Below, one piece after another: positions 1 through 64,000 of a stretch of DNA of 64,000 nucleotides. This DNA comes from Nitrosopumilus sp. (GTDB lineage: Archaea > Thermoproteota > Nitrososphaeria > Nitrososphaerales > Nitrosopumilaceae). Both the position numbers and the translations under genes were made by a program. How positions within the stretch are numbered: the stretch's first letter is position 1; the number at the start of each line of letters is the position of its first letter. The notes under the pieces were generated by a model. The model was not told the DNA's origin. It made no database searches and worked only from the letters and a program-made list of their open reading frames with translations. Where the stretch lies: contig OZ241981.1 of assembly GCA_965204345.1 (NCBI GenBank), forward strand, positions 32,001 to 96,000, in the 5' to 3' direction.

Positions 1-638
1 AATCAAGTGGCGGCATTGTAGACCAGGGCATTAGGTATAACCCTGAGATTACTGTATTTTCAACTGAGACCTCCCTGCTCTCTGATACCTTGACAAAATA
101 CCAAGAGGATTACACAGATGATGAGATAGCTATTCTGCTAATTGGCTTTTCAGAAGTCGTGCACTTTTTCAACTCTGCAAACTCTTATGATAATCTAAAA
201 CAGGTCCAGTGGTACGGCTCTGATGCATCATCAAATGACCGCACGATAACATCAGATAAAATAGCATCCGAGTTTGCCTCTGATGTGTCATTTGTCTCCA
301 CCCAGTTCTCAGCATCTAAAAATGAAAAGTACCAGCACGTACATGATTACCTGGTAACAGAACTTGGTGCAGCACCAAGCAACTATGCATATTCTTCGTA
401 TGATAGCCTGTTTCTGATGGGTTTGGCTATTGAAAAAACTGAAACCCTTGATGCAAACATCCTATCTGACGTATTGCCCGAGGTTGGAGAGACATACAAT
501 GGCGCACTAGGAAATATAAGACTAAACGAGTATGGAGACCTGGCAATATCCAACTATGAAATCTTTACCGTAGAGGACAACCAATGGATACTGTATGGCT
601 TTTATGATAGTGCGACACAAGACATTACGCTATATTGA
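1..638 (+). CDS. livK: Branched-chain amino acid ABC transporter substrate-binding protein (5' truncated by window edge)
   Basis: Frame is open from position 3, upstream of the ORF-track start at 90. Has a periplasmic binding protein type I-like C-terminus (AYSSYDSLFLMGLAIEK...YNGALGNIRLNEYGD) and lies directly upstream of livG/livF. Confidence 0.75.
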   Translation, partial: SSGGIVDQGIRYNPEITVFSTETSLLSDTLTKYQEDYTDDEIAILLIGFSEVVHFFNSANSYDNLKQVQWYGSDASSNDRTITSDKIASEFASDVSFVSTQFSASKNEKYQHVHDYLVTELGAAPSNYAYSSYDSLFLMGLAIEKTETLDANILSDVLPEVGETYNGALGNIRLNEYGDLAISNYEIFTVEDNQWILYGFYDSATQDITLY

Positions 639-1381
639 ATTTACAAGTTAATAATCTAGAAAAAAAGTTTGGCGGTAACAGGGTTCTTCAGAAAACAACA
701 CTGACTCTCAAACCCAACAAAATTAATCTGTTAATGGGCAACAACGGCTCAGGCAAAACCACCCTGATTAACTGCGTATCTGGTACTATTGGTACTGATG
801 GCGGAAATGTATTTTTTGGAGATGATAACATTACCAAAATTCCAACACATCAAATCTTTACAAAGGGCATCATGCGTACATTTCAAACCCCGAGGCTGTT
901 TGCAAATCTGTCCGTGTTTGAAAATATGATGCTTGCACGATATAACCCAGGCGAGTCATTTAGCAAGGCACTCTTTTATGGCAAGTGGGACGATGCAGAG
1001 TCTGAAAACTCTAAAAAGGCTATGCAGATACTAGAACAGCTGGATCTGATTGCCCTGAAGAACAATCTGGCATATGATCTGTCCGGTGGACAAATAAAAC
1101 TATTGGAACTTGGCAAGGCCCTGATGAGCGATGCCAAGCTGGTAATTTTAGATGAGCCCATTGCCGGCATCAATCCCAAGCTAGCCCACAAAATATTTCA
1201 TATCATAAAAAAAATCTGCAAAGAGAAGAACACGACCTTCCTAATCATCGAACACAGATTAGATATTGCATTGCTATACTCTGATTACGCATTTGTCATT
1301 GATCATGGCAAAATTATTGCACATGACAGCCCTGAATCAGTACTGGAACACCAACTTGTAAAGGACTCTTATCTGAAATGA
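635..1381 (+). CDS. livG: Branched-chain amino acid ABC transporter ATP-binding protein
   Basis: Walker A GNNGSGKT, RTFQ, LSGGQ signature, LDEP, IEH. Confidence 0.9.
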   Translation: MNLQVNNLEKKFGGNRVLQKTTLTLKPNKINLLMGNNGSGKTTLINCVSGTIGTDGGNVFFGDDNITKIPTHQIFTKGIMRTFQTPRLFANLSVFENMMLARYNPGESFSKALFYGKWDDAESENSKKAMQILEQLDLIALKNNLAYDLSGGQIKLLELGKALMSDAKLVILDEPIAGINPKLAHKIFHIIKKICKEKNTTFLIIEHRLDIALLYSDYAFVIDHGKIIAHDSPESVLEHQLVKDSYLK

Positions 1382-2058
1382 GCGTAATTAGTATTGAGCA
1401 GTTACATGCCGGTTACGGCAAGAACAAAATTCTGCACGGCGTAAACTTTGCAGCTGCAAACAAAATAACTGGCATCATTGGGGCAAACGGCTCTGGCAAA
1501 TCCACCCTGCTAAAATCCATCTTTGGCATTGCAGATATCTTTGATGGTACCATAAAGTACAATGATAGTGCAATTACGGGCATGCCATCCCATACAATGA
1601 TGTCAAACCACATCTCTTACATGTCACAAACAAACAACGTGTTTTCTGAGCTGAGCATTAAAGAGAACCTGTCCATTGCAAAGGCTGATCATGCCAGCAC
1701 GTTTGATTTATTTCCGGTACTGGAAAATTACCTTGACAAAAAAGCAAACCAGCTATCAGGCGGCCAGCGCCAGATGCTGGCATTGGCCATGATACTTGGA
1801 ACCCTCCCAAAGGTAATCCTGCTTGATGAGCCGACTGCCAATCTGTCCCCAAAAAATGCAAAGCTGATTTTGGAAAAAATCAAAGAGATACAAGCAAAGC
1901 TGAAATGTTGCGTTATTCTAGTTGAGCAAAACATTACGCAGACTTTGGAGATTTGTGATACTGTTTACCTGTTTTCAAGTGGCCAGGTAAAGTATAGCGG
2001 TACGCCAAAAGAGATGATGCAAGATATTTCATTGGTGAAAAATTACCTGGGCGTATAG
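1378..2058 (+). CDS. livF: Branched-chain amino acid ABC transporter ATP-binding protein
   Basis: GANGSGKST, LSGGQRQMLA, LLDEPT, VEQN; 4-bp overlap with livG. Confidence 0.9.
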   Translation: MSVISIEQLHAGYGKNKILHGVNFAAANKITGIIGANGSGKSTLLKSIFGIADIFDGTIKYNDSAITGMPSHTMMSNHISYMSQTNNVFSELSIKENLSIAKADHASTFDLFPVLENYLDKKANQLSGGQRQMLALAMILGTLPKVILLDEPTANLSPKNAKLILEKIKEIQAKLKCCVILVEQNITQTLEICDTVYLFSSGQVKYSGTPKEMMQDISLVKNYLGV

Positions 2059-2637
2059 TCTTGTTCTGGCTTGTACCCATTAGATAATGGGAAACCATGT
2101 GGTGGCCGCTTTCTTATACAAACTCTAGATTGTGTGCGGGTCAGACAAAAAAATCTAAACGATTACAAATCAGTCGACCCTGAGACAAGATGCGAAAAAT
2201 GCATGGTCCAAAAAGCATGACGGACTGACAAGCAAACAATTACTGCATCAGAAAAAACCCGGCAGCTTAATTGCCTAAAAGTGCAATCAAACATATCTTG
2301 AATCATGAGATGTAGAGCCCAAAGAGGACATCTCCTCCTGTGCCGATTTTGAGAAATTATGGACATGATGATGGCGATTCCCAGGAAATGTCAGGGATTC
2401 AATTTGTGAGATTGTAAAATACAGTCTTGATGACTGCAGGCATGCAGCAGCAGCAATACATCCTTTAATTCCCGCCAGAATCCCTTTTGAGATTTCCCAG
2501 TACCTGCAAAGCAACCGTGAAAATTAAACGTAACAAATTATGTTATTTGCGAGTCTATGGAAATACAGACACGCCTTGCACCCTCGTCTTTTAGCATGAT
2601 GAAATCCTTTATACCTCTCTAAATTTTTTATTATTAT

Positions 2638-3540
2638 GTGATAATATTTTTTGATGGAATAATTTACGCATGTGTCCTGGCCGTACTGTGTGTCGGCTTG
2701 ACGCTAACTTACAAAATTACAAAAATACCAAACTTTGCACATGTCTCCTTTGCAATTTTAGGCATGTACGTTGCACTAGTTGCAATACAGATCTTTGATG
2801 CCAATCCCTATGTTGCACTGCCATTTGCGTTTGTAGCATCAGGAGGCGTGGCCTTTGTGCTATACTATGGCATCATCAGAGTCTTACAAAACAAAAAGTC
2901 AAGCTATCTGTCGCTAATCATTGCCACACTGTCATTTGATATGATAATGATAGGCGTGCTAAACATCATAGCTGATTATATTTCAAACGAGCACCAGATA
3001 ATTGCACGTGACTTTACACTGAGGTCCTTTGATGTTATAATATATGGCGTTCCGATGATTCTGATAGTATCTGTAGCAACCATACTGTCTCTGGTGTTTG
3101 GCCTGTACTATCTGCTATATCGCACTAGTTTTGGCATAAAGATGCGTGCCTCAATTGAGAATAGGCAGCTGGCCCAAATCTTTGGAATCAATACAAATAG
3201 AATATTCTGTTTTTCCTGGTTTCTTAGTGGCGGCCTAGGCGGGATTGCCGGCGTACTGATGGCATTGTGGTTTCAGGGGGACCCATACCTTGCAGCAATC
3301 ATGCTGCCATCCGTGTTTGCCGGAAGTATCGTTGGCGGCTTTACCAGCATATATGGCGCCATACTGGGAGGCTTGATTATAGGAATATCTGAAATTGTCG
3401 GAACAAATATCCTGGCCGGAATCTTTGGCTACTGGATTACCCCCTACAGGCCGTTAATTCCGTTCCTGTTCATTATAGCTACGCTGCTACTCTCCCCCAA
3501 GGGAATATCTGAAATTATTGCAAGGGTTAAAGAAAAATGA
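2638..3540 (+). CDS. livH: Branched-chain amino acid ABC transporter permease
   Basis: GLTLTYKITKIPNFAH motif, multiple TM helices, SIVGGFTSIYGAILGG. Confidence 0.9.
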   Translation: MIIFFDGIIYACVLAVLCVGLTLTYKITKIPNFAHVSFAILGMYVALVAIQIFDANPYVALPFAFVASGGVAFVLYYGIIRVLQNKKSSYLSLIIATLSFDMIMIGVLNIIADYISNEHQIIARDFTLRSFDVIIYGVPMILIVSVATILSLVFGLYYLLYRTSFGIKMRASIENRQLAQIFGINTNRIFCFSWFLSGGLGGIAGVLMALWFQGDPYLAAIMLPSVFAGSIVGGFTSIYGAILGGLIIGISEIVGTNILAGIFGYWITPYRPLIPFLFIIATLLLSPKGISEIIARVKEK

Positions 3541-4538
3541 TAGGATCAGAGCTTATCTTTATTTCAGACTTGATGGCCATATTTGCCATTTATTTAATAA
3601 TCAACCTGTCACTGAATCTGGAGTTTGGCTTTGCAGGCGTTCCAAACTTTGGCAAAGTTCTATCAGTTGCAGCAGGCGCCTTTGTTGTGGGAATAATTCC
3701 AATCCATCTGTATGGCATCATACTGGACTTAGACGGTGATTACATTCATGATAACCTTAGCGTAATCCAACAGATTAATGACCATTTAGCTGTACATCCG
3801 GAGCTGGGATTTCTGATATTTGGCATTACTATAGTCATTGCAATTATTACCGGCGCAATACTGGGCCTGGTATCCTCGTACCCTGCAATACGACTGCGCG
3901 GTGATTATCTGGCAATTACCCTGCTTGCATTTGGTGAGATTATTAGAATTATTGGCATTAACCACACTGACCTGGTTGGCGGAACACTTGGCGTGTCAAT
4001 ACCTGACGTGCTATCATTTGTGCCAAACGAATACAGATTTTTGGTAATATCCTTTATGCTGCTGGGATTTGCAGGAATTGTCTATCTCCTGGTATCCCGA
4101 TTTACAAATGCGCCAGTAGGCAGACTGCTTCGTGCAATGAAGCACGATGAGGTTGCAGTCCAATCACTGGGACGTGACACAACACAGATCAAAATCAAGA
4201 TACTGATGTTTGGCGGTATGATTGGCGCGCTGGGAGGGTTACTGTACGCATCATATGTTGAGAGCGTGGTGGCATTTGGCTATACTCGGCTGAACTGGAC
4301 ATTTTTGCCTTTTGTGATGGTCATAGTTGGCGGCATGGCAAACAACAAGGGCGTGCTAGTTGGCACACTGCTTTTTGTTGTGATTAGAAAGCTGGTAATT
4401 TATTACAATGATTCGCTGGATGGATACCTGCCTTTTGACATAATATGGCTTGACTATCTGCTGTTGGGTGGCATTATGATTGCGGTGCTCTTGTTTAGGC
4501 CAAACGGGATAATACCTGAAAAACCAAAACAAGTCTGA
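3537..4538 (+). CDS. livM: Branched-chain amino acid ABC transporter permease
   Basis: SLNLEFGFAGVPNFG, RLRGDYLAITLLAFGE, GRLLRAMKHDE, RPNGI motifs. Confidence 0.9.
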   Translation: MIGSELIFISDLMAIFAIYLIINLSLNLEFGFAGVPNFGKVLSVAAGAFVVGIIPIHLYGIILDLDGDYIHDNLSVIQQINDHLAVHPELGFLIFGITIVIAIITGAILGLVSSYPAIRLRGDYLAITLLAFGEIIRIIGINHTDLVGGTLGVSIPDVLSFVPNEYRFLVISFMLLGFAGIVYLLVSRFTNAPVGRLLRAMKHDEVAVQSLGRDTTQIKIKILMFGGMIGALGGLLYASYVESVVAFGYTRLNWTFLPFVMVIVGGMANNKGVLVGTLLFVVIRKLVIYYNDSLDGYLPFDIIWLDYLLLGGIMIAVLLFRPNGIIPEKPKQV

Positions 4539-4647
4539 TTGAAATAGCTCTTTTAATCAGGATGTTTTATTATGCATGTTGGTGATTCCTTTACCTGTGA
4601 ACGCAAATGCGATTATGCATCCTAAATATTATGAGAAGGACAAAATG

Positions 4648-4935
4648 CTATGGTTCCATTGACTTTGTTACCTCATCAACGGTTGCTATAGATTCCTCAA
4701 ATGACTCTTCTATTACTGTATCTGCCATTGTACCAACTCCCTCTGTAAAACCAGTTATTCCTGATAACAATCCAAAAGCTGTTCCTGCAACTGTGATCAG
4801 CAATGATGCAATTCCGACATATATCAGATACTTTGCCATGTCTGGATCATCTTTTCTAACTATGGCATAGGCAATTATACCGCCAATTATTCCTAGAAAA
4901 AGCGGTAATAGAAACCACCATGCCGAACGATTCAT
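4648..4935 (-). CDS. Small membrane protein (2 TM)
   Basis: RSAWWFLLPLFLGIIGGIIAY...DDPDMAK pattern followed by a second hydrophobic segment. Confidence 0.7.
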   Translation of the reverse strand: MNRSAWWFLLPLFLGIIGGIIAYAIVRKDDPDMAKYLIYVGIASLLITVAGTAFGLLSGITGFTEGVGTMADTVIEESFEESIATVDEVTKSMEP

Positions 4936-5573
4936 TAATTATGTATAATCGACTAGTATAACTTTCTTTAAGCCGTTCAATTTTGACAATTTTATTAATT
5001 TTATTACATGTTGTCCGGCTGTAGTGAGTTTGGAGGTTCAAAATCAGAATGCAGAAAACATGGTGGACTCGTATGTTCAAAGAATAAAAAAAATTAGAGA
5101 ATACAGTTGGGGCATTTTAGATCAAATCCCAAAAAAACTTTTGGAATCCAACGACAGTCTGTCTTGTTGCCCCATCCAACACGTCATCAAGTTAAGAACA
5201 ATTATTTTGTAATCTAAAAAATGGATGACTTGATACCTGCTAGTCTCGGGCAGTTTCTGGATTTTGGGGTTTGCATTAATGTCAGTTATTTTAATTGCAG
5301 ACGATGATGATGATGTTGTATCTAAGGCAATGTGCAAAAACAAATTCTCAGCATCCCAAAAAACTCTAAAAATTAATTAAAAAACAACAACTATACTGTT
5401 CAATCTTAGAGACTTTTCAACAGGGAGTTAAATAGGGACTTTATGTGTGAATTTTTCGTGTGTGTTTTTCATATTTATTCTCAAAAATTAATTTGGCATA
5501 TTCATTGCCTTTGGAAAACAACAAAGCATTTGATAGCACTTCTAATATAGTATCCCAAAAAATCAACAAACCG

Positions 5574-6848
5574 ATGCGGATTCTGCTTGCCATATCCATT
5601 GTATCACTTTTTGGAGTTGCTAATGCATATGCTGAGATTGCCTCTCCATATGAGCAGCTAAAATCCGATGTTCCACTATATGAAATCCAGTGTGAGTATC
5701 AAAAGACTCTGTTGGAATCTCCTAGGAACAACAAGCCTGTATGTGTGAAAAGTGATACGGCAGACATACTGGTAGAGCGCGGTTGGTTCATGATAAAAAT
5801 ATTTGATGAGCTGCCATCTGCTGAGCCATCACCTGATACAACTCTGTCTGTAGCGACCACTAGCAACCAGACAGAAAGCAACTCAGATGCTGTCTCTGAT
5901 CCTGTACCGACAGAGACATACTATCCTCACCTAGAAAACCAGTATCTTGTTTTAAATGGTAGTCGTGGCGGTATAGATCTATCTGGAATCAAACCACTTC
6001 CTGAAGGTGTCTACCTTCCCACAACCATAGAAAACTATGAGCGTATCATGCAGAAAATACTTGATGGCATAGACGACAAACTAATACTTCCAAATTCTGA
6101 AGGTCCGAGATATGACTATGCTCTTGACCTCATTCCAGGATATCCTGAAATAGGATCGAAACTGAACTATACATACTATACAGAAAAAGGAAACATTATC
6201 AGGCCAGACGGCGCTACTAAAATAGAGCTGATAATATTAGAACCTGATGAAATATTCAGGTCAGATTATTTGGATAAAAAATGGGACGAATATGACTCCC
6301 TTGACCAAAAGAATGAGCTTGCATTTGCCAAAAGTCTAACGGCAGGTCCAGAAAAATTCATACAAAACTTTGTAGAAAAATCGGGACTGCCAAAGATAGT
6401 AAAGATGCAACATGATTTTGACAGTTCATGGATAATTCTTGAACATGGTGAAATAAGAATGCGAATGCAATGGGATAATGTGTACCTGTATTTTACATAT
6501 AAGGAAAACCCTGACTTTTTCCCGTTGGGAAAAAATATGATGCGTCAACTAATGCATCAGTTTGCTATTGATAATGCACACGTAATAGATCGAGAATGGT
6601 GTGATGACCTTGTCATATACGATAGCAAGGATGATGTCAAAAAAATTGGAGTTAGCTACTTCCAAGCAGGGATTCCAATATGGGATGCAGCTGTGGGAAC
6701 ATGTGATCCAATTTTGAATCGTTCTGCAGATGTCGTATATCTTCACATGGAGGGTATTACAGGAGAGATCGGCTGGTTTGAGGAGGGGCATACAGAAGAC
6801 TGGATTGACAAGATAAACATTCCAGAACATGCCAAGGTAAGAAGATAA
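5574..6848 (+). CDS. Secreted hypothetical protein with thaumarchaeal SPxxQ...C...PVCVK...ERGW N-terminal motif
   Basis: Signal peptide from ATG 5574 (MRILLAISIVSLFGVANAYA), Cys-pair motif common in Nitrosopumilus surface proteins, Ser/Thr/Pro linker. Confidence 0.7.
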   Translation: MRILLAISIVSLFGVANAYAEIASPYEQLKSDVPLYEIQCEYQKTLLESPRNNKPVCVKSDTADILVERGWFMIKIFDELPSAEPSPDTTLSVATTSNQTESNSDAVSDPVPTETYYPHLENQYLVLNGSRGGIDLSGIKPLPEGVYLPTTIENYERIMQKILDGIDDKLILPNSEGPRYDYALDLIPGYPEIGSKLNYTYYTEKGNIIRPDGATKIELIILEPDEIFRSDYLDKKWDEYDSLDQKNELAFAKSLTAGPEKFIQNFVEKSGLPKIVKMQHDFDSSWIILEHGEIRMRMQWDNVYLYFTYKENPDFFPLGKNMMRQLMHQFAIDNAHVIDREWCDDLVIYDSKDDVKKIGVSYFQAGIPIWDAAVGTCDPILNRSADVVYLHMEGITGEIGWFEEGHTEDWIDKINIPEHAKVRR

Positions 6849-7387
6849 AACAGATATGAAATTGTCACTACACCTCAAAAAGCAAAGCTTGGCCATCCAT
6901 ATATGACCAAAAACAGGTTCTCAGGATGCACATTTTGATATACTGACCCTTTTGGATCAGGTGTAATGGCTAATTTGCTTGCTCTGTTACTAGCAATCTT
7001 TGCAAACTCTATGTCACGTATTCTTAACGGCGTCTTGAAAAGCGTTTAAGATTGAACAGCGTAAAACAAAAACAAAGGATTCTGTCTTATCAGTATGTTT
7101 CTAGATACAGTGATTTGATAATTAAAAAAACAGAAGAAAGAAAAAGAAAAAGAAGAAAAAATCCAGAATGAAATCTCAAATGCTTCTCTATTAACACAAC
7201 TCACAAAAAAGAAAAACCTGTGCGCCACTTGAAAAGAAAAGAAAAAATTGAATCTCAAATTAAAATCAAAAACTAAAAGACAAGCAACAAAAATTCAAAA
7301 AAAAAACAGATTGCCAAAAAAGATAAAAAACTAAAACTTGTCTGGCTCCAAAAATCCCCTAAAAAACCGCTAAATAGCCTGAAAATA

Positions 7388-8008
7388 TTATTCTAGCTTG
7401 ATGGTAATCTCCTCGCCATTTCCTATCGGGGATGTGGTGGTCTGCAATTTTGGGTTTTTCCTTAAATGATCTGATAACCTCCTCATCTCCTTTCTGTATT
7501 TTTCTGGATATATCATGTTGTCTGTGATGATTATTCCCCCGACAGAGACCATGGGCAGTACCATGTCAAAATACTTTATGACATTTTCCTTGTCTGCGTC
7601 AATTAGGACAAAATCAAAAAACTCCTCGAATTCTTTTTTTGATTTTAACTCTTCTAGTACGTTTGCAGCTATTCCCTCTTTGACTGTGACTGTTTTGCCA
7701 ATACCGGCATTTTGAAAATTCTCCCTTGCTCTTTTGATCTTATTTGGATTCTGCTCAATTGTGATAATTTTGCCTGCCTGCTCAGATATTGCCTCTGCAC
7801 ACCATATTGTGGAATATCCTGTGGACATTCCAATCTCAAGCATATTTTTTGCGTTCTTTAAGCGCAAAATCATGTTTAGCATTTCGCCTGTATCCCTTGT
7901 GATTGCAAGCATTCTGTCCTCTGGCAAAACATCCACTCTTCTTGTTTTTTCAAGGTTGGACTGTATGTCCAATTCCTTCAGTACTTTGAATATGGATTCT
8001 TTCATCAA
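7388..8008 (-). CDS. O-methyltransferase (class I SAM-dependent, caffeoyl-CoA type)
   Basis: LEIGMSTGYS, FDFVLIDADK, GGIIITDN motifs. Confidence 0.88.
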   Translation of the reverse strand: MMKESIFKVLKELDIQSNLEKTRRVDVLPEDRMLAITRDTGEMLNMILRLKNAKNMLEIGMSTGYSTIWCAEAISEQAGKIITIEQNPNKIKRARENFQNAGIGKTVTVKEGIAANVLEELKSKKEFEEFFDFVLIDADKENVIKYFDMVLPMVSVGGIIITDNMIYPEKYRKEMRRLSDHLRKNPKLQTTTSPIGNGEEITIKLE

Positions 8009-8092
8009 CTCTGATTCTTTTACAGAAATTTAACCTTGTCCTGATGAGGCGTTTTAAAAATATTTGATAGCTTATATTTAGTAAATATTTTT

Positions 8093-8485
8093 TTGAATTC
8101 AGGGATGACAACAAAGAAAAAGGCTGATCTATTGGACATAGTTCAGAAAATTCTCAAGTTGGACACCAAAATGAGATTTGCAGCCATAATTGATCCAAAG
8201 GGAAAGATCCGGGAAGCTATAATGAAAACGGGCAAAACCAATCTGAAATCCCAAAAGGAAGAAGAACATTTCTGTAAACAGGTCGCACAGAGAAGATCAA
8301 TGAGAAAAGAATTTGACAGGTCTCTTGGCAAAGTCAGATACGTTCATGTTGAGCGAGAAAAAGTCTCTCAAATGGTAATTTACACCAGACGAAATATTGT
8401 TTATTTCACTATGGAGCCTGAAATGCCAATTAATACCAAGATCAGGTTAATCACCAAAATCAAAAGAATCACTGCTGACCTCTAG
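8093..8485 (+). CDS. Thaumarchaeal DUF6659-like (roadblock/profilin-like) protein
   Basis: MRFAAIIDPKGK...MRKEFDRSLGKVRY...REKV pattern shared with 24183 and 29093. Confidence 0.7.
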   Translation: MNSGMTTKKKADLLDIVQKILKLDTKMRFAAIIDPKGKIREAIMKTGKTNLKSQKEEEHFCKQVAQRRSMRKEFDRSLGKVRYVHVEREKVSQMVIYTRRNIVYFTMEPEMPINTKIRLITKIKRITADL

Positions 8486-8514
8486 CAGTCCTTTTAAGAC
8501 CGCTTCTTGAACTC

Positions 8515-8868
8515 ATGGCCCTAAAAAAATATCTTGGTGATTCTAAAATGTTTGAATATGGCAAGCATTACCGCGAATGTCAGCAGCAAAACAGACCCTT
8601 TATCAAGGCCAAAACCAATCCTGCACATGGAAATTATTTTGTCCAGATGGATCTGATGACTTGCAACTATGAACTGTCTGAGCAGGAGCAAGATCAGATT
8701 GCAAAATTAATTCTAGATGAAATAAAGTACGTACAGGCAAAATCAAAACTGCCATTTAACGGATTTAACATAGATAAGGAAGTTGCGTGGTTTGATGGCG
8801 TATCCTCTAATCATGTGGAGACTTTTTGTACGTCCCTTTATGACCTGACCCAAAAATATCACTCTTAG
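8515..8868 (+). CDS. Hypothetical protein
   Basis: 117-aa ORF with normal composition in a gene-dense region. Confidence 0.6.
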   Translation: MALKKYLGDSKMFEYGKHYRECQQQNRPFIKAKTNPAHGNYFVQMDLMTCNYELSEQEQDQIAKLILDEIKYVQAKSKLPFNGFNIDKEVAWFDGVSSNHVETFCTSLYDLTQKYHS

Positions 8869-9071
8869 AACCGTATCAAATTTTTCAAAATTTTGTCTAT
8901 TGCCTGTACCTCTTGCCTTCTTTCCTTGATTGTGGCCTTGTTCCATTCTTTGGCAAATTCTGATTGTTGATCTAGCTTCTCTAGTTCTGTTATGTGCTTT
9001 ACAAGATGAATTTTGTAGCCATGAAGCAAGTCTAGATGCTTGTTGTGATTTTTTTCAGCTGGTGTTGCCAT
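8865..9071 (-). CDS. Small coiled-coil hypothetical protein
   Basis: 68-aa ORF overlapping the upstream gene in operon fashion. Confidence 0.6.
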   Translation of the reverse strand: MATPAEKNHNKHLDLLHGYKIHLVKHITELEKLDQQSEFAKEWNKATIKERRQEVQAIDKILKNLIRF

Positions 9072-9288
9072 CCCATTCCTCTCCTTTTACATCCGGAAAT
9101 AACTCTCTTATTCTTTTCTTGTCTTTTTCCATGGCCTCTATTCTGTTATCTAAATGACTCTTAATTGCAGGCTCTGACTCTAGGTTTTTTTCATTTTGAA
9201 TTTCTGCAATCATTTTACAAAGTGATCTGTAGTATGAGATGTGGTTCTGTTTTGACTCTTTTGACGTGTCTTCTTTTTTAACATCCAA
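9055..9288 (-). CDS. Small helical hypothetical protein
   Basis: 77-aa charged helical ORF. Confidence 0.6.
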   Translation of the reverse strand: MDVKKEDTSKESKQNHISYYRSLCKMIAEIQNEKNLESEPAIKSHLDNRIEAMEKDKKRIRELFPDVKGEEWDGNTS

Positions 9289-9374
9289 TGTATTTTATGA
9301 TTTAATAGAAAATAAGAACCTGATCATTCTCTCCAAGATACAAGCATAAATACCTTAAAAAAATGAATTATCTG

Positions 9375-9668
9375 ATGAAAAATGTACTCATCGATCAAAA
9401 CTGTAAATGACTGGTAAATGAAAACAGCAAAAAATATCTGGAAAATTATGAGAAAGTCTTTCTAGTCGGGACCGACTTAAAACAAAGGGATCCTGATGAA
9501 TCACTTGCACTCTTTTGTAAAAATAATGATTGTGACCTGCTAACAGCAGATAATACTGCATATACCCATTTTTTTAGTGAAAAGGACATCCGGAATGTAC
9601 TACTGTCAGAATTTACTTATGAGGATAAGGCCGATAGGCCCATCTATCTGGTAAGGATTGCAGACTAG
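9375..9668 (+). pseudogene. PIN-like (DUF5615/Mut7-C type) nuclease gene with in-frame TGA
   Basis: Manual translation MKNVLIDQNCK*LVNENSKKYLENYEKVFLVGTDLKQRDPDESLALFCKNNDCDLLTADNTAY...IAD; TGA at 9408-9410; acidic PIN-type motifs LIDQN / DPDE / LLTAD; absent from ORF track. Confidence 0.65.
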
Positions 9669-10237
9669 TTTACATTGTTTGAATCTATATGTGAAATTCT
9701 CAAGTTTGCCAAAATCTCATTGAGAAAGTCTTCTTCTTTTTGACCAGTTATGCTTTTCATAATTGATTCCCAACAGTCATCAATCTTCCTAGTTATCTGC
9801 GAGTACATTTTGTCCTTTCTAAATGCCGGATAATATGACAATAACTTCATGATTCCATCAGTTGACTGAATTATGTTTATCTGGTGAATGACTGTTCTTA
9901 GCCTTTGATGATAAGAGTATCCTTCTTCTTTGCTTATGATTTCAAAGCTGGCAATTTCCCCATAAATCATTTCAATTTCGCCATGAAGATTTTTTAATTG
10001 CGTGTTTACTGACTCTGACAAGTTGATTAATTCATACTCGATATGTGCCCTGCTGTGAACTTTTTTATCTATCTGGCCTGCCTCCACTAGTGCACTAATC
10101 TCTCTGTACACTGTTTTTTCACTGCCTACTTTTTTAATTACTCTTTTGGCCAGTTCAGTCCCCCGTATCTTTCCATTTTCATTTAATATTCGGATTATTT
10201 CGGTTTTGATTATTTCTGAATTTTTCTCCATTGGCAT
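9665..10237 (-). CDS. Hypothetical protein with N-terminal winged HTH
   Basis: IIRILNENGKIRGTELAKRV...SEKTVYREISALVEAGQI wHTH pattern. Confidence 0.65.
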   Translation of the reverse strand: MPMEKNSEIIKTEIIRILNENGKIRGTELAKRVIKKVGSEKTVYREISALVEAGQIDKKVHSRAHIEYELINLSESVNTQLKNLHGEIEMIYGEIASFEIISKEEGYSYHQRLRTVIHQINIIQSTDGIMKLLSYYPAFRKDKMYSQITRKIDDCWESIMKSITGQKEEDFLNEILANLRISHIDSNNVN

Positions 10238-10238
10238 C

Positions 10239-10472
10239 CTACCCCTGATATTTCACTAGCACTGCCCTCTCATCTGTCTCATTGATCTCTTTTGCTAAAT
10301 TCTCCAAAATTTCTATTCCCTTTTTTATCGGTTCTTTTTCCAAATTTTTATGTTCCAATTTTTGTTTTAGCACCCTTTTTTCATTGTTTACAAAGCTTAA
10401 CAAAGTTACATCCCCTCCCATGTTGAGATTTGTAAAAAAGTCTATGTATTCTGCTGCTGATCTTATTGCCAT
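10239..10472 (-). CDS. Hypothetical protein
   Basis: 77-aa ORF directly upstream of the wHTH gene. Confidence 0.6.
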   Translation of the reverse strand: MAIRSAAEYIDFFTNLNMGGDVTLLSFVNNEKRVLKQKLEHKNLEKEPIKKGIEILENLAKEINETDERAVLVKYQG

Positions 10473-10549
10473 GTATTTTCTCCTTTATCCTAGTATTTGT
10501 TTGAAATGTCTCAAACTAGGTTTATTTAGAATTCTGATACACCATTCCT

Positions 10550-10801
10550 ATGGATAGCTGTGACAGGCGTGTTCGAGCCTATAAAAATGGAAAAACCTTT
10601 GCCCAATGCCGTGATACTGCAGAATCCATGAACCCTGACTTTAAAAAACAAATTGAGGATAACGGCAGGGTCCTGTGGAGTGAAATTTTAGAGAGGGCAG
10701 GTCATGATGAGATAGTCTATAAACTGACCCTGAAATTTTTACGGCGTGACGGATATGACATTGGCAATCATAAAATCCCCGAAGTCAAAAAATTCATTTA
10801 G
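10550..10801 (+). CDS. Hypothetical protein
   Basis: 83-aa ORF, divergent from 10472. Confidence 0.6.
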   Translation: MDSCDRRVRAYKNGKTFAQCRDTAESMNPDFKKQIEDNGRVLWSEILERAGHDEIVYKLTLKFLRRDGYDIGNHKIPEVKKFI

Positions 10802-11627
10802 ACGAAGGGTTTACCTTGCAGCTTCCGTCTGAGTTTCTTAATTTTTTTGCCATTATGTATGGGGTAATCACTAGGACTGGAATTGAAACTGCAATAAACA
10901 GTGTCTGGAGCTGTGCTAGCGCAACTGATAATGCGATTCCGCTTGCCGTTCCTACAAATATTGACAAAAATGTACCTGCACAAGTTGGACATGCTATGAA
11001 CATTCCTGCTGCCGCACCCACCGTACTTGCACCTCTCTCCTTTTTAGACATTGCATATGCGCTTATTGCAATTGAGGCATTTAATCCCACTAAATATGAC
11101 ACAATAATTTGCAGTACCAGGTTTATTGGTATTATTTGCAATCCTACATGCTCTGTCAGATAGATGATTATCTTTGGCATGTATCCTGGTCCGTCACAGC
11201 ATGGCGCAACAAATCCTGACGGAATGGCTGCCCCATAATGTATTGCAAAGTTGACCTCCGGCTGATAAACCAATGTTCCTGAGACAAGCGAAAAGAATAT
11301 CCCATATCCGACAAATGTTGCAACAAAAATTCTGCGGGATTTTGTATTCCATGTCGCAAGTGCAATTATTGACAAAAGATCCCTTCTGCCTGCCTCTACT
11401 TTTTCTCTGTGGTACTTGTACATTCCAAACGCAATGGCTCCAAAGGAGGCTGCCAGTGTAATGTAAAACCCATATGCTATTCTTTGAACTGAATCAATCA
11501 CACCCGGAGTCAGCAATTCAGGATCCTGATATCTGCCATACATCAAAAACAAGATGGCAATCGTTGCAAATCCTACCGTGATCAGCTTTTTTCCCTTGTT
11601 GGATTTTTTGCCAGTCTGTTCCTCCAT
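10794..11627 (-). CDS. Multi-pass membrane protein with CC and CPTC motifs
   Basis: About 6 hydrophobic segments; APCCDG and IACPTCAG cysteine motifs. Confidence 0.75.
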   Translation of the reverse strand: MEEQTGKKSNKGKKLITVGFATIAILFLMYGRYQDPELLTPGVIDSVQRIAYGFYITLAASFGAIAFGMYKYHREKVEAGRRDLLSIIALATWNTKSRRIFVATFVGYGIFFSLVSGTLVYQPEVNFAIHYGAAIPSGFVAPCCDGPGYMPKIIIYLTEHVGLQIIPINLVLQIIVSYLVGLNASIAISAYAMSKKERGASTVGAAAGMFIACPTCAGTFLSIFVGTASGIALSVALAQLQTLFIAVSIPVLVITPYIMAKKLRNSDGSCKVNPSSK

Positions 11628-11662
11628 TCTTCTTATTTTTCACTGTGAAATTAAATCCTATC

Positions 11663-13477
11663 TTAGCTCAGTCTAGGCACAAAGATGTAGATTATGGCAA
11701 TTATCTCCAGCCTTCCAAATATCATCAGAAAGCTTAGAACGATCTTTGTTGCAGGATCTGTGTCAAAATTGATTATTCCTGCAGAAAGTCCTCCCGTGGT
11801 TATTACCCCTACTGATTCAAAAAATGCATCCTGGAACGGCACGTTCTCTATTTCTGCAAGATGCAGTCCTGACACTGCTGAGATTGATGGGAACAATGCA
11901 AGAATGATGAGTGTGGATATTAGCTCCTTTTTGGATTGCTCTGATAGCTTTGCCCTTTTTGCTTTGCTTAGCAATGCCGGAATGTCCCTTAGATGGAACA
12001 GTCTGAATATTTTCAAGCCTCCGGCAGTTGAAAAACCGCAACCCCCCACAAACATTAGTATTATCAGGACAGCATGTGCTCCTCCGTTTAATCCTGCAAG
12101 GCTTTCTTGCTGTAATCCTGCCGTGGTACTTGCAGATACTGAATAAAACGCACTCTGCATTGGATCCAGTCCGCTTAGCCCCATAAACAGAACAATTGCA
12201 CTGCTGAGAATCGCAAAATACGCCAGTACTTCTTTTCCAAGTTTTGGCGAAAGGAATTTTTTTCTTACAAACGCATAATGGAATGTAAATGGCAGTGCCC
12301 CTAGTATCATTGCCCCCATTAGGATTATGTGTTCCTGCCATAACAGCCCGTCAAGAATTGTGGATGTGGGCTTGAATCCGCCTGTCGCAAGTGTGCTCAT
12401 GGCCAGTGAAAAATTATCAATTATGCTTCCCTCATTAAAGATGTATAGCAGCAATGCAACAATCACAATGTAAATTGCAAAAATGACCGTAATGGTCAGG
12501 AAGAGCTCTTTCATATGCAGGGTTCTTCCTGATATAAAGCCCCTCATGGACTGCAGTTTTGATTCTGGATAGAACGCTGTAATTACCAGATAGATGAAAC
12601 TCATTCCTCCTACAAGCTGCGTATAGCTGCGAAAGAACGTGAAGCTTTGTGTTAGTTCTTCTGGCTTGTCAAAGAGGGATATGCCTCCTGTTGTAAATCC
12701 TGCGGCACTAGAAAAGAACGCATTTGCAAACACTTCCACATTGGTTTCATCACTGGGAAACACGTACAGATACGGCACCGTTCCAAACAGTGAGAGCAAA
12801 AACAGGCTTGAAAAGACCAGAATTGATGCCTGCTGCAGGTTTAGGCTTGATTTTTCACCATAAGAATTCAAAAAGAATCCTGTTACTAGCAAAAGCACCG
12901 TGGTGAGGTAAATTCCTGTCGCAGTTAATGGATCCTCTAGGACTGTCGCAACAATTGCAGGAACAAGCAGCAACACTCCTGCAAACTGCAAAACAAAGCC
13001 CAGGTTTCCCAAAATTGTCTTTACCGGCGGACTCAAAAGCCGAGGCGGAGTTGCAGTGGCATCCCTGATTACATTTGCAATAGTTGTTTGATAAACCATG
13101 CCAACGACCTGGTTTTTCTTTGATAATACCGGAAGCTTTCTGATGTTGTTATCTCGCATTTTGTGCAACGCTTCCTGCAATGTTGTTTTTTCACCAACTG
13201 TGATAAGCGGCGCACTCATCACATCCTTTAGCGTTGTGACCTCTGCGTAAACTGTAACATCGCTAACCTTGCTTAAAATGTCTTCATCTGTGACAATTCC
13301 AACCGGATTCCTTTCTTTGTCTGTAACAATTATGTCGTCTGTCTCATAGTGGCGCAGCATTCTGGCCGCTTCACTGGTTTGCGTATCTGAATTTAGGATC
13401 AAGACATCCTTGTCCATATAGTTTGTAACGTACTTGCTTAGGACATATGATACTGCCCGTTCCGGATTTGTTGACAT
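11663..13477 (-). CDS. trkH: CBS-domain-fused TrkH/KtrB potassium uptake membrane protein
   Basis: N-terminal CBS pair (VGIVTDEDIL; IRKLPVL) plus pore motifs FTTGG, LATGG, STTAG, ITTGG, and STAGGLKIFR, GRLEI. Confidence 0.88.
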   Translation of the reverse strand: MSTNPERAVSYVLSKYVTNYMDKDVLILNSDTQTSEAARMLRHYETDDIIVTDKERNPVGIVTDEDILSKVSDVTVYAEVTTLKDVMSAPLITVGEKTTLQEALHKMRDNNIRKLPVLSKKNQVVGMVYQTTIANVIRDATATPPRLLSPPVKTILGNLGFVLQFAGVLLLVPAIVATVLEDPLTATGIYLTTVLLLVTGFFLNSYGEKSSLNLQQASILVFSSLFLLSLFGTVPYLYVFPSDETNVEVFANAFFSSAAGFTTGGISLFDKPEELTQSFTFFRSYTQLVGGMSFIYLVITAFYPESKLQSMRGFISGRTLHMKELFLTITVIFAIYIVIVALLLYIFNEGSIIDNFSLAMSTLATGGFKPTSTILDGLLWQEHIILMGAMILGALPFTFHYAFVRKKFLSPKLGKEVLAYFAILSSAIVLFMGLSGLDPMQSAFYSVSASTTAGLQQESLAGLNGGAHAVLIILMFVGGCGFSTAGGLKIFRLFHLRDIPALLSKAKRAKLSEQSKKELISTLIILALFPSISAVSGLHLAEIENVPFQDAFFESVGVITTGGLSAGIINFDTDPATKIVLSFLMIFGRLEIIAIIYIFVPRLS

Positions 13478-13619
13478 TAAGCTATCCTTAGTTGGGGATT
13501 TTAAATAATTTGGGATTACTCGATAGTCTTGATCGTTAAAAAATAGTTAACCTACTTGATTTTGATCTCGCCTTTTTGCTATCTTTATAAGCATTAAATG
13601 CAAAGCTTAAGCGTATACA

Positions 13620-14045
13620 ATGGAAATTGATCAAGCACAAGAGCCTGATTACGAGTCTGTAAAGATTGACTATATTGGGTTTGTTGATCCATACGCTGTA
13701 GAAGGCATGGTTATTCTAAGGTCTGATAATGACAAAGAATTCCACATGCGCGCTTTCTCTGGGGAGGTTGCAAAGCATATCTCAAGTTTTGATGAGCCTG
13801 ATGGCGGGGCTGCCCCCTCTATCTACAAAATGATTGAAGAAATTTGTGAAGAAAACGAGCTGGTTTTAGTTAAAGTAAAAATTTATGAGAGTGGCCAGGT
13901 TCTACGCGCAAACCTCTACTTTACAGGCAAAAAAGACCTTGTTTTGAGAAATTATCGTGCATCTGATGCCATGGCATTGGGTGCGTTTTACAAAATTCCA
14001 ATACTTGTCCGAAAAAATCTGCTAAAAGAAAGCGTGGAAGCATAG
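13620..14045 (+). CDS. Bifunctional nuclease domain protein (DUF151)
   Basis: RASDAMALG...PILV motif. Confidence 0.75.
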   Translation: MEIDQAQEPDYESVKIDYIGFVDPYAVEGMVILRSDNDKEFHMRAFSGEVAKHISSFDEPDGGAAPSIYKMIEEICEENELVLVKVKIYESGQVLRANLYFTGKKDLVLRNYRASDAMALGAFYKIPILVRKNLLKESVEA

Positions 14046-14731
14046 TCTTTACATGTTTTATAATCAGATGGTTTTTTTCAGTTTTTTGGCAGTGTGCCCT
14101 AAATGAGCAAGAACCTCTTGTGAGTTAGAAATTAGTCTATTTGCATTGGCTTGCATCTTTGACTCCTAGGTGTCCTCTTTTTCTCCTGTGCTGTACCGGG
14201 TTCCTTCCTTTGGTCTGGCACTTTGCATTCAAGTGTCTGCTTGGACAAGACTGGTTCTGTTGCTCTTTTTCTTTTAGGCATTATCTATGACTGCAAATGT
14301 GGGCAATGGACACACTTGGTATCAAAGCACGCTTCATAATTCGGCAAACTCATCATCTATCAGATATAGCTTAGTTTGTTGGTTAATCATCAGCATTCTT
14401 TCTTATGGTTGGCAATGATATGTTATTAATATTATTATTATTCCGTCTGTCTGCCATGACTTTTTGATGTGATTTGTTTTAATTTTATTGTGGCCAATTC
14501 TGAAAAAGCATGCAAGCAGCATGTCGTACTGCAAATCACTGCTAGGTGCCATGGTGCAATCAAAATTACCAAGCACGGCAGTCCTAAAAGTGTATGATAC
14601 AAAGCGTCACATGTAGAGCTGTGGTTTAGCCGGACTAGCAATCAAAGAGGAATGCAAAGAGGCAAATTTGAGTGGGAACTTGCAAATGTTAGAACATGTG
14701 TCATAAAGGAATTGCTTGTAAAGCCTGAAAA

Positions 14732-14995
14732 CTAGTATCTGACCTTTCTGATCAGGTGCGGTTCCTTTAGCATAATTGTATTGTCGTCCTTTGTTGATGA
14801 CAATTCGACTTGCTTGAGATTGTGGCTTGTAATCACGATTAATGCCTCGCATCTTAAACAAAGGACTGTCTTGCCATTTGATCTTTCTTCCCTAACTAGG
14901 TCCTTTTCTAGCCTGTCCTCTTTTTGGCATGTTGGACAGAGCTTGGGCTCTTTTAGAATCATGATGATTTCCTTGATGAAAATGGTTTTTCCCAT
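14732..14995 (-). CDS. Zinc-ribbon hypothetical protein
   Basis: CPTC...CLRC. Confidence 0.65.
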   Translation of the reverse strand: MGKTIFIKEIIMILKEPKLCPTCQKEDRLEKDLVREERSNGKTVLCLRCEALIVITSHNLKQVELSSTKDDNTIMLKEPHLIRKVRY

Positions 14996-15172
14996 ATTGG
15001 TAGTTTTTACCTGGTCACTAAAGAGTTTGTGTTGTTAATTGGCATCAGCAATCCGTTTTGAATGTCAAACCGTTTTAATCATTCAAAATTAGAATGATTG
15101 GTATTCAATATATTCCCAACCTAACCAATTAACAATCTCTGGTGCCCCCTCTTGAAAATATATTTTTTTACT

Positions 15173-15313
15173 CTAGATTGATTTTTTCAATAATTCATTG
15201 ATTGCTTTGGAATAACTAAACGATGCGTTTTCCTTTTGTATTTTCCTTGACTGATACTCTCTAATTTTTTTATCAAGATCACGGTTGATGACTATGGTTA
15301 CCCGTTTTGTCAT
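15173..15313 (-). CDS. Small ribbon-helix-helix-like protein (46 aa)
   Basis: Manual translation MTKRVTIVINRDLDKKIREYQSRKIQKENASFSYSKAINELLKKSI; alternating beta-strand RVTIVI then two helices; below ORF-track cutoff. Confidence 0.65.
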   Translation of the reverse strand: MTKRVTIVINRDLDKKIREYQSRKIQKENASFSYSKAINELLKKSI

Positions 15314-15506
15314 GACTTTCTTTTTTGTTTTCAATGTAAATGACCTCGCTGATCATCCCTCATACTAATCCTTAAGTTTTTAGATGAAATTTTTTATATT
15401 TTACAATTTTTTAATGAATTTTATGAAATAAATAATATTAAACCTTAAATAGTTATTTGTATTACAATAATCAATGTTGTTAGTTATAAAATCTGGCGAC
15501 TAAATT

Positions 15507-15599
15507 GCGCTGCCCCGCAGAACAAAAAAAGTAATTCAGGTGTCAGACACTTGACCACAAGAGAGAATCTCTCATAGTTCTGCAGTTAGGGGTCTGCGC
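15507..15599 (+). ncRNA. Candidate structured non-coding RNA (three-way junction)
   Basis: GC-rich patch in AT-rich intergenic DNA. gcgc/cccc/gcagaac pair with gttctgc/gggg/gcgc; internal hairpins at 15536-15554 and 15561-15573; TATA-like boxes upstream and a T-tract downstream. Confidence 0.5.
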
Positions 15600-15620
15600 C
15601 CTTTTGTTTTATTTTAATTA

Positions 15621-15806
15621 TCATCTTGATTTTTTAGATCTTGGTTTTGTTCTCAAGACTGCCTTGCAGCAAATGCATCTGACATCCTGCGATAAAAGAA
15701 AAATTCCACAAAATGTGCATCTTTTTTGTCCTACTTCGTACCTAATTCTGTTAGGTACCGGCTTTGCCTTGTATCTCTGGCAAATATTGTTACATGTTCT
15801 GCCCAA
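15621..15806 (-). CDS. Small Cys-rich zinc-finger protein
   Basis: CNNIC...RYEVGQKRCTFC...CICCKAVLR, a Cys spacing typical of a thaumarchaeal small-protein family. Confidence 0.7.
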   Translation of the reverse strand: MGRTCNNICQRYKAKPVPNRIRYEVGQKRCTFCGIFLLSQDVRCICCKAVLRTKPRSKKSR

Positions 15807-15879
15807 AAATATCTCCCTGTGGAAATTTGGTTTTTATGATATTTGAGTTGTATGTGTTTTTTTTCACTAGTGATAATTT

Positions 15880-16728
15880 TTAGGCTGTTTTGATAATTTT
15901 TGGAATGTCATTTAGTGCTATATTTGAAATGATTTTGGCATCAAATTTTGGAGGACTCTCCCCCTGAACTGCAAGTCCTCCTACTAGAACAGAGACTTCT
16001 GAATGTTCTTTGATCTTTTTTACTAATCTCTGGCCTGCCTGAATGTTGTCTTTAATCGTAATTGACAAGAACACGATGTCTGGCTTTTCATCATCGATAA
16101 AGTTCAGTATGGCTTCTGTTGGAATGGACGTTCCCATGTTGTATGTTTTAAATCCTTTAGATGAGAGGTATGTTTCAAGCACATCGCATCCCAGTCTGTG
16201 CTCCTCGCCTACTGGAACACAGATTAAAACTTTCTTCTTCTTTTGATTTCCAGACACATGTTTCATTATTTTACTTATCAGAATTTGTGCTGTATTGCTT
16301 GCAATGTGTTCTGTGGCAATGCTGATTTTATTAGTGACCCAATCCTCCCCAATCTTATACATGACTGGCTTGAGGACTGTCTCCAAGAAATTCACAAAAT
16401 TAAAACTGTCTGTATATTCTTCATACAGTTTTAGTGCGTCTTGAGTGTTCCCTTCTGTCAGTCTTTTATACAGTTTCTCTTGAATTTTTTTTGTAGCATT
16501 TTGACTGTTTTTAATATTTTTTGGATTATATTTTGCTACTGCTGATAATATTTTGGAATCTTTTCTGTAATCTACCGGTATGTCCTCCTCAGTTATCTCT
16601 GATGCTTTTCCAAAATACTTTATGATTTCTTGCTTTGATGTCTTCTTTTTTGAGTCCCATACACTTTTGACAAGATAGAGATATTGGTCGGATTTTACGT
16701 TTTTTACCCTGATGTATGCCATGATCAA
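15880..16728 (-). CDS. Cobalamin (B12)-binding domain protein with CarH-type W-x9-EH motif
   Basis: WVTNKISIATEH (W-x9-EH), EEHRLG (ExHxxG), Rossmann-type PDIVFLS...VLVGG. Confidence 0.85.
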   Translation of the reverse strand: MIMAYIRVKNVKSDQYLYLVKSVWDSKKKTSKQEIIKYFGKASEITEEDIPVDYRKDSKILSAVAKYNPKNIKNSQNATKKIQEKLYKRLTEGNTQDALKLYEEYTDSFNFVNFLETVLKPVMYKIGEDWVTNKISIATEHIASNTAQILISKIMKHVSGNQKKKKVLICVPVGEEHRLGCDVLETYLSSKGFKTYNMGTSIPTEAILNFIDDEKPDIVFLSITIKDNIQAGQRLVKKIKEHSEVSVLVGGLAVQGESPPKFDAKIISNIALNDIPKIIKTA

Positions 16729-16865
16729 CTTTTCCTGTCATGGCATATAACTAATGCTAACTTTATGCTATAGTGCTAACAATGATATTTTTGAGATTTT
16801 TTGTGCCTAGTAATCCTGATAATTAGCACTAGTAATTTATTTTAACACTAGGTTATATACAATGA

Positions 16866-17807
16866 GTGAGGACAGTCAACATGAAAGCAGCAGCAGCAAC
16901 AACAGCAATAACTGCAATATCGGCAATTGGATTGCTATTGGCAGTAACCTCAACTGTACCTACTGCCTATGCGGATGTCCCAGAATGGGTAAAGAACACC
17001 GCCGGCTGGTGGGCAGATGATGTTATTACCGAATCTGAATTTATTTCAGGTGTTGAATTTTTGATTGCAGATGGAATCATTGAGGTTCCGCCATCAGCTG
17101 TCTCCTCTGAGGTATCTAAGAGCGTTCCGGACTGGGTAAAGAACACCGCCGGCTGGTGGGCAGATGATGTTATTACTGATGGTGAATTTCTAGGTGCAAT
17201 TCAATACTTGGTAAAATCCGGACTCATTTCAGTATCTGTTGGTTCCCAACCTGTGCAATCCCCTCCAGCTGATTTGACTGGCGGCGATTCAAAATTGGCC
17301 GCACTTGAGGCAGAATTAGAAAAATGCTCTGAAATTCTCAAAGCATACAAAAGAATTGACTGTGAAAAACCGCTCAACAAGGCCATAATGCTTCACATGT
17401 ATCAAACAGATGCTGAGACTATCGAAATTGGGCCAATCACATACTATTGGTTTGGCCTTGGCTCTGAGGGAAATGAGTTTGAAATAACTCCGACTGGACA
17501 GCCAATACTGACAATTCGCATGCTGGCAGAAAATACCAGCTCAGAGATTGCCGCAATCAATTGCACCAGTCCCTCCATCTGTGCATATGATGTCTGGGAT
17601 GGTTCCAAGGTCTTCAAGTATTCTGGAATGGACTTTACCAGCGGACAGATTGTGTTGAATCCTGGTGATTCAAGGGAATTTAATTTTCTCTTTGGACCAA
17701 ACATTGGATATGGTGGCACAGAGTTTGAGTATGACTCTTCAAAGGCATACGCCTTTAGAATCAATGAGGACTTTGGCAGTGCAAGCATTCCATTGAAACT
17801 AGAGTGA
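16866..17807 (+). CDS. Secreted protein with two thaumarchaeal PxWVKNTAGWW repeats
   Basis: Signal peptide; two VP(E/D)WVKNTAGWWADDVIT repeats; C-terminal beta-rich domain. Confidence 0.8.
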   Translation: MRTVNMKAAAATTAITAISAIGLLLAVTSTVPTAYADVPEWVKNTAGWWADDVITESEFISGVEFLIADGIIEVPPSAVSSEVSKSVPDWVKNTAGWWADDVITDGEFLGAIQYLVKSGLISVSVGSQPVQSPPADLTGGDSKLAALEAELEKCSEILKAYKRIDCEKPLNKAIMLHMYQTDAETIEIGPITYYWFGLGSEGNEFEITPTGQPILTIRMLAENTSSEIAAINCTSPSICAYDVWDGSKVFKYSGMDFTSGQIVLNPGDSREFNFLFGPNIGYGGTEFEYDSSKAYAFRINEDFGSASIPLKLE

Positions 17808-17849
17808 TATACACACTCTCTCCCTCCTTTTCTTCTTTTTATCTGAGTT

Positions 17850-18941
17850 TTATGTGACTATTTCATCCAGTCTGTCTTCTTCCTGGGCTCGCTTTATCTC
17901 CATTGCAATCCTTCGGCCAACGCCAAATGTCTGCCCGTACTGGTACTTTGTATATGGGCTAGTCGTGGCTACAATTGGATTTCCTGGGACTCTAAGTGAC
18001 ACATCATACACAACTAATTCCAAATCCTTTGTAATTACGCTTTGTAATGAAAACGGCCCAATTATTCCGGGAGCATACTCCTTTTTGACTGCTTTTACAA
18101 ACCTGTCTCCAATTTTGAGCACTTTTTCAAGCAGTGATTCTCTTATGCTTGCAGGGGTATGACCTACCTCGATGTTTTGCAAATCAATGTCCATCTCTAG
18201 CTGCTCTCTTGCCGGCAGCGCATTATAATCATGAATATTTGTTTGCAGTCTTCTCTCAATTCCAATAAAATCAACCTGGCTTGAGATTGGCGTATGAAAG
18301 AAATTAAAATTCATGTATGTCCCTACTGCCAGTTCCTCTATGCTTGCCTTTTCAAGATCTTTTTTGGCAATTACCCCCTGTCTTATTTTCTCATCTGATT
18401 TTTGTATGTAGTCTTTGTATGATGAGACCGTAAAGAATGCTCTTTCTAGCGGCCTGTTTTTTTCCTGAACCTTGACAATAGATGGCTTGCTGATTTTTTT
18501 GGGATCCCTGAACAGTCTTGGATATTTTATCCCGGCCTTCTCTAGCAGGTAATACTGCCCTTTCTTGGCTGTTCTCTCCTCGGCCTGGAACAGCCTTCTA
18601 TTTCCAAAGATTGGAACCCTAAATGAATCCTCTATCGTTTTGTATCCCAGGTAAACTGTAAGTGATCTGTGTGGAACTATGATTGTATTTGAATCCCTCA
18701 GCTCTTTTTGATATTTTGCTGATGCCATATCCTTGAACCTGTCCAATACTGTGATCTCATCTGCGATTCTGTCGAATCTCTGATACGGTTCTTCCCTGCC
18801 TTTTTGACAAAAGACCCTTGTTTGAAAATCCTCATCCTTTGCACCATCCATTATTTCAAGCGCCGAATGACTGCCAAGGACTCCTATCTTTACATCCGAA
18901 TAACTGCTGACTATTTTCCTGATTTCAGAACTTTTTATCAT
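17850..18941 (-). CDS. purP: Formate--phosphoribosylaminoimidazolecarboxamide ligase (PurP family)
   Basis: IGVLGSHSALEIMDGAKDE, ATP-grasp, GIIGPFSLQ, GRRIAMEIK. Confidence 0.9.
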   Translation of the reverse strand: MIKSSEIRKIVSSYSDVKIGVLGSHSALEIMDGAKDEDFQTRVFCQKGREEPYQRFDRIADEITVLDRFKDMASAKYQKELRDSNTIIVPHRSLTVYLGYKTIEDSFRVPIFGNRRLFQAEERTAKKGQYYLLEKAGIKYPRLFRDPKKISKPSIVKVQEKNRPLERAFFTVSSYKDYIQKSDEKIRQGVIAKKDLEKASIEELAVGTYMNFNFFHTPISSQVDFIGIERRLQTNIHDYNALPAREQLEMDIDLQNIEVGHTPASIRESLLEKVLKIGDRFVKAVKKEYAPGIIGPFSLQSVITKDLELVVYDVSLRVPGNPIVATTSPYTKYQYGQTFGVGRRIAMEIKRAQEEDRLDEIVT

Positions 18942-19039
18942 GCTATGCCTAGATGGTGGGATGTAATATAGCTAATTTTTGCTTTCGTTGATCGGTCTGA
19001 ATCAGTAGGCTTTTTTTCAGTCAAAAGCTGACACAAACC

Positions 19040-19183
19040 ATGCTTTATAATTTTGAACTGCAGATGGCCGGAGTAATTTTGCTTGCTGCCATGGCAGCAG
19101 GCGGCATTTCCCTGTGGATAAAACGAAGAAAAGCAAGTCAGGAGTTGGGAAATCCTGAGGATAAAGAGCCAGAAAACCTTTGA
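19040..19183 (+). CDS. Small single-pass membrane protein (47 aa)
   Basis: Manual translation MLYNFELQMAGVILLAAMAAGGISLWIKRRKASQELGNPEDKEPENL: TM helix followed by KRRK. Confidence 0.5.
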   Translation: MLYNFELQMAGVILLAAMAAGGISLWIKRRKASQELGNPEDKEPENL

Positions 19184-19244
19184 TGCATAAATCTGGCTTT
19201 TGCATTGTAATAACATAAAATACTCGACTATCTAAGGCTAGGTA

Positions 19245-19802
19245 TTGAAGCTGATAATTGGAATTACTGGCAGCACCGGTGCAATTTATGGTGTCAGAAT
19301 GCTTGAGACCCTGAAAAAATTAGACGTTAAAACACACCTGATAATATCTGAGTGGGGTCAAAAATGCATCTCTATGGAGACTGATTTTAGTTATGATTAT
19401 GTCAAATCCCTTGCAACACACACTTCTGATGAAAAAAATATGGCATCTAGCATTTCTAGTGGCACACACAAAATTGACGGAATGGTTGTTGCTCCCTGCA
19501 GCATGAAGACCCTTGCAGCCATTGCAAGTGGCTATGATGATACCCTTGTGGCACGTGCGGCAGGTGTTACAATCAAGGAATCCCGAAAACTAGTTTTGAT
19601 GGTTAGGGAGACTCCCCTTTCTGCAATTCATTTGGAAAACATGCTAAAACTATCTAGGCTGGGCATTGTTATTTTGCCCCCTGTTACTGAATTTTACACC
19701 AAGCCCAAGTCCATTGATGATATAGTAAATCACGGCGTCGGAAAATGCCTGGATCAATTTAACGTAGAGCACGATTTATACCCACGATGGGGCACCTTCT
19801 AA
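19245..19802 (+). CDS. ubiX: Flavin prenyltransferase UbiX
   Basis: IIGITGSTG, ASSISSG, APCSMKTLA, RETPL, YPRWG. Confidence 0.93.
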   Translation: MKLIIGITGSTGAIYGVRMLETLKKLDVKTHLIISEWGQKCISMETDFSYDYVKSLATHTSDEKNMASSISSGTHKIDGMVVAPCSMKTLAAIASGYDDTLVARAAGVTIKESRKLVLMVRETPLSAIHLENMLKLSRLGIVILPPVTEFYTKPKSIDDIVNHGVGKCLDQFNVEHDLYPRWGTF

Positions 19803-19809
19803 AATACAG

Positions 19810-20238
19810 TTGCCAAAGTTCTCTCTTGAAAAAACAGCTGACAATAGCAGGGGAATTGTCTTTGAAACATTCTCAAATTTTAAAGACTATCAAAAACTGA
19901 TTCCACAGCACTATCCTTCCATCCGCGTTAGGTCTGTCCGTGGAAACGTATCTGTGGTTGAGGAGCATCTGATTTTAGGCAATCTTGAACTGCTAATCAT
20001 GGCAAAACACATTTCCCAAAATCCAACACTTCACGAAATCTTTGTAATTGGCGGTGATGCAAAGGGCAGTCACATAAGGCAAGAGTTCGTTGAGCTTCAA
20101 AAAGGAACAAAGATCCTAGTTGACGTTGACCTAAAACTAGGGGGCAGCCTGAAACTTTCCTGCATGCTTGGAAAGAGTAACCTCAAAGATGACTATGGTA
20201 AGATTCTAGACGATCTTGTTAAACTTGCTGAAAACTAG
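19810..20238 (+). CDS. SRPBCC/polyketide cyclase-like protein
   Basis: Size and pattern (FETFSNFKDYQKLIP, beta-rich middle, C-terminal helix). Confidence 0.65.
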   Translation: MPKFSLEKTADNSRGIVFETFSNFKDYQKLIPQHYPSIRVRSVRGNVSVVEEHLILGNLELLIMAKHISQNPTLHEIFVIGGDAKGSHIRQEFVELQKGTKILVDVDLKLGGSLKLSCMLGKSNLKDDYGKILDDLVKLAEN

Positions 20239-20441
20239 TCTGCCTTTGTCTCCTTGTCTTTGAAATCCTTGAGTTCCTTGTCGCCCTCAATTTTTCCCTT
20301 TTCAAATTCTCCCCTGGCCTTGCCAAACGTCTTGGCAAGCTCTGGAATCTTTTTTGCCCCAAAAATGAGCACCCCGATAACTATCACAATGATGACTAGT
20401 TCTCCGCCCTGTGGAATAAAGTTTGATACGCTTTCAAGCAT
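20235..20441 (-). CDS. tatA: Twin-arginine translocase TatA
   Basis: ELVIIVIVIGVLIFGAKKIPELAKTFGKA. Confidence 0.92.
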   Translation of the reverse strand: MLESVSNFIPQGGELVIIVIVIGVLIFGAKKIPELAKTFGKARGEFEKGKIEGDKELKDFKDKETKAD

Positions 20442-20469
20442 TGCTAGTTATTATTTGATGATTTTAGAT

Positions 20470-21261
20470 TTAAATGTTCAATTTTCTGCGTTCCTTACGC
20501 TCAATGATGATCATGCCTGTGGCATACAGTGCCATCATTGGCACTGAAATAAACCACATTGTGACCCCGCTTCCATCTGGCGTAATCACTGCGCCAAAAA
20601 TGACAATTATTACGACTGCGTACCTGATATTCTTCCTCCAAAAATCCGAATCTACCATTCCGGAGGCTGATACTGCATACATTACTAGTGGAAGTTGAAA
20701 TGAAAATCCAAATGCCAGCAAAAATTGCAGAACAAATGTTACAAATTCTATGACATTAAGAAACGTAACTAGTCCTGCTGATTCGCCATACCTGTACAGA
20801 AATTCTAAAATGTATGGTATGACTAGGTTATACGAGAACACGCAGCCTGCAACAAACAACCCTAGTGCCGGCAGTGTGATGCTTCTGCTAACATTGATTT
20901 CGTTTTCTTTTAGCGCAGGCTTGATGAATCCTACCATCTCTCTGATGATTACCGGCATTCCTATCACAATCCCGACTAGTGCTGCGATGTATACCTGGGC
21001 AAAGAATGCCTGACCTGGGGCCGTTTGAATTAACTGTACGTCTGGCGGCACCAGGTTTGTTTTCATGTAGCCTGTAATTTGAGCTGCAATGTTGTTTAAT
21101 GGTTCAGGCGTTGGATAGTACAATGTGAATTGTCCTGCTTGAAATGGCTCTGCATGAAATGTTAATATGAATACCGTAAACCCGGCAATGACTAGGACAA
21201 TTTTGAGCAATCTTTTTCTTAGCTCCTCAAAATGTTTGTTGATACCGTCCAATTCTGACAT
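20470..21261 (-). CDS. tatC: Twin-arginine translocase TatC
   Basis: HFEELRKRL, FGFSFQLP, AVITPDGS. Confidence 0.93.
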   Translation of the reverse strand: MSELDGINKHFEELRKRLLKIVLVIAGFTVFILTFHAEPFQAGQFTLYYPTPEPLNNIAAQITGYMKTNLVPPDVQLIQTAPGQAFFAQVYIAALVGIVIGMPVIIREMVGFIKPALKENEINVSRSITLPALGLFVAGCVFSYNLVIPYILEFLYRYGESAGLVTFLNVIEFVTFVLQFLLAFGFSFQLPLVMYAVSASGMVDSDFWRKNIRYAVVIIVIFGAVITPDGSGVTMWFISVPMMALYATGMIIIERKERRKLNI

Positions 21262-21291
21262 CGGATCTCTTTGTGTCCTAAACTATATCAA

Positions 21292-21759
21292 TCAAGTGGG
21301 AATCGGCAATAACTTTGCCTCTGGAAGGCCTGCCTCCTTGAGTGCTTCAGCGGTAATTCCCTCAAATTCTAGCGATATGGTTGCTTTGGTGTTAAATTTG
21401 GTCTCCATCTCTTTTGCAAGCCCTGAGATATCCTTGGCAGAATAGATTTCATCTGATCCCCTCAGGATTACCCTGTCTCCCTTTTCCATGTCTTTTCCAT
21501 TGTACTTGCTTTGCAAAAACTTGGTAATTTCTGGCAGTTCTTTTCTGTCTATGTTGTTGTAAAAATAGCATATTCCTTTTACTGACTCGTAATCATATGC
21601 CGTTCCATTTCTGTACATGAAGACCCCGATAAAGTGTGCCTCATCCTCTGGCTCCCTGACGCATTTAATCTCCCAGTTTAACAAATTGCTCTCATCATAA
21701 TCATATTCTCCTAGTTCCTCTGCGGTCAGCTTCCAGTAACGCATTCTTCCTTTTGCCAT
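21292..21759 (-). CDS. Conserved hypothetical protein
   Basis: Likely start MAKGRMRYWK at 21759; the longer ORF-track extension looks non-coding. Confidence 0.65.
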   Translation of the reverse strand: MAKGRMRYWKLTAEELGEYDYDESNLLNWEIKCVREPEDEAHFIGVFMYRNGTAYDYESVKGICYFYNNIDRKELPEITKFLQSKYNGKDMEKGDRVILRGSDEIYSAKDISGLAKEMETKFNTKATISLEFEGITAEALKEAGLPEAKLLPIPT

Positions 21760-21964
21760 TATGACTTGTTGTAAATTATTCTGATATAAATTCCATTTCC
21801 ATGTGACTGGTCCTCTTTTGCGGCAGACAGCCATGTCGTGCAGGCTATCCCTAAACGCAGATCCCAAGCCGGAGACCTGGGGGGACTGATATCTCAAAAT
21901 AACCATAAAGGAACAAAATTATTCGAAAGATAGATTAACCTCGATCCTTTCTTCCAACCTGTTA

Positions 21965-22225
21965 ATGGCAACTTTTAACGTTCATGTTACAATTGAAAAC
22001 AAGCCTGGCATCAGTGATCCTGAGGGTGAGACAATTCTTAATGACTTGGTGCTTAAGGGAACTCACAAAACAGTCTCAAAAATCAAAACTGCAAAGATGC
22101 TAAAATTCACCATTGAAGAAGAAAATAAGGACACTGCCCAATCAAAGATGCAAGAGATTTGTGATGATTTGAGAATATACAATCCCATGGTAAGCAAGGT
22201 CACCATAGATGTTTTTGAAGGCTAA
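21965..22225 (+). CDS. purS: Phosphoribosylformylglycinamidine synthase subunit PurS
   Basis: KPGISDPEGETI...YNPMV. Confidence 0.9.
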   Translation: MATFNVHVTIENKPGISDPEGETILNDLVLKGTHKTVSKIKTAKMLKFTIEEENKDTAQSKMQEICDDLRIYNPMVSKVTIDVFEG

Positions 22226-22226
22226 A

Positions 22227-22454
22227 TTATTCTGACTCGGCATTTTCTGCTGTGGCCCCTAAGAAAAGCTTACCTGTCAGAAATCCTGCCAAGTTAGTTT
22301 GGGTCATTGCCTTGTTATTTTTACTGTAACACTGTTTGTAATCTCTTTTTTTTGAGTGTTGCAGCCTTTCAAACTATTCTTCAAATTCTATGTCTTTTTG
22401 AAGCTCATCTGGCAAACCTGACCACCAATACCTCTGTTTGTTGTTCTCAGACAC
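22227..22454 (-). pseudogene. Possible small gene with one in-frame TAG
   Basis: 76 codons from GTG: VSENNKQRYWWSGLPDELQKDIEFEE*FERLQHSKK...AESE; no recognisable family. Confidence 0.3.
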
Positions 22455-22532
22455 CAACCCAACGTTCTCTTTATCACTAATAGATCTGTTGGAAAATTTT
22501 TTACAACAACTGTCTAAGAAAACCTGACAAGA

Positions 22533-23006
22533 TCAGTCTTTTGTGTATTTTAAATCCGAATCTTGTTCCTTGATTTTTACGACAACTGTGTCCCCTAGCT
22601 TGCTAAATGCCCTTTGTCTCTTTTCATTAGTGAGGGCCCAGCCTAAAATGACGTCTAATGGAAGCAAAAATGACTTTCCAAACGTGCTGATTAAAATCCC
22701 CTTTAGTCTTGGACTGTCCCCTGAGACGTCCATGACCTTTAGGTTCAACATTTTCTTTCCAATTGTTTTGCCCGTCTTGTATTCCAAAATAGCCCAATAC
22801 CCAAAAAAGACAATGCTTGTAAGTGCGTACTGGAGGCTGTTTGCCCAAAATCCTTCCTCCTCATATTCATTGTAACCTGTTCCATATGATGCAAAAATAA
22901 CTGACGTTGCAATGGATGATATTATTACAAAGTCAATTAGCCATGCTACAAACCTGTCTGTCCATTTTGCCAAGATAATCTCTGGCAGAATGTCTCCATT
23001 ACTCAT
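22533..23006 (-). CDS. RDD family membrane protein
   Basis: RFVAWLID, GKTIGKKMLNLKV, QRAFSKLGDTVVV. Confidence 0.88.
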   Translation of the reverse strand: MSNGDILPEIILAKWTDRFVAWLIDFVIISSIATSVIFASYGTGYNEYEEEGFWANSLQYALTSIVFFGYWAILEYKTGKTIGKKMLNLKVMDVSGDSPRLKGILISTFGKSFLLPLDVILGWALTNEKRQRAFSKLGDTVVVKIKEQDSDLKYTKD

Positions 23007-23265
23007 AACATTTTAACTTGTTTTAAGTTAATAAAACATTCTAATCAATAGTTATTGACACCCTGATTTGGACACATGTAATTTATCCTTCTCTCTTTCT
23101 CTAAGATTCTTCTACTTGGATGAAAGCAAAATTTGTCACTTTTTGTTATGTCCTGTGGGAATAAAATCCAGCCTGGAGGGAATATCAGTAAAGATCAGGA
23201 TGATCAGGGGTGCATAAGCGCTGTGCTAAGGGCTTGAAGGCCGCCTTAGGAATTAATAATACTAG

Positions 23266-24123
23266 TTGCTATTAAATTTGAAAATATTTTTGGCCTCTAT
23301 AAATCCCGTTGATCTTTTTTTGTGGACTTTTCGTCGAAATGAAAGAGATGTTGTAAATCTTTACAATGCCCTTTCGCCTGTAATGCAACTTGCAACAAAA
23401 GGAAACATGTTAAATTTTGGATACTGGGACTCTGATCACGCCACTCCGATTTTGGCACAAGAAAATCTCTGTCTGGCCTTTGCTAAAATGGCCGAATTGG
23501 ATTCTGGCAGACATGTTGTGGATGTTGGGAGTGGCCTGTCTGCTCCTGCATTTTTTTGGCAAAATCTTTTTGAAAATATTGCCATCTCTTGTGTCAACAT
23601 CAACTATGATCAGCTCACTTGTTTGGGTCCTAAAAAGAAAATTCATTTTTTTAATTCCTCCTCTACGAAATTACCTTTTTCGGAAAATTCAGCTGATCGT
23701 ATTTTAGCTTTAGAGTCCTCACAGCACTTCAAACCCTTCTCGGAGTTTATTTCAGAGTCAAAAAGGATACTGACTGGTTCGGGGTTGCTGGTTCTGGCAA
23801 TACCTGTGACCCTTAATCCCGCATCTTTCTCAAAGCTGGGGATACTGAAATTCACTTGGTCTTCTGAGCACTATGTTCTGGATGATATTTGTAAAACTAT
23901 TGCCTCTTGTGGATTCAAAATATCTGAGCAAAAACTAATCGGCTCATCTGTTTATCCTCCCCTGGCTGATTATTATGTTGAAAATAGAGACGTGCTTAAA
24001 ACCTCTATTTTGAAGCAATATCCCTCATACGTTGAAAAAATTCTGTTTAGATCAATCCAAAAAATGAAACAGGCCTCTGAGGACGGCATTATTGATTACG
24101 TGTTGCTAAAATGTCATTTGTAG
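23266..24123 (+). CDS. Class I SAM-dependent methyltransferase (tocopherol/sterol-MT-like)
   Basis: LNFGYW, VDVGSGL, LPF...ALESSQHF. Confidence 0.85.
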   Translation: MLLNLKIFLASINPVDLFLWTFRRNERDVVNLYNALSPVMQLATKGNMLNFGYWDSDHATPILAQENLCLAFAKMAELDSGRHVVDVGSGLSAPAFFWQNLFENIAISCVNINYDQLTCLGPKKKIHFFNSSSTKLPFSENSADRILALESSQHFKPFSEFISESKRILTGSGLLVLAIPVTLNPASFSKLGILKFTWSSEHYVLDDICKTIASCGFKISEQKLIGSSVYPPLADYYVENRDVLKTSILKQYPSYVEKILFRSIQKMKQASEDGIIDYVLLKCHL

Positions 24124-24182
24124 GCATACCCCTGCCATCTTGTAGGCTAGGTTTTTATTTTTGATATTTTGTCTAAAGGATA

Positions 24183-24566
24183 ATGTCTGATTCTGATTTC
24201 ACATTAAACCTATACAACCAAAAATGTTCTCAATTACTACAAGAATCTGAGATTCGTTTTGCCGGAATTGTTGATAAAGAGGGAAAACTAATTGCCGGAG
24301 GATTCAAAGAAGGCCTTGTTCCCCATGAGGGTGATGAAACTAGGCTCCAGTCCTTTTTTGAGTTTGTTTCCAAAGCATCCATTCGAAAAGAGTATGATGA
24401 GAGTCTGGGGCCAATAAACTATCTGGCGGCTCGGCGTGACAAGGCAGTCCTGGTTAGCTTCCCCTTTCCTATCACACAAATCCTTCTGCTGATATCTGCC
24501 GAGCCTACTGCCAACATTGAAAGTCTGGCAAAAAAAGTCGTTGAAATATTCACTGACGTAAACTAG
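24183..24566 (+). CDS. Thaumarchaeal DUF6659-like protein
   Basis: IRFAGIVDKEGKLIAGG...RKEYDESLGPINY...RRDK. Confidence 0.75.
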   Translation: MSDSDFTLNLYNQKCSQLLQESEIRFAGIVDKEGKLIAGGFKEGLVPHEGDETRLQSFFEFVSKASIRKEYDESLGPINYLAARRDKAVLVSFPFPITQILLLISAEPTANIESLAKKVVEIFTDVN

Positions 24567-24675
24567 GCCTATCTATCAATCCCTTCTTTTCTGCCAAGCT
24601 ATCCCATGCCCATTGGGGAAGATTTGTATGATTAAGTGATCTTAATTTTTACAAACAGTTTTAATTTAACATGTC

Positions 24676-25146
24676 TTGTTAAAAATCAAATTGAAGGCGA
24701 CATTTGGTGCAGGATGTTTCTGGCATGTTGAAGACCTGCTAAATAAAACCAAGGGGGTGAAATCCACTGCCGTGGGGTACATTGGAGGCCACCTGCCAAA
24801 TCCTACTTATGAGCAAGTTTGTACTGACAAAACCGGTCATGCCGAAGCCGTCGAGGTAGAATATGATCCCAGCGAGATTACTTTTGAGGAACTACTTGAT
24901 GTGTTTTGGAATAATCATAATCCGACAACACTGAACCGGCAAGGCCCTGACGTTGGAATTCAGTACAGGTCTGCCATATTTTATCACGATGAGAAGCAAA
25001 AAGAAATCGCTGAAAATTCAAAACAAGAACTTGAAGAGTCTCAAAAATATGAGGTCCCTGTTGTAACTCAAATCGTTCCAGCTCCTACGTTTTACAGGGC
25101 AGAGGAATACCACCAAAAATATTTCAAAAAGCGCGGTTTTTCTTAG
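24676..25146 (+). CDS. msrA: Peptide methionine sulfoxide reductase A
   Basis: GAGCFW, TGHAE, QYRSAIF, AEEYHQKY. Confidence 0.95.
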   Translation: MLKIKLKATFGAGCFWHVEDLLNKTKGVKSTAVGYIGGHLPNPTYEQVCTDKTGHAEAVEVEYDPSEITFEELLDVFWNNHNPTTLNRQGPDVGIQYRSAIFYHDEKQKEIAENSKQELEESQKYEVPVVTQIVPAPTFYRAEEYHQKYFKKRGFS

Positions 25147-25578
25147 TCACTTTACAATGACGACTGGAATTTTTGAGGTATGTATGACATAGTTTGAGAC
25201 GCTTCCAAAGAACATTTCCTTGGCAGAGCTTCTACCCCGTGAACCGATGACGATCATGTCGAATCTGTCTTTTCCATGTGCTGTTTTTATGATATTGTAG
25301 CCTATTTCCCCCCTTGCAATTTTTTCCTTAAACACAATTCCGTTCTTTGCAGCCAGTGTTTTTGCATCACTCATGAATTTTTTTACCTGCGTGTTTAATG
25401 ATTTTTCAACAGATCCCACCCCCCTAAATTCTGAATGTGGCGGTGCGTAAATGCAGTAGGTTCCTGTAATTATCGCACCGCAATTTCTAGCCAGTGTAAT
25501 TGCCGTTTCTAGGCCTCTCATAGAGTTTTTGGATCCGTCCAAGGGAACTAAAATTTTTGAAATTTTCTTTTTTATCAT
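25147..25578 (-). CDS. Universal stress protein
   Basis: KILVPLDGS, DMIVIGSRG, GSVSNYV. Confidence 0.9.
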   Translation of the reverse strand: MIKKKISKILVPLDGSKNSMRGLETAITLARNCGAIITGTYCIYAPPHSEFRGVGSVEKSLNTQVKKFMSDAKTLAAKNGIVFKEKIARGEIGYNIIKTAHGKDRFDMIVIGSRGRSSAKEMFFGSVSNYVIHTSKIPVVIVK

Positions 25579-25701
25579 GCTATCTGAGTATTTTTGATAT
25601 TAAAAAACATACTTGCTATTTTCAAACCCTGTTATCACAGATTATCTGATCGCATAGTTCACTAAAACTTATCTACTGATGATAATTGTTGCTAAAGCAG
25701 C

Positions 25702-26493
25702 GTGAAAGAAAATCTTCTTCGGATTGACGGACATAAAATCCGATATTTGGAATCTGGCAATTCTAAAAATACCCTTGTGCTAATTCATGGGCTGGGAGCT
25801 TCTGCTGAAAGATGGTCCCATGTGATCCCGCTGCTGACTGACAGCTTTCGTGTAATTGTACCTGATCTGATTGGATTTGGATTTAGTGACAAGCCTACAG
25901 CCGATTACACTCCTGACTTTTTTTCTGATTTCCTTGAAAAATTTTTTTCTGAAACTAGCATCGTACGTCCCAGTGTTGTTGGCTCCTCTTTGGGCGGACA
26001 GATCTCCGCAGAATATGCTGCCTTGCACTCTGAAAACGTCGAGAAACTCGTTCTTGTGTCTCCTGCAGGACTGATGAAAAAATCTACTCCCGCACTTGAT
26101 GCCTACATTATGGCCGCATTATATCCAAATCAGGCCAATGCAAAAAATGCATTTGAAATGATGGAGGGATCTGGAAAGCCTGCTGAGCCTGCCATCGTTG
26201 ATGGCTTTGTAAAAAGAATGCGATTACCCAATGCCAAACTTGCTTTCATGTCTACTATTTTGGGGCTGAAAAATTCTGAATCCATTGCATCCAAATTAGA
26301 GTCTATCTCCGCTCCAACCCTGATTATTTGGGGCAGCAATGATCCTGTAATTCCAATTGGCTATGCTGATGATTTTGTTTCTGCAATTCAGGACTGTAGA
26401 TTCTTTAGAATGGATGGATGTGGCCATACCCCCTATGTTCAGGATCCTCATACATTTACTGCCAAGGTTTTAGAATTTCTTAACGGCATTTAG
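25702..26493 (+). CDS. Alpha/beta hydrolase (candidate PHA depolymerase by context)
   Basis: HGLG, PDLIGFG, GSSLGG nucleophile elbow, D and CGH triad positions; directly upstream of phaR/phaP. Confidence 0.85.
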   Translation: MKENLLRIDGHKIRYLESGNSKNTLVLIHGLGASAERWSHVIPLLTDSFRVIVPDLIGFGFSDKPTADYTPDFFSDFLEKFFSETSIVRPSVVGSSLGGQISAEYAALHSENVEKLVLVSPAGLMKKSTPALDAYIMAALYPNQANAKNAFEMMEGSGKPAEPAIVDGFVKRMRLPNAKLAFMSTILGLKNSESIASKLESISAPTLIIWGSNDPVIPIGYADDFVSAIQDCRFFRMDGCGHTPYVQDPHTFTAKVLEFLNGI

Positions 26494-26528
26494 ATCCCTT
26501 TAAATAGTATCTGTTCCAATTATTACCT

Positions 26529-26954
26529 ATGAGTGGTAATCAAAACCCATATGATCCTTCTGAGATGTTTAAATCTTGGATACAGAAAAGTGGACGTGCT
26601 CAAACTGAGTTTATGAAAAACTTTGGCTCGTTGATGGCCAATCAGACCAGCCAAACATTCAATCCTTCAGAAGTCCTAAAAGGAATTTCCCAAAGTACAA
26701 AGCAGACCAAATCTGATATGATGGATAACCTGTCTGCCATGCAAAGCAAAGGCATGGATGCCATGTTTAGCATTGGACAAATGCTTCCATCCTTTATGAA
26801 TTGGGGCGCCTACAAAACCACAATTAGCAGCAACGGACGAATTTCTATCCCAGAAGCTGAACGAAATGCACTTGGTTTGGGAGATGGTGATCTAGTCCAG
26901 GTCATTATCTTGCCAATAGCAAAAAAACCAAAAAATAAGGAGGTGAAAAAATGA
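26529..26954 (+). CDS. phaR: AbrB-domain regulator (PhaR-like)
   Basis: C-terminal AbrB fold TTISSNGRISIPEAERNALGLGDGDLVQV; same position as haloarchaeal phaR, before the phasin. Confidence 0.7.
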   Translation: MSGNQNPYDPSEMFKSWIQKSGRAQTEFMKNFGSLMANQTSQTFNPSEVLKGISQSTKQTKSDMMDNLSAMQSKGMDAMFSIGQMLPSFMNWGAYKTTISSNGRISIPEAERNALGLGDGDLVQVIILPIAKKPKNKEVKK

Positions 26955-27382
26955 GTAAAACCGAAACAAAACAAGTAGTAAATTCAAAAGACGTATTTTC
27001 TGTCTATCAGGAAAATATTGACAAATTCTTCACTGGCATCAGACAGTCAGTACCGCAGTACCATCAGTCAATTACTAATGTACAGCAGGAATACATTCAA
27101 GCATATGAGAACGTGCTGGATTCTGCCGTTTCATTACAGAAAGACTATGTAAAGAAAGCAGGCATTGCAACGAATCTTCCTGAATCCGCACTGAAAATGA
27201 TTCATAATACAACTGAAGAGTTTGTAAAGGTAGCATCAATACAAAACCAAATTACGCTTGCAACCATAGATGCAACGCAACAAAACATCAAAACATTCAA
27301 CGACAATGCAAAGTCGTTTGCTAGCCTTAACAGAAATATTCTCCAGTCATGGATTTCTGCATTTGCCGCTAAAGCAAACTAG
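26951..27382 (+). CDS. phaP: Phasin-like PHA granule protein
   Basis: Amphipathic Q/N/A-rich helical protein of phasin size in the PHA cluster; overlaps phaR. Confidence 0.65.
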   Translation: MSKTETKQVVNSKDVFSVYQENIDKFFTGIRQSVPQYHQSITNVQQEYIQAYENVLDSAVSLQKDYVKKAGIATNLPESALKMIHNTTEEFVKVASIQNQITLATIDATQQNIKTFNDNAKSFASLNRNILQSWISAFAAKAN

Positions 27383-27406
27383 CACCTTGTTTTTTTTAAT
27401 TTTTTT

Positions 27407-28471
27407 TTATGACCTTTCGGCCAGCCACTTGCCGAGTTCTGGCAGCACTTTCTTCTGTGATAACGAGCTGGCAATCATGCCCACGTGTCCGGTAGGATAC
27501 ATCCTTAGCGTCTTATCCTCACTGCCTATTGCATAATGCAAAGGCATGCTGCATTCAGGTGAGACGAGGTGATCTCCCACTGCAATTTGTGTAAATGTCG
27601 GCATGTCTATCTTCTTCAAATCTATATGTTCTCCATTTATGTGCATTTTGTTTTGAATCAGCAGGTTCTCCTGATAGATGTCTTTGATCCACTGCTTGAA
27701 TAGCTCTCCTGGGATTGGCGGCGTGTCTCCCAGCCATTTTTCTACCCTGAGGAAGTTATCTACAAATTTTTTATTGTCTATGTTCTTAAAAAATTTAACA
27801 TACTTTTCAATTCCCTGCTCAAATGGCTTGAGTACCGAAAAGCAGTAGTACATGAATTCCGGAGGCATGTTTCCTATGGTCTTGACCATCTTCTCAACGT
27901 CCATGTGTTTGGCAAGATTGCTGATTACCGTAGTGTCTCTCCATCCGTCAATTACTGGTGCCGTTGCGATATAGTTTTTCACACTATCTGGATGCAATGC
28001 CGTATACGCTGTGGCAATAGTCCCCCCGGTACAGTACCCTTGCAATGAAATTTTTTCAGTCGATGACTCGTTTTTTATGTATTCTACTGACGAATCCAAA
28101 TACCCATTTACATAATCATCAAAATCCAGATATTTGTCCATGCTAGTTGGCGTTCCCCAGTCCAGCATGTACACGTCAAATCCCTGCTCTAAAAGATTTC
28201 TTACCCAGCTTTTTTCTGGCTGGATGTCTAGTATGTGATACCTGTTAATCAGTGCATATGAAATCAGCAGCGGCGTCTTGTGCTGCTTTTCTGTAAGCGG
28301 CCTGTAGTGCAGGAGCCTTGTTTTGTCTATCTCTTGCACAATATCATGAGCCGTCACCTCCAAGCTGATTTCGTCTGGCGCTGCAACCAACTTTGGCGCG
28401 TCAATTACGTTTTTGCTGAATTTTAGGATCTCCTCGATAATTTTTGGATCAATCTTTGGCTCACTGTGCAT
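27407..28471 (-). CDS. phaC: Class III PHA synthase subunit PhaC
   Basis: YALINRYHILD, DWG, lipase box GYCTGG, DHLV, TGHVG catalytic triad. Confidence 0.95.
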   Translation of the reverse strand: MHSEPKIDPKIIEEILKFSKNVIDAPKLVAAPDEISLEVTAHDIVQEIDKTRLLHYRPLTEKQHKTPLLISYALINRYHILDIQPEKSWVRNLLEQGFDVYMLDWGTPTSMDKYLDFDDYVNGYLDSSVEYIKNESSTEKISLQGYCTGGTIATAYTALHPDSVKNYIATAPVIDGWRDTTVISNLAKHMDVEKMVKTIGNMPPEFMYYCFSVLKPFEQGIEKYVKFFKNIDNKKFVDNFLRVEKWLGDTPPIPGELFKQWIKDIYQENLLIQNKMHINGEHIDLKKIDMPTFTQIAVGDHLVSPECSMPLHYAIGSEDKTLRMYPTGHVGMIASSLSQKKVLPELGKWLAERS

Positions 28472-29039
28472 TTTTCCTAGTTTCCCTTTTCTTTAACTCT
28501 AGTTCCAACTTTCCTATTCTTTTTTTAAGAGAATGAATCTCTTTGTATACCTCGTCAATCTCTTCTTTGCTTGGAAGATTAATTGATTGCAGAATCACAT
28601 TGGTGATGTTGTTCCAGTGCCTGGTTAATTCCAATTCTTTGGAAACGAGCTTTCCATAGTTTTCACCAAATCTTTTTGAATCAAACAACTCTGTAAAATC
28701 ATTGTCAAAAATGTCTATCCAAATTCTCTTAAATGCCTCGATTTGCTCAACATCCTGAGGCACTTTTGGAGCTTTTAGGTTTACTTTTTTTTGGGCGGTT
28801 CTCCACGTGTCTGCAAGTTGCTTGTAATATTCCGTCAAATACTGGTTGAATCCCAGAAGTTCCTCGTTAATCTCAATTAGTTCGGTTGTGACCTTTTTTG
28901 AGTTTGCAGCAAATGCTCTCATTGGGCCTGTAGATGCAAGTGCTTGCGGCTTGCTTGACATCAAGTGAATGATATCTGTCCAAAATAATGACAAATGTTT
29001 GTAGTAATCTGTAACATTTTTTGACGAGTCTGCCTGCAC
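28461..29039 (-). CDS. phaE: Class III PHA synthase subunit PhaE
   Basis: NLPSKEEIDEVYKEIHSLKKRI PhaE box; overlaps phaC. Confidence 0.88.
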   Translation of the reverse strand: MQADSSKNVTDYYKHLSLFWTDIIHLMSSKPQALASTGPMRAFAANSKKVTTELIEINEELLGFNQYLTEYYKQLADTWRTAQKKVNLKAPKVPQDVEQIEAFKRIWIDIFDNDFTELFDSKRFGENYGKLVSKELELTRHWNNITNVILQSINLPSKEEIDEVYKEIHSLKKRIGKLELELKKRETRKNAQ

Positions 29040-29092
29040 AGATATTCATAAATACAGATCGCAATAAATAGTTAGATTACCGTATTTTGCTG

Positions 29093-29487
29093 TTGGATAA
29101 CACCAAAGAACTTGAAAAAACCTGTCAGGCAATCATTGACTTGGACCCTAAAATGCGCTCAGCTAGAATAATCAATGGCAGAGGCCATTTAGTTGCAGGT
29201 GGGATGAAGGACGGTTTGTTCTCACTTGAAAATCTCAAAAGCAGGATGAAATGATGTTCATGGAACCTGCCTTACGTGTTAGAATGCGACATGAATTTGA
29301 CGCTGAATTTGGAAAAGTGCATTTTTCAATGTCTTATCGTGACAAAGTAATCGTGATGAGTTTTCCCCTAAGTAATGATGATGTCCTGCTTCTGTCTTGT
29401 GAAAAAAATGTTGATTTTGGAGAATTGCCCTTTAAAGTTTTAAAACTTGTCAAATCCCTAAAAAACTCTCCGATGAGGACCTTCTAA
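29093..29487 (+). pseudogene. Frameshifted DUF6659-like gene
   Basis: N-half LDNTKELEKTCQAIIDLDPKMRSARIINGRGHLVAGGMKDGLFSLE continues in another frame as SQKQDEMMFME...HEFDAEFGKVHF; shift at the gaaaa run 29228-29232. Confidence 0.7.
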
Positions 29488-29963
29488 CTGCTGAGACTTT
29501 GCATCACCTGTTTTCACTGGTTTGGGATTTTCAGCATCTGTCAAATCACAGAGACTAATTAACAAAAACATTCTCTGGTGTGATTTAAATTTGCCAGAAC
29601 TTTTTCTGGTGTTTCTGTGCTGAACAGCAGGAGGCGGGTTTATTCTTGCTTGTCTGCTTGCAGGCGGACTTGGAGCTGATATGGTTTTTGTTGAGCAAAA
29701 AAAATAAATCAGTATGTTCTAATTCCCCACGTGTTGCTGATATCTCTGGCTCTGGTTTAGCTCTTCAAAAACTCTCATCCGTATCTGAGTACCATCACAG
29801 CTGTGTTTTGTCACTGTGTTTGGATGATTCCAAAAGGATATGCTCTGCAATTAATTTATGCCAAACAGGCTGATGCTGACCATCTACTGTCTGTGCACTT
29901 TTTTGTCGGGACAGACTGGAATTTGAACAATCCAAAATATGGCATTTTGTCATTTTAAATGTT

Positions 29964-30875
29964 TTATTCGTTAAGCATTTTTCTTAATCCTGCACATCTG
30001 TTTCTAATTGTCACTTCTGTAACTCCTGATGCAATTGATATCTCTTTTTGTGATTTTATCTCTCCCGTACTAATGCATGCAAGATAAAGTGCCGCTGCTG
30101 CTATTCCCATTGGATCCTTTCCTGCTATTATCCCGTTTTCTTTTGCCTGATTCAGTATGCTGATTGCTTTGCGCTTACTTTTTTCACCTAGTTCTGCTAT
30201 GCTTGCAATTCTTGACACGCCTTTTACTGGATCAACTACTGGCATCTTTAATTCCAGCTCTCTGAAAATCAATCTGTAGCATCTTGCAACATCCTTTCTT
30301 CTAATGTTGATTCCTTTTGCAATATCATCTAACGTTCTTGGTGTCTCTGTATTTCTGCATGATGCATACAGACATGCTGCGACCAGTCCCTGGATTGAAC
30401 GGCCCCTGACCAGTTTTTTTTCCATGGCTTTTCTGTAAATGTAAGCTGCCTTTTCTATCACTGCATCTGTTAATGCAAGCTTGTCTTTGAGTTTGTCCAT
30501 TTCATTGAGTGCTTGTCGTAAATTTCTGTCCGCTGATGAGTGGGCCTGACTTCTGCTGTCCCATGTTCTCAATCTCTCAATGGAACTTTTTACACTTGCA
30601 GCTAGCGGCTTTCCTGTGGCATCCTTGTTGGCTGCTCCAATTACTGTTGACAAGCCCATGTCGTGCATGGTTAGTGATGTTCCAGCACCCACCCTTGTCC
30701 TGTTTCCCTCCTCGTTTGAAAAAGAACGCCATTCTGCACCCGTGTCTGAAATTTTATCTGTAACTACCAATCCGCACTTGCTGCAAAACAGCTCCCCAGT
30801 GTTTTGATCCGTAACTATCTTCCTGTCTCCGCAGGATGGACATTTTGGTCCGTTGACCATACTGTTTTTAAGCAT
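29964..30875 (-). CDS. tfb: Transcription initiation factor IIB
   Basis: Zn ribbon CPSC...CSKCG, EWRSF, cyclin repeats, GKDPMG, VTEVTIRNR. Confidence 0.95.
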   Translation of the reverse strand: MLKNSMVNGPKCPSCGDRKIVTDQNTGELFCSKCGLVVTDKISDTGAEWRSFSNEEGNRTRVGAGTSLTMHDMGLSTVIGAANKDATGKPLAASVKSSIERLRTWDSRSQAHSSADRNLRQALNEMDKLKDKLALTDAVIEKAAYIYRKAMEKKLVRGRSIQGLVAACLYASCRNTETPRTLDDIAKGINIRRKDVARCYRLIFRELELKMPVVDPVKGVSRIASIAELGEKSKRKAISILNQAKENGIIAGKDPMGIAAAALYLACISTGEIKSQKEISIASGVTEVTIRNRCAGLRKMLNE

Positions 30876-30945
30876 AATACTGTATGTTGCTATGATTCCT
30901 TATTATTCATTTTACCTAATCTCTACGGGTTAATTGTGTGTAGGT

Positions 30946-31044
30946 TGAGCTAATACCTGTTCTATATCCTTGGAATGAGCTAATACCCGTTCTATATCCT
31001 TGGAATGAGCTAATACCCGTTCTATATCCTTGGAATGAGCTAAT
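30946..31044. repeat. Tandem repeat, 30-bp unit x3.3 (tgagctaatacccgttctatatccttggaa)
   Basis: Units at 30946, 30976 and 31006, partial unit at 31036; one mismatch in the first unit. Confidence 0.95.
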
Positions 31045-31054
31045 GCCTTTGATT

Positions 31055-32482
31055 TTAGCCCAAGAGGCAATATGCATATCCTGGGGCAAATGACGGATAC
31101 ATGATGTTTGTCTTGTCCTTCACATGTTGCAGTCCAATTGAGTGTCCCAACTCGTGTGTCATGATGGTTTCCACGCTTTTAACATCATACAGCTGAAAAC
31201 TTCCGTCACAATTATAATCGCCCAGTGTCACCTCTACCACCCCTTTGCCGATGTGCGCGTGTCCCAGGACGCCGTCCCCTATGTTTCGTACTACCCATGT
31301 CACCCAGACGTTTGCTTCCTGTTTTAGATTGGTAACCTCAAATTTTATCTTTGCATTTAGATCATTTGTTGTCAGTTCCTGCTCTTCCCAAAACATAAAT
31401 GATTCTTTTAGCGTGCCAACATGATCCAGTGGAAGTCCCGTTGGCTGTTCGTTGATGAATACCTTGTAGTGTATAATGTACACGCCGTCATCTATCTCAT
31501 ATGTTGGATTTGGAAAACTTCCTGATGCCCTTTTTACCTCGTCTTCAAAGTTCCATCTGGCATAGTCCCTTAGAAATTTTTTTATTACATCCTGACTCGG
31601 GTTGGGAAATTCTATGTATCTTTTTTCATTAGAGATGTTCGTGGAAATATCTCTGAGATATTTTTTAAACATTCTGAGCTTCTCTTCTAATTCTTCCTGT
31701 GATTTTTGGAACATGTATTCAGTACTGATGGTGATTATGCCGTTTTCTATCAGATATTGTATGCCCTCAACAAACTCTTCGTCCCCGATTTTTTTGTCTG
31801 CCCACCATCCCGCATTATTTTTTACCCACTTTGGAATTCCTTCGTTTGGTGTCTGATTTTGTATTTTTACTGGAGGAATTTCAATGATTTTATTCTCAAT
31901 CAGATACGCCATTGCCAAAACAAACTCTTCGTCCCCGATTTTTTTGTCTGCCCACCATCCCGCATTATTTTTTACCCACTTGGGAACTGATATGACGTCT
32001 GGTTTTTCTAATGCCTGGGGTTTTTCTGTAGGTGTGTACGGGTATTTTATGATTACACTGTTGATAAAGTCTATGTAGTTCTTTATGATTATGCTGTTTG
32101 GCTTTTCATCGTGTGCCTTTTGAAAATATCTTAGTGATTCCTGATATTCTCCAAGATTGCCAAAACCTACTCCCATTCCGGTTAGTGAAATTACATCATT
32201 TGGTTTGTATTGCAATATCTTGAAAAATTGTCTTAGTGACTTGTCGTGTTCTTGAAGATTACTGTGAACAATCCCCTTCATTTTCAGTGTTGAGATGTTG
32301 TCTGGCTCTACTTCCAATATGTCATCATATATTGTAATGGCTTGCCTGTATTCCCCTTTGTATACGTGTTCCCTGGCCTGATTAAACATGTCTTCCAAGT
32401 CTTTTTCTGCCTGTGCAAATGCCGGTACTGCCCCAAGTGACACACCTAGCAAAAATATGAACAAAAAACAAAACATTCTCAA
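31055..32482 (-). CDS. Secreted TPR + PKWVKNNAGWW-repeat + matrixin-type zinc metalloprotease
   Basis: Signal peptide, TPRs, two repeats, HELGHSIGLQH zinc motif with Met-turn NIMYP. Confidence 0.85.
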   Translation of the reverse strand: MRMFCFLFIFLLGVSLGAVPAFAQAEKDLEDMFNQAREHVYKGEYRQAITIYDDILEVEPDNISTLKMKGIVHSNLQEHDKSLRQFFKILQYKPNDVISLTGMGVGFGNLGEYQESLRYFQKAHDEKPNSIIIKNYIDFINSVIIKYPYTPTEKPQALEKPDVISVPKWVKNNAGWWADKKIGDEEFVLAMAYLIENKIIEIPPVKIQNQTPNEGIPKWVKNNAGWWADKKIGDEEFVEGIQYLIENGIITISTEYMFQKSQEELEEKLRMFKKYLRDISTNISNEKRYIEFPNPSQDVIKKFLRDYARWNFEDEVKRASGSFPNPTYEIDDGVYIIHYKVFINEQPTGLPLDHVGTLKESFMFWEEQELTTNDLNAKIKFEVTNLKQEANVWVTWVVRNIGDGVLGHAHIGKGVVEVTLGDYNCDGSFQLYDVKSVETIMTHELGHSIGLQHVKDKTNIMYPSFAPGYAYCLLG

Positions 32483-32617
32483 TGTGTCTTTTTTGGTGTT
32501 TTTTATTTTATTTTATAGTTTATTTCCAATTTCTACTGCTAGTCTAGGCGATCTTTTTTTATCTGAATTTAACTTATTGGAAAATCTTTAATTTATTCGC
32601 CGTTACGAGATTTTATA

Positions 32618-32950
32618 ATGGCGCATATGGGGGCAGGAGAAGTAATTTATGATTTACGTAAAAAAATCCAGGAAATCCGGACTGATTTGGAGCAGTTAGG
32701 CTCCCCTGCAACTGAAATTCCCGAGATGATCTCATCTACCAATCTGTTGCGTTCAAATGAGTATCTCTCTAAGGCCAATGACAAGAAAACCGAGCTGCTA
32801 AATGCATATGAGAATTACTCTGAGGCATTGGAGGAATTTCTATCATCTGTTTTTGACATTCAAAAAGACCTAAAGGAAATCCTAAAGGAACAGTCCTCGT
32901 TAATTCCTAGCAAAAGACAGACAAAAAGGCCCAAAGCAAGAAAGAAATAA
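32618..32950 (+). CDS. Coiled-coil hypothetical protein
   Basis: 110-aa helical ORF with basic tail. Confidence 0.65.
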   Translation: MAHMGAGEVIYDLRKKIQEIRTDLEQLGSPATEIPEMISSTNLLRSNEYLSKANDKKTELLNAYENYSEALEEFLSSVFDIQKDLKEILKEQSSLIPSKRQTKRPKARKK

Positions 32951-32951
32951 T

Positions 32952-33959
32952 TTATTTTGATAAATGAACAACATCTCCTGCAGTAATTTTATGCATTTTT
33001 TTATTGTCTGATACTATCAGTGATCCGTCTTCTTCTATTCTGACTGCCTTTCCTTTGATTTTGGCCCCTGCCGTGTGCAACTCGATATTCTTTCCTATGG
33101 TAGATGATCTGTCTGTCCATCCCGAAATAATCTTCCCTGTCTGCCTGGCGTTTAGGGATTCGTAGTTCTTCTCCAACTCTGCTAAAAAGGCATGAACCAA
33201 CTCAACGGGTCTGATTTTTTGTTTTTGTCCGTTCAGCGATGCTACCCCGTAGAAATTTGGGGTACCTTTTAGCGTTTTTTCAATTTGCCTTGCATTTACA
33301 TCAAAGTTTATTCCGACCCCTAGCACCAGATTCCCGATTCTGTTTGACTCCAGTGATGCATCTACTAGCATTCCTGCAATCTTTTTGCCCCCTATTGTTA
33401 AATCATTTGGCCATTTTAATTCCGGTTTGACTGAAAATGTCTTCTCTATTGCAACTGATAATGCAAGAGACGACGCGATTGGAAACAATGTTGTCATTGA
33501 GACATCAAATTTTGGATAAAGTATGACAGATAACCAGATTCCTCCGCTTGGAGAAACCCATCTCCTCCCTGATCTTCCTCGCCCTCCTGTCTGCCTTGCT
33601 GCTACGATTACTGCTCCGTTGTTTATGGGGTCGTCTGCCATTTTTAGAGCCTGATTTTGTGTAGAGTCTGTGGAGCTAAAATAATATGCTCGCTGACCTA
33701 TTGTCCTTGTTTTTAAATTTGAGATAATTTCCCATGGCAGCAACAGATCCGAATTTGCGATTAGCCTGTATCCTGACTTTTGTTTTGACTCTACAGCATA
33801 TCCCAGCTCTTGAATTTTCTTGATATGCTTCCATACTGCAACCCTGCTAATATGCAGTACATCACTTAGGTCTTGACCTGACAGATACTCTGTATTGTGG
33901 GTCTGCAAGAATGTCAGTACCTTGACTAGCCCTGGACTCTCAAAAGAATTGTAAATCAA
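32952..33959 (-). CDS. birA: Biotin--[acetyl-CoA-carboxylase] ligase with HTH
   Basis: SRVAVWKHI HTH, QTGGRGRSGRRW, KWPND, KIAGML. Confidence 0.93.
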   Translation of the reverse strand: MIYNSFESPGLVKVLTFLQTHNTEYLSGQDLSDVLHISRVAVWKHIKKIQELGYAVESKQKSGYRLIANSDLLLPWEIISNLKTRTIGQRAYYFSSTDSTQNQALKMADDPINNGAVIVAARQTGGRGRSGRRWVSPSGGIWLSVILYPKFDVSMTTLFPIASSLALSVAIEKTFSVKPELKWPNDLTIGGKKIAGMLVDASLESNRIGNLVLGVGINFDVNARQIEKTLKGTPNFYGVASLNGQKQKIRPVELVHAFLAELEKNYESLNARQTGKIISGWTDRSSTIGKNIELHTAGAKIKGKAVRIEEDGSLIVSDNKKMHKITAGDVVHLSK

Positions 33960-33995
33960 CTAGATTCTGTCTTGATTTGGAGTATAAAATGTGCA

Positions 33996-34529
33996 CTAGA
34001 ATCCGACATCAAAATCAAATCCGCCACCGCCATCATCACCGCCGCCATCGCCCATGCTGCTGCCCCCGTCTCCTGTGCCTCCATCTCCCGTATCTGGCAT
34101 GTCCTCTGGTGCAACATAGTCTGACATTGCCATTCCCATCATGCTAAACATCATTGAAAACATGATCATATCCATTACTCCAAAAAACATCATTGTGGGA
34201 ATGATTGACTTGTTGTTATCCATCTCTTGTTTTAGTTTCTCCTTGTCCCCTGCCTTGTATAGCACTGACATTTGGTTCCATCTTGCTTGCAGCTCGTGAA
34301 CCCTTTCATCCACCTCTTTTGATCCCTTCTCCGTAGTGTTGATTTCGACCTTTGTACCAAACAATCCCTTTTTTTCGTTGACTTGGATTAGTCCTCTCTT
34401 TTCTAGCTGCTCTAAAATTGAGTTTAATTCGTCAGGTTTGATCTGGGTCATTTTTTGAATCTTATCAAATTTCCTTATTCCGTGTTTGATTGCACCTAGA
34501 ACAATCAGGTCTTTTGGTTCTGTATCCAC
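33996..34529 (-). CDS. Winged-helix protein with Met-rich segment and Gly/Asp-rich tail
   Basis: N-terminal wHTH (LEQLEKRGLI), low-complexity C-terminus. Confidence 0.75.
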   Translation of the reverse strand: MDTEPKDLIVLGAIKHGIRKFDKIQKMTQIKPDELNSILEQLEKRGLIQVNEKKGLFGTKVEINTTEKGSKEVDERVHELQARWNQMSVLYKAGDKEKLKQEMDNNKSIIPTMMFFGVMDMIMFSMMFSMMGMAMSDYVAPEDMPDTGDGGTGDGGSSMGDGGGDDGGGGFDFDVGF

Positions 34530-34608
34530 ACCATATCTCCTCTATAACTGGTAAAAAATTCTTTGTGTATTTATTATTTTAAAAATTATTATTCCTCACT
34601 ATTGGATA

Positions 34609-35025
34609 TTGGATATGGAACAGGATCCATCCTCTGACGAAGAACTCCGTGAGATTCTATCCCTAAACAAGGTAGCAGTTATAGGCATCTCCAGGCATTC
34701 CTCAAAAGCTGCCCACCATGTTCCAAAGTATCTCTCTGATAATGGTTATAGCATAGTTCCCGTAAATCCCACCGCCGATGTGATCCTAGGCAAGAAATGT
34801 TATGACTCTGTCTCTGAGATAGTTGGCGCAGTTGATATCGTTGAGGTCTTTAGGCCCTCTGATCAGGTATTGCCTGTGGTAAAGGAGGCCATCCAAAAAA
34901 AGCCAAAAGTAATCTGGTTGCAAGAGGGAATTCATAATGTTGAGGCTGAAAATTTGGCAAAACAAGCTGGCATCAAAGTGGTCTTTAACAGATGCATGTT
35001 GGCCGAACATCAGAGATTGTTATGA
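34609..35025 (+). CDS. CoA-binding protein
   Basis: VAVIGIS, PVNP, VDIVEVFRP, WLQEGI, NRC. Confidence 0.9.
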   Translation: MDMEQDPSSDEELREILSLNKVAVIGISRHSSKAAHHVPKYLSDNGYSIVPVNPTADVILGKKCYDSVSEIVGAVDIVEVFRPSDQVLPVVKEAIQKKPKVIWLQEGIHNVEAENLAKQAGIKVVFNRCMLAEHQRLL

Positions 35026-35390
35026 TGGCTAGCTTTGAGCGGTTCTATCAGGACTTGTTGGAACTTGCTAGAAAATATGAGCAAGAAAATCTCCCATTAA
35101 AGATAGAAAAAGATCCTGATCATGACATCCTCAAAATATTTGGAGAAAAAACTACTTCTTTGGCAAGGGCACAAAATGGTTTAAACGATGTGGCCGAACT
35201 TGCATATGCTGCTGCAGAACATCATCCATATTGGAATCTGTTATATCATTGCACTGAAATTTCAAGCAGTGCTTTAGAAAAATGGAGGTCATCCCTGTCT
35301 GAGGATGATTTTTCTGAGATTGCATGGGCAATTAAAGAGCTGAATCAGGCATTAGAGAAAATAAAACAATCAAAACCCTCCCGTTGCTAG
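35022..35390 (+). CDS. Hypothetical protein
   Basis: ATG overlapping the stop of the CoA-binding gene. Confidence 0.65.
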   Translation: MMASFERFYQDLLELARKYEQENLPLKIEKDPDHDILKIFGEKTTSLARAQNGLNDVAELAYAAAEHHPYWNLLYHCTEISSSALEKWRSSLSEDDFSEIAWAIKELNQALEKIKQSKPSRC

Positions 35391-35424
35391 GCAGAGATAA
35401 ATATTTTGAAATGCTAATCCTTGC

Positions 35425-36636
35425 ATGCCAATCAAGATTGGGCTAATTGGTAAAACAAATACCGGCAAAACCACCTTTTTTAATTCTGCCACCCTTTCAT
35501 CTGAGGAAATCTCATCCTATCCGTTTACCACAAAGTCTCCCGTCTCCGGAGTTGCACACGCCATTACGCTGTGCGTGCATCCTGAATTTAAAATTCAGGA
35601 CAATCCAAATAACTCAAAATGTCTTGATGGGTGGAGATACATTCCCATTGAGCTAATTGACCTGCCTGGCCTCATCAAGGATGCCTGGAAGGGAAAAGGC
35701 CTGGGAAACCAGTTTTTGTCCATTGCCGCCCAGTCTGACGTACTGCTCCATGTTGTTGATGCCTCCGGCGGAATTGACTCTACTGGCAAAATAACTGAGG
35801 TTGGCACAGGTGATCCTATATCTGACTTTGCAGACATTGAGGAAGAATTGATCATGTGGTATCATAAAATTTTGGAAGGAAACCGTGACAAAGTTTCCAA
35901 ATTAATTAATTCAGGCTCATCTGTTGTAGATGTCATCACTGATCTTTATCGTGGCATTGGAGTGACAAAGATACATGTCAAAGAATCCTTTCATGCAGCC
36001 GGCCTTGAGGAAAAGGCCTTTGATGACCTTGATATGGCTGAGAGTAAAAAATTTGCTTCATGCTTGAGAAAAATTTCAAAACCCACCCTTATTGTTGCAA
36101 ACAAGGTTGACGTTGACGGCGCTGAGAAAAATTTTGCAAGGTTAAGAGAACGATACAATGACTCCATAGTCATTCCTGTAAGTGGCGATAGTGAGTTTGT
36201 TCTTAGGCGTGCAGAACAAAAGGGCCTGATAAAATATTCTCCGGGCTCTGAGACATTTGAAATCTTAAAATCTGATGAGCTTAATGAAAAGCAAAACAGT
36301 GCCTTGAATTTCATCAAAAAAGAGATCATGGGCGAATACATGAGAACCGGAGTTCAATTTGCAATCAACGTGGCAGTTTTTAAGTTGCTCAAAATGAATT
36401 CCGTATATCCTGTTGCTGATGAAAAAAACCTTGCCGATAAAAAAGGCAAGATCTTGCCTGATCTTATTTTGCTAAAAGACGGCGCCACAATAAGTGATCT
36501 TGCCAAAGAGATCCACACTGATTTGACCAAGGGGCTTCTTTATGGCAAGGATTTAAGATATAATCTGAGATTGCCCATCGACTATCAGCTGAGGGACAGG
36601 GATGTGGTGTCTCTGGTCAGCGCAGCCAAAAAATAG
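35425..36636 (+). CDS. ychF: Redox-regulated ATPase/GTPase YchF (OBG family, TGS domain)
   Basis: GKTNTGKT, YPFTT, DLPG, NKVD, C-terminal TGS (EIHTDL). Confidence 0.9.
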   Translation: MPIKIGLIGKTNTGKTTFFNSATLSSEEISSYPFTTKSPVSGVAHAITLCVHPEFKIQDNPNNSKCLDGWRYIPIELIDLPGLIKDAWKGKGLGNQFLSIAAQSDVLLHVVDASGGIDSTGKITEVGTGDPISDFADIEEELIMWYHKILEGNRDKVSKLINSGSSVVDVITDLYRGIGVTKIHVKESFHAAGLEEKAFDDLDMAESKKFASCLRKISKPTLIVANKVDVDGAEKNFARLRERYNDSIVIPVSGDSEFVLRRAEQKGLIKYSPGSETFEILKSDELNEKQNSALNFIKKEIMGEYMRTGVQFAINVAVFKLLKMNSVYPVADEKNLADKKGKILPDLILLKDGATISDLAKEIHTDLTKGLLYGKDLRYNLRLPIDYQLRDRDVVSLVSAAKK

Positions 36637-36937
36637 ATGTTGTTTTTTAGTGCTGTTTTTTTGCCTTGATCACATTCACATTGAACTGTTGCTTGGATGA
36701 TTTTTTCCAAAATCCAATGGATTCCAACTATAAAAAAAGACGCAAGAATGCTGTGTCTGAAATTATTCTGGTTCTGGCCTCTTCTTTATCGTCATCAAAC
36801 CATCTGTCATTTTTAACTGGCAGCCAACTGACTTTTCTGCAAGGTTCCTCTCATGCTTTTATCTGCAAAGATGTTGCATGTAACATGGATGAACCGGGGG
36901 TTCTTTTCAATCCGTTTGAGTTCCTTCTATCTCTCTC

Positions 36938-37867
36938 TTACTTGCTCCCAATTTGTACAAATGATCCTGCTGAAACCGTCAGGCCTGCACATTTTTCAGG
37001 CTGAATAATCCTTGCAAGAATCTCTATTCCTTCTACGGTTCTGATGCCAGGCTTGCTAAAAAATGAGTCTGCATCCACTGCAAAAATCTTGTTATTTTTC
37101 ACAGCTCTTAGTGTTCTCCATGCCTTGTTATCTCTTAAAATTACGTCATATTCTGAAATTGTCCGCTTTGTGTCAAAACCGCATGGCATCAAAACTATGA
37201 TATCTGGATCTGACCTGATAATCTCATCTGTCGCCAGTCTTCTTGAATGCTCCCCTGCTTTGCTAATCATGTTTATTCCTCCTGCAATTTCAATCATTTC
37301 TGGAACCCAATGCCCTGCAGTAAAAAATGGCTCAATCCATTCGATTGCCAATACCTTGGGTTTGTTATTGCTGATAATTTTTCCAATGTCTGCAACTCTT
37401 TTTTCAAGAGAATCTGCTATCTGTCTAGCTCTTTTGCTGCATTCTAATATCTTGCCCAGTATTGTTATTGATTCTATGATCTCCTTGATACTGTGGGGAT
37501 CCATGGAGTGCAGAATCGGCTTTGTCCCAAGGATCTTTACTGCCTTATTCACTTGACTTGTATACGCGGCACAAACCTCGCAGGTACCCTGGGATATTAT
37601 CATGTCCGGATTTGCATTTTTCAAATTTTCTTCATTTAAAACAAAAATGTCTTTGCCCTCGCTTTGCAGCTTGCAAGTTGCTGCATCTATTTCCTTGCTG
37701 GTTAGTTCCTTGGAATTAATCACCGTATCTATGACTCTTGGTTTTGAGCATGCATCCTGCGGATATCTGCATTCGTGTGTTACTCCCTTAAGCTTGTCCT
37801 GTCTCCCTAATTCGTATACTAGTTCGGTTCCGCTAGGCACAAATGAGACGATTCGACTTACTGTCAT
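36938..37867 (-). CDS. Cobalamin/iron ABC-type substrate-binding protein (BtuF-like)
   Basis: RIVSFVPSGTE, GVTHEC, CEVCA, AGHWVPEM, PCGF. Confidence 0.82.
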   Translation of the reverse strand: MTVSRIVSFVPSGTELVYELGRQDKLKGVTHECRYPQDACSKPRVIDTVINSKELTSKEIDAATCKLQSEGKDIFVLNEENLKNANPDMIISQGTCEVCAAYTSQVNKAVKILGTKPILHSMDPHSIKEIIESITILGKILECSKRARQIADSLEKRVADIGKIISNNKPKVLAIEWIEPFFTAGHWVPEMIEIAGGINMISKAGEHSRRLATDEIIRSDPDIIVLMPCGFDTKRTISEYDVILRDNKAWRTLRAVKNNKIFAVDADSFFSKPGIRTVEGIEILARIIQPEKCAGLTVSAGSFVQIGSK

Positions 37868-37965
37868 GGTTTTGACTAGATGATATTTTACTTAAACGCC
37901 CTGTTTGCTGGCGATCAATTTTTGTCATTAGGCAAGTTAATAGGCATTTTTTAGGTACAAAAACC

Positions 37966-39123
37966 ATGATTTCAGACTCTGAAAATATTCGTAGAGCCAT
38001 CCTGTCTAGATGGCACGAATCTCTTTTAAGGCATGGCAATCTGTTCTCTTCTGATTTTGTGAGCGGTGCTAGTCCTCCGTCTGTATTTGTTGGATCATAC
38101 AACTACCCCAAAGTCCTCGTTGGTCCTATGGTGCCCCCAATTCATGGGGATACTAGTCTGTTAGATAGCCCTGAGCGATGGACAGGAAAGTCTTTAGAAG
38201 ACATTGTAAATTTTAGGCTCAATTTGGTCAGGGGCACACAAAAAATTCCAATAGGACAGACTGACGGGCGATACGTTGAAAATCTCCAAGAAGTTACAAT
38301 GTCTTCAAGGCCTATTGATTCTGATCTAGTTTTTCAGAGTTCTACTGCCCCTAGTGTTTCACTTGACGGTGAGAGTGCCCCTTTTGGTCCTATTGGCCAA
38401 ATAAAATCTGCAAAATTCTCTGCAAATGCTCCTGTAAAATCTATAGAAAAAACATACTATGACAAGGATCTAAAAGCTCAAGATGCTGTTTTAAATTTAT
38501 ATAATTCCGGAGTAGAAATTTCAAAAATCCAAAAATGCTTCAGTATTGGAATGCTCGGATGCAAAAGGAAGCTTGTTCCTACTAAATGGAGTATTACTGC
38601 AACTGATGATATTATTTGCAAATCGCTTACCGAGGACGTGTTAAACTACGGCCTGATTGACTCGCACAGGGTCTTTTCGTATGAGCATTTGGGGAATATC
38701 TTTTGCGTGGTATTGTTTCCACACCGATGGGTCTATGAAATGATTGAGGCCTGGTATTCTAACGGTGTCTTGGGTTTTGGCTCTGACTGTGAGGATGCCC
38801 GCGGAATTGATCATCCTCCCACTATTGCCGGTGCATATTTTGCTGCAAAACTAGGTGTTTTAGAATACCTTGTCAAAAATAAAGTTCAAGCAGGAGCTGT
38901 AATTTTACGAGAAATCCGTCCCGAGTATGCCATCCCTGTCGGTGTGTGGCAAGTGAGAGAGGGCGTCAGGGAGGCAATGAATAAAAAGCATCTCTTTGCC
39001 GATGATTTTGAGCACGCACTAACTTTGGCCTCAAATAAAACGAGCATCAGTAAATCTGAGTGGCTCATGCATGGAAATGTTGTCGAACTGACCAGACAGA
39101 AAGCTATTTCTGATTTTTTTTAA
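37966..39123 (+). CDS. nreA: Archaeal DNA repair protein Nre family
   Basis: SPPSVFVGSYNYPKV, LVPTKWSITATD, PVGVWQVRE, C-terminal PIP box QKAISDFF. Confidence 0.9.
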   Translation: MISDSENIRRAILSRWHESLLRHGNLFSSDFVSGASPPSVFVGSYNYPKVLVGPMVPPIHGDTSLLDSPERWTGKSLEDIVNFRLNLVRGTQKIPIGQTDGRYVENLQEVTMSSRPIDSDLVFQSSTAPSVSLDGESAPFGPIGQIKSAKFSANAPVKSIEKTYYDKDLKAQDAVLNLYNSGVEISKIQKCFSIGMLGCKRKLVPTKWSITATDDIICKSLTEDVLNYGLIDSHRVFSYEHLGNIFCVVLFPHRWVYEMIEAWYSNGVLGFGSDCEDARGIDHPPTIAGAYFAAKLGVLEYLVKNKVQAGAVILREIRPEYAIPVGVWQVREGVREAMNKKHLFADDFEHALTLASNKTSISKSEWLMHGNVVELTRQKAISDFF

Positions 39124-39189
39124 AATCTGCTGATTTAATTTTAAATATCATAATTTTGCATAAGTATTTTTTTGGGGGTTATTAGTAAA

Positions 39190-39736
39190 ATAATGAACTA
39201 TCTACCTTTCCTAACAATTCAAAAGATCATCAAACATTTCAGAAAAAGCTGCAGACAGAGGCAGTAAATACGCAGAAAAAAACTCTTAATCAATAATAAA
39301 GAACTTTGATAAACTCTGTAAGGAAAAATATGACAAACAGGTGGTGAGACAATTAAAAGCGATTCGTGATGAATATTTTACTAAAACTGGAAGAAGAAAT
39401 ATGACAAGCAGGAGATCAGACCAATAGCAGAATATCAAAAAATAGATCTAGGTATTGTTTACAAGTTACTCCAAGAGTGGATCAACTGGAACAGCAAGAA
39501 TATGCTTCTAAATGATATCCCAGTTTTTTCATGTATTAAAAAAATATCTCAGATATCACAACATAAAGATCACAAAAGAGGATATGGAAAATTCTCCGGA
39601 TTTTCCATACATGATCAAAGAGGAAAAACACCCACTGACAAAAGAGGAGCTGCAAGATATTGAGTCTGAGCAACAGGAAAAATTATCTCAAAATTATAGG
39701 ACAGTTATCAAGTGGATTAAGATTGATAGGACTTGA
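39190..39736 (+). pseudogene. Decayed N-terminal part of a thaumarchaeal tyrosine integrase
   Basis: Fragments IIKNFDKLCKEKY / VYKLLQEWINWNSK / LKKYLRYHNIKITKEDM...EEKHPLTKEELQDI in shifted frames with stops; no catalytic domain. Confidence 0.55.
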
Positions 39737-39759
39737 CAAGTACATTCTAATAAATATCA

Positions 39760-40085
39760 AAAAGTGAATTTTTCAGAATGAAAATATTATTACATGGTAT
39801 TTAGAAAAATTATCCATAAATTAGAGATTTCAATATGTAAGAATATCTCCTAAAATAAGAAATATCATTACACGGTATGATTTAGAAAAGAGAATAAATA
39901 TTCAAAGATTAGCGTGAAAAATACCAAAATCTACGTATAAGCCTGAACAATTTCTATGTCTGATCTTTAGAATTTAGGATAGATTGATTGGATTATCTTT
40001 GCATCGGAGAAGGGTATATTATCGAGAAGAAAACCATCTCTGAATTAAATCAAAAATGTTTGAAGTTCAAAGATGGATAAAATAT
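39760..40085 (+). pseudogene. tbp: Decayed TATA-binding protein gene
   Basis: VRISPKIRNIITRYDLEKRINIQRLA*KIPKSTYKPEQFLCLIFRI*D, then in shifted frames IFASEKGIL / KTISELNQ; aligns to the second repeat of the TBP at 46536-47075; stops at 39915 and 39975. Confidence 0.8.
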
Positions 40086-40127
40086 ACACTTGTCTAATCT
40101 TTTATTAGAGTTTTGTTGGTGGAAATA

Positions 40128-41474
40128 ATGGTGACACAGATAGAATTTGAGAAAGAAAATCTTCCAGAAGGATGGATTGTAACAGCAATTAGCAACATAA
40201 CAGAAACTGTACAAAAAATTAATCCTAAAGATACCCCCAATAAAATATTCCATTATTGTGACATAAATTCGATCGATAATAGTAGATTACAAATTACCAA
40301 TCCAAAACAAATTTTGGGTAAGAATGCACCATCTAGAGCAAGACAACTAATTAAGAAAAATGACATATTATTTTCCACTGTTCGAACATATTTGAAAAAT
40401 ATTGCGATGGTTCCAGAACATTTAAATGATAATTTGGCATCAACAGGATTTTGTGTTATACGAGCAGGAAAAATTAATGAAAAATTTATGTTTAATTATA
40501 TACAATCATCTCAGTTCATTGATCTAATAAACAGTGCACAAAGAGGAATAAGTTATCCAGCTGTAAGAAATAATGATGTACATAATAGCATTATTCCTCT
40601 CCCCCCACTCAACGAACAAAAACGCATCGTTACAAAAATCGAATCAATCTTCACACAGATTGATGCATGTAAAGAAGAATTAGATGTATTTGCATCGCAG
40701 ACCAAATCAGTTTCTTATAGTTTACAAACATTGAAGGGAAATATATTAAAACAAATGTTTGAAGAATTAAATAAAAAACACAGAGCAGATATGTTAGAGA
40801 AGGTGTGTATTGATATCCAATCGGGATTTGCTCAAGGGGAAAAAGATGTAAAAAATGGAATAATTCATCTTAGAATGAATAATATAGATACAAACTTCAC
40901 AATGAATTTTGAACTACTTCGGACTATCAATGCTACAAATAAACAAAAAGAAAAATATCTTTTACAAAAAAATGACATACTTTTTGTGAATACGAATAGT
41001 GTAGAATTAGTAGGCAAATCTGCTATTTTTACATTTGATAAAGACTGTCTTTATAGTAATCATTTAACACGTCTGCGCACTAATATTTCTATACTAGATC
41101 CAAAATTTCTCTTGTATTATTTTTATTATAAATGGATAAAACATGATTTTCGAAGTATATGTAATAAATGGATAAATCAAGTGGCAATTAATACTACAAA
41201 AATTAAACAACTACAAATTCCTCTTCCTCCCCTCAACGAACAAAAACGCATTGTTACAAAAATCGAATCAATCTTTGACAGGATTGATGTAAAACAAGAG
41301 GAAATGAAAAAGATTGAGATGCAGTTAAAATCAATTCCCGACAGCATTAATACATTGAAAGGCAGCATATTAAAAAAAGCATTTGAAGGTAAGTTGGTTC
41401 CACAGAATCCAAATGACGAACACGCATCTGTACTTCTTGAGAGGATAAAATCCCAAAAATCTAGGAAAATATAA
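40128..41474 (+). CDS. hsdS: Type I R-M specificity subunit (hsdS copy 1, complete, two TRDs)
   Basis: LPEGW, two IPLPPLNEQKRIV conserved regions, SILKKAFEGKLVPQNPNDE tail. Confidence 0.95.
   Translation: MVTQIEFEKENLPEGWIVTAISNITETVQKINPKDTPNKIFHYCDINSIDNSRLQITNPKQILGKNAPSRARQLIKKNDILFSTVRTYLKNIAMVPEHLNDNLASTGFCVIRAGKINEKFMFNYIQSSQFIDLINSAQRGISYPAVRNNDVHNSIIPLPPLNEQKRIVTKIESIFTQIDACKEELDVFASQTKSVSYSLQTLKGNILKQMFEELNKKHRADMLEKVCIDIQSGFAQGEKDVKNGIIHLRMNNIDTNFTMNFELLRTINATNKQKEKYLLQKNDILFVNTNSVELVGKSAIFTFDKDCLYSNHLTRLRTNISILDPKFLLYYFYYKWIKHDFRSICNKWINQVAINTTKIKQLQIPLPPLNEQKRIVTKIESIFDRIDVKQEEMKKIEMQLKSIPDSINTLKGSILKKAFEGKLVPQNPNDEHASVLLERIKSQKSRKI
40593..40666 (+). repeat. Inverted repeat A (left copy), 74 bp; partner 47835-47908
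   Basis: 73/74 nt identical to the reverse complement of 47835-47908. Confidence 0.95.
41233..41296 (+). repeat. Inverted repeat B (left copy), 64 bp; partner 47157-47220
   Basis: 57/64 nt identical to the reverse complement of 47157-47220. Confidence 0.9.
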
Positions 41475-41499
41475 ACACATGACATAAATTTACAAATAG

Positions 41500-42189
41500 T
41501 TGTTTATTCAAATTTCCAAGATAAAGAAAAAATATAATATCTTTACTAATAACATGCAAATGATTATGAGATCTAATTTACAAAATGATACTGGCCTAAA
41601 AATTCACAATAAAATAATTTTACAATTTTTTAAAGATTGTAAAGATAAAAAATTGTTATCCAATACAATAAAACCACAACAGAATAATACTATATGTACT
41701 CGTTGGGATATATCTAAGTTAACCGATCAAGCAATTCAAAAAATACGTAAACATAGGATTGATTTAAAAAACAATGAAAAAACACAATTTCTAAGTGATA
41801 AAGAACATGATGCCTTACAGTTTTCTCGCTGTGTGTCTTTTTTGAGAGACACTACCGAAGATTTGAAAATTTCATTACAGTTAATTATTGATCCATCACA
41901 AGTAAAATCATGTACTGAGCTTGGAAAATACCTTAACGAAATTTATAATAAACTAGGTTATAATGACGACAAGAAATCCAAAATGAATCGTGCCTTTCAA
42001 AAAGATCTCAGAAATGCATTAAGTCATAACAATTATTCGTATAAATGTGATAAAAACCATGTAAAGAGCATAACATGGCAAGATCATAATCAAAAACACA
42101 CATGGAATCAAGTGGAATTGTCCAAATCCATCTCAAAGATAATTTGCATAAATGGACTAATTGGCAAAATAATTAATGGGAAATTCTGA
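41500..42189 (+). CDS. Hypothetical protein with HEPN-like RxxxxH motif
   Basis: DLRNALSHNNY in a helical context; AT-rich; true start probably near 41554. Confidence 0.6.
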   Translation: MFIQISKIKKKYNIFTNNMQMIMRSNLQNDTGLKIHNKIILQFFKDCKDKKLLSNTIKPQQNNTICTRWDISKLTDQAIQKIRKHRIDLKNNEKTQFLSDKEHDALQFSRCVSFLRDTTEDLKISLQLIIDPSQVKSCTELGKYLNEIYNKLGYNDDKKSKMNRAFQKDLRNALSHNNYSYKCDKNHVKSITWQDHNQKHTWNQVELSKSISKIICINGLIGKIINGKF

Positions 42190-42197
42190 TACCGTGC

Positions 42198-43697
42198 TTA
42201 TTTTGGGATTTCCTTGTTGATAATGTCTTTTATATCTTCAAATGACTTGATCATGCCCTTTCTTAGATCAATAAACTGATCAATTAATTTGTCTGGTGGC
42301 AGAACAATTGTTTCAATTACATCTGTTGGATTGTTGGAGTCAAGATTGAAATCCTGAATGTCTTTAACATTAATTTTCCATGCATTTTCATTTGATGTCT
42401 TCTTTTTGAACCATTTTTCAATCTCTGCAAAGTCGTCATATGCGATTGGGTTTGACTTTGTATATTTGGGATTCTTTGCACGAGTTACTCCACGCAATCG
42501 TTCGGCTACCTTCATTTGATAATACCAAATTTCTTTGGTTGGTCCTGTCTTGTCAAAAAACAGTATGTTTGTTGCAATTGATGTGTAAGGCTCAAAAACA
42601 GTTTTGGGCAGCCTAATTATCGTATGCAAGTTAAATTCTTCAAGAAGTTTTTTCTTGATTTTAGAGGCAACGCCTCCTGCAAACATTGGACCATCTGGAA
42701 GAATAATTCCACACCGTCCTCCTTCTTTTAGAGAATACATGATGTATAACAAGAATGAAAGAGCAGTATCTGATGTCTGCATTCCTACAGGTAGATTGGA
42801 TGAAATTCCTTCCTCCTCTTCCCCCCCAAATGGTGGATTCGTTATGATAAGATCATACTGGTCATTTTGAGAAATTTCTCTCAGAGGATTAACAAGTGTG
42901 TTTGCTCTGATAATGTTTGGTTTGTCTACCTCATGAAGAAGCATATTCATCATTCCTAAAAGATAAGGCATGGATTTTTTCTCGATCCCAAATAATGTGT
43001 TTGTAGTTAGTTTCTTCAAATCTCCTTTTGTTTTTTGTTCATGTCTTAGAAACTCCAAAGATTCTACCAAAAATCCACCTGTACCACATGCAGGATCTAA
43101 TATCTTTTCAGATTTTTTTAGACTAGGGTTGATTTGATTTACAATAAACCGAATTACAGGTCTTGGTGTGTAAAATTCTCCACTATTTCCTGCGGCATCT
43201 CTCATCTCAATTAACATATCTTCATAGAGTTTTGCCATGGTGTGAATGTCATCAGTATTGATAAAATTTACCTTATCTATCAGATTAATAATCTGTCTGA
43301 GGAGGTATCCACTGAGTATTCTATTGTTTAATTCTTTAAAGATCGTTGCAATGACATCTCTTTGTTCAAAACCTTTATCACCTGTCAGTTTTGAGAGTTT
43401 TGGAAATAATTTATTATTTACAAATGAGATTAGATCAGGACCTGTTAAAACCTTGACAGTACGTCCTTTCTTATCTTTTTCTGCTGCCCAATCCTGCCAT
43501 CGTAATCCCTTTGGTATTGCCTCCACATATTTTCTATTTAGAGCAGCCCTCTCTCTTTCAAAATCATCAAAACTCTTTAGGAATAAAATCCATGCAATTT
43601 GAGGAATTCTATCAACATCAGTATTAAGACCTGCATCTTTTCTCATTAGATCTCTTGCAGATTTTATTATAGAACGAAGTGAATGTGCATCCATCAT
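42198..43697 (-). CDS. hsdM: Type I R-M methyltransferase subunit (m6A)
   Basis: GEFYTPR, LDPACGTGGF, NPPF, IIRLP. Confidence 0.96.
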   Translation of the reverse strand: MMDAHSLRSIIKSARDLMRKDAGLNTDVDRIPQIAWILFLKSFDDFERERAALNRKYVEAIPKGLRWQDWAAEKDKKGRTVKVLTGPDLISFVNNKLFPKLSKLTGDKGFEQRDVIATIFKELNNRILSGYLLRQIINLIDKVNFINTDDIHTMAKLYEDMLIEMRDAAGNSGEFYTPRPVIRFIVNQINPSLKKSEKILDPACGTGGFLVESLEFLRHEQKTKGDLKKLTTNTLFGIEKKSMPYLLGMMNMLLHEVDKPNIIRANTLVNPLREISQNDQYDLIITNPPFGGEEEEGISSNLPVGMQTSDTALSFLLYIMYSLKEGGRCGIILPDGPMFAGGVASKIKKKLLEEFNLHTIIRLPKTVFEPYTSIATNILFFDKTGPTKEIWYYQMKVAERLRGVTRAKNPKYTKSNPIAYDDFAEIEKWFKKKTSNENAWKINVKDIQDFNLDSNNPTDVIETIVLPPDKLIDQFIDLRKGMIKSFEDIKDIINKEIPK

Positions 43698-43728
43698 TAC
43701 TCATAATCGTATCGACATTAAATATGAT

Positions 43729-46095
43729 TCAGTTGTCTCTATACAATTCCTTTGTTAATTGTATTATTGCACCATCATATTCATCACCATCTTTGAATCT
43801 GTGATTGATGATTTCAGTAGGGCCTCCAAACTGTTTGAATTTTGGCAATTTCAAAACTCCTCTTTCCTCCAACTCTTGATACCCCTCCTCTGCATAATGA
43901 TCCAATATCACCTCTAGAACTTCTCGTGCTTTGTTCGGATATTTCTCCAAAAATGCCTTTTTATGTACAGAATTGATCCTCTCTAATCGAGTTTTTGCAT
44001 CTGCATTAAATGCAAAATGTAAGAGCATATCAAATGAATCAATCTTAGCCATCTGAGTGATTTCTTTAAGATGTGAAAAACTAACGCCTCTCTCTTCTAG
44101 TTGCTTTACAAAATGCTGTCTTTTTTCAGGATCTGTCCATATCTTGTATAGTTTTGTTTGTTCATCATTTACTAGACGGCGAACAGTCTCTCCAGTATAA
44201 TCTTGATAAGAAATAAGCCTATTCTGATTAATTGATTGATCAAAAATTAAAACCGATTCACCACGAATTTCTACTTTTTTTCCATTTATGTGATATGTTT
44301 TAATTGTTTGTGATTCTTGTTCTTCTTCTGCTTTATCTTCTAGTGCCTCTTTTACTGCATTTCTTCTTTTCTCTTCTGCACGTTCTAAGATTTTTTTTTC
44401 TTTTTCTTTAGTAATTATTTCTTGTTCTTCTTCAGTTTCTGCAATTGCAGGACCATCCCATTCTACATCCTCAAACAATCTACTAGTTTTTCTATAATCT
44501 ATAATTGAAAACCACATCTTATCTTTTGGTTCATAGACACGGGTACCTCTACCAATAATTTGTTTGAATTCAGTCATGGAATTAATGCTCTTATCTAATG
44601 CAATTATCTTGCATGTTGGAACATCTACGCCTGTTGACATTAATCTAGATGTAACTGCAACAATTGGAAAATCTTTGTTTGGTTCCTGGAATTGATCCAA
44701 GTATTCTCGTCCTATTTCACCTTCAGCAGAAACTATTCTGACACAATAGTCATGTCTTTCTCCAGAATAATTTCGAATTAGTTTAGTCATTGCTTGTGCA
44801 TGTTCTGAGTTTTGACAAAATAAAATCGTCTTGTTATATTTTTGATTATTTTTCTCCAAAAAATCTACAAGGTGTTTTGCTACGGTCTTTCGTCTCTCAT
44901 CAACAATTAAAATTCTGTCAAAATCTTTATAGCTGTATGTTTTGTCATCAAGTATCTTTCCATCTAAATCCGTTTCCCCTGGTTTTGGAATATATCCCGT
45001 CAGATCAATTTCAAGATTAACCCTGTGAATCATGTATGGTGCTAAAAAGCCATCTTCAATTCCTTGTTTTAGACTGTATGTGTATATAGGAATACCAAAA
45101 TAATCATACGTATCTTTATTTTCGTCCTTTCGTTTAGGAGTTGCAGTCATGCCTATGTGAACAGCATCTTTGAAATAATCCAATATCTTTCTCCAGCTCC
45201 CATCCTCATTGGAGCTTCCTCTGTGACATTCATCAATTATTATGTAATCAAAGAAATCTTTTGAATATTGCTTGTACAGCTCACAATCCTCTTTATCTAC
45301 ATCAAGTGCTTGATATAGTGCAAAATACATACTATATGCAGTCTGTGCAACTTTTTGGATCTTGTGTCTTGCTTCACCAAAACCTGCAAATGCATTATTT
45401 TTTGCTTGATCTAACAAAACGGTTCGATCTGCTAAAAATAAAATTTTTGGATGTGGGGTATCTTTTTTCCAGAGTTTTTGTGCAATTTGATAAGATATGA
45501 ATGTCTTGCCAGTTCCAGTCGCAAGATTTAAGAGTACGCGCTTCTTTCCTGCAAGAATTGCTGTTAATGTGGAATGGATTGCAATTTCTTGATAGTACCG
45601 AGGTTCCATGGGAGATCCTCCTGGATCTTTTGAACTTCGATCCAACGACTCTAATATAACATTCATTTGTTTTTTATTAAAATTTATACCTTCTTGGAAT
45701 CTCTCTAGTAATTCTTGAGGTGTTGGAAATTTATCTATTGTTTGTTGTTGTTTTTTGGAAAAGTCATATTCTTCAATTTTCTGTCCATTTGTTGCAAAAG
45801 CAAATTTTAACTCCATTTTTTCAGCATATTTTATTGCCTGACTCATTCCTTCATCATGTGGTTTGTCCCATGCTTTAGCTTCTATTACTGCAATTTTGTA
45901 ATCATCACCCAACTTGAGAATGTAATCAGCTATGATTGGTTGTGCCCTTTTTCCAGTACGGCCATCAGGAGTAATTCTGCCTTCATTAATTTTATATTCC
46001 CTAATGATTTTATCTAATTCCCAACCAGATTCTGCTAGCTTGGGATCAATATGTCTCATACAAGTGGTTGATTCGGACATCTTTTCTTCAGTCAA
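43729..46095 (-). CDS. hsdR: Type I restriction endonuclease subunit R (EcoAI/type IB-like)
   Basis: ADY...IEAK nuclease motif, RYYQ, ATGTGKT, DECHRG, TATP, QIIGRGTR, EcoEI-type C-terminus. Confidence 0.95.
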   Translation of the reverse strand: MTEEKMSESTTCMRHIDPKLAESGWELDKIIREYKINEGRITPDGRTGKRAQPIIADYILKLGDDYKIAVIEAKAWDKPHDEGMSQAIKYAEKMELKFAFATNGQKIEEYDFSKKQQQTIDKFPTPQELLERFQEGINFNKKQMNVILESLDRSSKDPGGSPMEPRYYQEIAIHSTLTAILAGKKRVLLNLATGTGKTFISYQIAQKLWKKDTPHPKILFLADRTVLLDQAKNNAFAGFGEARHKIQKVAQTAYSMYFALYQALDVDKEDCELYKQYSKDFFDYIIIDECHRGSSNEDGSWRKILDYFKDAVHIGMTATPKRKDENKDTYDYFGIPIYTYSLKQGIEDGFLAPYMIHRVNLEIDLTGYIPKPGETDLDGKILDDKTYSYKDFDRILIVDERRKTVAKHLVDFLEKNNQKYNKTILFCQNSEHAQAMTKLIRNYSGERHDYCVRIVSAEGEIGREYLDQFQEPNKDFPIVAVTSRLMSTGVDVPTCKIIALDKSINSMTEFKQIIGRGTRVYEPKDKMWFSIIDYRKTSRLFEDVEWDGPAIAETEEEQEIITKEKEKKILERAEEKRRNAVKEALEDKAEEEQESQTIKTYHINGKKVEIRGESVLIFDQSINQNRLISYQDYTGETVRRLVNDEQTKLYKIWTDPEKRQHFVKQLEERGVSFSHLKEITQMAKIDSFDMLLHFAFNADAKTRLERINSVHKKAFLEKYPNKAREVLEVILDHYAEEGYQELEERGVLKLPKFKQFGGPTEIINHRFKDGDEYDGAIIQLTKELYRDN

Positions 46096-46535
46096 TTTTC
46101 AACATAAAATTTTCAACATATTTCTAGATAAATGTTCTTTTTGAAAAATCAAATATTTTAGAATAAAATCAAGATTTGAATCTGCGAAATATTTTTGAGA
46201 ACTGATCTATTATACAGCTAACCATAGTGTGTTTATATCAGATCAAGAATAGGTGTGACTCTGAAAATATCTGGAATTTCTTGTATGGTGTAACAAGCAT
46301 TAGCTTGAACTCCTCTGTACAGACTGATTTTCACCTCCAATCATAACATTAACAAGTATTTACTTGTTGGACAGTAACGCAAAATATGCAAAATGAGAGA
46401 TGTTCATTAGATCTACAATTGTGGTACTTCGCACTATTGGATCTTTGGTTTTTATTTAGATTAGGACATATCTAGACAACTGATTACAAAATAGATTCAA
46501 TCTTAACAATTATTAGAAAAAATAAGAAAATTTCA

Positions 46536-47075
46536 CTAGATACATCTTACCTTGATATCAAATAATGCAGAATTTACTTCTGCAATGGTTTTTGCCCCTG
46601 CAATAACTCCTTTTCCTGATGCAAACAAAAGTGCTACACAGCTATCTTGAATTCTATATATCAAACCGGGAAATTGTTCTGGTTCATACATACTTTTTGG
46701 TAATATTCTTACAAGTTTTTCTATTGGCAAATTTTGTTTTAAATCGAATCGCGCTACAATATTTTGCACTTTGGGAGTAATTTTAATGAGTTTTGCAAGA
46801 TTATAATTATCCAGTATTTTTATTGCTTTTTTTAATTCTTTTTTAGATTGTGCAGGATTCTTTGTTCCAACTGAAATAAGTTTTCCATTTCCAAATACAG
46901 TAACTCGTCCAACCATCAAATCATCTTTTACATACCTACACCTGTATAAAGCAATATTTGAGCTGAGAAAGGGATATTTGTTAAAAGAAGCAATATCTAT
47001 TTTCTGTTTAAGATCTGCTGTAGTTACAGTGTTTTGAATTTTAATTCCTGCTACAAGCTTTGACTCTTTTTGCAT
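46536..47075 (-). CDS. tbp: Divergent TATA-box binding protein
   Basis: Two TBP repeats: IQNTVTTADL...VFGNGKLISVGTK and VQNIVARFDL...YEPEQFPGLIYR...LFASGKGVIAGAK. Confidence 0.9.
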   Translation of the reverse strand: MQKESKLVAGIKIQNTVTTADLKQKIDIASFNKYPFLSSNIALYRCRYVKDDLMVGRVTVFGNGKLISVGTKNPAQSKKELKKAIKILDNYNLAKLIKITPKVQNIVARFDLKQNLPIEKLVRILPKSMYEPEQFPGLIYRIQDSCVALLFASGKGVIAGAKTIAEVNSALFDIKVRCI

Positions 47076-47086
47076 TAAAATTCATG

Positions 47087-48346
47087 TTACCCTATCGCAT
47101 TAAAAATGAATGTATTATTCACATATGTGATTTTTTGTTTGATTAAATATAATATCTGCTTTACATCAATCTTGTCAAAGATTGATTCAATTTTGGATAC
47201 GATGCGTTTTTGTTCGTTGAAAGGCGATAGTAAGACAGGAATAGTTTTCATTGCTGTCTGATTAAGTTTCAATCGTGTTGTCCCAGTTACATATCCATGA
47301 TAATTCACCTGATTCAAATAGTGGCAAAGAAATTTGTTGATCAATAATCCAGATATTCCTTTAAGAACATGAGCATGATTATTAACCCAACTTTTTCCAT
47401 TAACAATGTAGGCTTTGTTTTTGAAAGTTTCAAAAAATGGTGCACCGTCTTCTCCCAACAAAACCAATTCTTCATCAAAAATATAATCATCAATCAAGCC
47501 AACTTGACCAGTAGCACCATAATATGGAATATTTCCAGTACGATTTTTCCGTTCACTAGAATTTACTGGTATTCTTTTTCTGTCCCAAATTTCTACAATA
47601 TCTTCCAAATTGATCTTAATCCAACCTTCTGGAAGATTCTCTTTCTCAAAAATCAACTCTTTCTCAGAACTCTTATGCAATCTCCTCAAAAGCATCTCTG
47701 CTGGCTCATCAGCTGGATCCTGTGAAACCAGCTTGCCCTCAAAGGCCTGCTTGAGCACGCTACTTCTTAGCATCCCCAGGCTGCCAGAAGATGACTTTAT
47801 TTGAGATGCAAGTGCCTCCAGCTTGTTTTGTGCCGCATCAATCTGTGTGAAGATTGATTCGATTTTTGTAACGATGCGTTTTTGTTCGTTAAGTGGGGGG
47901 AGAGGAATTGAATATATTGCCAGCTTTTCATATTTTATTCGAGGGTGTTGAACTCCTGTCATATTTCTATTAGCAAAACGTACAACCTGACTGGTAGATA
48001 AAAATAACATAATGTATTTGCTAACCAGATTGTCATTTTGTTGGAAAACCAATATGTCTGTGGAACACACTCCGTTAAAATCTGGAATTGCTACTTTGTT
48101 TAGATATGGACGTAATTTTCCATAAAGAATATCTCCCTTACTAAAGACATTTTTTGTGCTCTTTGTATCTTTTGAATTGGCCTTTCCAATAATTTTTCTT
48201 GAATTACTTTCTATGTGTTCTAATCCCACAAAAGGTTGATTTTTCTCATTCTTTGGATCAAATTTTCTTTTTGATTGATTCAGAACATTCAGTAAATCTG
48301 TTCTAATCCACCCTTCTGGAAGATGCTCTTTCTCAAAAATCAACAT
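47087..48346 (-). CDS. hsdS: Type I R-M specificity subunit (hsdS copy 2, two TRDs, C-terminal conserved helix truncated)
   Basis: LPEGW x2, KLRPYLNK, IPYYGATG, WVNNHAHVL; homology ends abruptly after IDVKQ. Confidence 0.9.
   Translation of the reverse strand: MLIFEKEHLPEGWIRTDLLNVLNQSKRKFDPKNEKNQPFVGLEHIESNSRKIIGKANSKDTKSTKNVFSKGDILYGKLRPYLNKVAIPDFNGVCSTDILVFQQNDNLVSKYIMLFLSTSQVVRFANRNMTGVQHPRIKYEKLAIYSIPLPPLNEQKRIVTKIESIFTQIDAAQNKLEALASQIKSSSGSLGMLRSSVLKQAFEGKLVSQDPADEPAEMLLRRLHKSSEKELIFEKENLPEGWIKINLEDIVEIWDRKRIPVNSSERKNRTGNIPYYGATGQVGLIDDYIFDEELVLLGEDGAPFFETFKNKAYIVNGKSWVNNHAHVLKGISGLLINKFLCHYLNQVNYHGYVTGTTRLKLNQTAMKTIPVLLSPFNEQKRIVSKIESIFDKIDVKQILYLIKQKITYVNNTFIFNAIG
47157..47220 (-). 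repeat. Inverted repeat B (right copy)
   Basis: Partner of 41233-41296; marks the point where hsdS2 homology stops. Confidence 0.9.
47835..47908 (-). repeat. Inverted repeat A (right copy)
   Basis: Partner of 40593-40666. Confidence 0.95.
48305..48337 (-). repeat. Inverted repeat C, 33 bp (tttgagaaaga..atcttccagaagg.tggatt); other copies 47618-47650 (-) and 40146-40178 (+)
   Basis: Three near-identical copies encoding FEKE(N/H)LPEGWI at TRD starts. Confidence 0.88.
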
Positions 48347-48559
48347 ATCAATTCTTTGTTTCTTTAATTTAAATTAGTCAAGTAACAGTTAAAGTGAAAA
48401 ATAGAATTTTATAAATCATAACAAATGAATCTCCTGCAATTGTTGCAAAGCTTTGAAATTATTGTACTATACTCCAAGGAGATTGTCATTGTGACATAAA
48501 CGTACTTTGTCTTTTCTTCAGATATTATAGTTAATGGTTTTATCTAGTTTATTAGCCAT

Positions 48560-49486
48560 TTAGATCTCTATTTTATACATGACTTTTTTGAATTCCCTAA
48601 AGAGATCTTCTAGGGTAGGCGTCAGATATACATGATCAAGACCATTTTTGTGACCCATTAGCTTTTCTGCAATGTTATAGTTTACTGAATTGTCCAGTTT
48701 TAAGACAGTATTGTATCGCTTTCTAAAACCATGATCTGCTTGGACGTCAAAACGATTTTTTGATTTTATTCTTTTCAGGTTACTTTTCTGAATTATTCTA
48801 TAAATTGCAGAACGAACGCCGTTCCAACCTAATTGTTTTGGAAGGAATTTGGTTGTTGCAAATATGGGAGTATCTTTGTAAAATATTTCTCCTTGATTTT
48901 TACGATATTCATGATAAGCTTTCAATGCCTTGGTTGCTTGTGGTGTAAGAAATGCCCAATACTCCTCAACATGTCCCGCATAAAGCAATATGCCAGTGCA
49001 ACCATATGACATCTTCATCATGTGTTTTATGGATAAATCGTGATCAAAAACTCCCACCCTTGCTCCTGTTGAACTAAAAAAGTACACCAAAGCTTTGTTC
49101 CTAAGGCTTGTTGTGTTGGATAATAATTTCTTGATTTCTTTTGTCGTATATGCCCTCAAGCTTTGCGTTTTTTGCTTTTGTGGGAACATTTTGTTTATGA
49201 TGTTCCAGTTAAGATTAATCTCATTCATTATACAGAAATGCTTTATGCCCTGAAACTTTGATGGGATAGAATTGGGGTTTGTAGTACGCTTTAGCTCGAT
49301 TAAATAATTCTCAAGATTATACTGCAAGTCTGTATTTGGAATACTTGTTAGTTGATTTTGGGATGTAATGTTTGCAAAATTTAAAAAAGAGTTAAGATGT
49401 GATGTATAATTCTTTTTTGTGTATTTTGATTTTATCGACTCTTCAAATAATAATGAACATCGATGTTTAGTTATTAAATTACTCAT
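48560..49486 (-). CDS. Tyrosine recombinase/integrase
   Basis: STGARVG (R), HGFRKR (H-x-x-R), LMGH...HVY (H, Y): catalytic set intact. Confidence 0.9.
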   Translation of the reverse strand: MSNLITKHRCSLLFEESIKSKYTKKNYTSHLNSFLNFANITSQNQLTSIPNTDLQYNLENYLIELKRTTNPNSIPSKFQGIKHFCIMNEINLNWNIINKMFPQKQKTQSLRAYTTKEIKKLLSNTTSLRNKALVYFFSSTGARVGVFDHDLSIKHMMKMSYGCTGILLYAGHVEEYWAFLTPQATKALKAYHEYRKNQGEIFYKDTPIFATTKFLPKQLGWNGVRSAIYRIIQKSNLKRIKSKNRFDVQADHGFRKRYNTVLKLDNSVNYNIAEKLMGHKNGLDHVYLTPTLEDLFREFKKVMYKIEI

Positions 49487-50208
49487 GTATTATTTTATTG
49501 TAAAATATTTATTTTTGTACATATGTTTATGAAATTAGAGCATCTTAATTTTTAGGATCATAATACTTTATCAAGATTGTTTTATATTCCCAGCATAAAA
49601 TCACAAACAGATTATTCTCTGATGATTTGGCATCTTGTAATATTTCCAAAATTGTTCCCATCTTTAAGATATGATTGCCTGCAGCTCATAATTAGTCATA
49701 CTGATAAAAAATATCGTTAGATTTACGTATGGAATTAAGGTCCAGAATGCCAAGTATCAATCTTTGCAGAAGTTAATATAACCTGGTGTAAAATATTGCC
49801 CTACACCTAAAATTATTACTGTAAAAACCAAAGAAAACCCAGAATAGTCTGCATTGGATTCTATTAATGAACTAACTGATGATTTGGACAAAACTTGGTG
49901 TTTCTTAGTTTAACTAAAATCAAATCCTGATTATAAAGACATTAATTTTTTTCCATATCATATGCATATGCCAAAGGGCATCAAAGGTAACTATCTTGCG
50001 CAAATTTGACACTTGCAGATGAATTTGATTACAGTTCATCAAGAAATGCCAATTTTGAATCCATGAACAATTACGTAACGTAATCATCATCTTCTGGGGC
50101 ATGTGTGCGTGCGTTTCTACTCTATCTTTTTTTTCATCATTGGAATTATCTGCTGATCTGCCCTAATCAGAGAGCATAAATCCTAGATTTAAATAAAAAA
50201 ATGAAACG

Positions 50209-50964
50209 ATGAATGAAGATTTGGCGGGAACTGATTATTCCAAATATGGCAAATACACAGTTGATGATTCTCTTGAATTGTCCCTGCCTGGAACCACTAT
50301 AAAATTTGAAAAAATAAGCGAAAATGCTTTTTCATATTTTAGAGAGGATTCTGAGGGCAAAATAACTGAAAAAATGATCCCTGTTCATTCTGATGAATTA
50401 AAGATTGAAATGGCTCCTATCAGGCCCCTTAACCATCCGGCAAGACGTACCGGATACGTCTTTTTAAAATTTGACAAGGAAATCTATCTCAGCCAAAACT
50501 CTGCGGCTAGCATCTTTGTCCACTGCCCAATCGAAGTTGGCATTTTCATAGTTAATGGACCTGCCAGAGAATCCCTGGATTGGATTACGTGCAATCCCCT
50601 TAATTCTAGGTTTGGCCTGTATGGCCCTCCTGATACCGGAATTTTGTGCAAGTATGCCAAAGTCACACTGGCTACTGACTTTGCAGATTCTGTTCCCTAT
50701 GTTGAATGTGTGATGAAAGTTGTCATTGAAAATAATCTGAGTTCCGGGCAAACAATTAGCAAAATAATTTTCCCAATTACTGATAATTCCCTCTACTATG
50801 AAGACTCTAAATCTGTCTTAGATGGAATCAAAGTGACTTTGAAAAAGCGGGCAGTTGTCAGTATTGCAGATGTCCAAACTGCCGTATTGGATACTGACTG
50901 GAAAAAATCCCCCACATGGGAAGACAACACAAAAAATACCTCCATGGAGATGGGATTGGAATGA
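50209..50964 (+). CDS. DUF432 domain protein
   Basis: PIRPLNHP...CPIEVGI...LYGPPDTGILCKY; adjacent to mscS as is common in archaea. Confidence 0.75.
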   Translation: MNEDLAGTDYSKYGKYTVDDSLELSLPGTTIKFEKISENAFSYFREDSEGKITEKMIPVHSDELKIEMAPIRPLNHPARRTGYVFLKFDKEIYLSQNSAASIFVHCPIEVGIFIVNGPARESLDWITCNPLNSRFGLYGPPDTGILCKYAKVTLATDFADSVPYVECVMKVVIENNLSSGQTISKIIFPITDNSLYYEDSKSVLDGIKVTLKKRAVVSIADVQTAVLDTDWKKSPTWEDNTKNTSMEMGLE

Positions 50965-51788
50965 CTCCGATAGACTTTCTTTCTGGACTGTCAGAAATAG
51001 AGATTGCAGGCGGCCTGAACGTTCTCTCATTACTGATTGGCGGAATCATTATGGCTGCCGGAATCATTATTGCAAAGATTGCAAAGCTGATTTTCTTCAA
51101 ATATTACGCCCCAACTTTGCCTCAGGACACTGCAAAGAATTTTGGCAAAATAATTTATTTTGGAATAATCGTAATGGCGTTTCTTGCGTTTACTTCCAGC
51201 CAGGGCCTTGACTTTTCAGGCCTGCTTGTAGCAGGCGGGATCTTTGCCGTGGTGATTGGATTTGCAACCCAATCAGTAGTCTCCAACTTGATCTCAGGTG
51301 TCTTCTTGATGATTGAAAAACCTGCAAAGCATGGCGATACTTTGCAGATTCCTGACATGGGAATATCTGGAACCCTGCTGGATATTGGCACTTTTTCTAG
51401 CAGGGTTAGAAAGTTTGACGGGACTGTAATTCGAATACCAAATGAGAAATTCTTCACATCCAATATCCGCTCATTAACTGTCTCAACTGTAAGGCGGGCT
51501 GAGGCCATGGTGGGAATTGCCTACAGGGCTGACATTGAAGATGCCATATCCTCAATTAGGGCTGAAATCTTACTTGGGATGCCCTTTGTGCTGAGGGTTC
51601 CAGAGCCTGAGTTCCGTGTCGAGGAACTGGGCGATTCTAGCGTAAATATCCAGGTATTGGTATGGCATCCCCGTGATGATTGGAGCCAGGCCCAGCCCAT
51701 TTTGCTGACTACGATAAAGCGCGCATTGGACAAATCTGGAATAGAAATCCCGTTTCCTCAGCGTGTTATCTGGGATGCCAAGGATTAG
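50961..51788 (+). CDS. mscS: Small-conductance mechanosensitive channel
   Basis: GFATQSVVSNLISG, IPNE, VGIAY, LGDSSVN, GIEIPFPQR. Confidence 0.92.
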   Translation: MTPIDFLSGLSEIEIAGGLNVLSLLIGGIIMAAGIIIAKIAKLIFFKYYAPTLPQDTAKNFGKIIYFGIIVMAFLAFTSSQGLDFSGLLVAGGIFAVVIGFATQSVVSNLISGVFLMIEKPAKHGDTLQIPDMGISGTLLDIGTFSSRVRKFDGTVIRIPNEKFFTSNIRSLTVSTVRRAEAMVGIAYRADIEDAISSIRAEILLGMPFVLRVPEPEFRVEELGDSSVNIQVLVWHPRDDWSQAQPILLTTIKRALDKSGIEIPFPQRVIWDAKD

Positions 51789-52069
51789 ACTGGTATCTTC
51801 TTAATTTGCTTACTTTGCGCTCTCTTTTTCTTGATCAAGCTAAACATGATCATTCCGACATTGACAATGGAAATTATTTCAATCAAATCCACTCCGTACA
51901 GGAACCAGTCAATTACTGGGTGCACCCTGGAGACAATTCCAGCTTCTAGCATTATGTCTGCATTCCATATCATGTGTGGAACCTGAATGAACTGTATGAT
52001 TGCAATTAAAATTATACTTCCCAGGATTTTATCCTCGTACCAGTTCCAAAATTTGTTCCATACGTTCAT
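51785..52069 (-). CDS. Small membrane protein
   Basis: Two hydrophobic segments, basic tail. Confidence 0.7.
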   Translation of the reverse strand: MNVWNKFWNWYEDKILGSIILIAIIQFIQVPHMIWNADIMLEAGIVSRVHPVIDWFLYGVDLIEIISIVNVGMIMFSLIKKKRAQSKQIKKIPV

Positions 52070-52189
52070 GCACCATGTTGGTCTTTAATTCTATTAAACG
52101 CGTCGGAAATTAGATTCTCCTAATTAGACCTGCCTAATTTTTTTAGGAACAAGAACCGCTAGTGCAGCCTAGTTAGTACCGACTAATTT

Positions 52190-53578
52190 TTATTTTTCGG
52201 CCTTGATGACTTCTTTGCGCATCCAAACGGTTTTTCCTTTATGATCAATTAATTCTATGTTCATTTTCTTTAATTCGTTTCGAATTTTATCTGCAACCTC
52301 AAACTGTCCTGTTTTTCTTGCCTGCTCCCTGTCTGTGATCATGCCGTCTATTGCCTGCTTGTCCTCCTGCGTTATTTCCGGAATGGACAATCCCAAAATG
52401 CCTAACATTCGCTTTAGTTCTATTCTAATTGTCTGGGAATCTTCTCTTCCTAATTTTTCTTCGGCTGCCAGCCTGTTTGCCTCTCTTACTAGTTGGAAAA
52501 ATGCAGATAATGCAAGATGGGTGTTCATGTCATTATCTAACGCATCATTGAATTGACCGCCTAGTCTTGCCACCATCTTATCGGACTCTTCATCTTTGTG
52601 ATTCTCTGCATGGATTAGCTCATAGTAGCATGTCTCTACCTGCCTCCACTTGGTAAGATTTTCTTTTAGCAGTTCCTCAGAATAGTCTATGGGTTTTGAA
52701 TAATGTCCTGATAGGCAGAATAACCGTATGATGTTTGAGCCCCAATTTTCCAAAACATGTCTTATTGACTTGACATTGCCTACAGATTTTGACATTTTTT
52801 CGCCCTCTATGGTGACCATTCCTACATGCATCCATGTTTTTGCAAACTGGGCATCTGTACATGATTCTGACTGTGCAATTTCGTTTTCATGATGTGGAAA
52901 GATAAGATCACGCCCGCCTCCATGAATCTCAAAGTTCTCCCCCAGGTATTTCACGCTCATAGCCGAGCATTCTATGTGCCATCCAGGTCTTCCCCTTCCC
53001 CACGGGCTGTCCCATGCAGGCTCTGATTCTGAGAACTTCCATACTGCAAAATCCAAGGGGTCTTTTTTTTCTTCATCTACCTCTATTCTTGCTCCTGATT
53101 GGAGCTCATCTATCCTCTTTTTTGATAATTTCCCGTATTTGGGGAATTTTGATACTGAAAAGTATACTCCGTTTTTTGCCGTATATGCTATTTCTTTCTC
53201 AACTAGTTTTTCTATAAATTCTATGATATCTGCAATGTGTTCTGTTGCTTTTGGATAATTTGTGGCACGTTTTACATTTAATTCATCAAAATCTCTGAAA
53301 TAGTTTTCAATGTATCTTTTACTAATCTCTTTGGCAGACTTTTTTTCTGCATTTGCTCTGTCGATGATTTTGTCATCCACATCTGTAAAGTTTTGAACAA
53401 GTTCCACCTCTGTTTCCTTGCTCTCTAGGTATCTTCGTAACACGTCAAAAACTATGATTGTTCTTGCATGTCCTATGTGCGATTCATCATATACTGTAAC
53501 CCCGCATACGTATATTTTGACTCTTTTTGCTGTATCTACAGCCTGCTCTGATCTTGATAGCGTGTCCTGAATTTTCAT
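52190..53578 (-). CDS. cysS: Cysteine--tRNA ligase
   Basis: YVCGVTVYD, HIGH, PGWHIECSAM, KMSKS. Confidence 0.97.
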   Translation of the reverse strand: MKIQDTLSRSEQAVDTAKRVKIYVCGVTVYDESHIGHARTIIVFDVLRRYLESKETEVELVQNFTDVDDKIIDRANAEKKSAKEISKRYIENYFRDFDELNVKRATNYPKATEHIADIIEFIEKLVEKEIAYTAKNGVYFSVSKFPKYGKLSKKRIDELQSGARIEVDEEKKDPLDFAVWKFSESEPAWDSPWGRGRPGWHIECSAMSVKYLGENFEIHGGGRDLIFPHHENEIAQSESCTDAQFAKTWMHVGMVTIEGEKMSKSVGNVKSIRHVLENWGSNIIRLFCLSGHYSKPIDYSEELLKENLTKWRQVETCYYELIHAENHKDEESDKMVARLGGQFNDALDNDMNTHLALSAFFQLVREANRLAAEEKLGREDSQTIRIELKRMLGILGLSIPEITQEDKQAIDGMITDREQARKTGQFEVADKIRNELKKMNIELIDHKGKTVWMRKEVIKAEK

Positions 53579-53579
53579 T

Positions 53580-54371
53580 CTAATCCCTGCTTGGTTTTTG
53601 TGGCTGTGATCTTTTATGTTCACTGCTTGTGTGCATCTGCCGTATCTTTTCTATTTTTGAGATGTCAATCTTTGTGGCCTGATGCGTTTCTGTGACTGAT
53701 AATTTCCTCTCAAACAGGCAATACAAAATAACATCTATCTCTTCATACTGCATTCCTAATTCGTTTTCAGCCTCATGTTCAGTCCATAGGTGCGGGCTGC
53801 TCTTTTTTAGAATAATCTCTTTGGGAATCCCCAGATGTTTTGCAATTTCTCTTATCTGAAGCTTGTATAGTGAAACAATTGGTGTGATGTCTGAAGCTCC
53901 ATCCCCGTATTTTGTAAAGTATCCTATCATGTGTTCGCTTTTATCACTTGAGCCTAACACAAGATAGTTTTTCGTGTTTGCATAGTAATACAAAATATCT
54001 GTTCTTACTCTTGCACGCAGGTTTCCTATCGCCTTTTCATCTGCATCCAGGTGTGTGGCATATTCTCTGATAACTGATTCAATGTCTATTATCTTGTGTT
54101 TTATTCCAGTGTCTGTGATTATTTTGAGTGCGTCATCTGTTTCTGTTTTGGGAGTAATTGACGTATCTGGCATTATTAATGCAAGTGTCTTGTCCCTTAA
54201 TTTTTTTTTACAAATGTATGCCAGTACTGCCGAATCTATCCCCCCGCTTAATCCTAAAACAACTCCCTCACTGCGGTTTTTTTCTATCTGTTCTAACAGG
54301 AATTCTTCTATCGTTTCTGTAATTTTGGTATAGTCTTGGGTTGTAATCTCTTTTATGATTTCTTGACTCAA
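53580..54371 (-). CDS. nadE: NH3-dependent NAD+ synthetase
   Basis: LGLSGGIDS, NLRARVR, GYFTKYGDG. Confidence 0.95.
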   Translation of the reverse strand: MSQEIIKEITTQDYTKITETIEEFLLEQIEKNRSEGVVLGLSGGIDSAVLAYICKKKLRDKTLALIMPDTSITPKTETDDALKIITDTGIKHKIIDIESVIREYATHLDADEKAIGNLRARVRTDILYYYANTKNYLVLGSSDKSEHMIGYFTKYGDGASDITPIVSLYKLQIREIAKHLGIPKEIILKKSSPHLWTEHEAENELGMQYEEIDVILYCLFERKLSVTETHQATKIDISKIEKIRQMHTSSEHKRSQPQKPSRD

Positions 54372-54735
54372 CGCCTTGTTTTTAGAATCTATCAGAATAA
54401 ACCTTATGCCTAAAACGCAACAGTTGCTTGGTTTTGAACGCAGACTATTCTTTATGCTGATCTGATGTGGTACTATTGCAGAAATGACTCTGACAAATTT
54501 AGATTATCTGCTCATCAGAATTTAAGGGCAAACTGCAGGAGGTGACTTTCTCAAAAAAAAAATTATCCAGTCCTCAAAGAAGCGCAGTTGAAGCTTTTCA
54601 AATCTTTGATTTATGATATGAAACATCAAAGTTTATCAGAACTCCAGCACCCTTCAAAAAATGAGAAGACTCTGCTCTCTTTTGCAGTTTAAGCTATCTT
54701 TAGATGGTTTGAAAAGCTAGTTTTATTTTTAATGG

Positions 54736-55041
54736 CTAAATATCTATGTAAATGCCATCATCTCTTGTTTGAACAGGATATGTTTCAAGCTTTACATCCT
54801 TGAGATAGTCTCTTAATTCTCCTGTTTTGATATTGTAATGCCAAAAATGTAACGGACATTCAACAATATCTCCCTCCAGTTTACCTGATGCAATTGATCC
54901 GTCCTGATGTACACAAAGATCATCCATTGCATGATATCCTCCCTGGTTAAAGACTGCAATCTGCCTTCCGTCTATCTTGAAAGCTTTTCCCTTGCCTGAT
55001 GCAATTGCCCCCTTGTCTGCAATTTTTTTCCATGCCAACAA
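54736..55041 (-). CDS. Rieske [2Fe-2S] ferredoxin
   Basis: CVH...CPLH Rieske ligands. Confidence 0.9.
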   Translation of the reverse strand: MLAWKKIADKGAIASGKGKAFKIDGRQIAVFNQGGYHAMDDLCVHQDGSIASGKLEGDIVECPLHFWHYNIKTGELRDYLKDVKLETYPVQTRDDGIYIDI

Positions 55042-55113
55042 TCCTGCTGTATTTCTATCATTTATTTAGATTCGCATGATAGAATTTTATACTATATTTT
55101 TGGTGCTGAGTTA

Positions 55114-56355
55114 TTGAGCAAAGTTAAGACTAGTCCCAAGTTGGTCCGAGAAGGAAAGCTATCCTACGAGTGGGCCAGGTCTCACATGCAGATTCTTGAT
55201 AATACGATTAATCGGTATAAAAAATCAAAGCCTCTCAAGGGAGTCACTCTTGGATTTTGCTTGCACATTACCAAAGAGACATCTGTCCTGCTTATGGGCG
55301 CCAAAGAACTCGGCGCAACTGTTGCATGCTGTGGGGGAAACCCGCTGACTACGCAGGATAACATCGCAGCATTTTTAGCTTCCAAGGGAATTCACGTATA
55401 TTCTTGGCATGGACAGTCTCTCAAAGACTATGATTGGTGCATTGATCAGGTCCTAAAACACAGGCCTGCAATATTAACTGATGATGGGGCTGACATGAAC
55501 ATCAAAGCTCACTTTGATAAGCGATTCAAAGACATCAAGGTTTTAGGCTCAACTGAAGAAACAACTGCTGGTGTGACTAGAATCAGGGCAGTTGAAAATC
55601 AAGGCAAACTTCGCTATCCTGTAATTTTGGTCAATGAGGCATATACAAAACACATGTTTGATAACAGATATGGCACCGGCCAAAGTACCATTGATGGTTA
55701 TCTTCGGGCAATGAATCTACTGATGGCATCAAAGCGCGTTGTTGTTGTTGGATATGGCTGGGTTGGCCGCGGTGTTGCATCTAGGTGTCACGGAATGGGC
55801 TCCAAGGTAATTGTTACTGAAGTGGATCCTGTAAAGGCCCTTGAAGCACACATGGACGGATTTGAGGTCATGCCCATGTCTCAAGCTGCAAAAATTGGGG
55901 ATATGTTCATTACATGCACTGGCATGACCAGTGTCATCAGAAAGGAGCACATCTTGCAAATGAAAAATGGCGCAATAATGGGCAATGTCGGACACTTTGA
56001 TGTTGAGATTGACAGTGAATTTCTGCTAAAGAACTCTAGGTCTGTTAAGGAGGTAAGGCCCAGCCTTGATGAATGTCATTTGAAAAATGGCAAAAGGGTT
56101 TATCTGATTGGGCAGGGACGTCTTGCAAATCTGGTTGCCGCAGAAGGCCATCCTCCGGAAGTCATGGCCCAATCCTTTTCAAACCAAATTCTTTCAGTCT
56201 TGTATATTCTTAAAAACCATAAAAAAATGGAAAATAAAATCATCAATGTTCCCAAAGAGATTGACCAGCAAATTGCAGTTGATGCACTAAAGGCAATGGA
56301 TGTTAAAATTGACAAGCTGACTCCTGAGCAAGTAAAATATGCAAACAGCTGGTAA
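55114..56355 (+). CDS. ahcY: Adenosylhomocysteinase
   Basis: CLHITKET, DDGAD, EETTAG, FDNRYGTGQS, GYGWVGRG, GHP. Confidence 0.97.
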   Translation: MSKVKTSPKLVREGKLSYEWARSHMQILDNTINRYKKSKPLKGVTLGFCLHITKETSVLLMGAKELGATVACCGGNPLTTQDNIAAFLASKGIHVYSWHGQSLKDYDWCIDQVLKHRPAILTDDGADMNIKAHFDKRFKDIKVLGSTEETTAGVTRIRAVENQGKLRYPVILVNEAYTKHMFDNRYGTGQSTIDGYLRAMNLLMASKRVVVVGYGWVGRGVASRCHGMGSKVIVTEVDPVKALEAHMDGFEVMPMSQAAKIGDMFITCTGMTSVIRKEHILQMKNGAIMGNVGHFDVEIDSEFLLKNSRSVKEVRPSLDECHLKNGKRVYLIGQGRLANLVAAEGHPPEVMAQSFSNQILSVLYILKNHKKMENKIINVPKEIDQQIAVDALKAMDVKIDKLTPEQVKYANSW

Positions 56356-57490
56356 TTTAGGCTCCTTTTGTCTGTGTAATTTTATTTTACTATCTTTATG
56401 CTGTAATTTTCTTCAAAAACCTCATAAAATTACAACATGATCAGTTGACCCCGTATGGCATGCTTTTTGTTCTGATGGACGCATGTATGTTGCAGAGAAA
56501 AGTGAAGACAGGATATTTTACCATGGGGCAACAGAGGCACTTGTCTTGGCAAGACATCCAATGCGGGTCATCTAGACACGTACCGTGCAGCAAGAATAAC
56601 ATGCGGACCTGCCATTTATGGCTCTAGAGACGGCCTGTATCGGAGCGGTGATATGGGAGGGGGGCATCAGCGAGATAAGCCTATCTACGCACAATATGGT
56701 TGGGGAAATCACGACATTGGCTGATGACCCATATGGCATGAACAATGCCTGCAACCTGAATACAATTACTGTATCTTTTAACCTGTATGATGATGATGAT
56801 GCTTTTACTACCAGCTCGAAGATAAAAGACGGCAAATAATTTGATTTGGCTCTTAGAACCGGCAAATACTGTATTGTCAAAAATAATTAGAAATCACAAC
56901 TAAAATCAATTTCTTTTGGTTCACACAATGAGTTGGGTTTTGCTAAATTCCAGCGATCAGATCAGCAGAAAGCACCATAACCCGCTAGATGTTCAACACT
57001 AATTACAGTAAATTCATTATATTCTGATTCTGAGATCGCAATTTTTTCTCCCGGTCTTGGTGTTGCTTCAACAGTTAATTGCATATTCTCTACAATCTCA
57101 CCTGCATCCTCATCAGGATACAATTTGATTTTTACCATCTATTCTTTGATGCCTGACTCTGAAATTAATTTTTTCAAGCAAGCTCTTGCATTTTCCTGTA
57201 TCTTTATTAATCCCTAAAAAAAGTCATAATATCTTGGCAGATGATGTATTTTGCAGTTACTCTCTTGTGAAATTTATCCAACCAGTACCTTACGATTCAA
57301 CTTTTCTAGAATGTTATATGAATATGGAATCTCATTTAGTTTCAGATGCACATGCCTCATCCCTGAAAATTCCGTATTATGGAGATATACATCATCCTAC
57401 TTATTTGATAGCGAGCCTGATTTATTCATGAAAATGCAACAAAGATATTTAATATCTGAGGCCAAAATTGTATCTCTAATGGTGAAATAA

Positions 57491-57796
57491 TTGAGTGTAT
57501 CGATAGGAAAACCAAAACTAATTGAAGTGGATTTTCGTGTATGTTGCAATCATGCAACCAACAGTTCTACTAGATGTATACGTACTGTAAAGGCAATTAG
57601 AAAACAATTCAACAACATCATGGAGATTAAAACAACTAAACCATATGGTTCTACAGAAGACATGTGTGTAATTGGTACTGCCAAGATTAAAGCATCAATG
57701 AGAACACAGTTTGAAAAAGATCTCAAAAAATTAAAAATTGATTCTGCTGGAACTAGAAAAATAAAAAGAGCTATAGTTTCATTACCTAGAAAGTAA
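57491..57796 (+). CDS. Hypothetical protein
   Basis: 101-aa AT-rich ORF directly upstream of the HAD gene. Confidence 0.55.
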   Translation: MSVSIGKPKLIEVDFRVCCNHATNSSTRCIRTVKAIRKQFNNIMEIKTTKPYGSTEDMCVIGTAKIKASMRTQFEKDLKKLKIDSAGTRKIKRAIVSLPRK

Positions 57797-57812
57797 TCTG
57801 AGTAGCATAAAA

Positions 57813-58768
57813 TTGATTAGTTATGTAGTATATCGCAGAGGAACTGAAAAATTAACAATTAGAAAACTTTGTACTACAAAATTATTTTCATCAGTTAAAT
57901 CTTATACAAAAAATACGTTAAAACTTGAAACAAAAAAACCTATTTCTTATTCAGAAAAAGATACTATTGAAAAAATACGCACCAAAATACTTGAAATAAA
58001 TACGATAACTCAAGAACCCAATTTTATCCAATCCTTGAAGAAGAAGAACCAAAACTCCTTCACATATTTGCTGATATTGACAGTACGCTAACTCATCATG
58101 GCGTATCTTCTCTTAACAGAAATGTTCAATCTACAATCGATGCATTTGAAGAACATAATTGCAATTTCTATTTTTGTAGCGGCAGATCATACCAAACTAT
58201 TGACAATTTAAGGAAACTGTATCATACTGGTGAATATGGCATTGCTGAAAATGGAGGAATAATCGTAGGAATGCCTAGGGCAGATGGAACACTAGGAGAC
58301 AAAAGACAGCCTAATAAACTAATTAAATATCTATTGAAAAAAAACATATCTTTTCAAATTGATAAAAATCAACAAAATCGAAGGACCGAATATGTTTTAT
58401 TAACAAATTCAATTACCGAAAATAATCTGAAAAGGGCAATATCAAAATCTGGTGCTATCATAGAATATCATACTAGTAAAAATACATATCATATATCAGC
58501 AAAAAATGTAAACAAAGGATCAGCCATAGCTTTTTTAACTGGCGGAGACGAATTGTCTTTGGACTCTACTTTGGATGAAGTGATTGCAATTGGTGATAGT
58601 GATCTTGATTTTCCCATGTTTAAGCATGCAGATAGATCCTATTTGGTTGGAAAACCAGATAACAGTCTGGCAAAAAAAATCAAGGGACTAAAGAAAAAAG
58701 TTATTCAATTACCACTTCCTCCTGATGCTTTGGATGAAATGTATGGAGATCTTTTCCCCTTGGGCTAA
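57813..58768 (+). pseudogene. Frameshifted HAD-IIB hydrolase (phosphoglycolate-phosphatase-like) with N-terminal extra domain
   Basis: The frame of ORF 58271 extends upstream, without a start codon, through FADIDSTLT (DxD), CSGR and AENGG; also NKG, GDSDLD. It joins ORF 57813 if one T is added in the tttt run at 58022-58025. Confidence 0.75.
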
Positions 58769-59183
58769 TATCAACGGTTCAGGCAATTCTGGTGATGTGT
58801 CTATCTGTGCCATAAATCACAAATTTAGTAATCTGTAAATTGCACTATGGGATTTTTTGGTGATTACATCTTCTGGGTACTTTTTAAGAAAATCATCTTT
58901 CCAATTTGCTGCTAAATTCCAGTGAACAAAAAGCAGACGCGCCAGAACCATCCTGCATTGATCACAAAATCCGGAATTCCAGATTTGCCACGTATGTTTT
59001 TAAGTGCAGTTTGCGGACTTGTGGGCGATAACAAAGAAGATACATCATGGCAGACGATCCAACGGCATTTGCCCTAGCGTATCTGAAAATACTCCAAAGG
59101 AAATCTTGGAAACATCTTGATCTTTTCTGGCATCCCTGATAAAATGAGTAAACTATTAAGATCATGACAGCATCCATATCATA

Positions 59184-60839
59184 TTGAGCAAAAAAGCTAT
59201 CATAACAAGCGCCCTGCCTTATGCCAATGGCGAAATCCATTTGGGCCATGTTGCATCCACATACCTTCCTGCTGATGTGACAACTAGATTTTTAAAATTA
59301 AATGGCGTAGAGGCCTACTATGTGTGCGCATCTGATGATTTTGGCACTCCCATACTAATTCAGTCTGAGAAGGAAGGCAAAACCCCTGCTGATTATGTTG
59401 CCTACTGGAATAAACGTGACTATGAGGATTTTACGGCATTTGGCATTGATTTTGACTGCTTTTACAAAACTAGCTCTCCAGAAAACATCCAATTCGTTCA
59501 AGATACGTTCAGAAAACTAAATGATGCTGGACATATCTATGAGAAAGAAATAATTCAATTTTATTGCAACAATGATAAAAAATTCCTGCCTGACAGATAC
59601 GTAAAAGGTGTCTGTCCTTTTTGCAAGTCCGAGGATCAGTATTCTGATCTCTGTGAAAGCTGTGGACGAGTCCCCGAAGAAATTATTGATCCTAAATGTT
59701 CTCTGTGCGGCCAACCTCCTACCAAGGAAAAAACGACTCATTATTTTTACAGGCTGACTAATTTTGGCGGTTCACTGTCTGACTGGCTGGATGAGAATCC
59801 CCATCTTCAAAAAGATGTAAAAAAATATGTGCAAAACTGGATCAAGTCAGGTTTGATTGACTGGGATATTACCCGAGACATCACTTGGGGCGTGCCCATA
59901 CCCCTTGATGATTCCCAGAACAAGGTCTTTTATGGATGGTTTGACAACCATCTGGCGTACATTTCAACTGCCCTGAAATTCCTAAATGAGAGGGGCATTG
60001 ATGGAAAGGAATTCTGGAATTGTGCTGACATTTATCATTTTATTGGAAAGGATATCGTCTATCACCACTATCTGTTTTTGCCTGCCATGAGGCTGGGGAT
60101 GCAAAGCGAATACAAACTGCCTGACTATATTCCAACCCGGGGACATTTAACACTACAGGGAAAGAAAATTTCTAAAAGTAGAAATTGGTACATTGGACTA
60201 AAACAGTTCTTGGAATATTACCCTGCTGATTACCTCAGATTTTATCTGGTATCAATCAATCCATACTCTCAAGATGATCTGAACTTTGATTGGGACGACT
60301 TTGCTACTAGGATTAACTCTGAGCTGATTGGAAACCTTGGAAATTTTATTAATCGAGCACTTGGCTTTACCAAAAAAACATTTGATGGGAGGATTCCTCA
60401 AATAACAACACTTGATGATCAGGACTTGGAGGCAAAGCAAAAAATTAAGAATCTGTCTGGCCAAGTTGGGCTTTTGATGGAACAAAATCATCTTGACAGG
60501 GCCCTGAAAAAGATTATGGAATTTTCCTCCTTCTTTAACCAGTATTTCCAGCACAAAGAACCCTGGAGGAACGGTCCTGGCACGCCAAACTGCGTATATC
60601 TGTCAGTAAATGCCACCCGAAGCCTGGCAATTGCAATGTTTCCGTTTATTCCCGAGTCTGCACAAAAAATCTGGATTCAGTTGGGGCTGCCCGGACTATT
60701 GACCGGTTCTGCATGGGATGATCTGTCTGGTCTGGCAATTCCCCCAGGACACGTTTTAGGCGAATCCTCGCCGCTGTTTGCCAAGGTTGAGCCCTCTGAG
60801 ATTGAAAAGCATAAAAAAGAGCTGGGGCCGTCTGTCTAG
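59184..60839 (+). CDS. metG: Methionine--tRNA ligase
   Basis: ALPYANGEIHLGH, Zn knuckles, KISKS. Confidence 0.97.
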   Translation: MSKKAIITSALPYANGEIHLGHVASTYLPADVTTRFLKLNGVEAYYVCASDDFGTPILIQSEKEGKTPADYVAYWNKRDYEDFTAFGIDFDCFYKTSSPENIQFVQDTFRKLNDAGHIYEKEIIQFYCNNDKKFLPDRYVKGVCPFCKSEDQYSDLCESCGRVPEEIIDPKCSLCGQPPTKEKTTHYFYRLTNFGGSLSDWLDENPHLQKDVKKYVQNWIKSGLIDWDITRDITWGVPIPLDDSQNKVFYGWFDNHLAYISTALKFLNERGIDGKEFWNCADIYHFIGKDIVYHHYLFLPAMRLGMQSEYKLPDYIPTRGHLTLQGKKISKSRNWYIGLKQFLEYYPADYLRFYLVSINPYSQDDLNFDWDDFATRINSELIGNLGNFINRALGFTKKTFDGRIPQITTLDDQDLEAKQKIKNLSGQVGLLMEQNHLDRALKKIMEFSSFFNQYFQHKEPWRNGPGTPNCVYLSVNATRSLAIAMFPFIPESAQKIWIQLGLPGLLTGSAWDDLSGLAIPPGHVLGESSPLFAKVEPSEIEKHKKELGPSV

Positions 60840-60841
60840 TC

Positions 60842-61597
60842 ATGGCCACTGTTGCCAGAATTTCCACTAGGGGCTACTATGATCTATCTGATGGGAGTAC
60901 CTTGAAAAATAATTCATACCATACATACCCAAAAAACGATTTCAAAAAACTAGTTGACTCAAAGGAATTCACAATAATGATTCATGGCTTACGCAATGAC
61001 AATGCTGGGGCCGTTGCCAAAGTCGTGCTGGCCAGAAACAGGTTACGCCGGTTGGGCTATCGCTATCCTGTAATTGGATTTAGCTATGACTCAAACACCA
61101 CTGGTGCCCATTTGGCCAAGCATGCAAAACGTGCTCTTGCAGCTGGGCAAAGGATTGCCAAAAAGAACGGTAAAAACCTCGGATTGTTTGTTGAGGATTT
61201 CAAAGCTGCTAGTCCCAAGACAAAAATCCGTCTAATGGGCCATTCGCTGGGTTCCCAAGTAATTTTGAGCACGTTGGAGTACCTTGCAAAAAAGAAACAA
61301 AACGTCGGGATTATAGAGAGCGCATACTTTTTTGGCGCATCAGTTACCAGAGATGTGCCCTCGTCTAAGAAATACAAGGACATACTGCAGCGCATTATCA
61401 ACACCAAGCTTGTAAACCACTATGCCCCAACTGATGAAGTTCTCAGATGGGCCAATGCCAAAAAATATGTAAGCGGTCCTTTGGGTCTTGCCGGCTCTGC
61501 TGGCGGGGTGACTGCTAAAAAGTACCGCCAGAAACTAGTCAGACCAAAAAATCATCGATTTGCAAGCTATGCTGCTGTTCTAAACTCCTTTCCGTGA
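60842..61597 (+). CDS. Alpha/beta hydrolase (DUF726/DUF900-like)
   Basis: IHG, GHSLG nucleophile motif, C-terminal NH. Confidence 0.8.
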   Translation: MATVARISTRGYYDLSDGSTLKNNSYHTYPKNDFKKLVDSKEFTIMIHGLRNDNAGAVAKVVLARNRLRRLGYRYPVIGFSYDSNTTGAHLAKHAKRALAAGQRIAKKNGKNLGLFVEDFKAASPKTKIRLMGHSLGSQVILSTLEYLAKKKQNVGIIESAYFFGASVTRDVPSSKKYKDILQRIINTKLVNHYAPTDEVLRWANAKKYVSGPLGLAGSAGGVTAKKYRQKLVRPKNHRFASYAAVLNSFP

Positions 61598-61744
61598 TGA
61601 TCTTGAGCCTGTGAGAGATGATTTTATGTGATGGCCGAGTTTGGAATTCTGTAATGGCTCTATATAAAAAATCATAGGCACCAGTTTGATTTTTGTACAA
61701 AACCCGCTCAAAACTTCATAAGTTCGAGCTTTTACTCAAAATTC

Positions 61745-62665
61745 ATGGTTAGATCTGTAAACTTTGTTGTTCTAGGCAAGCAGTCCATTGCGTCTGATTT
61801 TGGAAAAAAAGGCACCGAAACTGATCTGACTCTTTATGATAGAAAAGAATCTGAGGTAATCAAGACTTGGGTTGTTCCAACTGGATTTCCTGATAAGATA
61901 CAGCCTCTTCTTCAGGCAATTAATTTGGCAGAATATGTAATACTGCATGTTGAAAAACTAGACAAGTTTACAGGAGAGCAGATCATTGCACTTGATCTGT
62001 TAAAAAAAGAACATGGGATTCTCTCTCATACTTTTGATGTCGATGAGGCAAAACTGGGTGCCATGATTAAGGGTACTGTTGTGGAGCATTACACAAAAGT
62101 TGATCAGGACAAAATTAAAGAAGAGGCAGACAAGCTAAAGCCCATCACAAACACCAATCCCTCCGAAATGGTAGTTGATCACTGTTTTGATGTCAAGGGA
62201 GTTGGGACCGTAATTTTGGGCAAAGTGACAGGTGGAACTGTAAAGCAGTATGACAATTTGAAACTGTATCCACTTGGAATCAACGTTTTGATAAAATCAA
62301 TTCAAATGCATGATGATCCTGTGGGCGAATCTGCCTGTCCTGCACGCGTTGGATTGGCAGTCAAGGGTGCAAAACCTGATGAGGTTGGACGCGGTGATGT
62401 AATTTCCGGGGAGGGAACAGTTGATGTAAAAACAGAGGTTGTTCTTGATTTTCAAAAAAGCCCCTTTTACAAAAGTGACATTGCTGAAAATCAGGGGTGC
62501 TTGGTCTGCGTCGGATTGCAAATCAAGGCTGCAAAATTCTCCTCAATCTCTCCCTTGAAGCTGGCCTTTGAAAAGCCGGTTGTGTGCAAGGCAGGACAGA
62601 TTGCCGTAATTCTAAAACCTGAGTCCACTACCATTAGAATTCTTGGCAGTGGCAAAATCCAATAA
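61745..62665 (+). CDS. SelB-like / EF-Tu domain protein with degenerate G domain
   Basis: VDHCFDVKGVGTVILG, IKSIQMHD, RVGLAVKG, RGDV; no canonical GxxxxGK(S/T). Confidence 0.85.
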   Translation: MVRSVNFVVLGKQSIASDFGKKGTETDLTLYDRKESEVIKTWVVPTGFPDKIQPLLQAINLAEYVILHVEKLDKFTGEQIIALDLLKKEHGILSHTFDVDEAKLGAMIKGTVVEHYTKVDQDKIKEEADKLKPITNTNPSEMVVDHCFDVKGVGTVILGKVTGGTVKQYDNLKLYPLGINVLIKSIQMHDDPVGESACPARVGLAVKGAKPDEVGRGDVISGEGTVDVKTEVVLDFQKSPFYKSDIAENQGCLVCVGLQIKAAKFSSISPLKLAFEKPVVCKAGQIAVILKPESTTIRILGSGKIQ

Positions 62666-62699
62666 TGAAATTTAATTAAGTGAAACACTGTGACTAAAC

Positions 62700-62822
62700 A
62701 TGGGAAAACCGCTGCGTGCATGCCCTATCTGTCCTCAATGCGGTTCCAAGCGGTTCATTCGGCTTGCCGGAGACCCAGTTACTGTAAAGTGCCGTTTGTG
62801 TGATAGAGTAATTGAAATTTAA
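62700..62822 (+). CDS. Small zinc-ribbon protein (40 aa)
   Basis: Manual translation MGKPLRACPICPQCGSKRFIRLAGDPVTVKCRLCDRVIEI (CPQC...CRLC). Confidence 0.55.
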   Translation: MGKPLRACPICPQCGSKRFIRLAGDPVTVKCRLCDRVIEI

Positions 62823-62849
62823 TTCATAGCCAGTACAGTTATTTGCCAT

Positions 62850-63340
62850 ACTTGCATGTGGCAATAATTTATGGAGTTTCAGAGGCAACCAAGGAATTTC
62901 TTGGAAAGCCTTTAAAACAAATCAAAGAATCAGGTGAAATTGGTAATATTCCACGAGAATCAAAACAAGACCATGATTGAACTGAAGACAAAGTAGGAAA
63001 CAAGTTCAATAGATGGCATAAACAGCAAGTGATAAAGAAGACTAAAGACAGCATGGGCAATAAAACACGCAGAAGCTAAAGGAGAAAATCTGACCTTGGA
63101 AAAACTCTTAGAACTTTTTTGGTAACCTGCATCTTTTTTGCAGAGTGAATAAAGACTTGAAAAAACATGTCACATACAAAAGAAGACTAGATCCCAAATC
63201 TGCACAGATAACTTTTGTTGTAATATCTAAAAAAGGGGGAAATGCAATTAAAGTAAAAAATTAGGGTGCAAAATACTACAACAATCATCACGGTCTTGCA
63301 CCTCAACAATAGGCAGAACTAGTCAAGGCCATAAATTAAA
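62850..63340 (+). pseudogene. Decayed NERD-domain nuclease gene
   Basis: HLFCRVNKDLKKHVTYKRRLDPKSAQITFVVISKKGGNAIKVKN*G...APQQ*A resembles the NERD pattern (QID.VV...G...IEVKNW...P..Q); stops at 63262 and 63310. Confidence 0.55.
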
Positions 63341-64000
63341 CTAAAATCTTCATGATTCAGGCCAAAAGACCTACACTATGAAAATTAAAACTATTTCTAG
63401 AAAAAGAGATTTTCATCTTTAGGCATCTTTGTGCTGAAATGTGCTAAACATTGTGATCCGGATCTTTTTTGCCGGTATGAATTTTGTGAATATTTAGACT
63501 GACAAGTTCAACTAAAGTTATTTATTTATCTAAAAGATGTAACTAGTAAAGGGTTGTAATAAATATAAAAGAAAGATTAGTATATTTTCAAGAGATACAG
63601 AATATTTTTGAAGAACTGGATTTGGACACTTGAAAAAAGAAACGAGTTTTTTAAATTTGAACAAAAAGATAATCCCAAACACTATGAAAAATATCTGCCA
63701 GTCACCACAGTTACATCTGCAATTGAATAAGAAACATGCCCTGTCTTGATGAAATATACAATACCATTAATGCCAATGGAATCACATTTGATATTTTTAG
63801 AAAGGATTGCCAAAAAAAAACTCAGTGAACACGCTAGAAGAAATACTATCGTTTATTATTCTGTTTCCCCTGTCAAGTAGAATTTTCAAAAATATCAATT
63901 AAGAGATTCTTCCCATGTGCCCATATACAGTCAAGCACAATTTGATATACAGAGCGTTTTTTCCAAGTATTTTCAATAATACGGTCCTGGAAAATTCCCC

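Follow-up and report, generated by a model that had tools for sequence, protein, structure and literature searches.

A probable fossil TBP gene, of a different sub-lineage from the resident TBP, in a type I R-M island of Nitrosopumilus

The DNA at 39831-40085 of the window (the whole 64,000-nt stretch of a Nitrosopumilus genome analyzed here) is, with a probability that we put at roughly 0.8, a nonfunctional fossil, the 3′ half of a divergent-clade TBP gene belonging to the sub-lineage typified by the TBPs of genomes G159 and G146 and unlike that of the intact TBP resident in the same type I R-M island. The fossil is ordinary in itself, yet it is a dated marker of turnover in the locus. More interesting than the fossil is the link among TBP, R-M, and recombinase genes, of which we found no description for archaea in the literature searched.

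Results

Identity of the remnant

When the protein encoded by the resident island TBP gene (46536-47075) was compared with the 64-kb window by tblastn, a match was found at 39837-39995 on the forward strand (24 of 53 residues identical, E value of 4e-12), the other non-self matches having E values of at least 0.93. Frameshift-aware protein-to-DNA alignment widened this match to 39831-40085, up to the natural C terminus, where ...FEVQRWIKY of the remnant pairs with ...FEVEKWINY in G146 and ...FEIQRWIK in G159. The alignment score was 222 with the G159 TBP (51/82 residues identical), 204 with that of G146, and 190 with that of metagenome contig L124, compared with 160 for the resident TBP (34/78 identical) and 85 to 99 for canonical TBPs; 20 shuffled versions of the remnant DNA scored 31 ± 4, with a maximum of 40. 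An earlier note on this DNA, made from the letters alone, had pointed to a hidden TBP pseudogene just upstream of hsdS1, and these scores bear it out; the peptides that it quoted are indeed present in the three forward-frame translations of 39700-40110. Its interval, 39760-40085, holds for 39831-40085, but the remainder, 39760-39830, is not demonstrably TBP.

Only residues ~95 to 180 are recognizable, i.e., the second TBP repeat. Similarity to the repeats of the TBP family (Pfam PF00352) is thus present, but the two tandem repeats that form the saddle are not: the DNA upstream is pseudo-integrase, no trace of an N-terminal TBP repeat was found upstream of the remnant, and extending the alignment in that direction gains only 3 score units. 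Nor is there an open reading frame, since the two in-frame stops (Table 1) are accompanied by frameshifts near 39992, 40027, and 40056. The FASxKG motif of the divergent TBP clade is kept. In the contigs of metagenome runs X1 and X2, the sole variant within the remnant is a C-to-T change at 39942, which replaces the conserved Pro in the motif YEPEQFPG with Ser. The remnant lies ~110 bp after the pseudo-integrase and 28 to 44 bp before hsdS1, and a search of 38900-50400 against Rfam gave no match.

Table 1 Features of the island, its flanks, and its inverted repeats (window coordinates)
Feature	Coordinates	Strand	Remarks
Nre	37966-39123	+	
Island	39126-50019		10.9 kb, between Nre and DUF432
Pseudo-integrase, intB-type tyrosine recombinase	39391-39722	+	N-terminal residues 4-115 of ~316 aa; three frames
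TBP pseudogene	39831-40085	+	Second repeat only; stops TGA 39915-39917 and TAG 39975-39977; ~3 frameshifts
hsdS1, 453 aa	40113-41474	+	Pfam Methylase_S 5.8e-23, two stretches; alternative ATG start 40129
ORF, 229 aa	41500-42189	+	No match in Pfam, PHROGs, or PADLOC
hsdM	42198-43697	-	Pfam N6_Mtase 5.3e-63 and HsdM_N
hsdR	43729-46095	-	Pfam ResIII 4.1e-38, EcoEI_R_C 2.4e-26
Intact divergent TBP, 179 aa	46536-47075	-	Pfam TBP 1.9e-31; PDB 1MP9 TBP 4.8e-30
hsdS2, 419 aa	47087-48346	-	Pfam Methylase_S 6e-33
intA, intact tyrosine recombinase	48560-49486	-	PHROG 216 integrase 2.5e-8; Pfam Phage_integrase 1.6e-5 (below cutoff)
DUF432	50209-50964	+	
Inverted repeat	40593-40715 (hsdS1) / 47786-47908 (hsdS2)		82%
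Inverted repeat	41233-41296 / 47157-47220		89%
Inverted repeat	40146-40185 / 48298-48337		88%

Lineage of the remnant

Divergent TBPs were gathered by comparing the resident TBP with 151 family genomes and a six-sequence profile with 401 genomes. The maximum-likelihood tree made from them has 31 rows and 186 columns; the partial TBP of L124 was left out, and that of L125 and the fragments from G375, G306, and G165 likewise stand outside it. The remnant fills 43% of the columns, so that its placement is based on ~80 aligned residues of decayed sequence. The 28 divergent rows split from the 3 canonical ones at 100/100 with the remnant among them, which, together with the alignment scores, places it in the island-type clade and not with the housekeeping TBPs, as the earlier note had expected. 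Within the divergent group, the remnant joins the G159 TBP with a support of 100/98 (86/90 with G146 added), whereas the resident TBP pairs at 100/100, in a different group, with its allele from contig C3 of this assembly. The identities run in the same direction, at 62 to 64% for the G159 TBP and 42 to 44% for the resident TBP.

Forcing the remnant into one clade with the resident TBP lowered the log likelihood by 23.85 and was rejected by the AU test (p 0.00074), which was run once the tree was known, on a hypothesis that the earlier note had already named. Because TBPs of other genomes are closer to the remnant than the resident TBP is and the AU test rejects a joint clade, the old inverted duplication within the island that the note had offered as one origin is rejected, and assembly from different modules is consequently favored. 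The TBPs of the source genome, G000, comprise three canonical and two divergent ones (that of the window and one at 228 kb on contig C1), plus the C3 allele.

The island and its resident genes

The island (Table 1) carries a single type I R-M system, whose two hsdS genes are in inverted orientation. Empty sites of the kind that mark an integrated element are found both in populations and in relatives. One contig assembled from metagenome run X1 passes directly from 39125 to 50020 at a depth of 217, versus ~30 over the island, and the spacing between Nre and DUF432 is 56 to 66 bp in relatives G164 and G167; it is 1.6 kb in G162, G168, and G153, where in G162 it holds a gene for a DUF1722 protein and a family-less ORF. 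The island is absent from some natural populations. At its limits, 39125/50020, no att-like direct repeats are evident, and the 64-kb window has no tRNA genes. The ~530 bp from intA to the right limit (49487-50019) contain no called gene. PADLOC gave no match for the island TBPs, the integrase, or the 229-aa ORF, and no relative was found among viral contigs. The intA product is 60 to 70% identical to the integrases adjoining TBPs in G063, G329, G401, and other genomes.

The resident TBP gene starts 11 nt past the hsdS2 stop. It differs from its C3 allele by 22 synonymous and 9 nonsynonymous codons (pN/pS ratio of ~0.11), and by this measure it is a working gene under purifying selection. Its N- and C-terminal halves are 69% and 62% identical to the G159 TBP and 67% and 74% identical to the TBP of L042, in a check for chimerism by identity alone. 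A 25-residue run, YVKDDLMVGRVTVFGNGKLISVGTK, is identical in the resident and G159 TBPs and is lacking in other members of the resident's sub-clade, which hints at a local mosaic in the TBP.

Both arms carry an integrase, a tbp, and an hsdS gene, and to this extent the quasi-symmetry ascribed to the island stands; the arms are not mirror images, however, for, reading inward, the order is int-tbp-hsdS on the left and int-hsdS-tbp on the right.

The left-arm recombinase

A DNA search with 39126-40112 among 101 genomes of the genus found matches in 9, G000 included, and the stretches homologous to the left arm proved to be the N termini of a tyrosine recombinase, intB. With intB queries, tblastn gave three matches in three frames, at 39391-39543, 39527-39661, and 39654-39722, with summed E values of 8e-26 and 5e-18 for the G185 and G159 homologues, respectively. 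The reading of the left arm as pseudo-integrase, pseudo-tbp, and hsdS1 is therefore correct, with the addition that the pseudo-integrase is of a family different from that of the right-hand integrase (24 to 30% identity between intB and intA, with E values of 0.02 to 1e-4). This difference explains why comparison of the left arm with three integrases (window intA and those of loci L002 and L034) by tblastn gave a best E value of 0.6 and why its six-frame pieces found no match in Pfam (E ≤ 1) or PHROGs. The catalytic domain is absent. A 51-nt segment occurs twice in tandem, at 39305-39355 and 39376-39426.

The intB homologue of G215 is intact (316 aa), that of G159 is split, and that of G185 ends in a fused hsdS-like tail. 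In the last of these (loci L221/L226), the ORF at 1467-2552 of L221 joins the N-terminal two-thirds of intB to the hsdS-like C-terminal tail and is followed by a HicA/HicB-like pair, as read from the translations, and then by an intA gene. At the G215 locus (L231, 1090-13837), hsdR and hsdM genes like those of the window (79% nucleotide identity) lie between an intact intB and an intA gene. The locus has three hsdS genes and lacks a TBP, and its hsdR-hsdM block is in the opposite orientation to that of the window.

Haplotypes and arrangements

Evidence on the arrangement of the island comes from the assembled contigs, as distinct from the reads, of four public runs; runs X5 to X8 may be the assembly's own source and are not independent. 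The inverted repeats shared by hsdS1 and hsdS2 measure 33 to 123 nt and are 82 to 94% identical overall (the three in Table 1 among them). Contigs with opposite-strand joints were found in X2, at 41280/47172 (depth of 21.5, with a shorter side of 255 letters), and in X1, at 40593/47616 (depth of 8). Contigs of both X1 and X2 also lack 687 bp of hsdS2 (47638-48326), lost between two direct repeats in that gene, so that in those populations hsdS2 is of half length.

Contig C3 (10,621 bp) holds a second island haplotype, the counterpart of window positions 38900-48763, in which Nre, the pseudo-integrase, the remnant, hsdS, TBP, and hsdR all lie on one strand. The hsdS gene after its remnant differs from that of the window, its TBP is 95% identical in amino acids, and its hsdR and hsdM have no match to those of the window at the DNA level, their closest protein relatives being in G401 and G159. 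At the end of the contig are a second hsdS gene and then the end of intA, and the inverted repeat between the two hsdS genes of C3 is 750 bp long and 99.6% identical. Contig depths in X5 and X7 suggest that C3 is a minor variant. The live TBP shares the strand of the remnant in both C3 and X2, where it comes immediately after the hsdS gene downstream of the remnant; its place in the window is in the other arm.

The island thus has two inverted hsdS genes with shared internal repeats and an adjacent site-specific recombinase gene (intA, beside the dead intB), as an hsdS inverton does. Inverted isomers are represented in contigs by the opposite-strand joints and by the inverted state of C3, which may come from different strains. 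Recombination at the repeats shared by the hsdS genes would flip the middle segment carrying tbp, hsdR, and hsdM, and this would account for a live tbp that follows either hsdS gene in different populations.

Between the window and C3, the Nre flank is 99.5% identical, the pseudo-integrase (39387-39744) ~87% identical, and the live TBP 94% identical. The block at 39745-40135, which comprises the remnant and the 5′ end of hsdS, is 99% identical, with 3 mismatches and the same lesions; 1 mismatch falls at the edge of the remnant (the equivalent of 40086). The mosaic of 39387-39744 and 39745-40135 may mark gene conversion or a crossover point, and either the remnant block has a younger common ancestor than its neighbors or it has been kept for some cause.

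Divergent TBPs at other loci

Outside G000, 23 loci in 19 genomes among the matches listed (E ≤ 1e-39) were found to carry a divergent TBP, complete or fragmentary, with the two TBPs of G329 counted as one locus, as were the two neighboring halves in G375; L042 duplicates the first locus of G333. Contexts of ~8 kb were read by tblastn with a fixed query set or by Pfam. Among these listed loci, R-M genes were present at 16 of 23, a tyrosine recombinase at 12 of 23, and one or the other at 18 of 23. By contrast, R-M or integrase genes were found at none of 20 canonical TBP loci in the same tblastn alone, without Pfam. The recurrence that the earlier note suggested for the tie between tbp, hsdS, and integrase genes is supported by these counts, which take R-M genes as a whole. 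Because related genomes are not independent, we applied no statistical test to them.

The R-M genes were of type I at 12 loci (G329, G146, G387, G401, G159, G306a, G277, G375a, G211, G389, G364, and G333b), type II at G063 and G306b, type IIG at G368, and type ISP at G375. Neither R-M nor recombinase genes were found at five of the 23 listed loci: in G413 and G078 the TBP is at a contig edge, in G039 and G028 it has housekeeping neighbors, and at G375-946k it is beside a D5-type primase. In G159 (L207, with the order hsdR, TBP, hsdS, int) and G389 (L217), an intact TBP gene immediately precedes hsdS in the same orientation; in G063, G333, G329, G401, and G375, a TBP gene is directly beside an integrase gene. 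A TPR gene is near the divergent TBP in G165 and G375 alone. In metagenome contigs L123 and L124 the TBP abuts hsd genes; L122 and L125 are too short to tell. In scans for the TBP of the island clade, 1 of 80 listed genome-contig loci and 4 of 80 listed metagenome-contig loci carried it, the rest being mostly canonical.

In G000 itself, each of the two type I loci on C1 includes a divergent TBP, and no R-M genes lie within 8 kb of any of its three canonical TBPs. The second of these type I loci (L034, C1:228657-238140) has a divergent TBP 45% identical to that of the window; its three hsdS genes are of half size, and its recombinase (448 aa) represents a third family. The G329 locus (L203) has two intact divergent TBPs of different sub-clades, at 7908-8426 and 11852-12385, 4 kb apart and in opposite orientations, together with intA, half-size hsdS genes, hsdR, and hsdM. 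At a G375 locus (L214), TBP residues 1 to 73 (8296-8517) and 82 to 168 (14721-14980) lie on one strand 6.2 kb apart, with a type ISP R-M gene between them and an Mrr-like gene after them. Other partial TBPs are an N-terminal fragment upstream of a methylase in G306 (L209), an N-terminal half in G375 (L215), and a frameshifted copy in G165. To judge from the partial copies in these three genomes, TBP decay is common in such islands.

The association does not run equally in the other direction. An N6_Mtase match (E ≤ 1e-30) was found in 19 of the 101 genus genomes, and among the matches listed, 4 of those 19 have a divergent TBP (G000, G159, G387, and G401) and 13 do not; in G215 and G185, where R-M of this kind is accompanied by intB and intA, there is no TBP. 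As most R-M loci are without such a TBP, it is an accessory of the islands and not a requirement.

Origin of the remnant

We propose that the left arm once held intB and, after it, a TBP of the G159 type followed by hsdS. A deletion running from about residue 115 of the recombinase to about residue 95 of the TBP would have taken the catalytic domain and the first TBP repeat, and the present fusion of two stumps would be its product. An intact series of intB, TBP, and hsdS was not found at any locus, and intB is absent from all of the other TBP loci examined; lacking such a template, the deletion is a step that we infer.

Of the alternatives, the one that survives best, although we hold it to be unlikely, is the head-to-head fusion raised by the earlier note, in which two complete elements, each with a recombinase, a TBP, and an R-M system, were joined and the left one was then largely deleted. 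Two recombinase families and two TBP lineages at opposite ends of one island are what such a fusion would leave, and in G329 one R-M/integrase locus contains two TBPs, 4 kb apart, that belong to different sub-clades. Against it, the island has a single hsdM and a single hsdR and no remnants of a second set, and in G215 the same hsdR and hsdM genes are flanked by intact intB and intA without a TBP. G185 likewise pairs intB with intA, so that the layout with two recombinases has the look of one type of locus. A single locus of this type, gaining and losing modules, fits at least as well as a fusion.

We consider it improbable that the remnant has been kept for a new role, as a promoter or leader of hsdS1 or as a homology anchor for cassette exchange. 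Such a role would agree with the 3 mismatches between haplotypes in the block at 39745-40135, compared with ~13% in flanking DNA, with the single substitution in the remnant across the X1 and X2 contigs, and with an A/T-rich box that, in our own reading, lies ~25 bp before the hsdS1 ATG. However, no Rfam match was found, and the Nre flank is just as conserved, at 99.5%, so that recent shared ancestry explains the identity of the remnant block.

Less probable still is that the remnant is a displaced piece of a TBP gene that served as the target of site-specific integration, as tRNA genes do for other islands. Five genomes (G063, G333, G329, G401, and G375) do have a TBP directly beside an integrase, and partial TBPs are known from G375 (L214 and L215) and G306 (L209), but the break points vary (at about residues 58, 73/82, 88, and 95), with no crossover site in common, which argues against site-specific integration into TBP, and the island ends showed no direct repeat.

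Least credible of all is an inverted duplication of a resident hsdS-tbp module, one copy of which then decayed: it would suit the 82 to 94% inverted repeats of hsdS1 and hsdS2 and the two inward-facing arms with int, tbp, and hsdS, but the remnant is 42 to 44% identical to the resident TBP versus 62 to 64% to that of G159, a clade uniting the remnant with the resident TBP is rejected by the AU test (p 0.00074), the arms differ in gene order (left, tbp-hsdS; right, hsdS-tbp), and the recombinases are of two different families.

Discussion

The hsdS invertons of phase-variable type I R-M systems are well known in bacteria, for example, Streptococcus pneumoniae (PMC4948785, PMC7672463), and multi-hsdS systems have also been noted in archaea (PMC7672463). 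Like the bacterial invertons described in the available text of these papers, the Nitrosopumilus island has inverted hsdS genes that share internal repeats, a tyrosine recombinase gene that adjoins hsdS, and alternative arrangements in sequenced populations. Unlike them, as far as that text goes, the island has an archaeal host and an embedded TBP gene; its repeats are just 82 to 94% identical in the window haplotype (99.6% over 750 bp in C3), and the whole hsdR-hsdM-tbp block is inside the invertible segment. It also has two recombinase families, one of them dead, and its isomers are known from contigs.

TBP-domain proteins are contained in the TOTE/TALON conflict systems, TOTE standing for TPR, OB, and TBP plus an effector, which have been described for bacteria (PMC12458937, citing Aravind, Iyer, and Burroughs 2022). 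The island resembles these systems, in the part of that account available, in encoding a TBP-fold protein in a defense or conflict neighborhood. It differs from TOTE as there described in that the TPR and OB-fold partners are missing beside the TBP, no TPR or OB gene being found among the island ORFs, and in that PADLOC gave no match to these TBPs.

Cryptic integrated elements of Thaumarchaeota carry type I R-M systems and XerC/D-like integrases, and a basal factor, TFIIB, has been noted on thaumarchaeal mobile elements (Krupovic et al. 2019, PMC6563490). The main text of that paper contains neither "TBP" nor "TATA," and the available text of a review of archaeal tyrosine recombinases (PMC8371274) does not contain "TBP." Like the elements in the first of these accounts, ours is an integrase-bounded island with hsdM, hsdS, and hsdR in an ammonia-oxidizing archaeon. 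Unlike in those elements as that text presents them, the basal factor here is TBP, and its associates are R-M and recombinase genes instead of conjugation genes.

Extra TBP and TFB paralogues occur on haloarchaeal replicons, and the island TBP is, like them, a mobile or accessory copy of a basal transcription factor. Bacterial R-M systems often bring their own transcription regulator in the form of controller (C) proteins, which are of the helix-turn-helix type. The island protein, in contrast, is a TBP and only a candidate regulator of the hsd genes. We infer that the live TBP is cotranscribed with the hsd genes and serves the island. Our best guess, a tentative one, is that it is an island-specific transcription initiation factor.

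It is similarly conceivable, though we would not call it probable, that divergent TBPs in general are working parts of archaeal R-M/recombinase islands, whether as dedicated factors or as recombinase helpers, and that their lineages are swapped with the cassettes. One possibility is that a dedicated TBP for transcription of hsd and int from their own promoters would be, by analogy, the archaeal counterpart of the R-M controller proteins; another is that the island TBP is a DNA-bending helper of the hsdS-inverting recombinase. Competing lineages of TBP would then supplant one another at cassette swaps, leaving fossils such as that at 39831-40085.

The locus unites three things seldom combined in archaea: a type I R-M system with multiple hsdS genes and natural inverted isomers, two tyrosine recombinase families, and a TBP paralogue under purifying selection. 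If TBPs of this kind do act on island genes or recombination sites, they would represent a new use of the archaeal (eukaryote-like) transcription machinery by mobile defense islands, and the ammonia-oxidizing archaea would gain a testable case of epigenetic phase variation.

Follow-up and report, generated by a model that had tools for sequence, protein, structure and literature searches.

A candidate recombinase-driven hsdS inverton at a type I restriction-modification locus of a sponge-associated Nitrosopumilus

The DNA analysed here is a window of 64,000 nucleotides (the whole stretch, numbered from its first letter) from Nitrosopumilus sp., a sponge-associated ammonia-oxidising archaeon, whose assembly measures 2.12 Mb, has an estimated contamination of 3.49%, and contains several alternative-allele contigs. 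Within the window lies a type I restriction-modification locus in which two hsdS genes face each other, and for which an initial annotation had proposed a phase-variable arrangement; Pfam searches and repeat alignment placed all of the genes and repeats of that annotation at the positions it had given. The genes and their surroundings are as follows:

39126-50019: low-GC, strain-variable island holding the whole system, between Nre (which ends at 39123) and DUF432 (which starts at 50209)
40128-41474, plus strand: hsdS1, Pfam Methylase_S (E 5.8e-23, two stretches)
41500-42189, plus strand: 229-aa open reading frame downstream of hsdS1, with a possible HEPN assignment as a lead only
42198-43697, minus strand: hsdM, N6_Mtase PF02384 (E 5.3e-63) and HsdM_N PF12161
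43729-46095, minus strand: hsdR, ResIII (E 4e-38), EcoEI_R_C (E 2e-26) and Helicase_C, all passing
46536-47075, minus strand: TBP paralogue, Pfam TBP (E 1.9e-31, two repeats)
47087-48346, minus strand: hsdS2, Methylase_S (E 6e-33, two PF01420 stretches)
48560-49486, minus strand: tyrosine recombinase of 308 aa, 213 bp beyond hsdS2

With HsdM, HsdR and two-TRD HsdS all present, this is a type I restriction-modification locus; the N-terminal nuclease region of hsdR matches HSDR_N_2 at 21.9 bits, under the 25-bit cut-off of that profile. Alignment and translation indicate that in hsdS1 the N-terminus is followed by TRD1 and site A, then by the central helix, and after it by TRD2, site B and a full C-terminal tail of 58 aa. 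In hsdS2, the N-terminus, TRD3 and site A' come ahead of the central helix, and repeat C', TRD4 and site B' behind it, with a short tail of 22 aa past the B site; hsdS2 lacks the long C-terminal helix. The hsdS1 reading frame is open already from a TTG at 40113. The four TRDs are only 18-26% identical in pairwise comparison, and the proposed shufflon architecture (facing hsdS genes, four distinct TRDs, and inverted repeats at the TRD borders) was confirmed. The TBP paralogue, which is 33-35% identical to the three canonical TBPs of the genome, lies 11 nt downstream of hsdS2 and is probably co-transcribed with it. The HEPN label originally attached to the 229-aa open reading frame was not confirmed: searches against Pfam and NCBIfam profiles returned no match, and what remains is an R-x4-H motif (RNALSH) in the translation and a language-model lead, from Atlas, that points to PF18736 with a score of 0.93 and a recognition under the usual level.

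Three repeat families connect the two hsdS genes, and dyad-symmetric core sites are embedded in two of them:

40593-40666, plus strand: repeat A, with an inverted copy at 47835-47908 (73/74 identical)
41233-41296, plus strand: repeat B, with an inverted copy at 47157-47220 (57/64 identical)
40146-40178, plus strand: repeat C, which codes for FEKENLPEGWI, the start of a TRD
47618-47650, minus strand: repeat C', the start of TRD4 (31/33 identical to 40146-40178)
48305-48337, minus strand: third copy of repeat C, at the N-terminus of hsdS2 (30/33 identical to 40146-40178)
40640-40667, plus strand: core of site A, an 11-nt arm, the spacer TCACAC (40651-40656) and an 11-nt inverted arm
47834-47861, minus strand: core of site A', with the strict motif at 47837 and a plus-strand spacer GTGTGA, which is TCACAC inverted
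41264-41291, plus strand: core of site B, an arm (41264-41274), the spacer TTGACA (41275-41280) and an arm (41281-41291)
47162-47189, minus strand: core of site B', with a plus-strand spacer TGTCAA, which is TTGACA inverted

The A and B cores share an 11-6-11 layout that resembles a Xer/Cre site. The spacer is identical within each inverted pair and different between A and B, such that the differences of A from B', and of B from A', are almost confined to those six nucleotides. Sequence identity falls steeply at both edges of repeat A; between B and B', only three identical stretches reach 12 nt or more (19, 16 and 12 nt). A strict form of the motif, ATCAATYY-N6-RRATTGAY, has eight matches in the 2.12-Mb assembly, four in the window and four on a co-assembled allele contig (C3), and since all eight fall at the A and B positions of the four hsdS genes, the repeats are not a product of chance. 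Across 16 loci carrying 48 sites, 38 sites (19 pairs) have an inverted partner of identical spacer at the same locus, and none of the 48 has a direct one; in relatives, paired repeats that lie beside diverged TRDs share 94-100% identity, and at several loci the entire inverted repeat barely exceeds the core, at 31-35 nt. Repeat C yielded no dyad core site in the motif scan and is probably not a recombinase target. Of the three repeats that the initial annotation had put forward as places for inversion junctions, A and B have cores with matched spacers; at C, the only rearrangement seen is a deletion.

The 308-aa protein beyond hsdS2 is, by its modelled fold and its catalytic residues, an intact tyrosine recombinase, as had been supposed. 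Residues R143, H252, R255, H279 and Y287 are invariant in all 21 homologues compared, and an AlphaFold2 model (pLDDT 87.7) displays a two-domain fold of core-binding and catalytic domains, for which Foldseek returned 65 matches at E <= 0.001, with XerA (E 2e-9), Cre and XerH as the best, and with IntI and lambda Int also present. The sequence itself is divergent and scores 25.2 bits against PF00589, under the gathering cut-off of 27.1, so that its superfamily assignment was decided by fold and catalytic residues; a sequence search of the PDB gave no match. An identity as the XerA orthologue responsible for chromosome dimer resolution was rejected, the NCBIfam model NF040815 being matched at 53.8 bits against a cut-off of 220 bits.

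Genes of the same recombinase group recur beside inverted hsdS pairs in related genomes; these genomes are kin, and the counts that follow are not independent of one another. Among 13 loci surrounding the closest recombinase homologues (54-70% identity), nine contain hsdS, two are cut by a contig end, and two have none, one of the latter (L044) lying amid transposases and the other (L048) beside housekeeping genes; at the loci of seven distant homologues (37-50% identity), no hsd genes were found. All ten hsdS-adjacent recombinases fall inside a single 14-member group of the phylogenetic tree (support 99/97), and the hsd systems to which that clade is linked belong to at least three divergent type I families. 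Within a sample of 41 genomes of the genus, a gene or remnant of the clade lies within about 2 kb of 10 of the 13 hsdS clusters or remnants that bear the motif (the other three have no such recombinase nearby), and near none of the 10 clusters without it. Similarly, neither motif nor recombinase was found at any of 80 metagenome loci holding relatives of the window's hsdM (up to 71% amino acid identity), and in the 40 of these for which gene layout was inspected the hsdS matches are always on the hsdM strand. The core motif tracks the recombinase clade, and is missing from recombinase-free relatives.

The genomes G177, G274, G291 and G309, each complete in a single contig, share the architecture of the window with differing orientations. 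In the closest genome relative, G177 (77% identical in HsdR and 85% in HsdM), hsdR and hsdM follow the hsdS that lies farther from the recombinase, an arrangement opposite to that in the window; its left hsdS is broken by a frameshift. Several related loci are degraded, with recombinase and hsdS remnants that contain stop codons in G309 and G327.

The position of the system on a 10.9-kb island raises the possibility that the recombinase is instead the integrase of a cryptic integrated element carrying restriction-modification cargo, that the repeats merely reflect conserved HsdS coding sequence, and that any rearrangements are rare and unprogrammed products of homologous recombination. The island has a GC content of 0.28-0.35 against 0.40-0.42 in its flanks, carries the recombinase at its edge, and differs between co-assembled alleles; the dominant strain of metagenome run X1 either lacks it or has something else in its place, since 39125 and 50020 are connected there by a contig of depth 217.5 whose short side measures 30 nt. 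Type I systems with XerC/D integrases are also described as common in thaumarchaeal integrated elements in the accessible text of PMC6563490, and two of the 13 close recombinase homologues do not adjoin hsdS, as noted above. On the other hand, the island is not flanked by any direct repeat as long as 13 nt (the longest direct match between the border regions is 12 nt, with both copies within the island), and the 64-kb window contains no tRNA gene; as thaumarchaeal att sites can measure just 8 bp, according to the available part of PMC8371274, the absence of att at this island is not proven by that result. Integration would moreover leave direct copies of its site, in contrast to the exclusively inverted pairing of the 38 partnered sites. 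Neither the absence of the motif from the 80 recombinase-free loci nor that of the clade from the 10 motif-less clusters fits an element of this kind, and at five loci (L049, L051, L055, L056 and L080) the recombinase lies inside the invertible segment, between both inverted hsdS genes. Recombinases of the hsdS-linked clade also measure 303-312 aa, whereas homologues without an hsdS link measure 350-402 aa. An integrase with no role in rearranging hsdS is, on this evidence, improbable.

Natural rearrangements were sought in metagenome data from four runs, in the form of assembled (Logan) contigs, in which rare variants are lost. In run X2, a sponge metagenome from an independent study, positions 41280 and 47172 are joined across opposite strands by a contig that matches for at least 255 nt to either side of the junction and has a depth of 21.5 against a local summed depth of 22-30; it thereby connects TRD2 of the window allele to the hsdS2 tail and tbp. 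The crossover is bounded to 41265-41280, which corresponds to the left arm and spacer of the B core, and a 17-nt loose end resembling B' before 41259 is that expected of the reciprocal junction. That interval is one of the three identical stretches of B and B', so that homologous recombination could fall there by chance; and since hsdM of X2 is about 1-2% diverged from that of the window, the inversion, which is a difference between populations, may be a single old event. The predicted inversion at B is thus found in nature, with its crossover in the core; for A, no A/A' inversion was seen in the assembled contigs of the four runs.

Additional contigs bear on how such junctions arise. A 687-nt deletion between the direct C copies of hsdS2 (47618-47650 and 48305-48337) is found in both X1 and X2, and its junction has 18 shared nucleotides but lacks a core; this demonstrates that homologous exchange does occur at the locus, a point in keeping with the integrase explanation considered above. 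An 8-nt loose end in X1 hints that the TRD4-adjacent repeat turns B-like to the left of the core, which is more in line with gene conversion than with exchange within the spacer. The ends of X1 contigs also fall at 41280, at 41265 and at 47188 (equivalent to 41265), where the 16 nt common to B and B' begin and stop; a branching of the assembly graph caused by the presence of both orientations would place them there, and no more than a hint is to be seen in this. The contigs of the probable source runs show the reference orientation as the sole one for the window allele, and a contig of run X5, with a depth of 86, spans B without a break between 40637 and 46722. Finally, C3 represents a divergent, rearranged allele of the island, with a left flank that is 99.5% identical, a tbp/hsdS-tail module that is inverted relative to the flanks, and a perfect inverted repeat of 739 nt.

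A further explanation, in which the assembler produced both the inverted junctions and the extra contig from a mixture of strains and no real genome was rearranged, is scarcely credible. The assembly does exhibit measurable contamination and several alternative-allele contigs, and the 739-nt perfect repeat of C3 could have been made by the assembler; against this, the X2 junction is carried at full local depth in a separate study, the same deletion junction appears independently in X1 and X2, and the four complete single-contig genomes differ in orientation within a shared architecture. A more serious question is that of rate: the recombinase may act on its sites too rarely for phase variation, and only diversify the specificities of strains over evolutionary time, with no phasevarion resulting. 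Each run contains one dominant arrangement of the window allele, and the arrangements differ between runs that are themselves about 1-2% diverged; the frameshifted hsdS of G177 and the decayed remnants in G309 and G327 point in the same direction. Minor variants, however, are invisible in contigs, the contig ends of X1 hint at both orientations, and the near identity of partner repeats beside diverged TRDs, in the window as in its relatives, argues for frequent exchange. We regard such purely slow diversification as rather unlikely.

The locus unites an inverted hsdS pair whose TRDs differ and are bordered by shared repeats, a recombinase of its own, and a natural variant in the orientation of B, which together define a shufflon, and it is likely that it functions as a recombinase-driven type I restriction-modification hsdS inverton. 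In such a mechanism, the recombinase would bind the 28-nt cores, each composed of two 11-nt inverted arms and a 6-nt spacer, which are embedded in conserved HsdS coding sequence directly past each TRD. As the partners of A/A' and of B/B' are mutually inverted, recombination would invert the intervening DNA, which measures 7.2 kb between A and A' and 5.9 kb between B and B', and as the spacers of A and B differ, exchange of A by B, and with it TRD deletion, should be prevented. The two inversions would yield four arrangements, combining TRD1+2, 3+4, 1+4 and 3+2. In each of them, one hsdS would have the full tail and be followed by the 229-aa reading frame, and the other would have the short tail and be followed by tbp-hsdR-hsdM; because the short-tail hsdS would always precede that module, hsdR and hsdM would always be read from either of two fixed hsdS promoters, and because the tails are unequal, the four arrangements are probably not equivalent. 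It is possible, and is advanced here only tentatively, that the Nitrosopumilaceae have their own family of hsdS invertases (a short XerA-like clade acting on a 28-nt core in the HsdS frame, spread over at least three type I families), and that these loci are four-state phase-variable switches in which only a single HsdS is full-length in any given state, and in which hsdR and hsdM share their transcript with a TBP paralogue dedicated to the system.

Programmed inversion of hsdS in bacteria is a well-studied form of bet-hedging that alters phage restriction and genome-wide methylation. The initial annotation knew of no characterised archaeal example, and a search of the literature found none. 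Archaea were deliberately excluded from a systematic scan that looked for gene-altering inversions (PMC9881135); a long-read survey comprised just 42 archaeal data sets, and cites a computational survey as suggesting inverton-mediated phase variation in archaea (PMC10028968); and in the available part of a 2021 review of archaeal tyrosine recombinases, the word 'restriction' is absent and inversion is treated only as chromosomal rearrangement (PMC8371274). Sponge-dwelling ammonia oxidisers are described in the accessible text of PMC7848895 as being under heavy viral pressure. The present locus offers a defined candidate site and a defined clade of recombinases, together with numerous natural variants and an inversion observed once, which makes archaeal phase variation directly testable. 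If the interpretation is correct, a set of thaumarchaeal 'integrases' would be reassigned to another function. In the more tentative reading of four-state switches, archaeal populations would possess variable methylomes and variable virus restriction, in the first phasevarion-type system of that domain and in a globally abundant group, the Nitrosopumilaceae, that matters for the marine nitrogen cycle.

The sites of this locus resemble those of classical tyrosine recombinases. The dif and loxP sites consist of inverted arms of 11-13 nt around a spacer of 6-8 nt, the asymmetry of which sets orientation, and the Xer/dif and Cre/loxP systems share with the window a two-domain recombinase of about 300 aa and an arm-spacer-arm site; the window differs in that its sites lie inside coding sequence and form inverted pairs in one locus. 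In the hsd loci of Mycoplasma pulmonis, two inverted hsdS genes surround hsdR and hsdM and the whole block is flipped by the recombinase HvsR, which also inverts the surface-antigen (vsa) genes. The enclosure of hsdR and hsdM by an inverted hsdS pair is common to both, whereas the recombinase lineage and sites differ, the window adds a TBP paralogue and unequal hsdS tails, and no vsa-like inversion target was seen at its locus. The likeness to M. pulmonis, and to the pneumococcal SpnIII system that had also been invoked, extends to layout only. Inverting bacterial type I systems, or 'epigenetic invertons', include SpnIII/ivr of Streptococcus pneumoniae, with CreX/PsrA, and a four-way switch in S. 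suis (PMC7672463, PMC7394358; see also PMC4948785). Like the window, these encode a recombinase at the locus and contain several hsdS genes whose TRDs differ and are bordered by inverted repeats; in them, inversion reassorts TRD halves into new specificities, an outcome that is predicted for the archaeal locus. The latter differs from them in having two full two-TRD hsdS genes with their own starts, rather than an expressed gene and silent partial copies; in carrying hsdM, hsdR and the TBP paralogue inside the invertible segment; and in its archaeal host and a recombinase of archaeal XerA-like lineage. Similar in setting are the thaumarchaeal cryptic integrated elements of Krupovic et al. 2019, for which the accessible text interprets XerC/D-type genes next to type I systems as integrases (PMC6563490), and from the available main text of which the words 'inversion' and 'TBP' are absent. 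Both are strain-variable islands with hsdR, hsdM and hsdS beside a XerC/D-type gene; the window differs in that the search for direct att repeats and for a tRNA target found neither, and in that its recombinase clade tracks inverted hsdS pairs and a dyad site.

The hsd genes of the window, which spans 32001-96000 of contig C1 in an assembly of 2.12 Mb and nine contigs and covers a region present in sponge metagenome runs, probably form a recombinase-driven type I hsdS inverton, a reading that draws on spacer-matched paired sites within the repeats, an intact recombinase, the linkage of that recombinase with a motif and with inverted hsdS genes, and one natural inversion through a core site. 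GC content is 0.28-0.35 between the Nre and DUF432 genes, as compared with 0.40-0.42 in the flanks, and the genes of this island and its borders are arranged as follows.

37966-39123, Nre gene, left border of the low-GC stretch
40128-41474, + strand, hsdS1
41500-42189, + strand, ORF of 229 aa
42198-43697, - strand, hsdM
43729-46095, - strand, hsdR
46536-47075, - strand, TBP paralogue (tbp), starting 11 nt after hsdS2
47087-48346, - strand, hsdS2
48560-49486, - strand, tyrosine recombinase of 308 aa
from 50209, DUF432 gene, right border of the low-GC stretch

The recombinase lies at the edge of the island, and a survey of thaumarchaeal mobile elements (PMC6563490) reads such genes as integrases; both points would suit the main competing explanation, by which the protein would be an integrase belonging to a cryptic integrated element, with the repeats recombining by homology alone. 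We regard that explanation as quite improbable, and the search for its expected targets may speak against it, as no att-like repeats of at least 13 nt were found at the island borders and no tRNA genes within the 64-kb window. Separately, a stretch of about 400 nt just past the recombinase (49592-49993) is 89% identical to C1:905742-906138 on the same chromosomal contig, a stretch that lies where a further strain-variable region (contig C8) borders; its summed depth is raised in sequencing runs X5 and X7, and a loose end occurs at 49596 in contigs of X5, X7 and X2. A promoter and terminator scan of the window (65 promoter-like sites against 59.3 expected) was set aside, since its bacterial sigma-70 consensus is not applicable to an archaeon.

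The inverted repeats that the initial annotation had placed at the TRD borders of the two hsdS genes were confirmed in full, with 73/74 identical positions in A, 57/64 in B, and 31/33 and 30/33 in C. Identity is lost sharply outside repeat A, and residue identity among the four TRDs is 18-26%. Within both A and B lies a dyad-symmetric core, in which two inverted arms of 11 nt enclose a 6-nt spacer that reads TCACAC in A and its partner A' and TTGACA in B and B'; alignment of A to B', or of B to A', places nearly all mismatches in the spacer. The motif scan detected no dyad core in repeat C. A strict form of the motif, ATCAATYY-N6-RRATTGAY, has eight matches in the whole assembly, all of which are the A and B positions of four hsdS genes, located in the window and on contig C3. 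Across 16 loci, 48 core sites were found; 38 of them combine into 19 inverted pairs whose two spacers are identical, and no site shares its spacer with a direct partner. Sites built for inversion, rather than deletion, would look like this, and the consistent orientation of the pairs also weighs against an integrase. Beyond the repeats the two genes are unequal: hsdS1 continues after B with a 58-aa tail that corresponds to the usual C-terminal helix, and hsdS2 extends just 22 residues past B', which are unrelated.

The recombinase itself scores 25.2 bits against Pfam PF00589, just under the cut-off of 27.1, and 53.8 bits against NCBIfam XerA, far under the cut-off of 220, and a PDB sequence search returned no matches at E <= 0.01. 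Despite these sub-threshold scores, its assignment as a two-domain tyrosine recombinase follows from residues R143, H252, R255, H279 and Y287, invariant in 21 of 21 homologues, together with the fold of an AlphaFold2 model (pLDDT 87.7, from an alignment of 23 sequences), for which Foldseek matched archaeal XerA (E 2e-9), Cre, XerH, IntI and lambda Int. As modelled, the 308-aa protein is an intact enzyme of the 'simple site' kind. A decayed relative, 25-30% identical and with many stop codons, is found elsewhere in the genome (C1:1696953-1697736).

Of 301 family genomes, 140 have homologues of the recombinase (E <= 1e-10), a tally that counts seven genomes flagged as unpublished, whose loci were left out of all locus analyses. 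Twenty loci around such homologues were fetched and annotated by tblastn and Pfam. Among the 13 with recombinase identities of 54-70%, hsdS lies nearby in nine, two are cut by a contig end and two have no hsdS; all seven at 37-50% identity are without hsdS, none being cut. The hsdS-adjacent recombinases all fall (10/10) inside one 14-member group with support of 99/97, and members of the hsdS-linked group measure 303-312 aa, as opposed to 350-402 aa in the others. At least three divergent families of hsd genes are attached to this clade. The two close homologues situated away from hsdS would favor the integrase explanation; against it, the recombinase sits between the two inverted hsdS genes, and hence within the invertible segment, in five loci (L049, L051, L055, L056 and L080). 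Inverted repeats of at least 28 nt were present in 10 of the 14 loci scanned, and in nine of these they link hsdS copies or adjoin hsdS, spanning 30-739 nt at 92-100% identity; the repeat of the tenth (L044) falls within transposase genes. Several of the relatives' repeats, at 31-35 nt, hardly exceed the length of the core. One locus (L046) showed no inverted repeat because the partner lay outside the fetched stretch, and its full version (L072, from genome G177) has an 854-nt repeat at 98.5% identity and a 56-nt repeat at 100%. In G177, the closest genome (HsdR 77% and HsdM 85% identical), hsdR-hsdM again stand behind a short-tailed hsdS, the one distal to the recombinase, and the proximal hsdS is full length.

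A degenerate form of the motif was found in 18 of the 41 genomes of a genus sample, in which the same pattern reversed was found once. Within that sample, a gene of the clade, or a remnant of one, lies no more than about 2 kb away from 10 of 13 motif-bearing hsdS clusters or remnants, and none of 10 motif-less hsdS clusters has the clade nearby; a further 15 single motif matches outside hsdS hits stand apart from these counts. The three exceptions are a cluster at 1.14 Mb in G291, whose recombinase is located elsewhere in the genome, a single hsdS in G330, a genome with no such recombinase at E <= 1e-10, and a remnant in G305. The G330 locus (L077, C1:1420000-1436000) places its hsdS between hsdR and hsdM and is of the same type I family as contig C3, with an HsdM 86% identical to that of C3; of its sites at 7692-7770 and 8367-8445, the second retains an intact core and the first has one changed base per arm. 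As a negative control, rather than a count of orientations, 80 metagenome loci with relatives of the window's hsdM (27-71% aa identity) were scanned, and neither the motif (0/80) nor this recombinase (0/80) was found. The scan yielded no near-identical alleles (best 71% aa), all hsdS hits were on the hsdM strand in the 40 loci with a layout listed, and the metagenome HsdS proteins carry different residues at the position of the core site. The absence of the motif from recombinase-free loci indicates that it is not a general property of hsdS and accompanies the recombinase, which again tells against an integrase; by these comparisons the motif appears to travel with the recombinase, the supporting counts being inflated by kinship among the genomes.

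Matches to PF01420 occur at three places in the genome, each with an inverted hsdS pair. Contig C3 (10.6 kb) is an allele, though a divergent one, of the island in the window. It matches the Nre side with 99.5% identity in its flank and opens with 201 nt coding for the final 67 residues of the same recombinase. The hsdM and hsdR of C3 come from another family, and its tbp/hsdS-tail module has the opposite orientation with respect to the flanks. A perfect inverted repeat of 739 nt (837-1575 and 6962-7700 of that locus, L013) gives both C3 hsdS copies one whole TRD and both core sites in common; it could be real, given the 854-nt repeat of G177, or could reflect an assembler path through an invertible segment. 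Contigs C2, C4, C5, C7, C8 and C9 contain no hsd or recombinase genes. At a second chromosomal locus (L014, C1:227000-241000), half-size hsdS genes face each other in the order TBP paralogue (+), two half-size hsdS (-), hsdR (-), 448-aa tyrosine recombinase (-), hsdM (+), half hsdS (+) and hsdS fragment (+). It possesses a perfect 62-nt inverted repeat of a sequence other than the window's, with no ATCAAT-type core, and its recombinase has no significant similarity to the 308-aa protein (best E 0.22). Contig C6 is an allele without this second island, and the locus is a candidate for a second hsdS inverton of the genome.

Natural rearrangements were read from assembled metagenome contigs, with uncovered parts and differences in depth set aside as evidence. 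The probable source runs, X5 and X7, contain the window's arrangement at depth 86-106, plus a minor C3-type allele. In X2, a run from an independent study with contigs 95-100% like the window, a contig at local full depth (21.5) follows TRD2 as far as 41280, then switches to the opposite strand at 47172 and enters the hsdS2 tail and tbp, each side being at least 255 nt long. The junction is a B/B' inversion, and its exchange is bounded to 41265-41280, corresponding to the left arm and spacer of the core; a 17-nt, B'-like loose end before 41259 looks like the reciprocal junction. In run X1, contigs end at 41280, 41265 and 47188, the edges of 16 nt common to B and B', which is at most a hint that both orientations may be present, and a loose end of 8 nt points to a repeat of hybrid make-up with a switch point left of the core, which gene conversion fits better than spacer exchange. 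Both X1 and X2 are without TRD3, A' and the central helix (47639-48325), the junction lying between direct C repeats with 18 nt shared, so that hsdS2 is a one-TRD gene in those populations; this deletion is of the homology type, as the integrase explanation would have it. A further X1 contig, at depth 217.5 (island about 30), joins 39125, at the end of Nre, to 50020, and the 10.9-kb island, recombinase included, is thus absent or replaced in the dominant strain. Minor junctions in X5 and X7 (depths 12-55), namely the opposite-strand junctions 41216-48307 and 46535-47693 and the skips 47220-47617 and 40178-41219, were not counted as inversions, as they fit contigs of the C3-type allele, with its other TRDs between shared repeats. 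A minor X1 contig that joins 40593 to 47616 (TRD1 end and TRD4 start) on opposite strands, at depth 8.3 and with 40 nt on its short side, fits no proposed event.

If the locus operates as an inverton, the recombinase would synapse either the A/A' or the B/B' pair, inverting 7.2 or 5.9 kb, and the differing spacers would stop A from reacting with B. Four states would result, in which TRD1 or TRD3 is joined to TRD2 or TRD4. In every state one hsdS would have the full tail, followed by the 229-aa ORF, and the other would be short-tailed and followed by tbp-hsdR-hsdM, so that the enzyme genes would always lie downstream of a fixed promoter; were the short-tailed HsdS inactive, exactly one specificity would be available at a time. 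It is possible, if doubtful, that such site-specific inversion is real yet too rare for phase variation.

At many of the type I R-M loci in Nitrosopumilaceae, with and without the recombinase, a diverged, full-length TBP paralogue adjoins hsdS, as in the window (46536-47075, -), L013 (6337-6888), L014 (1658-2215), L045, L053, L054, L090 and L096. The survey of thaumarchaeal mobile elements (PMC6563490) does not use the term 'TBP' in its main text. The paralogue of the window's locus is 33-35% identical to the three canonical TBPs of the genome. Upstream of hsdS1 lies a TBP gene fragment (39837-39995, +) that covers some 53 residues at 45% identity with the TBP of the locus and has stop codons within its Pfam match; the fragment is also present in the C3 allele, which suggests that a tbp module formerly stood on the hsdS1 side.

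The layout of the locus resembles that of the Mycoplasma pulmonis hsd loci. When compared with these and with bacterial inverting type I systems, the locus stands apart by its recombinase lineage, by two hsdS genes that are both complete and have tails of unequal kind, by the TBP paralogue inside its operon and by its archaeal host. By analogy with the bacterial systems (PMC7672463, PMC7394358), it would work alike. No characterised archaeal hsdS inverton was found in the literature searched, of which the supplementary lists (PMC7394358 data sets, PMC10028968 Data S2) may name candidates, and one preprint (PMC10028968) states that a computational survey hints at such systems in archaea.

Follow-up and report, generated by a model that had tools for sequence, protein, structure and literature searches.

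A type I restriction-modification island containing a TBP gene

The window, a 64,000-nucleotide stretch of a Nitrosopumilus sp. contig (OZ241981.1, positions 32,001 to 96,000), contains a variable island at about 39126..50019 in window coordinates, flanked by nre on one side and a DUF432 gene on the other. The island carries a fragment of a TATA-binding protein (TBP) gene, hsdS1, an ORF of unknown function, hsdM, hsdR, an intact TBP gene, hsdS2, and a recombinase gene. Assignment of the restriction-modification (R-M) locus to type I is based on HsdM, HsdS, and HsdR, all matched by both Pfam and PADLOC. The 499-aa methyltransferase subunit HsdM (42198..43697, minus strand) matched N6_Mtase (5.3e-63) and HsdM_N in Pfam and MTase_I in PADLOC, the 788-aa restriction subunit HsdR (43729..46095, minus) matched ResIII, EcoEI_R_C, and Helicase_C as well as PADLOC REase_I (4.8e-208), and the specificity subunit HsdS2 (47087..48346, minus), with two TRDs, matched Methylase_S in two stretches (6e-33) and PADLOC Specificity_I. 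A second complete specificity gene, hsdS1 (40113..41474, plus; Methylase_S 5.8e-23), is inverted with respect to hsdS2. For the 229-aa ORF on its 3′ side (41500..42189, plus), Pfam gave nothing above the cut-off, NCBIfam and PADLOC gave no matches at all, and a blastp comparison with 22 related loci was likewise negative. The 308-aa tyrosine recombinase (48560..49486, minus), matched by Pfam Phage_integrase (1.6e-5) and an NCBIfam XerA-type model (2e-14), both below cut-off, is likely an hsdS invertase or an integrase.

The intact TBP gene (46536..47075, minus) encodes a protein of 179 aa, P0001, from an ATG start with no internal stop codon. It lies 3′ of hsdS2 and 5′ of hsdR and hsdM, co-oriented with all three, and is separated from hsdS2 by 11 nt (last base of the hsdS2 stop at 47087, TBP ATG at 47075); the first-pass annotation had described this arrangement correctly, its 12 bp for the gap being right within one base. 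The 440-nt spacer between the TBP gene and hsdR (46096..46535) is presumed to be the hsdR promoter region. The same junction measures 57 nt in contig C3 of the same assembly, which is an alternative allele of this island slot. Comparison of P0001 with the C3 allele gave a dN/dS of 0.097, a substitution pattern that shows purifying selection acting on a functional gene.

A decayed second TBP, overlooked in the earlier reading, lies just 5′ of hsdS1, between it and nre (about 39837..39995, plus). This fragment corresponds to the C-terminal repeat (PF00352, 32.3 bits; 45% identity over 53 aa to P0001 residues 97-149), contains two in-frame stops, one TGA and one TAG, and is carried by contig C3 as well. 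At the borders of the island, a contig of depth 217.5 from public run X5 joins 39125 directly to 50020, with a depth of about 30 in the island and about 220 in the flanks. There were no tRNA genes in 36000-52500 and no direct repeats longer than 8 nt at 39125 and 50020.

Inversion of the segment between the hsdS genes

The two hsdS genes share inverted repeats of 33-123 nt at 82-94%, and these enclose the TBP gene. Repeat I3 (64 nt, 89% complementary) has its left arm at 41233..41296, inside the 3′ part of hsdS1, and its right arm at 47157..47220, inside the 3′ part of hsdS2 and 82 nt 5′ of the TBP start codon, while the left arm of I1 (123 nt, 82%) is at 40593..40715 with its partner at 47786-47908. 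Contigs from public runs X1, X5, and X6 join hsdS1 and hsdS2 on opposite strands (41280|47172 in X6, at I3; 40593|47616 in X5; and 41216|48307), indicating that the segment inverts in nature, as had been proposed from the window alone. In the C3 allele, the arms are 750 nt long at 99.6% and the TBP-hsdR block is in the opposite orientation. The locus thus combines the features of a phase-variable type I R-M system, namely inverted hsdS copies, shared repeats, a recombinase gene (below cut-offs), and both orientations of the segment. The additional suggestion that the TBP is a global transcription switch coupled to inversion is not favored, since the gene keeps its proximal upstream DNA and remains 3′ of an hsdS gene in either orientation, and since many loci with related TBPs contain neither a recombinase nor inverted hsdS genes.

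A TBP with one remodeled stirrup

P0001 matched Pfam PF00352 with 108.2 bits (cut-off 22.9; E 1.9e-31) in two stretches, corresponding to two tandem TBP repeats. The stirrup of repeat 2, YEPEQFPGL, is identical to that of the canonical TBPs of the same genome (alignment A1). In repeat 1, the residues SSNIALYRCRYVK stand where the canonical stirrup (E/Y-x-P-E-x-F-P-G) is expected, so that the canonical motif occurs in repeat 2 only; the remodeled stirrup, residues 36-50, reads FLSSNIALYRCRYVK, and both strings had been quoted accurately in the first-pass annotation. A phmmer search against solved TBPs aligned only repeat 2, to both repeats of those structures, and the first half of repeat 1 is highly diverged. 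At position 47, the window copy has Arg where at least 90% of the TBP family has Gly. Against the NCBIfam TBP models, P0001 scored at best 105.5 bits, under every cut-off (181 to 347), compared with up to 239.7 bits for a canonical paralogue from the same genome. Judged by these equivalog and subfamily cut-offs, P0001 would not be classed as a housekeeping-type TBP.

The overall fold is retained. An AF2 model of P0001 (pLDDT 92.6, pTM 0.84) is a saddle of two alpha/beta repeats, and in a Foldseek search with this model, the top 44 of the matches listed were TBPs, with E-values down to 1.4e-16, TM about 0.86, and rmsd about 2 Å over 173 residues. A search of the ESM Atlas with the TBP paralogue returned generic TBP clusters only, and none of the families in PADLOC-DB 2.0 was matched by P0001 or by a second paralogue.

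The genome contains three canonical and three divergent TBP copies. Strong HsdM/HsdS matches occur in it only at the window, on contig C3, and at 229-238 kb of contig C1, and a family TBP is present at each, so that each of the three type I loci holds one divergent copy. The three canonical copies lie at least 737 kb from these loci. Six TFBs are encoded in the same genome. That P0001 is simply the housekeeping TBP was rejected given the three canonical copies elsewhere in the genome. That it is a private oddity of this strain was likewise rejected, as more than 120 clusters at 64-78% identity exist.

A distinct family of TBP paralogues

Phylogenetic analysis against canonical TBPs, which the earlier reading had proposed as a check, placed the divergent proteins in a separate clade (SH-aLRT 100, stem length 1.0) comprising 34 locus-derived family proteins and 42 database representatives. 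Two canonical TBPs from this genome were usable in the tree, and both fell outside the family clade together with every control TBP. The divergent TBPs are thus shown to be a distinct, monophyletic paralogue family. Its members keep the whole TBP saddle and the canonical C-terminal stirrup (YEPEQFPGL) and carry the N-terminal stirrup motif Y-(G)-G-R-[CV]-[GA]-Y-[VIL]-K..M.G-[RK]-V, with the consensus LYRCGYVK. In an alignment of 34 family sequences (A2), N15, V17, Y44, F61, N105, V107, and F135 were invariant, with Y44 aligning with the first stirrup Phe of canonical TBPs. The central Asn/Val residues and three Phe plus one Tyr are thereby kept, positions that we take, from known TBPs, to be the central and kink positions. 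Together with the C-terminal stirrup, their conservation is indirect evidence for a putative TATA-box binding and TFB recruitment.

The distribution of the family is patchy, with members in 18 of 401 genomes of the class, and decay to fragments is recurrent (window 39837-39995, L024, L025, L027, L041, and L081). Family loci span Nitrosopumilaceae, Nitrososphaerales, and records labeled Thermoplasmata and Asgard; the bacterial labels on the L078 and L059 records are probably binning errors. A search of viral contigs with two sequence patterns gave 20 pattern matches and no relatives of the family.

Association of the family with R-M loci

A survey of 34 non-self family loci found R-M genes within 10 kb in 23, of which 17 are type I and six are type IIG-like, III-like, ISP, or II. 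The remaining 11 have no R-M gene in that range, and five of these are without any mobile or defense gene. On metagenome contigs, hsd matches were present on 10 of 31 with a non-canonical TBP (6 of 9 among those of at least 4.5 kb), and hsd or integrase matches on 0 of 49 with a canonical TBP. By tblastn, there were likewise no hsd or integrase matches around ordinary TBPs (0 of 50 loci), and PADLOC on 137 ORFs from 25 control loci detected no component of a type I system, just two methyltransferases standing alone. In five Nitrosopumilus genomes, 4 of 6 full-length family TBPs were within 10 kb of an HsdM match, for which 2.1% is expected (binomial P = 2.6e-6, with kin that are not independent), and none of 13 canonical TBPs was within 88 kb of one.

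The physical linkage is often close. In L031, the end of the TBP gene and the beginning of hsdR share 4 nt, and TBP and hsdS overlap in L023, L142, and C3. The order hsdS-TBP-hsdR is frequent in type I loci, and the next gene after TBP is a nearby hsdR in four cases (the window, C3, L031, and L143) and the restriction enzyme gene in three (L013, L024, and L077). In these seven it is directly 5′ of and co-directional with the restriction gene; in others the arrangement is convergent or divergent. Because gene order relative to the R-M genes varies in this way, no single operon logic applies. The partners are also diverse: for one TBP subclade, they include HsdM/HsdR of three unrelated families as well as enzymes outside type I.

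The gene is not the only TBP of its genome, and its homologues are strongly enriched beside R-M and integrase genes compared with the controls. Because both of these hold, the recurrent TBP/type I R-M module suggested in the first-pass annotation is supported, and it reaches further, to R-M of additional types and to archaea outside this phylum. In 121 genomes from the genus, about 30 of 40 HsdM loci had no family TBP within 16 kb, and seven loci that combine a close recombinase relative with several hsdS genes, including L051, the nearest relative of this system, have no TBP. Taken together, the neighborhoods show the family to be an optional, patchy, often decaying accessory gene of R-M loci and variable islands. 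The pairing looks like a recurring, apparently undescribed partnership, and a literature search, covering the main texts of PMC6563490 and PMC7554672, found no paper tying TBP to R-M.

Possible role of the paralogue

The family protein may be a locus-linked transcription initiation factor or regulator, controller-like for R-M genes, a reading that we favor tentatively and that may well prove correct. The saddle would bind and bend an AT-rich box, and the unchanged C-terminal stirrup, which we take to be the TFB-binding side of TBP, would recruit host TFB and RNA polymerase. The remodeled N-terminal half could confer a different promoter or partner preference, and the paralogue would then govern how strongly or when the restriction genes, and the recombinase gene where present, are expressed, as an archaeal functional counterpart of the bacterial R-M controller (C) proteins. 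Both the saddle fold and the unaltered C-terminal stirrup make an initiation factor or regulator the best fit. A DNA- or host-directed regulator is preferred over a fixed subunit of the enzyme since a single subclade is paired with such different R-M partners. Within 160 nt upstream of 16 family genes, inspection by eye, which has low power, revealed no special shared box; ordinary AT-rich TTTAAA-like boxes are present about 25-40 nt before the start. Several observations count against this role. Besides the missing special box, gene order relative to the R-M genes is inconsistent, 11 of the 34 loci have no R-M gene within 10 kb, and the window copy departs from the family at Arg47 and scores under all NCBIfam TBP cut-offs. 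Contigs from X9, the only RNA-library run, lie on hsdM and hsdR with only traces at 46757-47590, barely touching the TBP gene, although these are assembled contigs and as such cannot show transcription or co-transcription. The family is also dispensable, given that most type I loci of the genus are without it.

It is unlikely, though it would suit the defense-gene-like pattern of patchy occurrence and repeated decay, that the protein is instead a defense or counter-defense effector. As such, it could lure or sense viral factors directed against host TBP, or act as a dominant-negative TBP, binding up TFB or blocking promoters so that transcription stops once restriction has failed. The islands also hold TIR, AbiEii, AbiGi, DpnI, and HEPN genes, and a protein with one canonical and one remodeled half could serve in this way. 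However, no PADLOC model matches it, the viral contigs searched held no family member and thus bring no mirror-image viral partner into view, and a constant dominant-negative TBP would be costly. An effector also does not predict adjacency that is tight and specific to R-M rather than to defense genes in general.

IHF and Fis bend DNA for bacterial recombinases, and the saddle could act similarly as an architectural cofactor of the tyrosine recombinase, bending DNA at hsdS inversion or integration sites and thereby controlling shuffling or island movement. Nine of the first 22 related loci (L011, L012, L014, L015, L020, L021, L023, L026, and L027), and L059 as well, have a relative of the window recombinase (58-70% identity) no more than about 3 kb from the TBP; the order TBP then recombinase repeats in L011, L012, L015, L020, and L026, L012 and L027 have both genes without hsd genes, and the TBP-bearing segment inverts in public data. 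We nevertheless consider such a cofactor improbable, as many loci (L013, L017, L019, L029, L066, and L075 to L079) have no recombinase within 10 kb, the seven multi-hsdS loci with the same recombinase family do without a TBP, and pure bending needs no conserved C-terminal stirrup. A complex prediction for the paralogue with the island recombinase (alignments A2 and A3) scored 0.00, which is uninformative either way.

A further reading is that there is no functional link, and that an alternative TBP of general scope, regulating responses to stress or niche, merely shares hypervariable islands with R-M systems. Ammonia-oxidizing archaea (AOA) carry 2 to 5 TBP copies, interpreted in PMC7554672 as regulatory expansion, and one sponge Nitrosopumilus has an additional TBP group of its own, interpreted in PMC6697440 as environmental sensing. 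Five of the 34 family loci (L022, L030, L032, L068, and L080) lie in an ordinary core neighborhood, and in L045 a canonical TBP is by chance 2 kb from hsdM. Start and stop codons that overlap those of hsd genes in several lineages, recurrence over at least three HsdM/HsdR families, four other R-M types, and several phyla, and the lack of such an association for canonical TBPs and for ordinary TBPs elsewhere all argue against coincidence, which we therefore hold to be distinctly unlikely. Least credible, and indeed very unlikely, is a DNA-bound helper that acts as a roadblock or marker to stall type I, ISP, and III motors and so sets the cleavage location or shields host promoters, for although most enzymes encoded directly next to it translocate or slide at the expense of ATP (type I at 17 loci, ISP in L024, III-like in L079, and SNF2/PLD in L013), the idea is speculative, type II (L019 and L026) and type IIG-like (L075) neighbors do not translocate, most type I loci function without a TBP, and no reason is given for conservation of the TFB-side stirrup.

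Quite possibly, then, although we put this cautiously, the asymmetric TBP paralogues are a true, previously unrecognized accessory component of archaeal R-M systems. If so, host defense has taken over a basal transcription factor, which perhaps plays the part of controller proteins in archaea and determines when restriction begins after a cassette arrives in a new cell or is inverted. A more radical possibility is a protein bound to DNA that links promoter-like sites with restriction itself. If dedicated to R-M, this would be the first general transcription factor family serving in a defense module. In bacteria, R-M control is exerted by controller proteins or proteolysis. A paralogue dedicated to R-M loci would also explain part of the unexplained TBP expansion in AOA and would provide a natural system in which one TBP stirrup is re-engineered and the TFB side kept, a handle on the role of the second stirrup of archaeal TBP. 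The family signature, combined with the neighborhood rule, could be of use for finding R-M and defense islands in archaeal metagenomes.

Comparison with known systems

Like canonical archaeal TBPs (PF00352; solved structures 1mp9, 1ais, and 2z8u), the paralogue is a two-repeat saddle of equal length (TM 0.79-0.86) that keeps YEPEQFPGL, the central Asn/Val residues, and three of the four stirrup/strand Phe residues. Unlike them, it has YRCGYVK-type residues in the N-terminal stirrup, forms a separate long-stemmed clade, and is accessory and island-borne rather than core. Eukaryotic TBP-related factors and the TBP/TFB sets of haloarchaea and AOA offer a parallel as duplicated TBPs thought to serve promoter subsets, but those specialized paralogues are chromosomal regulators that are not bound to a particular class of genes carried by mobile islands. 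Mobile DNA of the same phylum can also carry a paralogue of a basal transcription factor, as shown by integrative-conjugative elements of Thaumarchaeota in which TFIIB homologues adjoin ParB and conjugation genes (PMC6563490). That factor is a TFB, unlike the window TBP, and the main text of the paper contains no occurrence of TATA.

In its two inverted hsdS genes, shared repeats, neighboring recombinase, and opposite-strand joints, the locus resembles shufflon-type phase-variable type I loci. We know of no basal transcription factor gene in the known shufflon-type type I R-M loci, which are bacterial, whereas in the window the TBP gene is inside the inverting segment.

A functional parallel that we propose is with the C proteins, small DNA-binding proteins encoded inside R-M loci, often just 5′ of the restriction gene, and optional among related systems. 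The TBP paralogue gene shares this placement within R-M loci, is likewise optional, and in the seven loci named above is directly 5′ of the restriction gene. The likeness in role is a proposal only; no equivalent of a C-box was found by eye upstream of the 16 family genes. C proteins are helix-turn-helix (Xre-type) repressors and activators of bacterial promoters, mainly in type II systems, whereas the paralogue is a TBP saddle that would act through the archaeal basal machinery and is associated mainly with type I systems.

Gene content of the locus and of the genome

The divergent TATA-binding protein (TBP) is encoded by a 179-aa open reading frame on the minus strand (46536-47075) that matches PF00352, the Pfam TBP family, in two stretches (E = 1.9e-31). 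In minus-strand gene order, a tyrosine recombinase (49486-48560) is followed by hsdS2 (48346-47087), the TBP gene (47075-46536), a 440-nt spacer, hsdR (46095-43729) and hsdM (43697-42198). The plus strand carries nre (37966-39123), hsdS1 (40113-41474) and, between hsdS1 and hsdM, a 229-aa ORF without assigned function (41500-42189) that gave no family match above any cut-off and had no relative in the first 22 related loci. The first-pass annotation had placed the TBP gene 12 bp behind hsdS2, and this close spacing was borne out, with 11 nt from the hsdS2 stop to the TBP start; the peptides quoted for both repeats are present in the translated ORF. The genome encodes six TFBs, none inside an island; one lies at 29964-30875 on the minus strand, 9 kb to the left of the island (PF00382 matches at C1:61994-62527), and a second was seen just beyond the window (C1:103282-103827).

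A whole-genome PF00352 scan found three TBPs with two high-scoring repeats, on contig C1 at 975 kb, 1749 kb and 1938 kb, so the divergent TBP is a paralogue and not the sole copy. Three others have a poorly scoring first repeat, namely the window copy, a copy with 95% identity to it on contig C3 (10.6 kb) and a copy at 228.7 kb of C1; a decayed fragment is present in two copies. The 228.7-kb copy adjoins a second type I system, unrelated to that of the window, with two half hsdS genes, a 1019-aa T1RH-type HsdR, a 448-aa integrase, hsdM and a further hsdS. Strong HsdM and HsdS matches are confined to these same three sites, so that in this assembly all type I loci hold a divergent TBP, and vice versa. 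Among the small contigs, C2, C5, C7, C8 and C9 are strain-variant copies of chromosomal regions (90-99% identity), and a ~2-kb element of C7, probably an insertion sequence, has at least 10 copies on C1 at 81-88% identity.

A TBP clade with a remodelled N-terminal stirrup

The window TBP has relatives in over 120 database clusters (64-78% identity), with PF00352 throughout. In alignments, the N-terminal stirrup is swapped, and conserved in the family as LSSNLxLYRCGYVKDDxMxGRVTVF where canonical TBPs have EYHPEQFPGLVFRL, and the second repeat is canonical. The RCGYVK core recurs in the 228.7-kb copy, and YGGR[CV][GA]Y[VIL]K in members from contigs labelled Thermoplasmata, Asgard and Nitrososphaerales. 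The comparison with housekeeping TBPs that the first-pass annotation had called for was made as an IQ-TREE phylogeny of 166 rows, in which one clade (SH-aLRT 100, stem length 1.0) takes in every one of the 34 proteins from family loci and 42 of 69 database representatives, and the two canonical TBPs of the source genome that were usable as rows fall outside it with all control TBPs.

The AF2 model (pLDDT 92.6, weakest at residues 31-50) resembles TBP structures only, and phmmer matches to solved TBPs cover repeat 2 alone. The protein falls under all NCBIfam TBP cut-offs and matches no PADLOC model. It keeps the TBP fold and the conserved C-terminal stirrup and central DNA-side residues, and has a tyrosine at the first kink position.

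Matches above the canonical level occur in five of 121 genomes of the taxonomic family (27 genera; the non-carriers include three unpublished genomes). In the class, 18 of 401 genomes reach E 1e-28 or better, including 10 of the 83 genomes of the genus, and the closest relatives are labelled Nitrosopumilus; a search of viral contigs with two sequence patterns found no family member. Some long database representatives (P0127, 376 aa; P0264, 702 aa; P0125, 272 aa) contain three or four TBP stretches, or include TBP as one part of a larger protein, and are possible fused or tandem forms. Weak PF00352 matches (29-40 bits) in ORFs of 171-203 aa may be even more divergent TBP-like genes (G394:C1:1681521-1681754, G296:C1:2160684-2160917, G218:C1:299732-299959). 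Two family TBPs (L078, L059) lie on contigs with bacterial MAG labels (Pirellulales, Hyphomicrobiaceae), of which L059 is probably misbinned, since it is clearly Nitrosopumilus-like (65% TBP and 59% recombinase identity); a bacterial host, if true, would speak against a TFB-dependent role.

Family TBPs recur beside restriction-modification genes

The proposed neighbourhood survey was run on 34 non-self family loci (22 from genome searches and the 12 non-duplicates of 29 from a genome-contig scan), with neighbours called by Pfam and by blastp and tblastn with the hsd and integrase proteins of the source genome. Restriction-modification (R-M) genes were found within 10 kb at 23 of the 34. Type I genes are the neighbours at 17 loci (L011, L014-L018, L020, L021, L023, L028, L029, L031, L059, L066, L076, L077, L078), a type IIG-like methyltransferase with an SNF2/PLD helicase at L013, a type IIG-like enzyme with DpnI at L075, type ISP at L024, type III-like Mod and Res at L079, and type II at L019 and L026. 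Solely recombinase, mobile-element primase, EVE-domain, HFX_2341-like or Abi genes accompany the TBP at L012, L025, L027, L061, L073 and L081, and none of these or of R-M at L022, L030, L032, L068 and L080. L031 reads hsdM-hsdS-TBP-hsdR-ygjP, and there the stop of the TBP gene overlaps the start of hsdR; TBP and hsdS overlap in L023, L142 and C3. Of the 31 metagenome contigs failing a two-canonical-stirrup regex, 10 have hsd matches (L132, L134, L137, L138, L139, L141, L142, L143, L147 and L155), and among those of at least 4.5 kb the share is 6 of 9.

Decay of family TBPs is recurrent, with fragments at 39837-39995 on the plus strand of the window and in L024, L025, L027, L041, L074 and L081. 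They adjoin hsdS genes, remnants of recombinases or other R-M enzymes, a pattern suggesting that family TBPs have been gained and lost there repeatedly. Other neighbours include a DUF5655 gene right beside the TBP in two distant loci, without type I genes in L030 (8759-9667) and with them in L078 (7469-8407), HFX_2341-like/Csa3-like regulator genes ~5 kb away (L013, 4137-4880; L073, 4748-5596), and an EVE-domain gene 45 nt upstream in L061.

Under the same tblastn test, hsd or integrase matches were present at none of 50 ordinary-TBP loci (methanogens, DPANN and others), and at none of 49 canonical metagenome contigs. PADLOC, applied as a more sensitive control to 137 of 361 flanking ORFs from 25 of the 50 loci, detected no type I genes around control TBPs; its matches there were solitary methyltransferases at L086 and L097, along with generic helicase and Cas1 matches. 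Across five Nitrosopumilus genomes, the nearest HsdM match is 88 kb or more away for all 13 canonical TBPs, and no more than 10 kb away for 4 of the 6 full-length family TBPs (expectation 2.1%, binomial P = 2.6e-6, overstated because related genomes are non-independent). This comparison of family neighbourhoods with controls supports the TBP/R-M module put forward by the first-pass annotation.

The link is one-way, from family TBP to R-M loci, and these loci span several types and several unrelated families. There are 40 HsdM matches at E 1e-40 or better in 29 of 121 genomes of the genus, and ten have, by coordinates, a family TBP within 16 kb. Of the other 30 loci, 20 were fetched for inspection, and 18 lack a TBP. 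L041 holds a 53-aa family fragment, and L045 a canonical TBP (6733-7233) 2 kb from hsdM; the latter is the orthologue of the 1749-kb TBP, which in the source genome is the neighbour of a TFB gene, and its proximity to hsdM is due to chance, showing that adjacency by itself is weak. Seven of the 20 have a close recombinase relative and several hsdS genes without a TBP, among them L051, with HsdR 77% and HsdM 85% identical to those of the window. Such loci indicate that neither type I function nor hsdS shuffling requires the family TBP, a result that weighs against the rival reading of the TBP as a cofactor of the recombinase.

Variability and inversion of the island

Contig C3, whose ends match the island flanks at 99.5% and 92%, represents a second allele of the island's chromosomal slot. 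Its hsdM and hsdR belong to another family, with no nucleotide similarity to those of the window, and it retains the TBP gene (92.5% nucleotide identity) and the hsdS framework. Its hsdS-TBP-hsdR block is flipped with respect to nre, and the hsdS arms of C3 span 750 nt at 99.6% identity; the inverted repeats of the window itself measure just 33-123 nt and are imperfect (82-94%). The two TBP alleles differ by 23.5 synonymous and 9.5 non-synonymous changes (dN/dS 0.097), and the gene is under purifying selection.

Contigs from four public runs were mapped to 38000-50500. In run X5, depth is ~220 in the flanks and ~30 in the island, and a contig at depth 217.5 joins 39125 to 50020, indicating that the whole 10.9-kb island is absent or replaced in most cells of that population. 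Opposite-strand hsdS1-hsdS2 joints at 41280|47172 (X6, at inverted repeat I3), 41216|48307 (X1) and 40593|47616 (X5) bear out the inversion of the segment holding the TBP gene. Inversion at I3 would put TBP-hsdR-hsdM downstream of hsdS1 in place of hsdS2, and the 82 nt upstream of the TBP gene are unchanged in either orientation. Contigs of X5 and X6 also skip 687 nt within hsdS2 (47638-48326) between 41-nt direct repeats; with this deletion hsdS2 loses one target-recognition domain, a second route to altered specificity.

Putative role and relation to known systems

TFB contacts the C-terminal stirrup of archaeal TBP. With that stirrup conserved, the divergent TBP would still bind AT-rich DNA and TFB and could act as an initiation factor or regulator tied to its locus, the remodelled N-terminal half altering the choice of promoter or partner. 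Alternatively, it may be a cofactor of the recombinase, a decoy or shut-off effector, a roadblock for translocating enzymes, or a passenger gene. One TBP subclade occurs with three HsdM/HsdR families and other enzyme types, which makes it improbable that the protein is the fixed partner of one R-M subunit.

Searches of openly available full text turned up no report of a TBP tied to R-M. Published work describes thaumarchaeal conjugative elements that carry TFIIB homologues and cryptic elements that carry type I R-M (PMC6563490, in whose text 'TATA' does not occur), 2 to 5 TBPs in AOA (PMC7554672), and a TBP orthologous group seen in one sponge Nitrosopumilus alone, interpreted there as environmental sensing (PMC6697440). 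The genomic comparisons support a module in which R-M systems are paired with a basal transcription factor paralogue dedicated to them, of putative function. The recurrent order hsdS-TBP-hsdR, and the position of the TBP right before other restriction enzymes, resemble the controller genes of R-M systems, in which the controller precedes the restriction gene.

Follow-up and report, generated by a model that had tools for sequence, protein, structure and literature searches.

Invertible hsdS loci are an established means by which bacteria vary restriction specificity and genome-wide methylation, and the subunit concerned, HsdS, has two conserved helices that pair, set the spacing of the TRDs and bind HsdM. 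The hsd1 and hsd2 loci of Mycoplasma pulmonis and the HvsR recombinase, reportedly the subject of work by Dybvig and Yu in 1994, Dybvig et al. in 1998 and Sitaraman et al. in 2002, are said to place two opposed hsdS genes around hsdM and hsdR and to recombine them at short in-gene sites through a tyrosine recombinase, giving chimeric hsdS genes and phase-variable restriction. The M. pulmonis sites reportedly occupy 5′ and central positions with a single outside promoter, and the recombinase is said to be encoded elsewhere and to serve vsa as well. Recombination sites of the dif, loxP and FRT kind consist of two inverted arms around an asymmetric spacer of 6–8 nt, and the spacers of partner sites must match. 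Phase-variable Type I loci that combine multiple hsdS genes with inverted repeats and an invertase are described as epigenetic invertons, with examples that include S. pneumoniae cod/ivr with PsrA/CreX, B. fragilis and E. faecalis (Huang et al. 2020, PMC7672463; Li et al. 2016, PMC4948785). The usual inverton, as Huang et al. describe it, has only its first hsdS intact and co-transcribed, with secondary copies that are promoterless and lack their 5′ ends, whereas loci with clade-2 (TvrR-like) invertases have hsdS genes in mixed orientations whose inversion would yield truncated HsdS proteins, are read as ON/OFF switches and provide the only archaeal matches, from Euryarchaeota (PMC7672463). 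The archaea in Tables 1 and 2 of that survey are Euryarchaeota only, with 4 and 11 loci, and invertible hsdS loci are not known from archaea beyond these computational listings. A large systematic inversion screen omitted archaea by its own description (Milman et al. 2023), and the 12 archaeal invertons reported in a long-read survey are not known to include one named hsdS (Chanin et al. 2023). Cryptic integrated elements described in Thaumarchaeota encode integrases of the XerC/D family together with genes for Type I R-M (Krupovic et al. 2019, PMC6563490); the main text of that study does not contain the words 'inversion', 'TBP' or 'TATA', and the study is not known to describe paired tail-less and full hsdS genes or core sites.

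We analysed a 64-kb window, meaning the whole stretch of DNA under study, and found a locus that is probably a recombinase-type invertible Type I hsdS specificity system with four possible specificities (Table 1). Relative to the M. pulmonis arrangement as reported, its sites are central and distal, the 3′ tail is limiting and the recombinase gene is adjacent. The features by which Huang et al. (2020) recognize invertons are present, in that hsdS1 and hsdS2 flank hsdM and hsdR, the inverted repeats are in frame, an invertase homolog is encoded and both orientations occur; at least two hsdS genes per locus, a tyrosine recombinase alongside and an inversion that would exchange TRDs and thereby alter specificity are likewise shared with epigenetic invertons as described there. 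The locus departs from that description because neither hsdS gene has lost its 5′ end or upstream region and what they share and swap is the 3′ tail, because hsdR, hsdM and tbp lie inside the invertible segment, and because the host falls outside the phyla listed in Tables 1 and 2. By gene arrangement it resembles the clade-2 loci outlined in the same survey, with mixed-orientation hsdS genes and an inversion that yields a truncated HsdS, but the outcome here would be a specificity swap rather than ON/OFF switching because whenever one gene is truncated the other is completed. The low-GC, strain-variable island with an Xer-like integrase and HsdM/S/R cargo also resembles the Thaumarchaeota elements as characterized by Krupovic et al. 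(2019). Inversion switches at hsdS are well known in bacteria and barely documented in archaea, and the wiring found here is unusual.

Table 1. Positions in the 64-kb window of the island, its genes, and the repeats and core sites of the two hsdS genes
Feature	Coordinates	Strand	Details
Low-GC variable island, containing the whole system	39126..50019	.	Delimited by GC and run depth
tbp pseudogene fragment, 5′ of hsdS1	39828..40001	+	Similarity to TBP
hsdS1, full-length specificity subunit, 453 aa	40113..41474	+	Pfam Methylase_S E 5.8e-23
N-terminal repeat (FEKENLPEGW)	40146..40185	+	Inverted partners 48298-48337, 47618-47650
Repeat A arm in hsdS1	40593..40666	+	Partner 47835-47908
Core site A, hsdS1 (putative)	40641..40665	+	GAATCAATCT-TCACAC-AGATTGATG, in IESIFTQID codons
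Repeat B arm in hsdS1	41233..41296	+	Partner 47157-47220
Core site B, hsdS1 (putative)	41265..41289	+	GAATCAATCT-TTGACA-GGATTGATG
Single shared 3′ tail, 58 codons and stop	41298..41474	+	Most of distal conserved helix, AFEGKLVPQNPNDE motif
orf229, in invertible segment	41500..42189	+	
hsdM	42198..43697	-	Pfam N6_Mtase E 5.3e-63, HsdM_N E 5.2e-9
hsdR, EcoAI/FtnUII family	43729..46095	-	NCBIfam NF046051, 889.4 bits, cut-off 550
TBP paralog gene	46536..47075	-	Pfam TBP E 1.9e-31
hsdS2, tail-less, 419 aa, two intact TRDs	47087..48346	-	Pfam Methylase_S E 6e-33
22 unrelated codons ending hsdS2 (junk tail)	47090..47155	-	Also tbp upstream region
Core site B, hsdS2 (putative)	47164..47188	-	GAATCAATCT-TTGACA-AGATTGATG
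Core site A, hsdS2 (putative)	47836..47860	-	Same sequence as hsdS1 site
Tyrosine recombinase, 308 aa, candidate invertase	48560..49486	-	

Gene content of the island and the single hsdS tail

The island has a GC content of 0.27–0.35 against 0.40–0.43 in its flanks. Sequencing depth in run X1 is ~30 across the island and ~217–220 in the flanks, and one contig of that run, with a side of only 30 nt, joins position 39125 to 50020. A search for attachment repeats at the island borders returned only 10-nt matches, none at both joint positions, and no tRNA gene that could serve as an integration target occurs in the 64-kb window. The host archaeon occurs in sponge metagenomes. The restriction genes form a Type I R-M system of the EcoAI/FtnUII family, as HsdR passes the curated family cut-off and HsdM and HsdS are encoded at the same locus. 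The product of orf229 has no Pfam match above cut-off and no NCBIfam match, and the tbp pseudogene fragment shares 41% identity with TBP residues 94–151 and is interrupted by one TGA and one TAG codon. HsdS1 corresponds to database protein P0121, which starts at the ATG at 40128 and has 448 aa, and Methylase_S (PF01420) matches two stretches each in HsdS1 and HsdS2.

HsdS1 and HsdS2 are 32% identical overall, mostly in the conserved regions, with differing TRDs, and their BLASTP alignment ends precisely at Q395 in HsdS1 and Q397 in HsdS2, at the common end ...KIESIFD(R/K)IDVKQ. Past Q395, HsdS1 continues with a 58-residue conserved tail (EEMKKIEMQLKSIPDSINTLKGSILKKAFEGKLVPQNPNDE...), and past Q397, HsdS2 runs into 22 unrelated residues (ILYLIKQKITYVNNTFIFNAIG) and a stop codon at 47089–47087, with the tbp ATG 11 nt beyond; an earlier note on this DNA had read both proteins as alike up to IDVKQ with the tail kept in HsdS1 alone, and the alignment and open reading frames agree. 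The 22-residue end differs at 5 of 22 residues in the copy carried by C3, a second allele in the same assembly. The hsdS2/tbp junction is no assembly artefact: individual contigs from runs X5 and X7 read across it (46693–47659), and C3 retains it at 92.9% identity over 686 nt. Elsewhere in hsdS2, a direct pair at 47617–47657 and 48304–48344 borders a 687-nt deletion found in runs X1 and X2.

The AF2 model of HsdS1 has the HsdS fold with a long central helix (residues 166–222) and a long distal helix (residues 374–424; 51 residues, pLDDT ~88–95), and the best PDB matches in a Foldseek search are the HsdS chain 3okg_A (E 1.9e-26) followed by 5ybb_D (E 4.7e-25). HsdS2 retains these long-helix features in part, with a distal helix conserved only to residue 397; its model has a mean pLDDT of 88.5 over the 397-codon body and falls from 95 to 38 across residues 381–419. 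A 439-aa relative of HsdS2, P0003, is 63% identical over 95% and has a complete tail, and the hsdS2 body would therefore be a normal HsdS once completed.

Repeats, core sites and predicted inversion products

Two inverted repeats connect the hsdS genes. Repeat A spans 74 nt with one mismatch (98.6% identical) and a 56-nt exact run, and is better conserved than repeat B, which spans 64 nt at 89% complementarity with exact runs of 19, 16 and 12 nt. Within each conserved region lies a palindromic core, GAATCAATCT-N6-RGATTGATG, embedded in codons for IESIFxxID. The 64-kb window contains four sites with this motif, all in hsdS, against 0.03 expected (seven matches if palindromic re-reads of the other strand are included), and since the reversed-pattern control is empty the sites exceed chance; no core-like site was found outside these four anywhere in the window, island borders included. 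Of the 401 genomes of the family, 12, all from one genus, contain the core pattern, and none contains the reversed pattern.

The pattern of variation at these sites follows the layout of a tyrosine-recombinase core site, with inverted arms and a short asymmetric spacer identical between partners, although their status as recombination sites is putative. Partner spacers of 6 nt are identical in 18 of 18 pairs (9 A and 9 B) and differ among loci, with four variants for A and five for B, while mismatches between partners are confined to the core arms. At 39 sites picked solely by their peptide, conservation at the third-codon positions of the arms is 100, 100, 100, 87, 100 and 82%, compared to 38–90% in flanking codons. 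The 8-6-8-like palindrome, matched spacers and tolerated arm mismatches resemble dif, loxP and FRT, from which these putative sites differ in lying within coding sequence. Since the A and B spacers differ, A × B crosses would be prevented. Identical partner spacers could also stem from gene conversion.

Inversion in silico between the B cores (41265–47188) is in frame and produces a full 455-aa HsdS2 and a tail-less 417-aa HsdS1, as the earlier note had proposed in stating that inversion at B completes hsdS2 and truncates hsdS1. Its expectation of an open full-length hsdS2 thus held, but not with the endpoints it gave, as inversion of 41265–47190 is asymmetric by 2 nt and shifts the frame, so that the resulting proteins, of 393 and 389 aa, are out of frame. 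The description of the locus as a 'binary' switch proved too narrow: inversion at A is also in frame (433/439 aa), as is combined inversion at A and B (469/403 aa), and because A as well as B recombines in frame, four full-length TRD combinations are possible.

We propose a mechanism in which two facing hsdS bodies, each with its own upstream region and two TRDs, enclose a segment with one hsdS 3′ tail at one end and a stub followed by tbp-hsdR-hsdM at the other. Recombination at the B sites would flip this segment, passing the tail to the other body and placing tbp-hsdR-hsdM behind the body that loses it, and recombination at the central A sites would swap the second TRD as well and generate four full-length HsdS combinations. 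The flip is probably catalysed by the adjacent Xer-like tyrosine recombinase, and strand exchange would take place in the 6-nt spacer. This recombinase is a distant member of its group that scores under curated cut-offs for both Pfam Phage_integrase (PF00589; E 1.6e-5, 25.2 bits, cut-off 27.1) and NCBIfam XerA (E 2e-14, 53.8 bits, cut-off 220), and we therefore place it at the superfamily level only; a comparison with PDB sequences gave no match at E ≤ 0.01. Its catalytic residues R143, H252-x-x-R255, H279 and Y287 are invariant in an alignment of 12 homologs. Recombinase homologs also adjoin tbp without an hsdS pair in four genomes (G299, G303, G311 and G063), and the enzyme may for this reason be primarily an island integrase.

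Natural flipped forms and conservation in the genus

Both orientations occur naturally. One contig of run X2, an independent sponge metagenome, joins 41280 to 47172 on opposite strands, with a shorter side of at least 255 nt, 16 nt that fit both sides, and a depth of 21.5 compared to ~22–30 for the island. The junction reads hsdS1 body, repeat B, then junk tail and tbp, as predicted, and it bears out the earlier claim that inversion would move tbp/hsdR/hsdM behind hsdS1. At another contig end from X2, 17 hsdS2-like letters precede the hsdS1 tail. A graph artefact is unlikely to explain the joint because the 16-nt shared run is shorter than the 30-nt contig overlaps, and the crossover maps to 41265–41280, within the core left arm and spacer and not the longer 19-nt run. 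The C3 allele provides the opposite orientation: it is a minority allele of the same locus (Nre 99.2% and left flank 98.6% identical) in which the Nre side holds the tail-less hsdS and tbp and the recombinase side holds the full hsdS, opposite to the arrangement in the window, and its depth and that of the window form sum to the flank depth. The flipped configuration that the earlier note had suggested seeking in reads or relatives is therefore represented by both the X2 contig and the C3 allele.

Compared as assembled contigs, in which rare variants drop out, each run contains essentially one state and none has both together. X5, which is likely to be the source run, covers 40637–46722 in the window state on one unbroken contig, and nearly all of the depth in X2 belongs to the flipped form. 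The runs thus document alternative states in related populations and not a switch inside a clone. We considered contig breaks at repeat B as signs of mixed states (X7 at 41265/41294; X1 at 41280 and 47188, and 19 unlike letters before 41265) and rejected them because a C3-like allele in those runs shares 33 nt with the hsdS1 B site. An X1 joint from 40593 to 47616 on opposite strands was considered as an A-type product and set aside as too short and shallow (side 40, depth 8.3). The protein collection contains no near-identical 455-aa form of HsdS2 (best non-self match 71% over 39% of the query) and no 417-aa form of HsdS1 (best non-self matches 40% over 99% and 70% over 67%). A search of metagenome contigs for the HsdS1 locus gave 100 pattern matches, none confirmed, and the tail/tbp junction pattern had no match in metagenome contigs or in genome contigs.

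The architecture is conserved across the genus. All nine loci with paired sites (the window, C3, G177, G291, G371, G375, G353, G274 and G385) combine one full and one tail-less hsdS with a nearby recombinase homolog that is 60–71% identical and lies beside or inside the segment; the tail-less gene is cut 1–5 codons past the B core in 9 of 9, and R-M cargo differs among the loci. Two cores are present in 55 of the 120 best database relatives of HsdS2, and the distal tail is missing from 16 of these 55. The replacement ends of tail-less relatives are 14–74 residues long and mutually unrelated. Longer inverted repeats occur in C3 (750 nt, 99.6%) and G177 (860 nt, 98.4%). In one further genome, G372, a single junk-tailed hsdS stands next to a fragment of hsdR.

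Alternative explanations, the TBP paralog and biological meaning

The flips may be real but rare and unprogrammed, arising by general homologous recombination or gene conversion between conserved hsdS regions, such that the states are strain polymorphisms, each fixed in a different population, and the role of the recombinase is limited to integrating or excising the island. We consider this account unlikely. It is consistent with essentially one state per run, with the polymorphic island (~30 against ~217 in the X1 flanks) and with the recombinase-tbp pairs that occur without hsdS pairs, and homologous recombination would be supported by the 750- and 860-nt inverted repeats of relatives; the 89% identity of repeat B and its exact runs of ≤19 nt also count against a programmed switch. 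Yet the X2 crossover falls in the 16-nt interval of core left arm and spacer rather than in the 19-nt run, the arms show conservation at synonymous sites, and the spacers of all 18 pairs co-vary, with mismatches only in the arms. An enzyme devoted to the island alone is also difficult to reconcile with borders that contain no core-like site or direct repeat >10 nt, and the design of one full and one tail-less gene recurs in 9 of 9 loci despite different R-M cargo. Recombinase-driven inversion is the reading we favor, in which the adjacent recombinase would perform the flip and flips would be frequent enough within a lineage to amount to phase variation.

This reading further supposes that the tail-less HsdS is inactive, as the earlier note's view that one hsdS functions at a time would require. 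It is highly improbable that hsdS2 is instead the decaying remnant of an old rearrangement, never to be completed again: although its 22-codon end shows no conservation (the C3 copy differs at 5 of 22 residues), the X1 and X2 copies are also missing 687 nt covering TRD1 and the central region, and the lone junk-tailed hsdS of G372 sits beside an hsdR fragment, the 397-codon body is open, has two intact TRDs and is modelled at a mean pLDDT of 88.5. Decay also fits poorly with a repeat A that is 98.6% identical over 74 nt between genes with differing TRDs, with the same cut position in 9 of 9 paired loci and in 16 of the 55 two-core relatives among the best 120, and with the completed form of the partner exchange in X2. 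Least probable in our judgement is that tail-less HsdS2 is active as is, with both specificities present at once and inversion unimportant. HsdS2 does retain its two TRDs, a complete central helix and the distal helix up to its 22nd residue, and its gene heads an operon with tbp, hsdR and hsdM, but the confidently predicted distal helix of HsdS1 extends over 51 residues where confidence in HsdS2 collapses past ~398, and replacement ends that are unrelated in sequence and length among loci argue that these ends are not under protein selection.

The TBP paralog is 95% identical to the C3 copy and 33–45% identical to the remaining TBP genes in the genome. We also entertain, as a distinctly doubtful proposal, that it is a working part of an archaeal lineage-specific 'tail-swap' inverton, fixed to the tail-less end and acting either as a DNA-bending helper of the recombinase, comparable in archaea to IHF or Fis, or as a transcription factor dedicated to R-M expression, comparable to bacterial C proteins. 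Each flip would then change which hsdS promoter drives tbp-hsdR-hsdM. Complex prediction for the recombinase and TBP paralog returned no answer, with a score of 0.00 in both runs, and speaks neither for nor against binding. The TBP paralog and recombinase form a gene pair in relatives.

Together with its relatives, of which there are at least eight within a single genus of a thaumarchaeal-type family, this locus would extend hsdS inversion to another archaeal lineage. The 8-6-8 core with co-varying spacers offers a testable site, the wiring relies on a single shared 3′ tail in place of promoterless, 5′-less cassettes, and TBP paralogs are recurrently linked with recombinase and Type I genes. 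For sponge symbionts under high viral pressure, such a system suggests population-level diversification of defence specificity.

Anatomy and reading frames of the facing hsdS genes

We placed the Type I locus in a low-GC island (about 39126-50019; GC 0.27-0.35 vs 0.40-0.43 in the flanks), where orf229, hsdM, hsdR and a TBP paralog gene (tbp) lie between the facing specificity genes hsdS1 and hsdS2. Pfam and NCBIfam profile searches returned no family match for orf229, and in one relative (G385) an unrelated orf216 occupies the corresponding segment end. Its TBP and Nre genes identify the host as archaeal. The runs containing this stretch are labelled sponge metagenome; in one of them, X1, flank depth is about 217-220 and island depth about 30, indicating that the whole island is polymorphic, and one contig connects 39125 to 50020 with a side of 30 nt. 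A comparison of the two island borders gave no convincing attachment repeats. A repeat of ~400 nt at the right end (49592-49993) has copies elsewhere in the same genome, at G000 C1:905742-906138 (89.6%) and on contig C8 (89.5%).

Features of the island and its neighbours
Feature	Position	Strand	Remarks
Nre gene (archaeal)	37966-39123		left neighbour of island
hsdS1	40113-41474	+	453 aa
orf229	41500-42189	+	directly after hsdS1 tail, inside invertible segment
hsdM	42198-43697	-	
hsdR	43729-46095	-	EcoAI/FtnUII family, 889 bits vs cut-off 550
TBP paralog gene	46536-47075	-	Pfam TBP E 1.9e-31; built into Type I operon
hsdS2	47087-48346	-	419 aa
tyrosine recombinase gene	48560-49486	-	
DUF432 gene	50209-50964		right neighbour of island
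repeat A	40593-40666 vs 47835-47908	inverted	74 nt, one mismatch, 56-nt exact run
repeat B	41233-41296 vs 47157-47220	inverted	64 nt, 89%, exact runs 19, 16, 12 nt

BLASTP alignment of the two proteins confirms the earlier note that hsdS2 is cut off at repeat B: the last aligned residues are KIESIFD(R/K)IDVKQ, whose final Q is residue 395 in HsdS1 and 397 in HsdS2. HsdS1 continues for 58 more residues, AFEGKLVPQNPNDE among them, and HsdS2 runs, as had been noted, into 22 unrelated residues (the junk end) and stops 11 nt before the tbp ATG. The distal helix of HsdS pairs with the central helix, fixing TRD spacing and binding HsdM. In AlphaFold2 models built from alignments of 71 rows, HsdS1 resembles solved HsdS chains (3okg_A, E 1.9e-26) and is predicted to form a 51-residue distal helix (374-424, pLDDT about 88-95); in the HsdS2 model pLDDT drops over residues 381-419, from 95 to 38. 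In runs X1 and X2, 687 nt of hsdS2 (47639-48325) are missing from contigs at depths of 25.3 and 21, a deletion with a direct repeat at either end (47617-47657, 48304-48344) by which hsdS2 loses TRD1 together with its central conserved region and is reduced to half size.

Inversion in silico at 41265-47188, with the crossover set within the 16-nt exact run of B, completes hsdS2 and truncates hsdS1 as predicted, extending HsdS2 to 455 aa by the full tail and leaving HsdS1 tail-less at 417 aa; the coordinates first proposed, 41265-47190, are 2 nt asymmetric and frameshift both genes, a slip in the coordinates rather than a failure of the biology. When A is the site of inversion the products have 433 and 439 aa, and inversion at A then B yields products of 469 and 403 aa. 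Every product of B, A and A+B inversion at symmetric coordinates is in frame, so four full-length TRD combinations are reachable, and the binary switch proposed earlier gives way to a larger repertoire in which A would also recombine in frame.

Flipped and alternative forms in natural populations

We mapped contigs from four public runs onto 38500-50500, working with assembled contigs, which drop rare variants. Run X2, from a study other than that of the likely source, placed 147 contigs, 80 at least 99% and 61 95-99% like the window. One X2 contig connects 41280 to 47172 on opposite strands, the flipped configuration the earlier note had proposed seeking in reads, and its order (hsdS1 body, B, junk tail, tbp) moves tbp behind hsdS1 as foreseen. 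The shorter side of this joint spans at least 255 letters, 16 letters fit both sides, and its depth is 21.5 vs about 22-30 for the island; a graph artefact is unlikely because the 16-nt shared exact run is shorter than the 30-nt contig overlaps. A second X2 contig end, 17 letters closing in the hsdS2-specific CGTATCC before the hsdS1 tail at 41259, matches the reciprocal flip product, on the thin support of those 17 letters. The flipped joint is not listed among the contigs of X5, X7 or X1, and X5, the likely source run, has window-state sequence on a single unbroken contig, 40637-46722. Both states therefore exist in populations that are close relatives, and each is almost fixed where it occurs; no mixture within one population was seen among assembled contigs.

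An opposite configuration, which the earlier note had suggested seeking in relatives, occurs on C3, a 10,621-nt contig of the same assembly that carries an Nre gene 99.2% identical to the window's, a left flank 98.6% identical over 355 nt, and the 3′ end of the recombinase gene. The tail-less hsdS and tbp of C3 lie towards Nre and its full hsdS towards the recombinase gene; the tail-less gene ends ...IDVKQILYLIKQKITSVNKTFVFNAVR and is followed by a tbp 95% identical to the window's. The junction of B, junk end and tbp is 92.9% identical between window and C3 over 686 nt, and 5/22 junk-end residues differ, which suggests that the junk end of hsdS2 is not under selection as protein. The Type I cargo of C3 belongs to another family, with a 914-aa HsdR and an hsdM overlapping the full hsdS, and its two hsdS genes have in common an inverted repeat of 750 nt at 99.6%. 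C3-like joints occur in X5 and X7 at depths of 12-55, the window form at 86 and 106, and the flanks at 122 and 152, respectively; window-form and C3-like depths together approximate flank depth, which makes C3 a minority allele of this locus.

Island-type tbp genes in seven compared loci of relatives (L048, L049, L050, L051, L058, L059 and L065) are 51-73% identical; in the same genome, TBP genes of housekeeping-like type reach only 33-35%. Such a tbp directly adjoins the recombinase gene, in the order tbp then int, in five genomes (G299, G303, G385, G063, G353) and in G291 sits between hsdR and the tail-less hsdS. Just upstream of hsdS1, a tbp pseudogene fragment (39828-40001, +; 41% identity to residues 94-151) contains one TGA and one TAG, and C3 (locus L017) has a fragment at the same place (8303-8476, -). 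Outside the window, the same genome has a second such association at G000 C1:228678-236754, where a 44% identical TBP paralog is accompanied by an hsdS of half size and by an hsdM-like gene. In L052 (G353 C1:111500-131400) the island-type tbp is apparently split, with some 6 kb between residues 1-73 (6896-7117) and residues 82-168 (13321-13580), as if by insertion or rearrangement.

A core site and shared design within the genus

The core site in each repeat is an imperfect palindrome, GAATCAATCT-N6-RGATTGATG, lying over IESIFxxID codons. Of 401 family genomes searched, 400 and that of the window, 12 contain the pattern, all of the window's genus (11/98 sampled plus its own), and a reversed-pattern control gave zero matches in all 401. 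The window has it at the four hsdS sites only, vs 0.03 chance matches expected. Core sites are nested in inverse orientation (A+ B+ ... B- A-), and nine loci are paired: the window, C3, G177, G291, G371, G375, G353, G274 and G385. All nine have one full-tail hsdS, a partner cut 1-5 codons past the B core with an unrelated end, and a recombinase homolog (60-71% identical), beside the segment in six and inside it in G291, G375 and G274. Cargo varies: G177 resembles the window in that its tail-less copy is followed by EcoAI-type hsdR and hsdM, the B-B segment of G371 is tail and hsdM only (2.1 kb), and G385 has a full hsdS copy, then hsdM, hsdR and an orf. Lone core sites occur in G372, G359 and G322, and those of G382 are split over two contigs. 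Two cores are present in 55 of the best 120 database relatives of HsdS2, and 16 of these 55 lack the distal tail, their ends of 14-74 residues being mutually unrelated; P0003, an hsdS2-type protein 63% identical over 95% of HsdS2, has a complete tail. Genomes flagged as unpublished contribute to these counts alone.

Following GAATCAATC(T/C), a 6-nt spacer is the same in both partners in 18/18 pairs (9 A, 9 B, from related, not independent, loci) and varies among loci (A: TCACAC, TCTCAC, TCGCAC, TCTCCC; B: TTGACA, TTGATA, TTGGCA, TTGCCG, TTGGTA), with partner mismatches confined to the arms. The A spacer never equals the B spacer, a difference that would prevent A x B crossing. At 39 sites, likewise from related loci and selected solely on the peptide IESI[FL]..ID, conservation at third-codon positions is 100, 100, 100, 87, 100 and 82% in the arms vs 38-90% in flanking codons, equally conserved EQKRIV codons included. 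An hsdS pair in G146 with IEELFSLID has no palindrome. The X2 crossover falls within a 16-nt interval of left arm and spacer, outside the longer 19-nt run. The recombinase matches XerA (E 2e-14) and Pfam Phage_integrase (E 1.6e-5), both under curated cut-offs, as a distant Xer-like protein, and an alignment of 12 homologs shows no variation at R143, H252-x-x-R255, H279 or Y287. Because the loci are kin and matching spacers might likewise be maintained by gene conversion, we infer rather than observe that this enzyme acts at these sites.

Proposed tail swapping, its alternatives and known systems

In the mechanism we propose, two fixed 'sockets', each an upstream region with an hsdS body, would face an invertible segment with the sole 3′ tail at one end and a stub, then tbp-hsdR-hsdM, at the other. 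A B flip would hand the tail to the opposite hsdS body, an A flip would transfer the second TRD as well, and the tail-less body probably gives a protein without most of the distal helix. We consider it likely that the locus is an invertible, tail-swapping hsdS locus of this kind; that the tail-less form is inactive, and how often the segment flips, we likewise infer.

Rare unprogrammed recombination followed by strain-level fixation would fit two states each nearly fixed in its own population; set beside the partner-matched spacers and conserved arms, we judge it improbable. Plain decay of hsdS2 would fit its unconserved junk end, and is very unlikely alongside an open hsdS2 body with two intact TRDs and the same cut in every paired locus. 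That tail-less HsdS is already active as is would fit a body that keeps both TRDs and the central helix; weighed with the loss of model confidence at the end of HsdS2, this too is very unlikely.

In bacteria, hsdS loci that invert through a tyrosine or serine invertase are well documented, and the hsd loci of M. pulmonis are nearest in layout. Where usual hsdS invertons have a promoterless cassette, the shared part here is a 3′ tail; a lineage-specific core site and a TBP paralog within the operon are further traits of the locus. In the portions compared, Huang et al. 2020 (PMC7672463) report 827 REBASE loci and 1140 NCBI loci, with archaea represented only by Euryarchaeota (4 and 11), the first hsdS alone intact and secondary copies promoterless; Milman et al. 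2023 (PMC9881135) scanned bacteria only and describe loss of the 5′ part as the usual asymmetry; Chanin et al. 2023 (PMC10028968) obtained 12 invertons, none named as hsdS, from 42 archaeal long-read sets; and Krupovic et al. 2019 (PMC6563490) describe integrated elements with HsdM/S/R in Thaumarchaeota. The words 'inversion', 'TBP' and 'TATA' are absent from the main text of the last, no word starting 'inver' occurs in an archaeal R-M survey (PMC10609329), and 'hsdS' and 'restriction' are absent from a review of archaeal tyrosine recombinases (PMC8371274). In the literature compared, whose supplementary tables might list such loci, hsdS inversion is undocumented for this archaeal lineage. The feature is real and the core idea of the earlier note holds; a known mechanism, hsdS inversion, would be extended to a further archaeal lineage with altered wiring.
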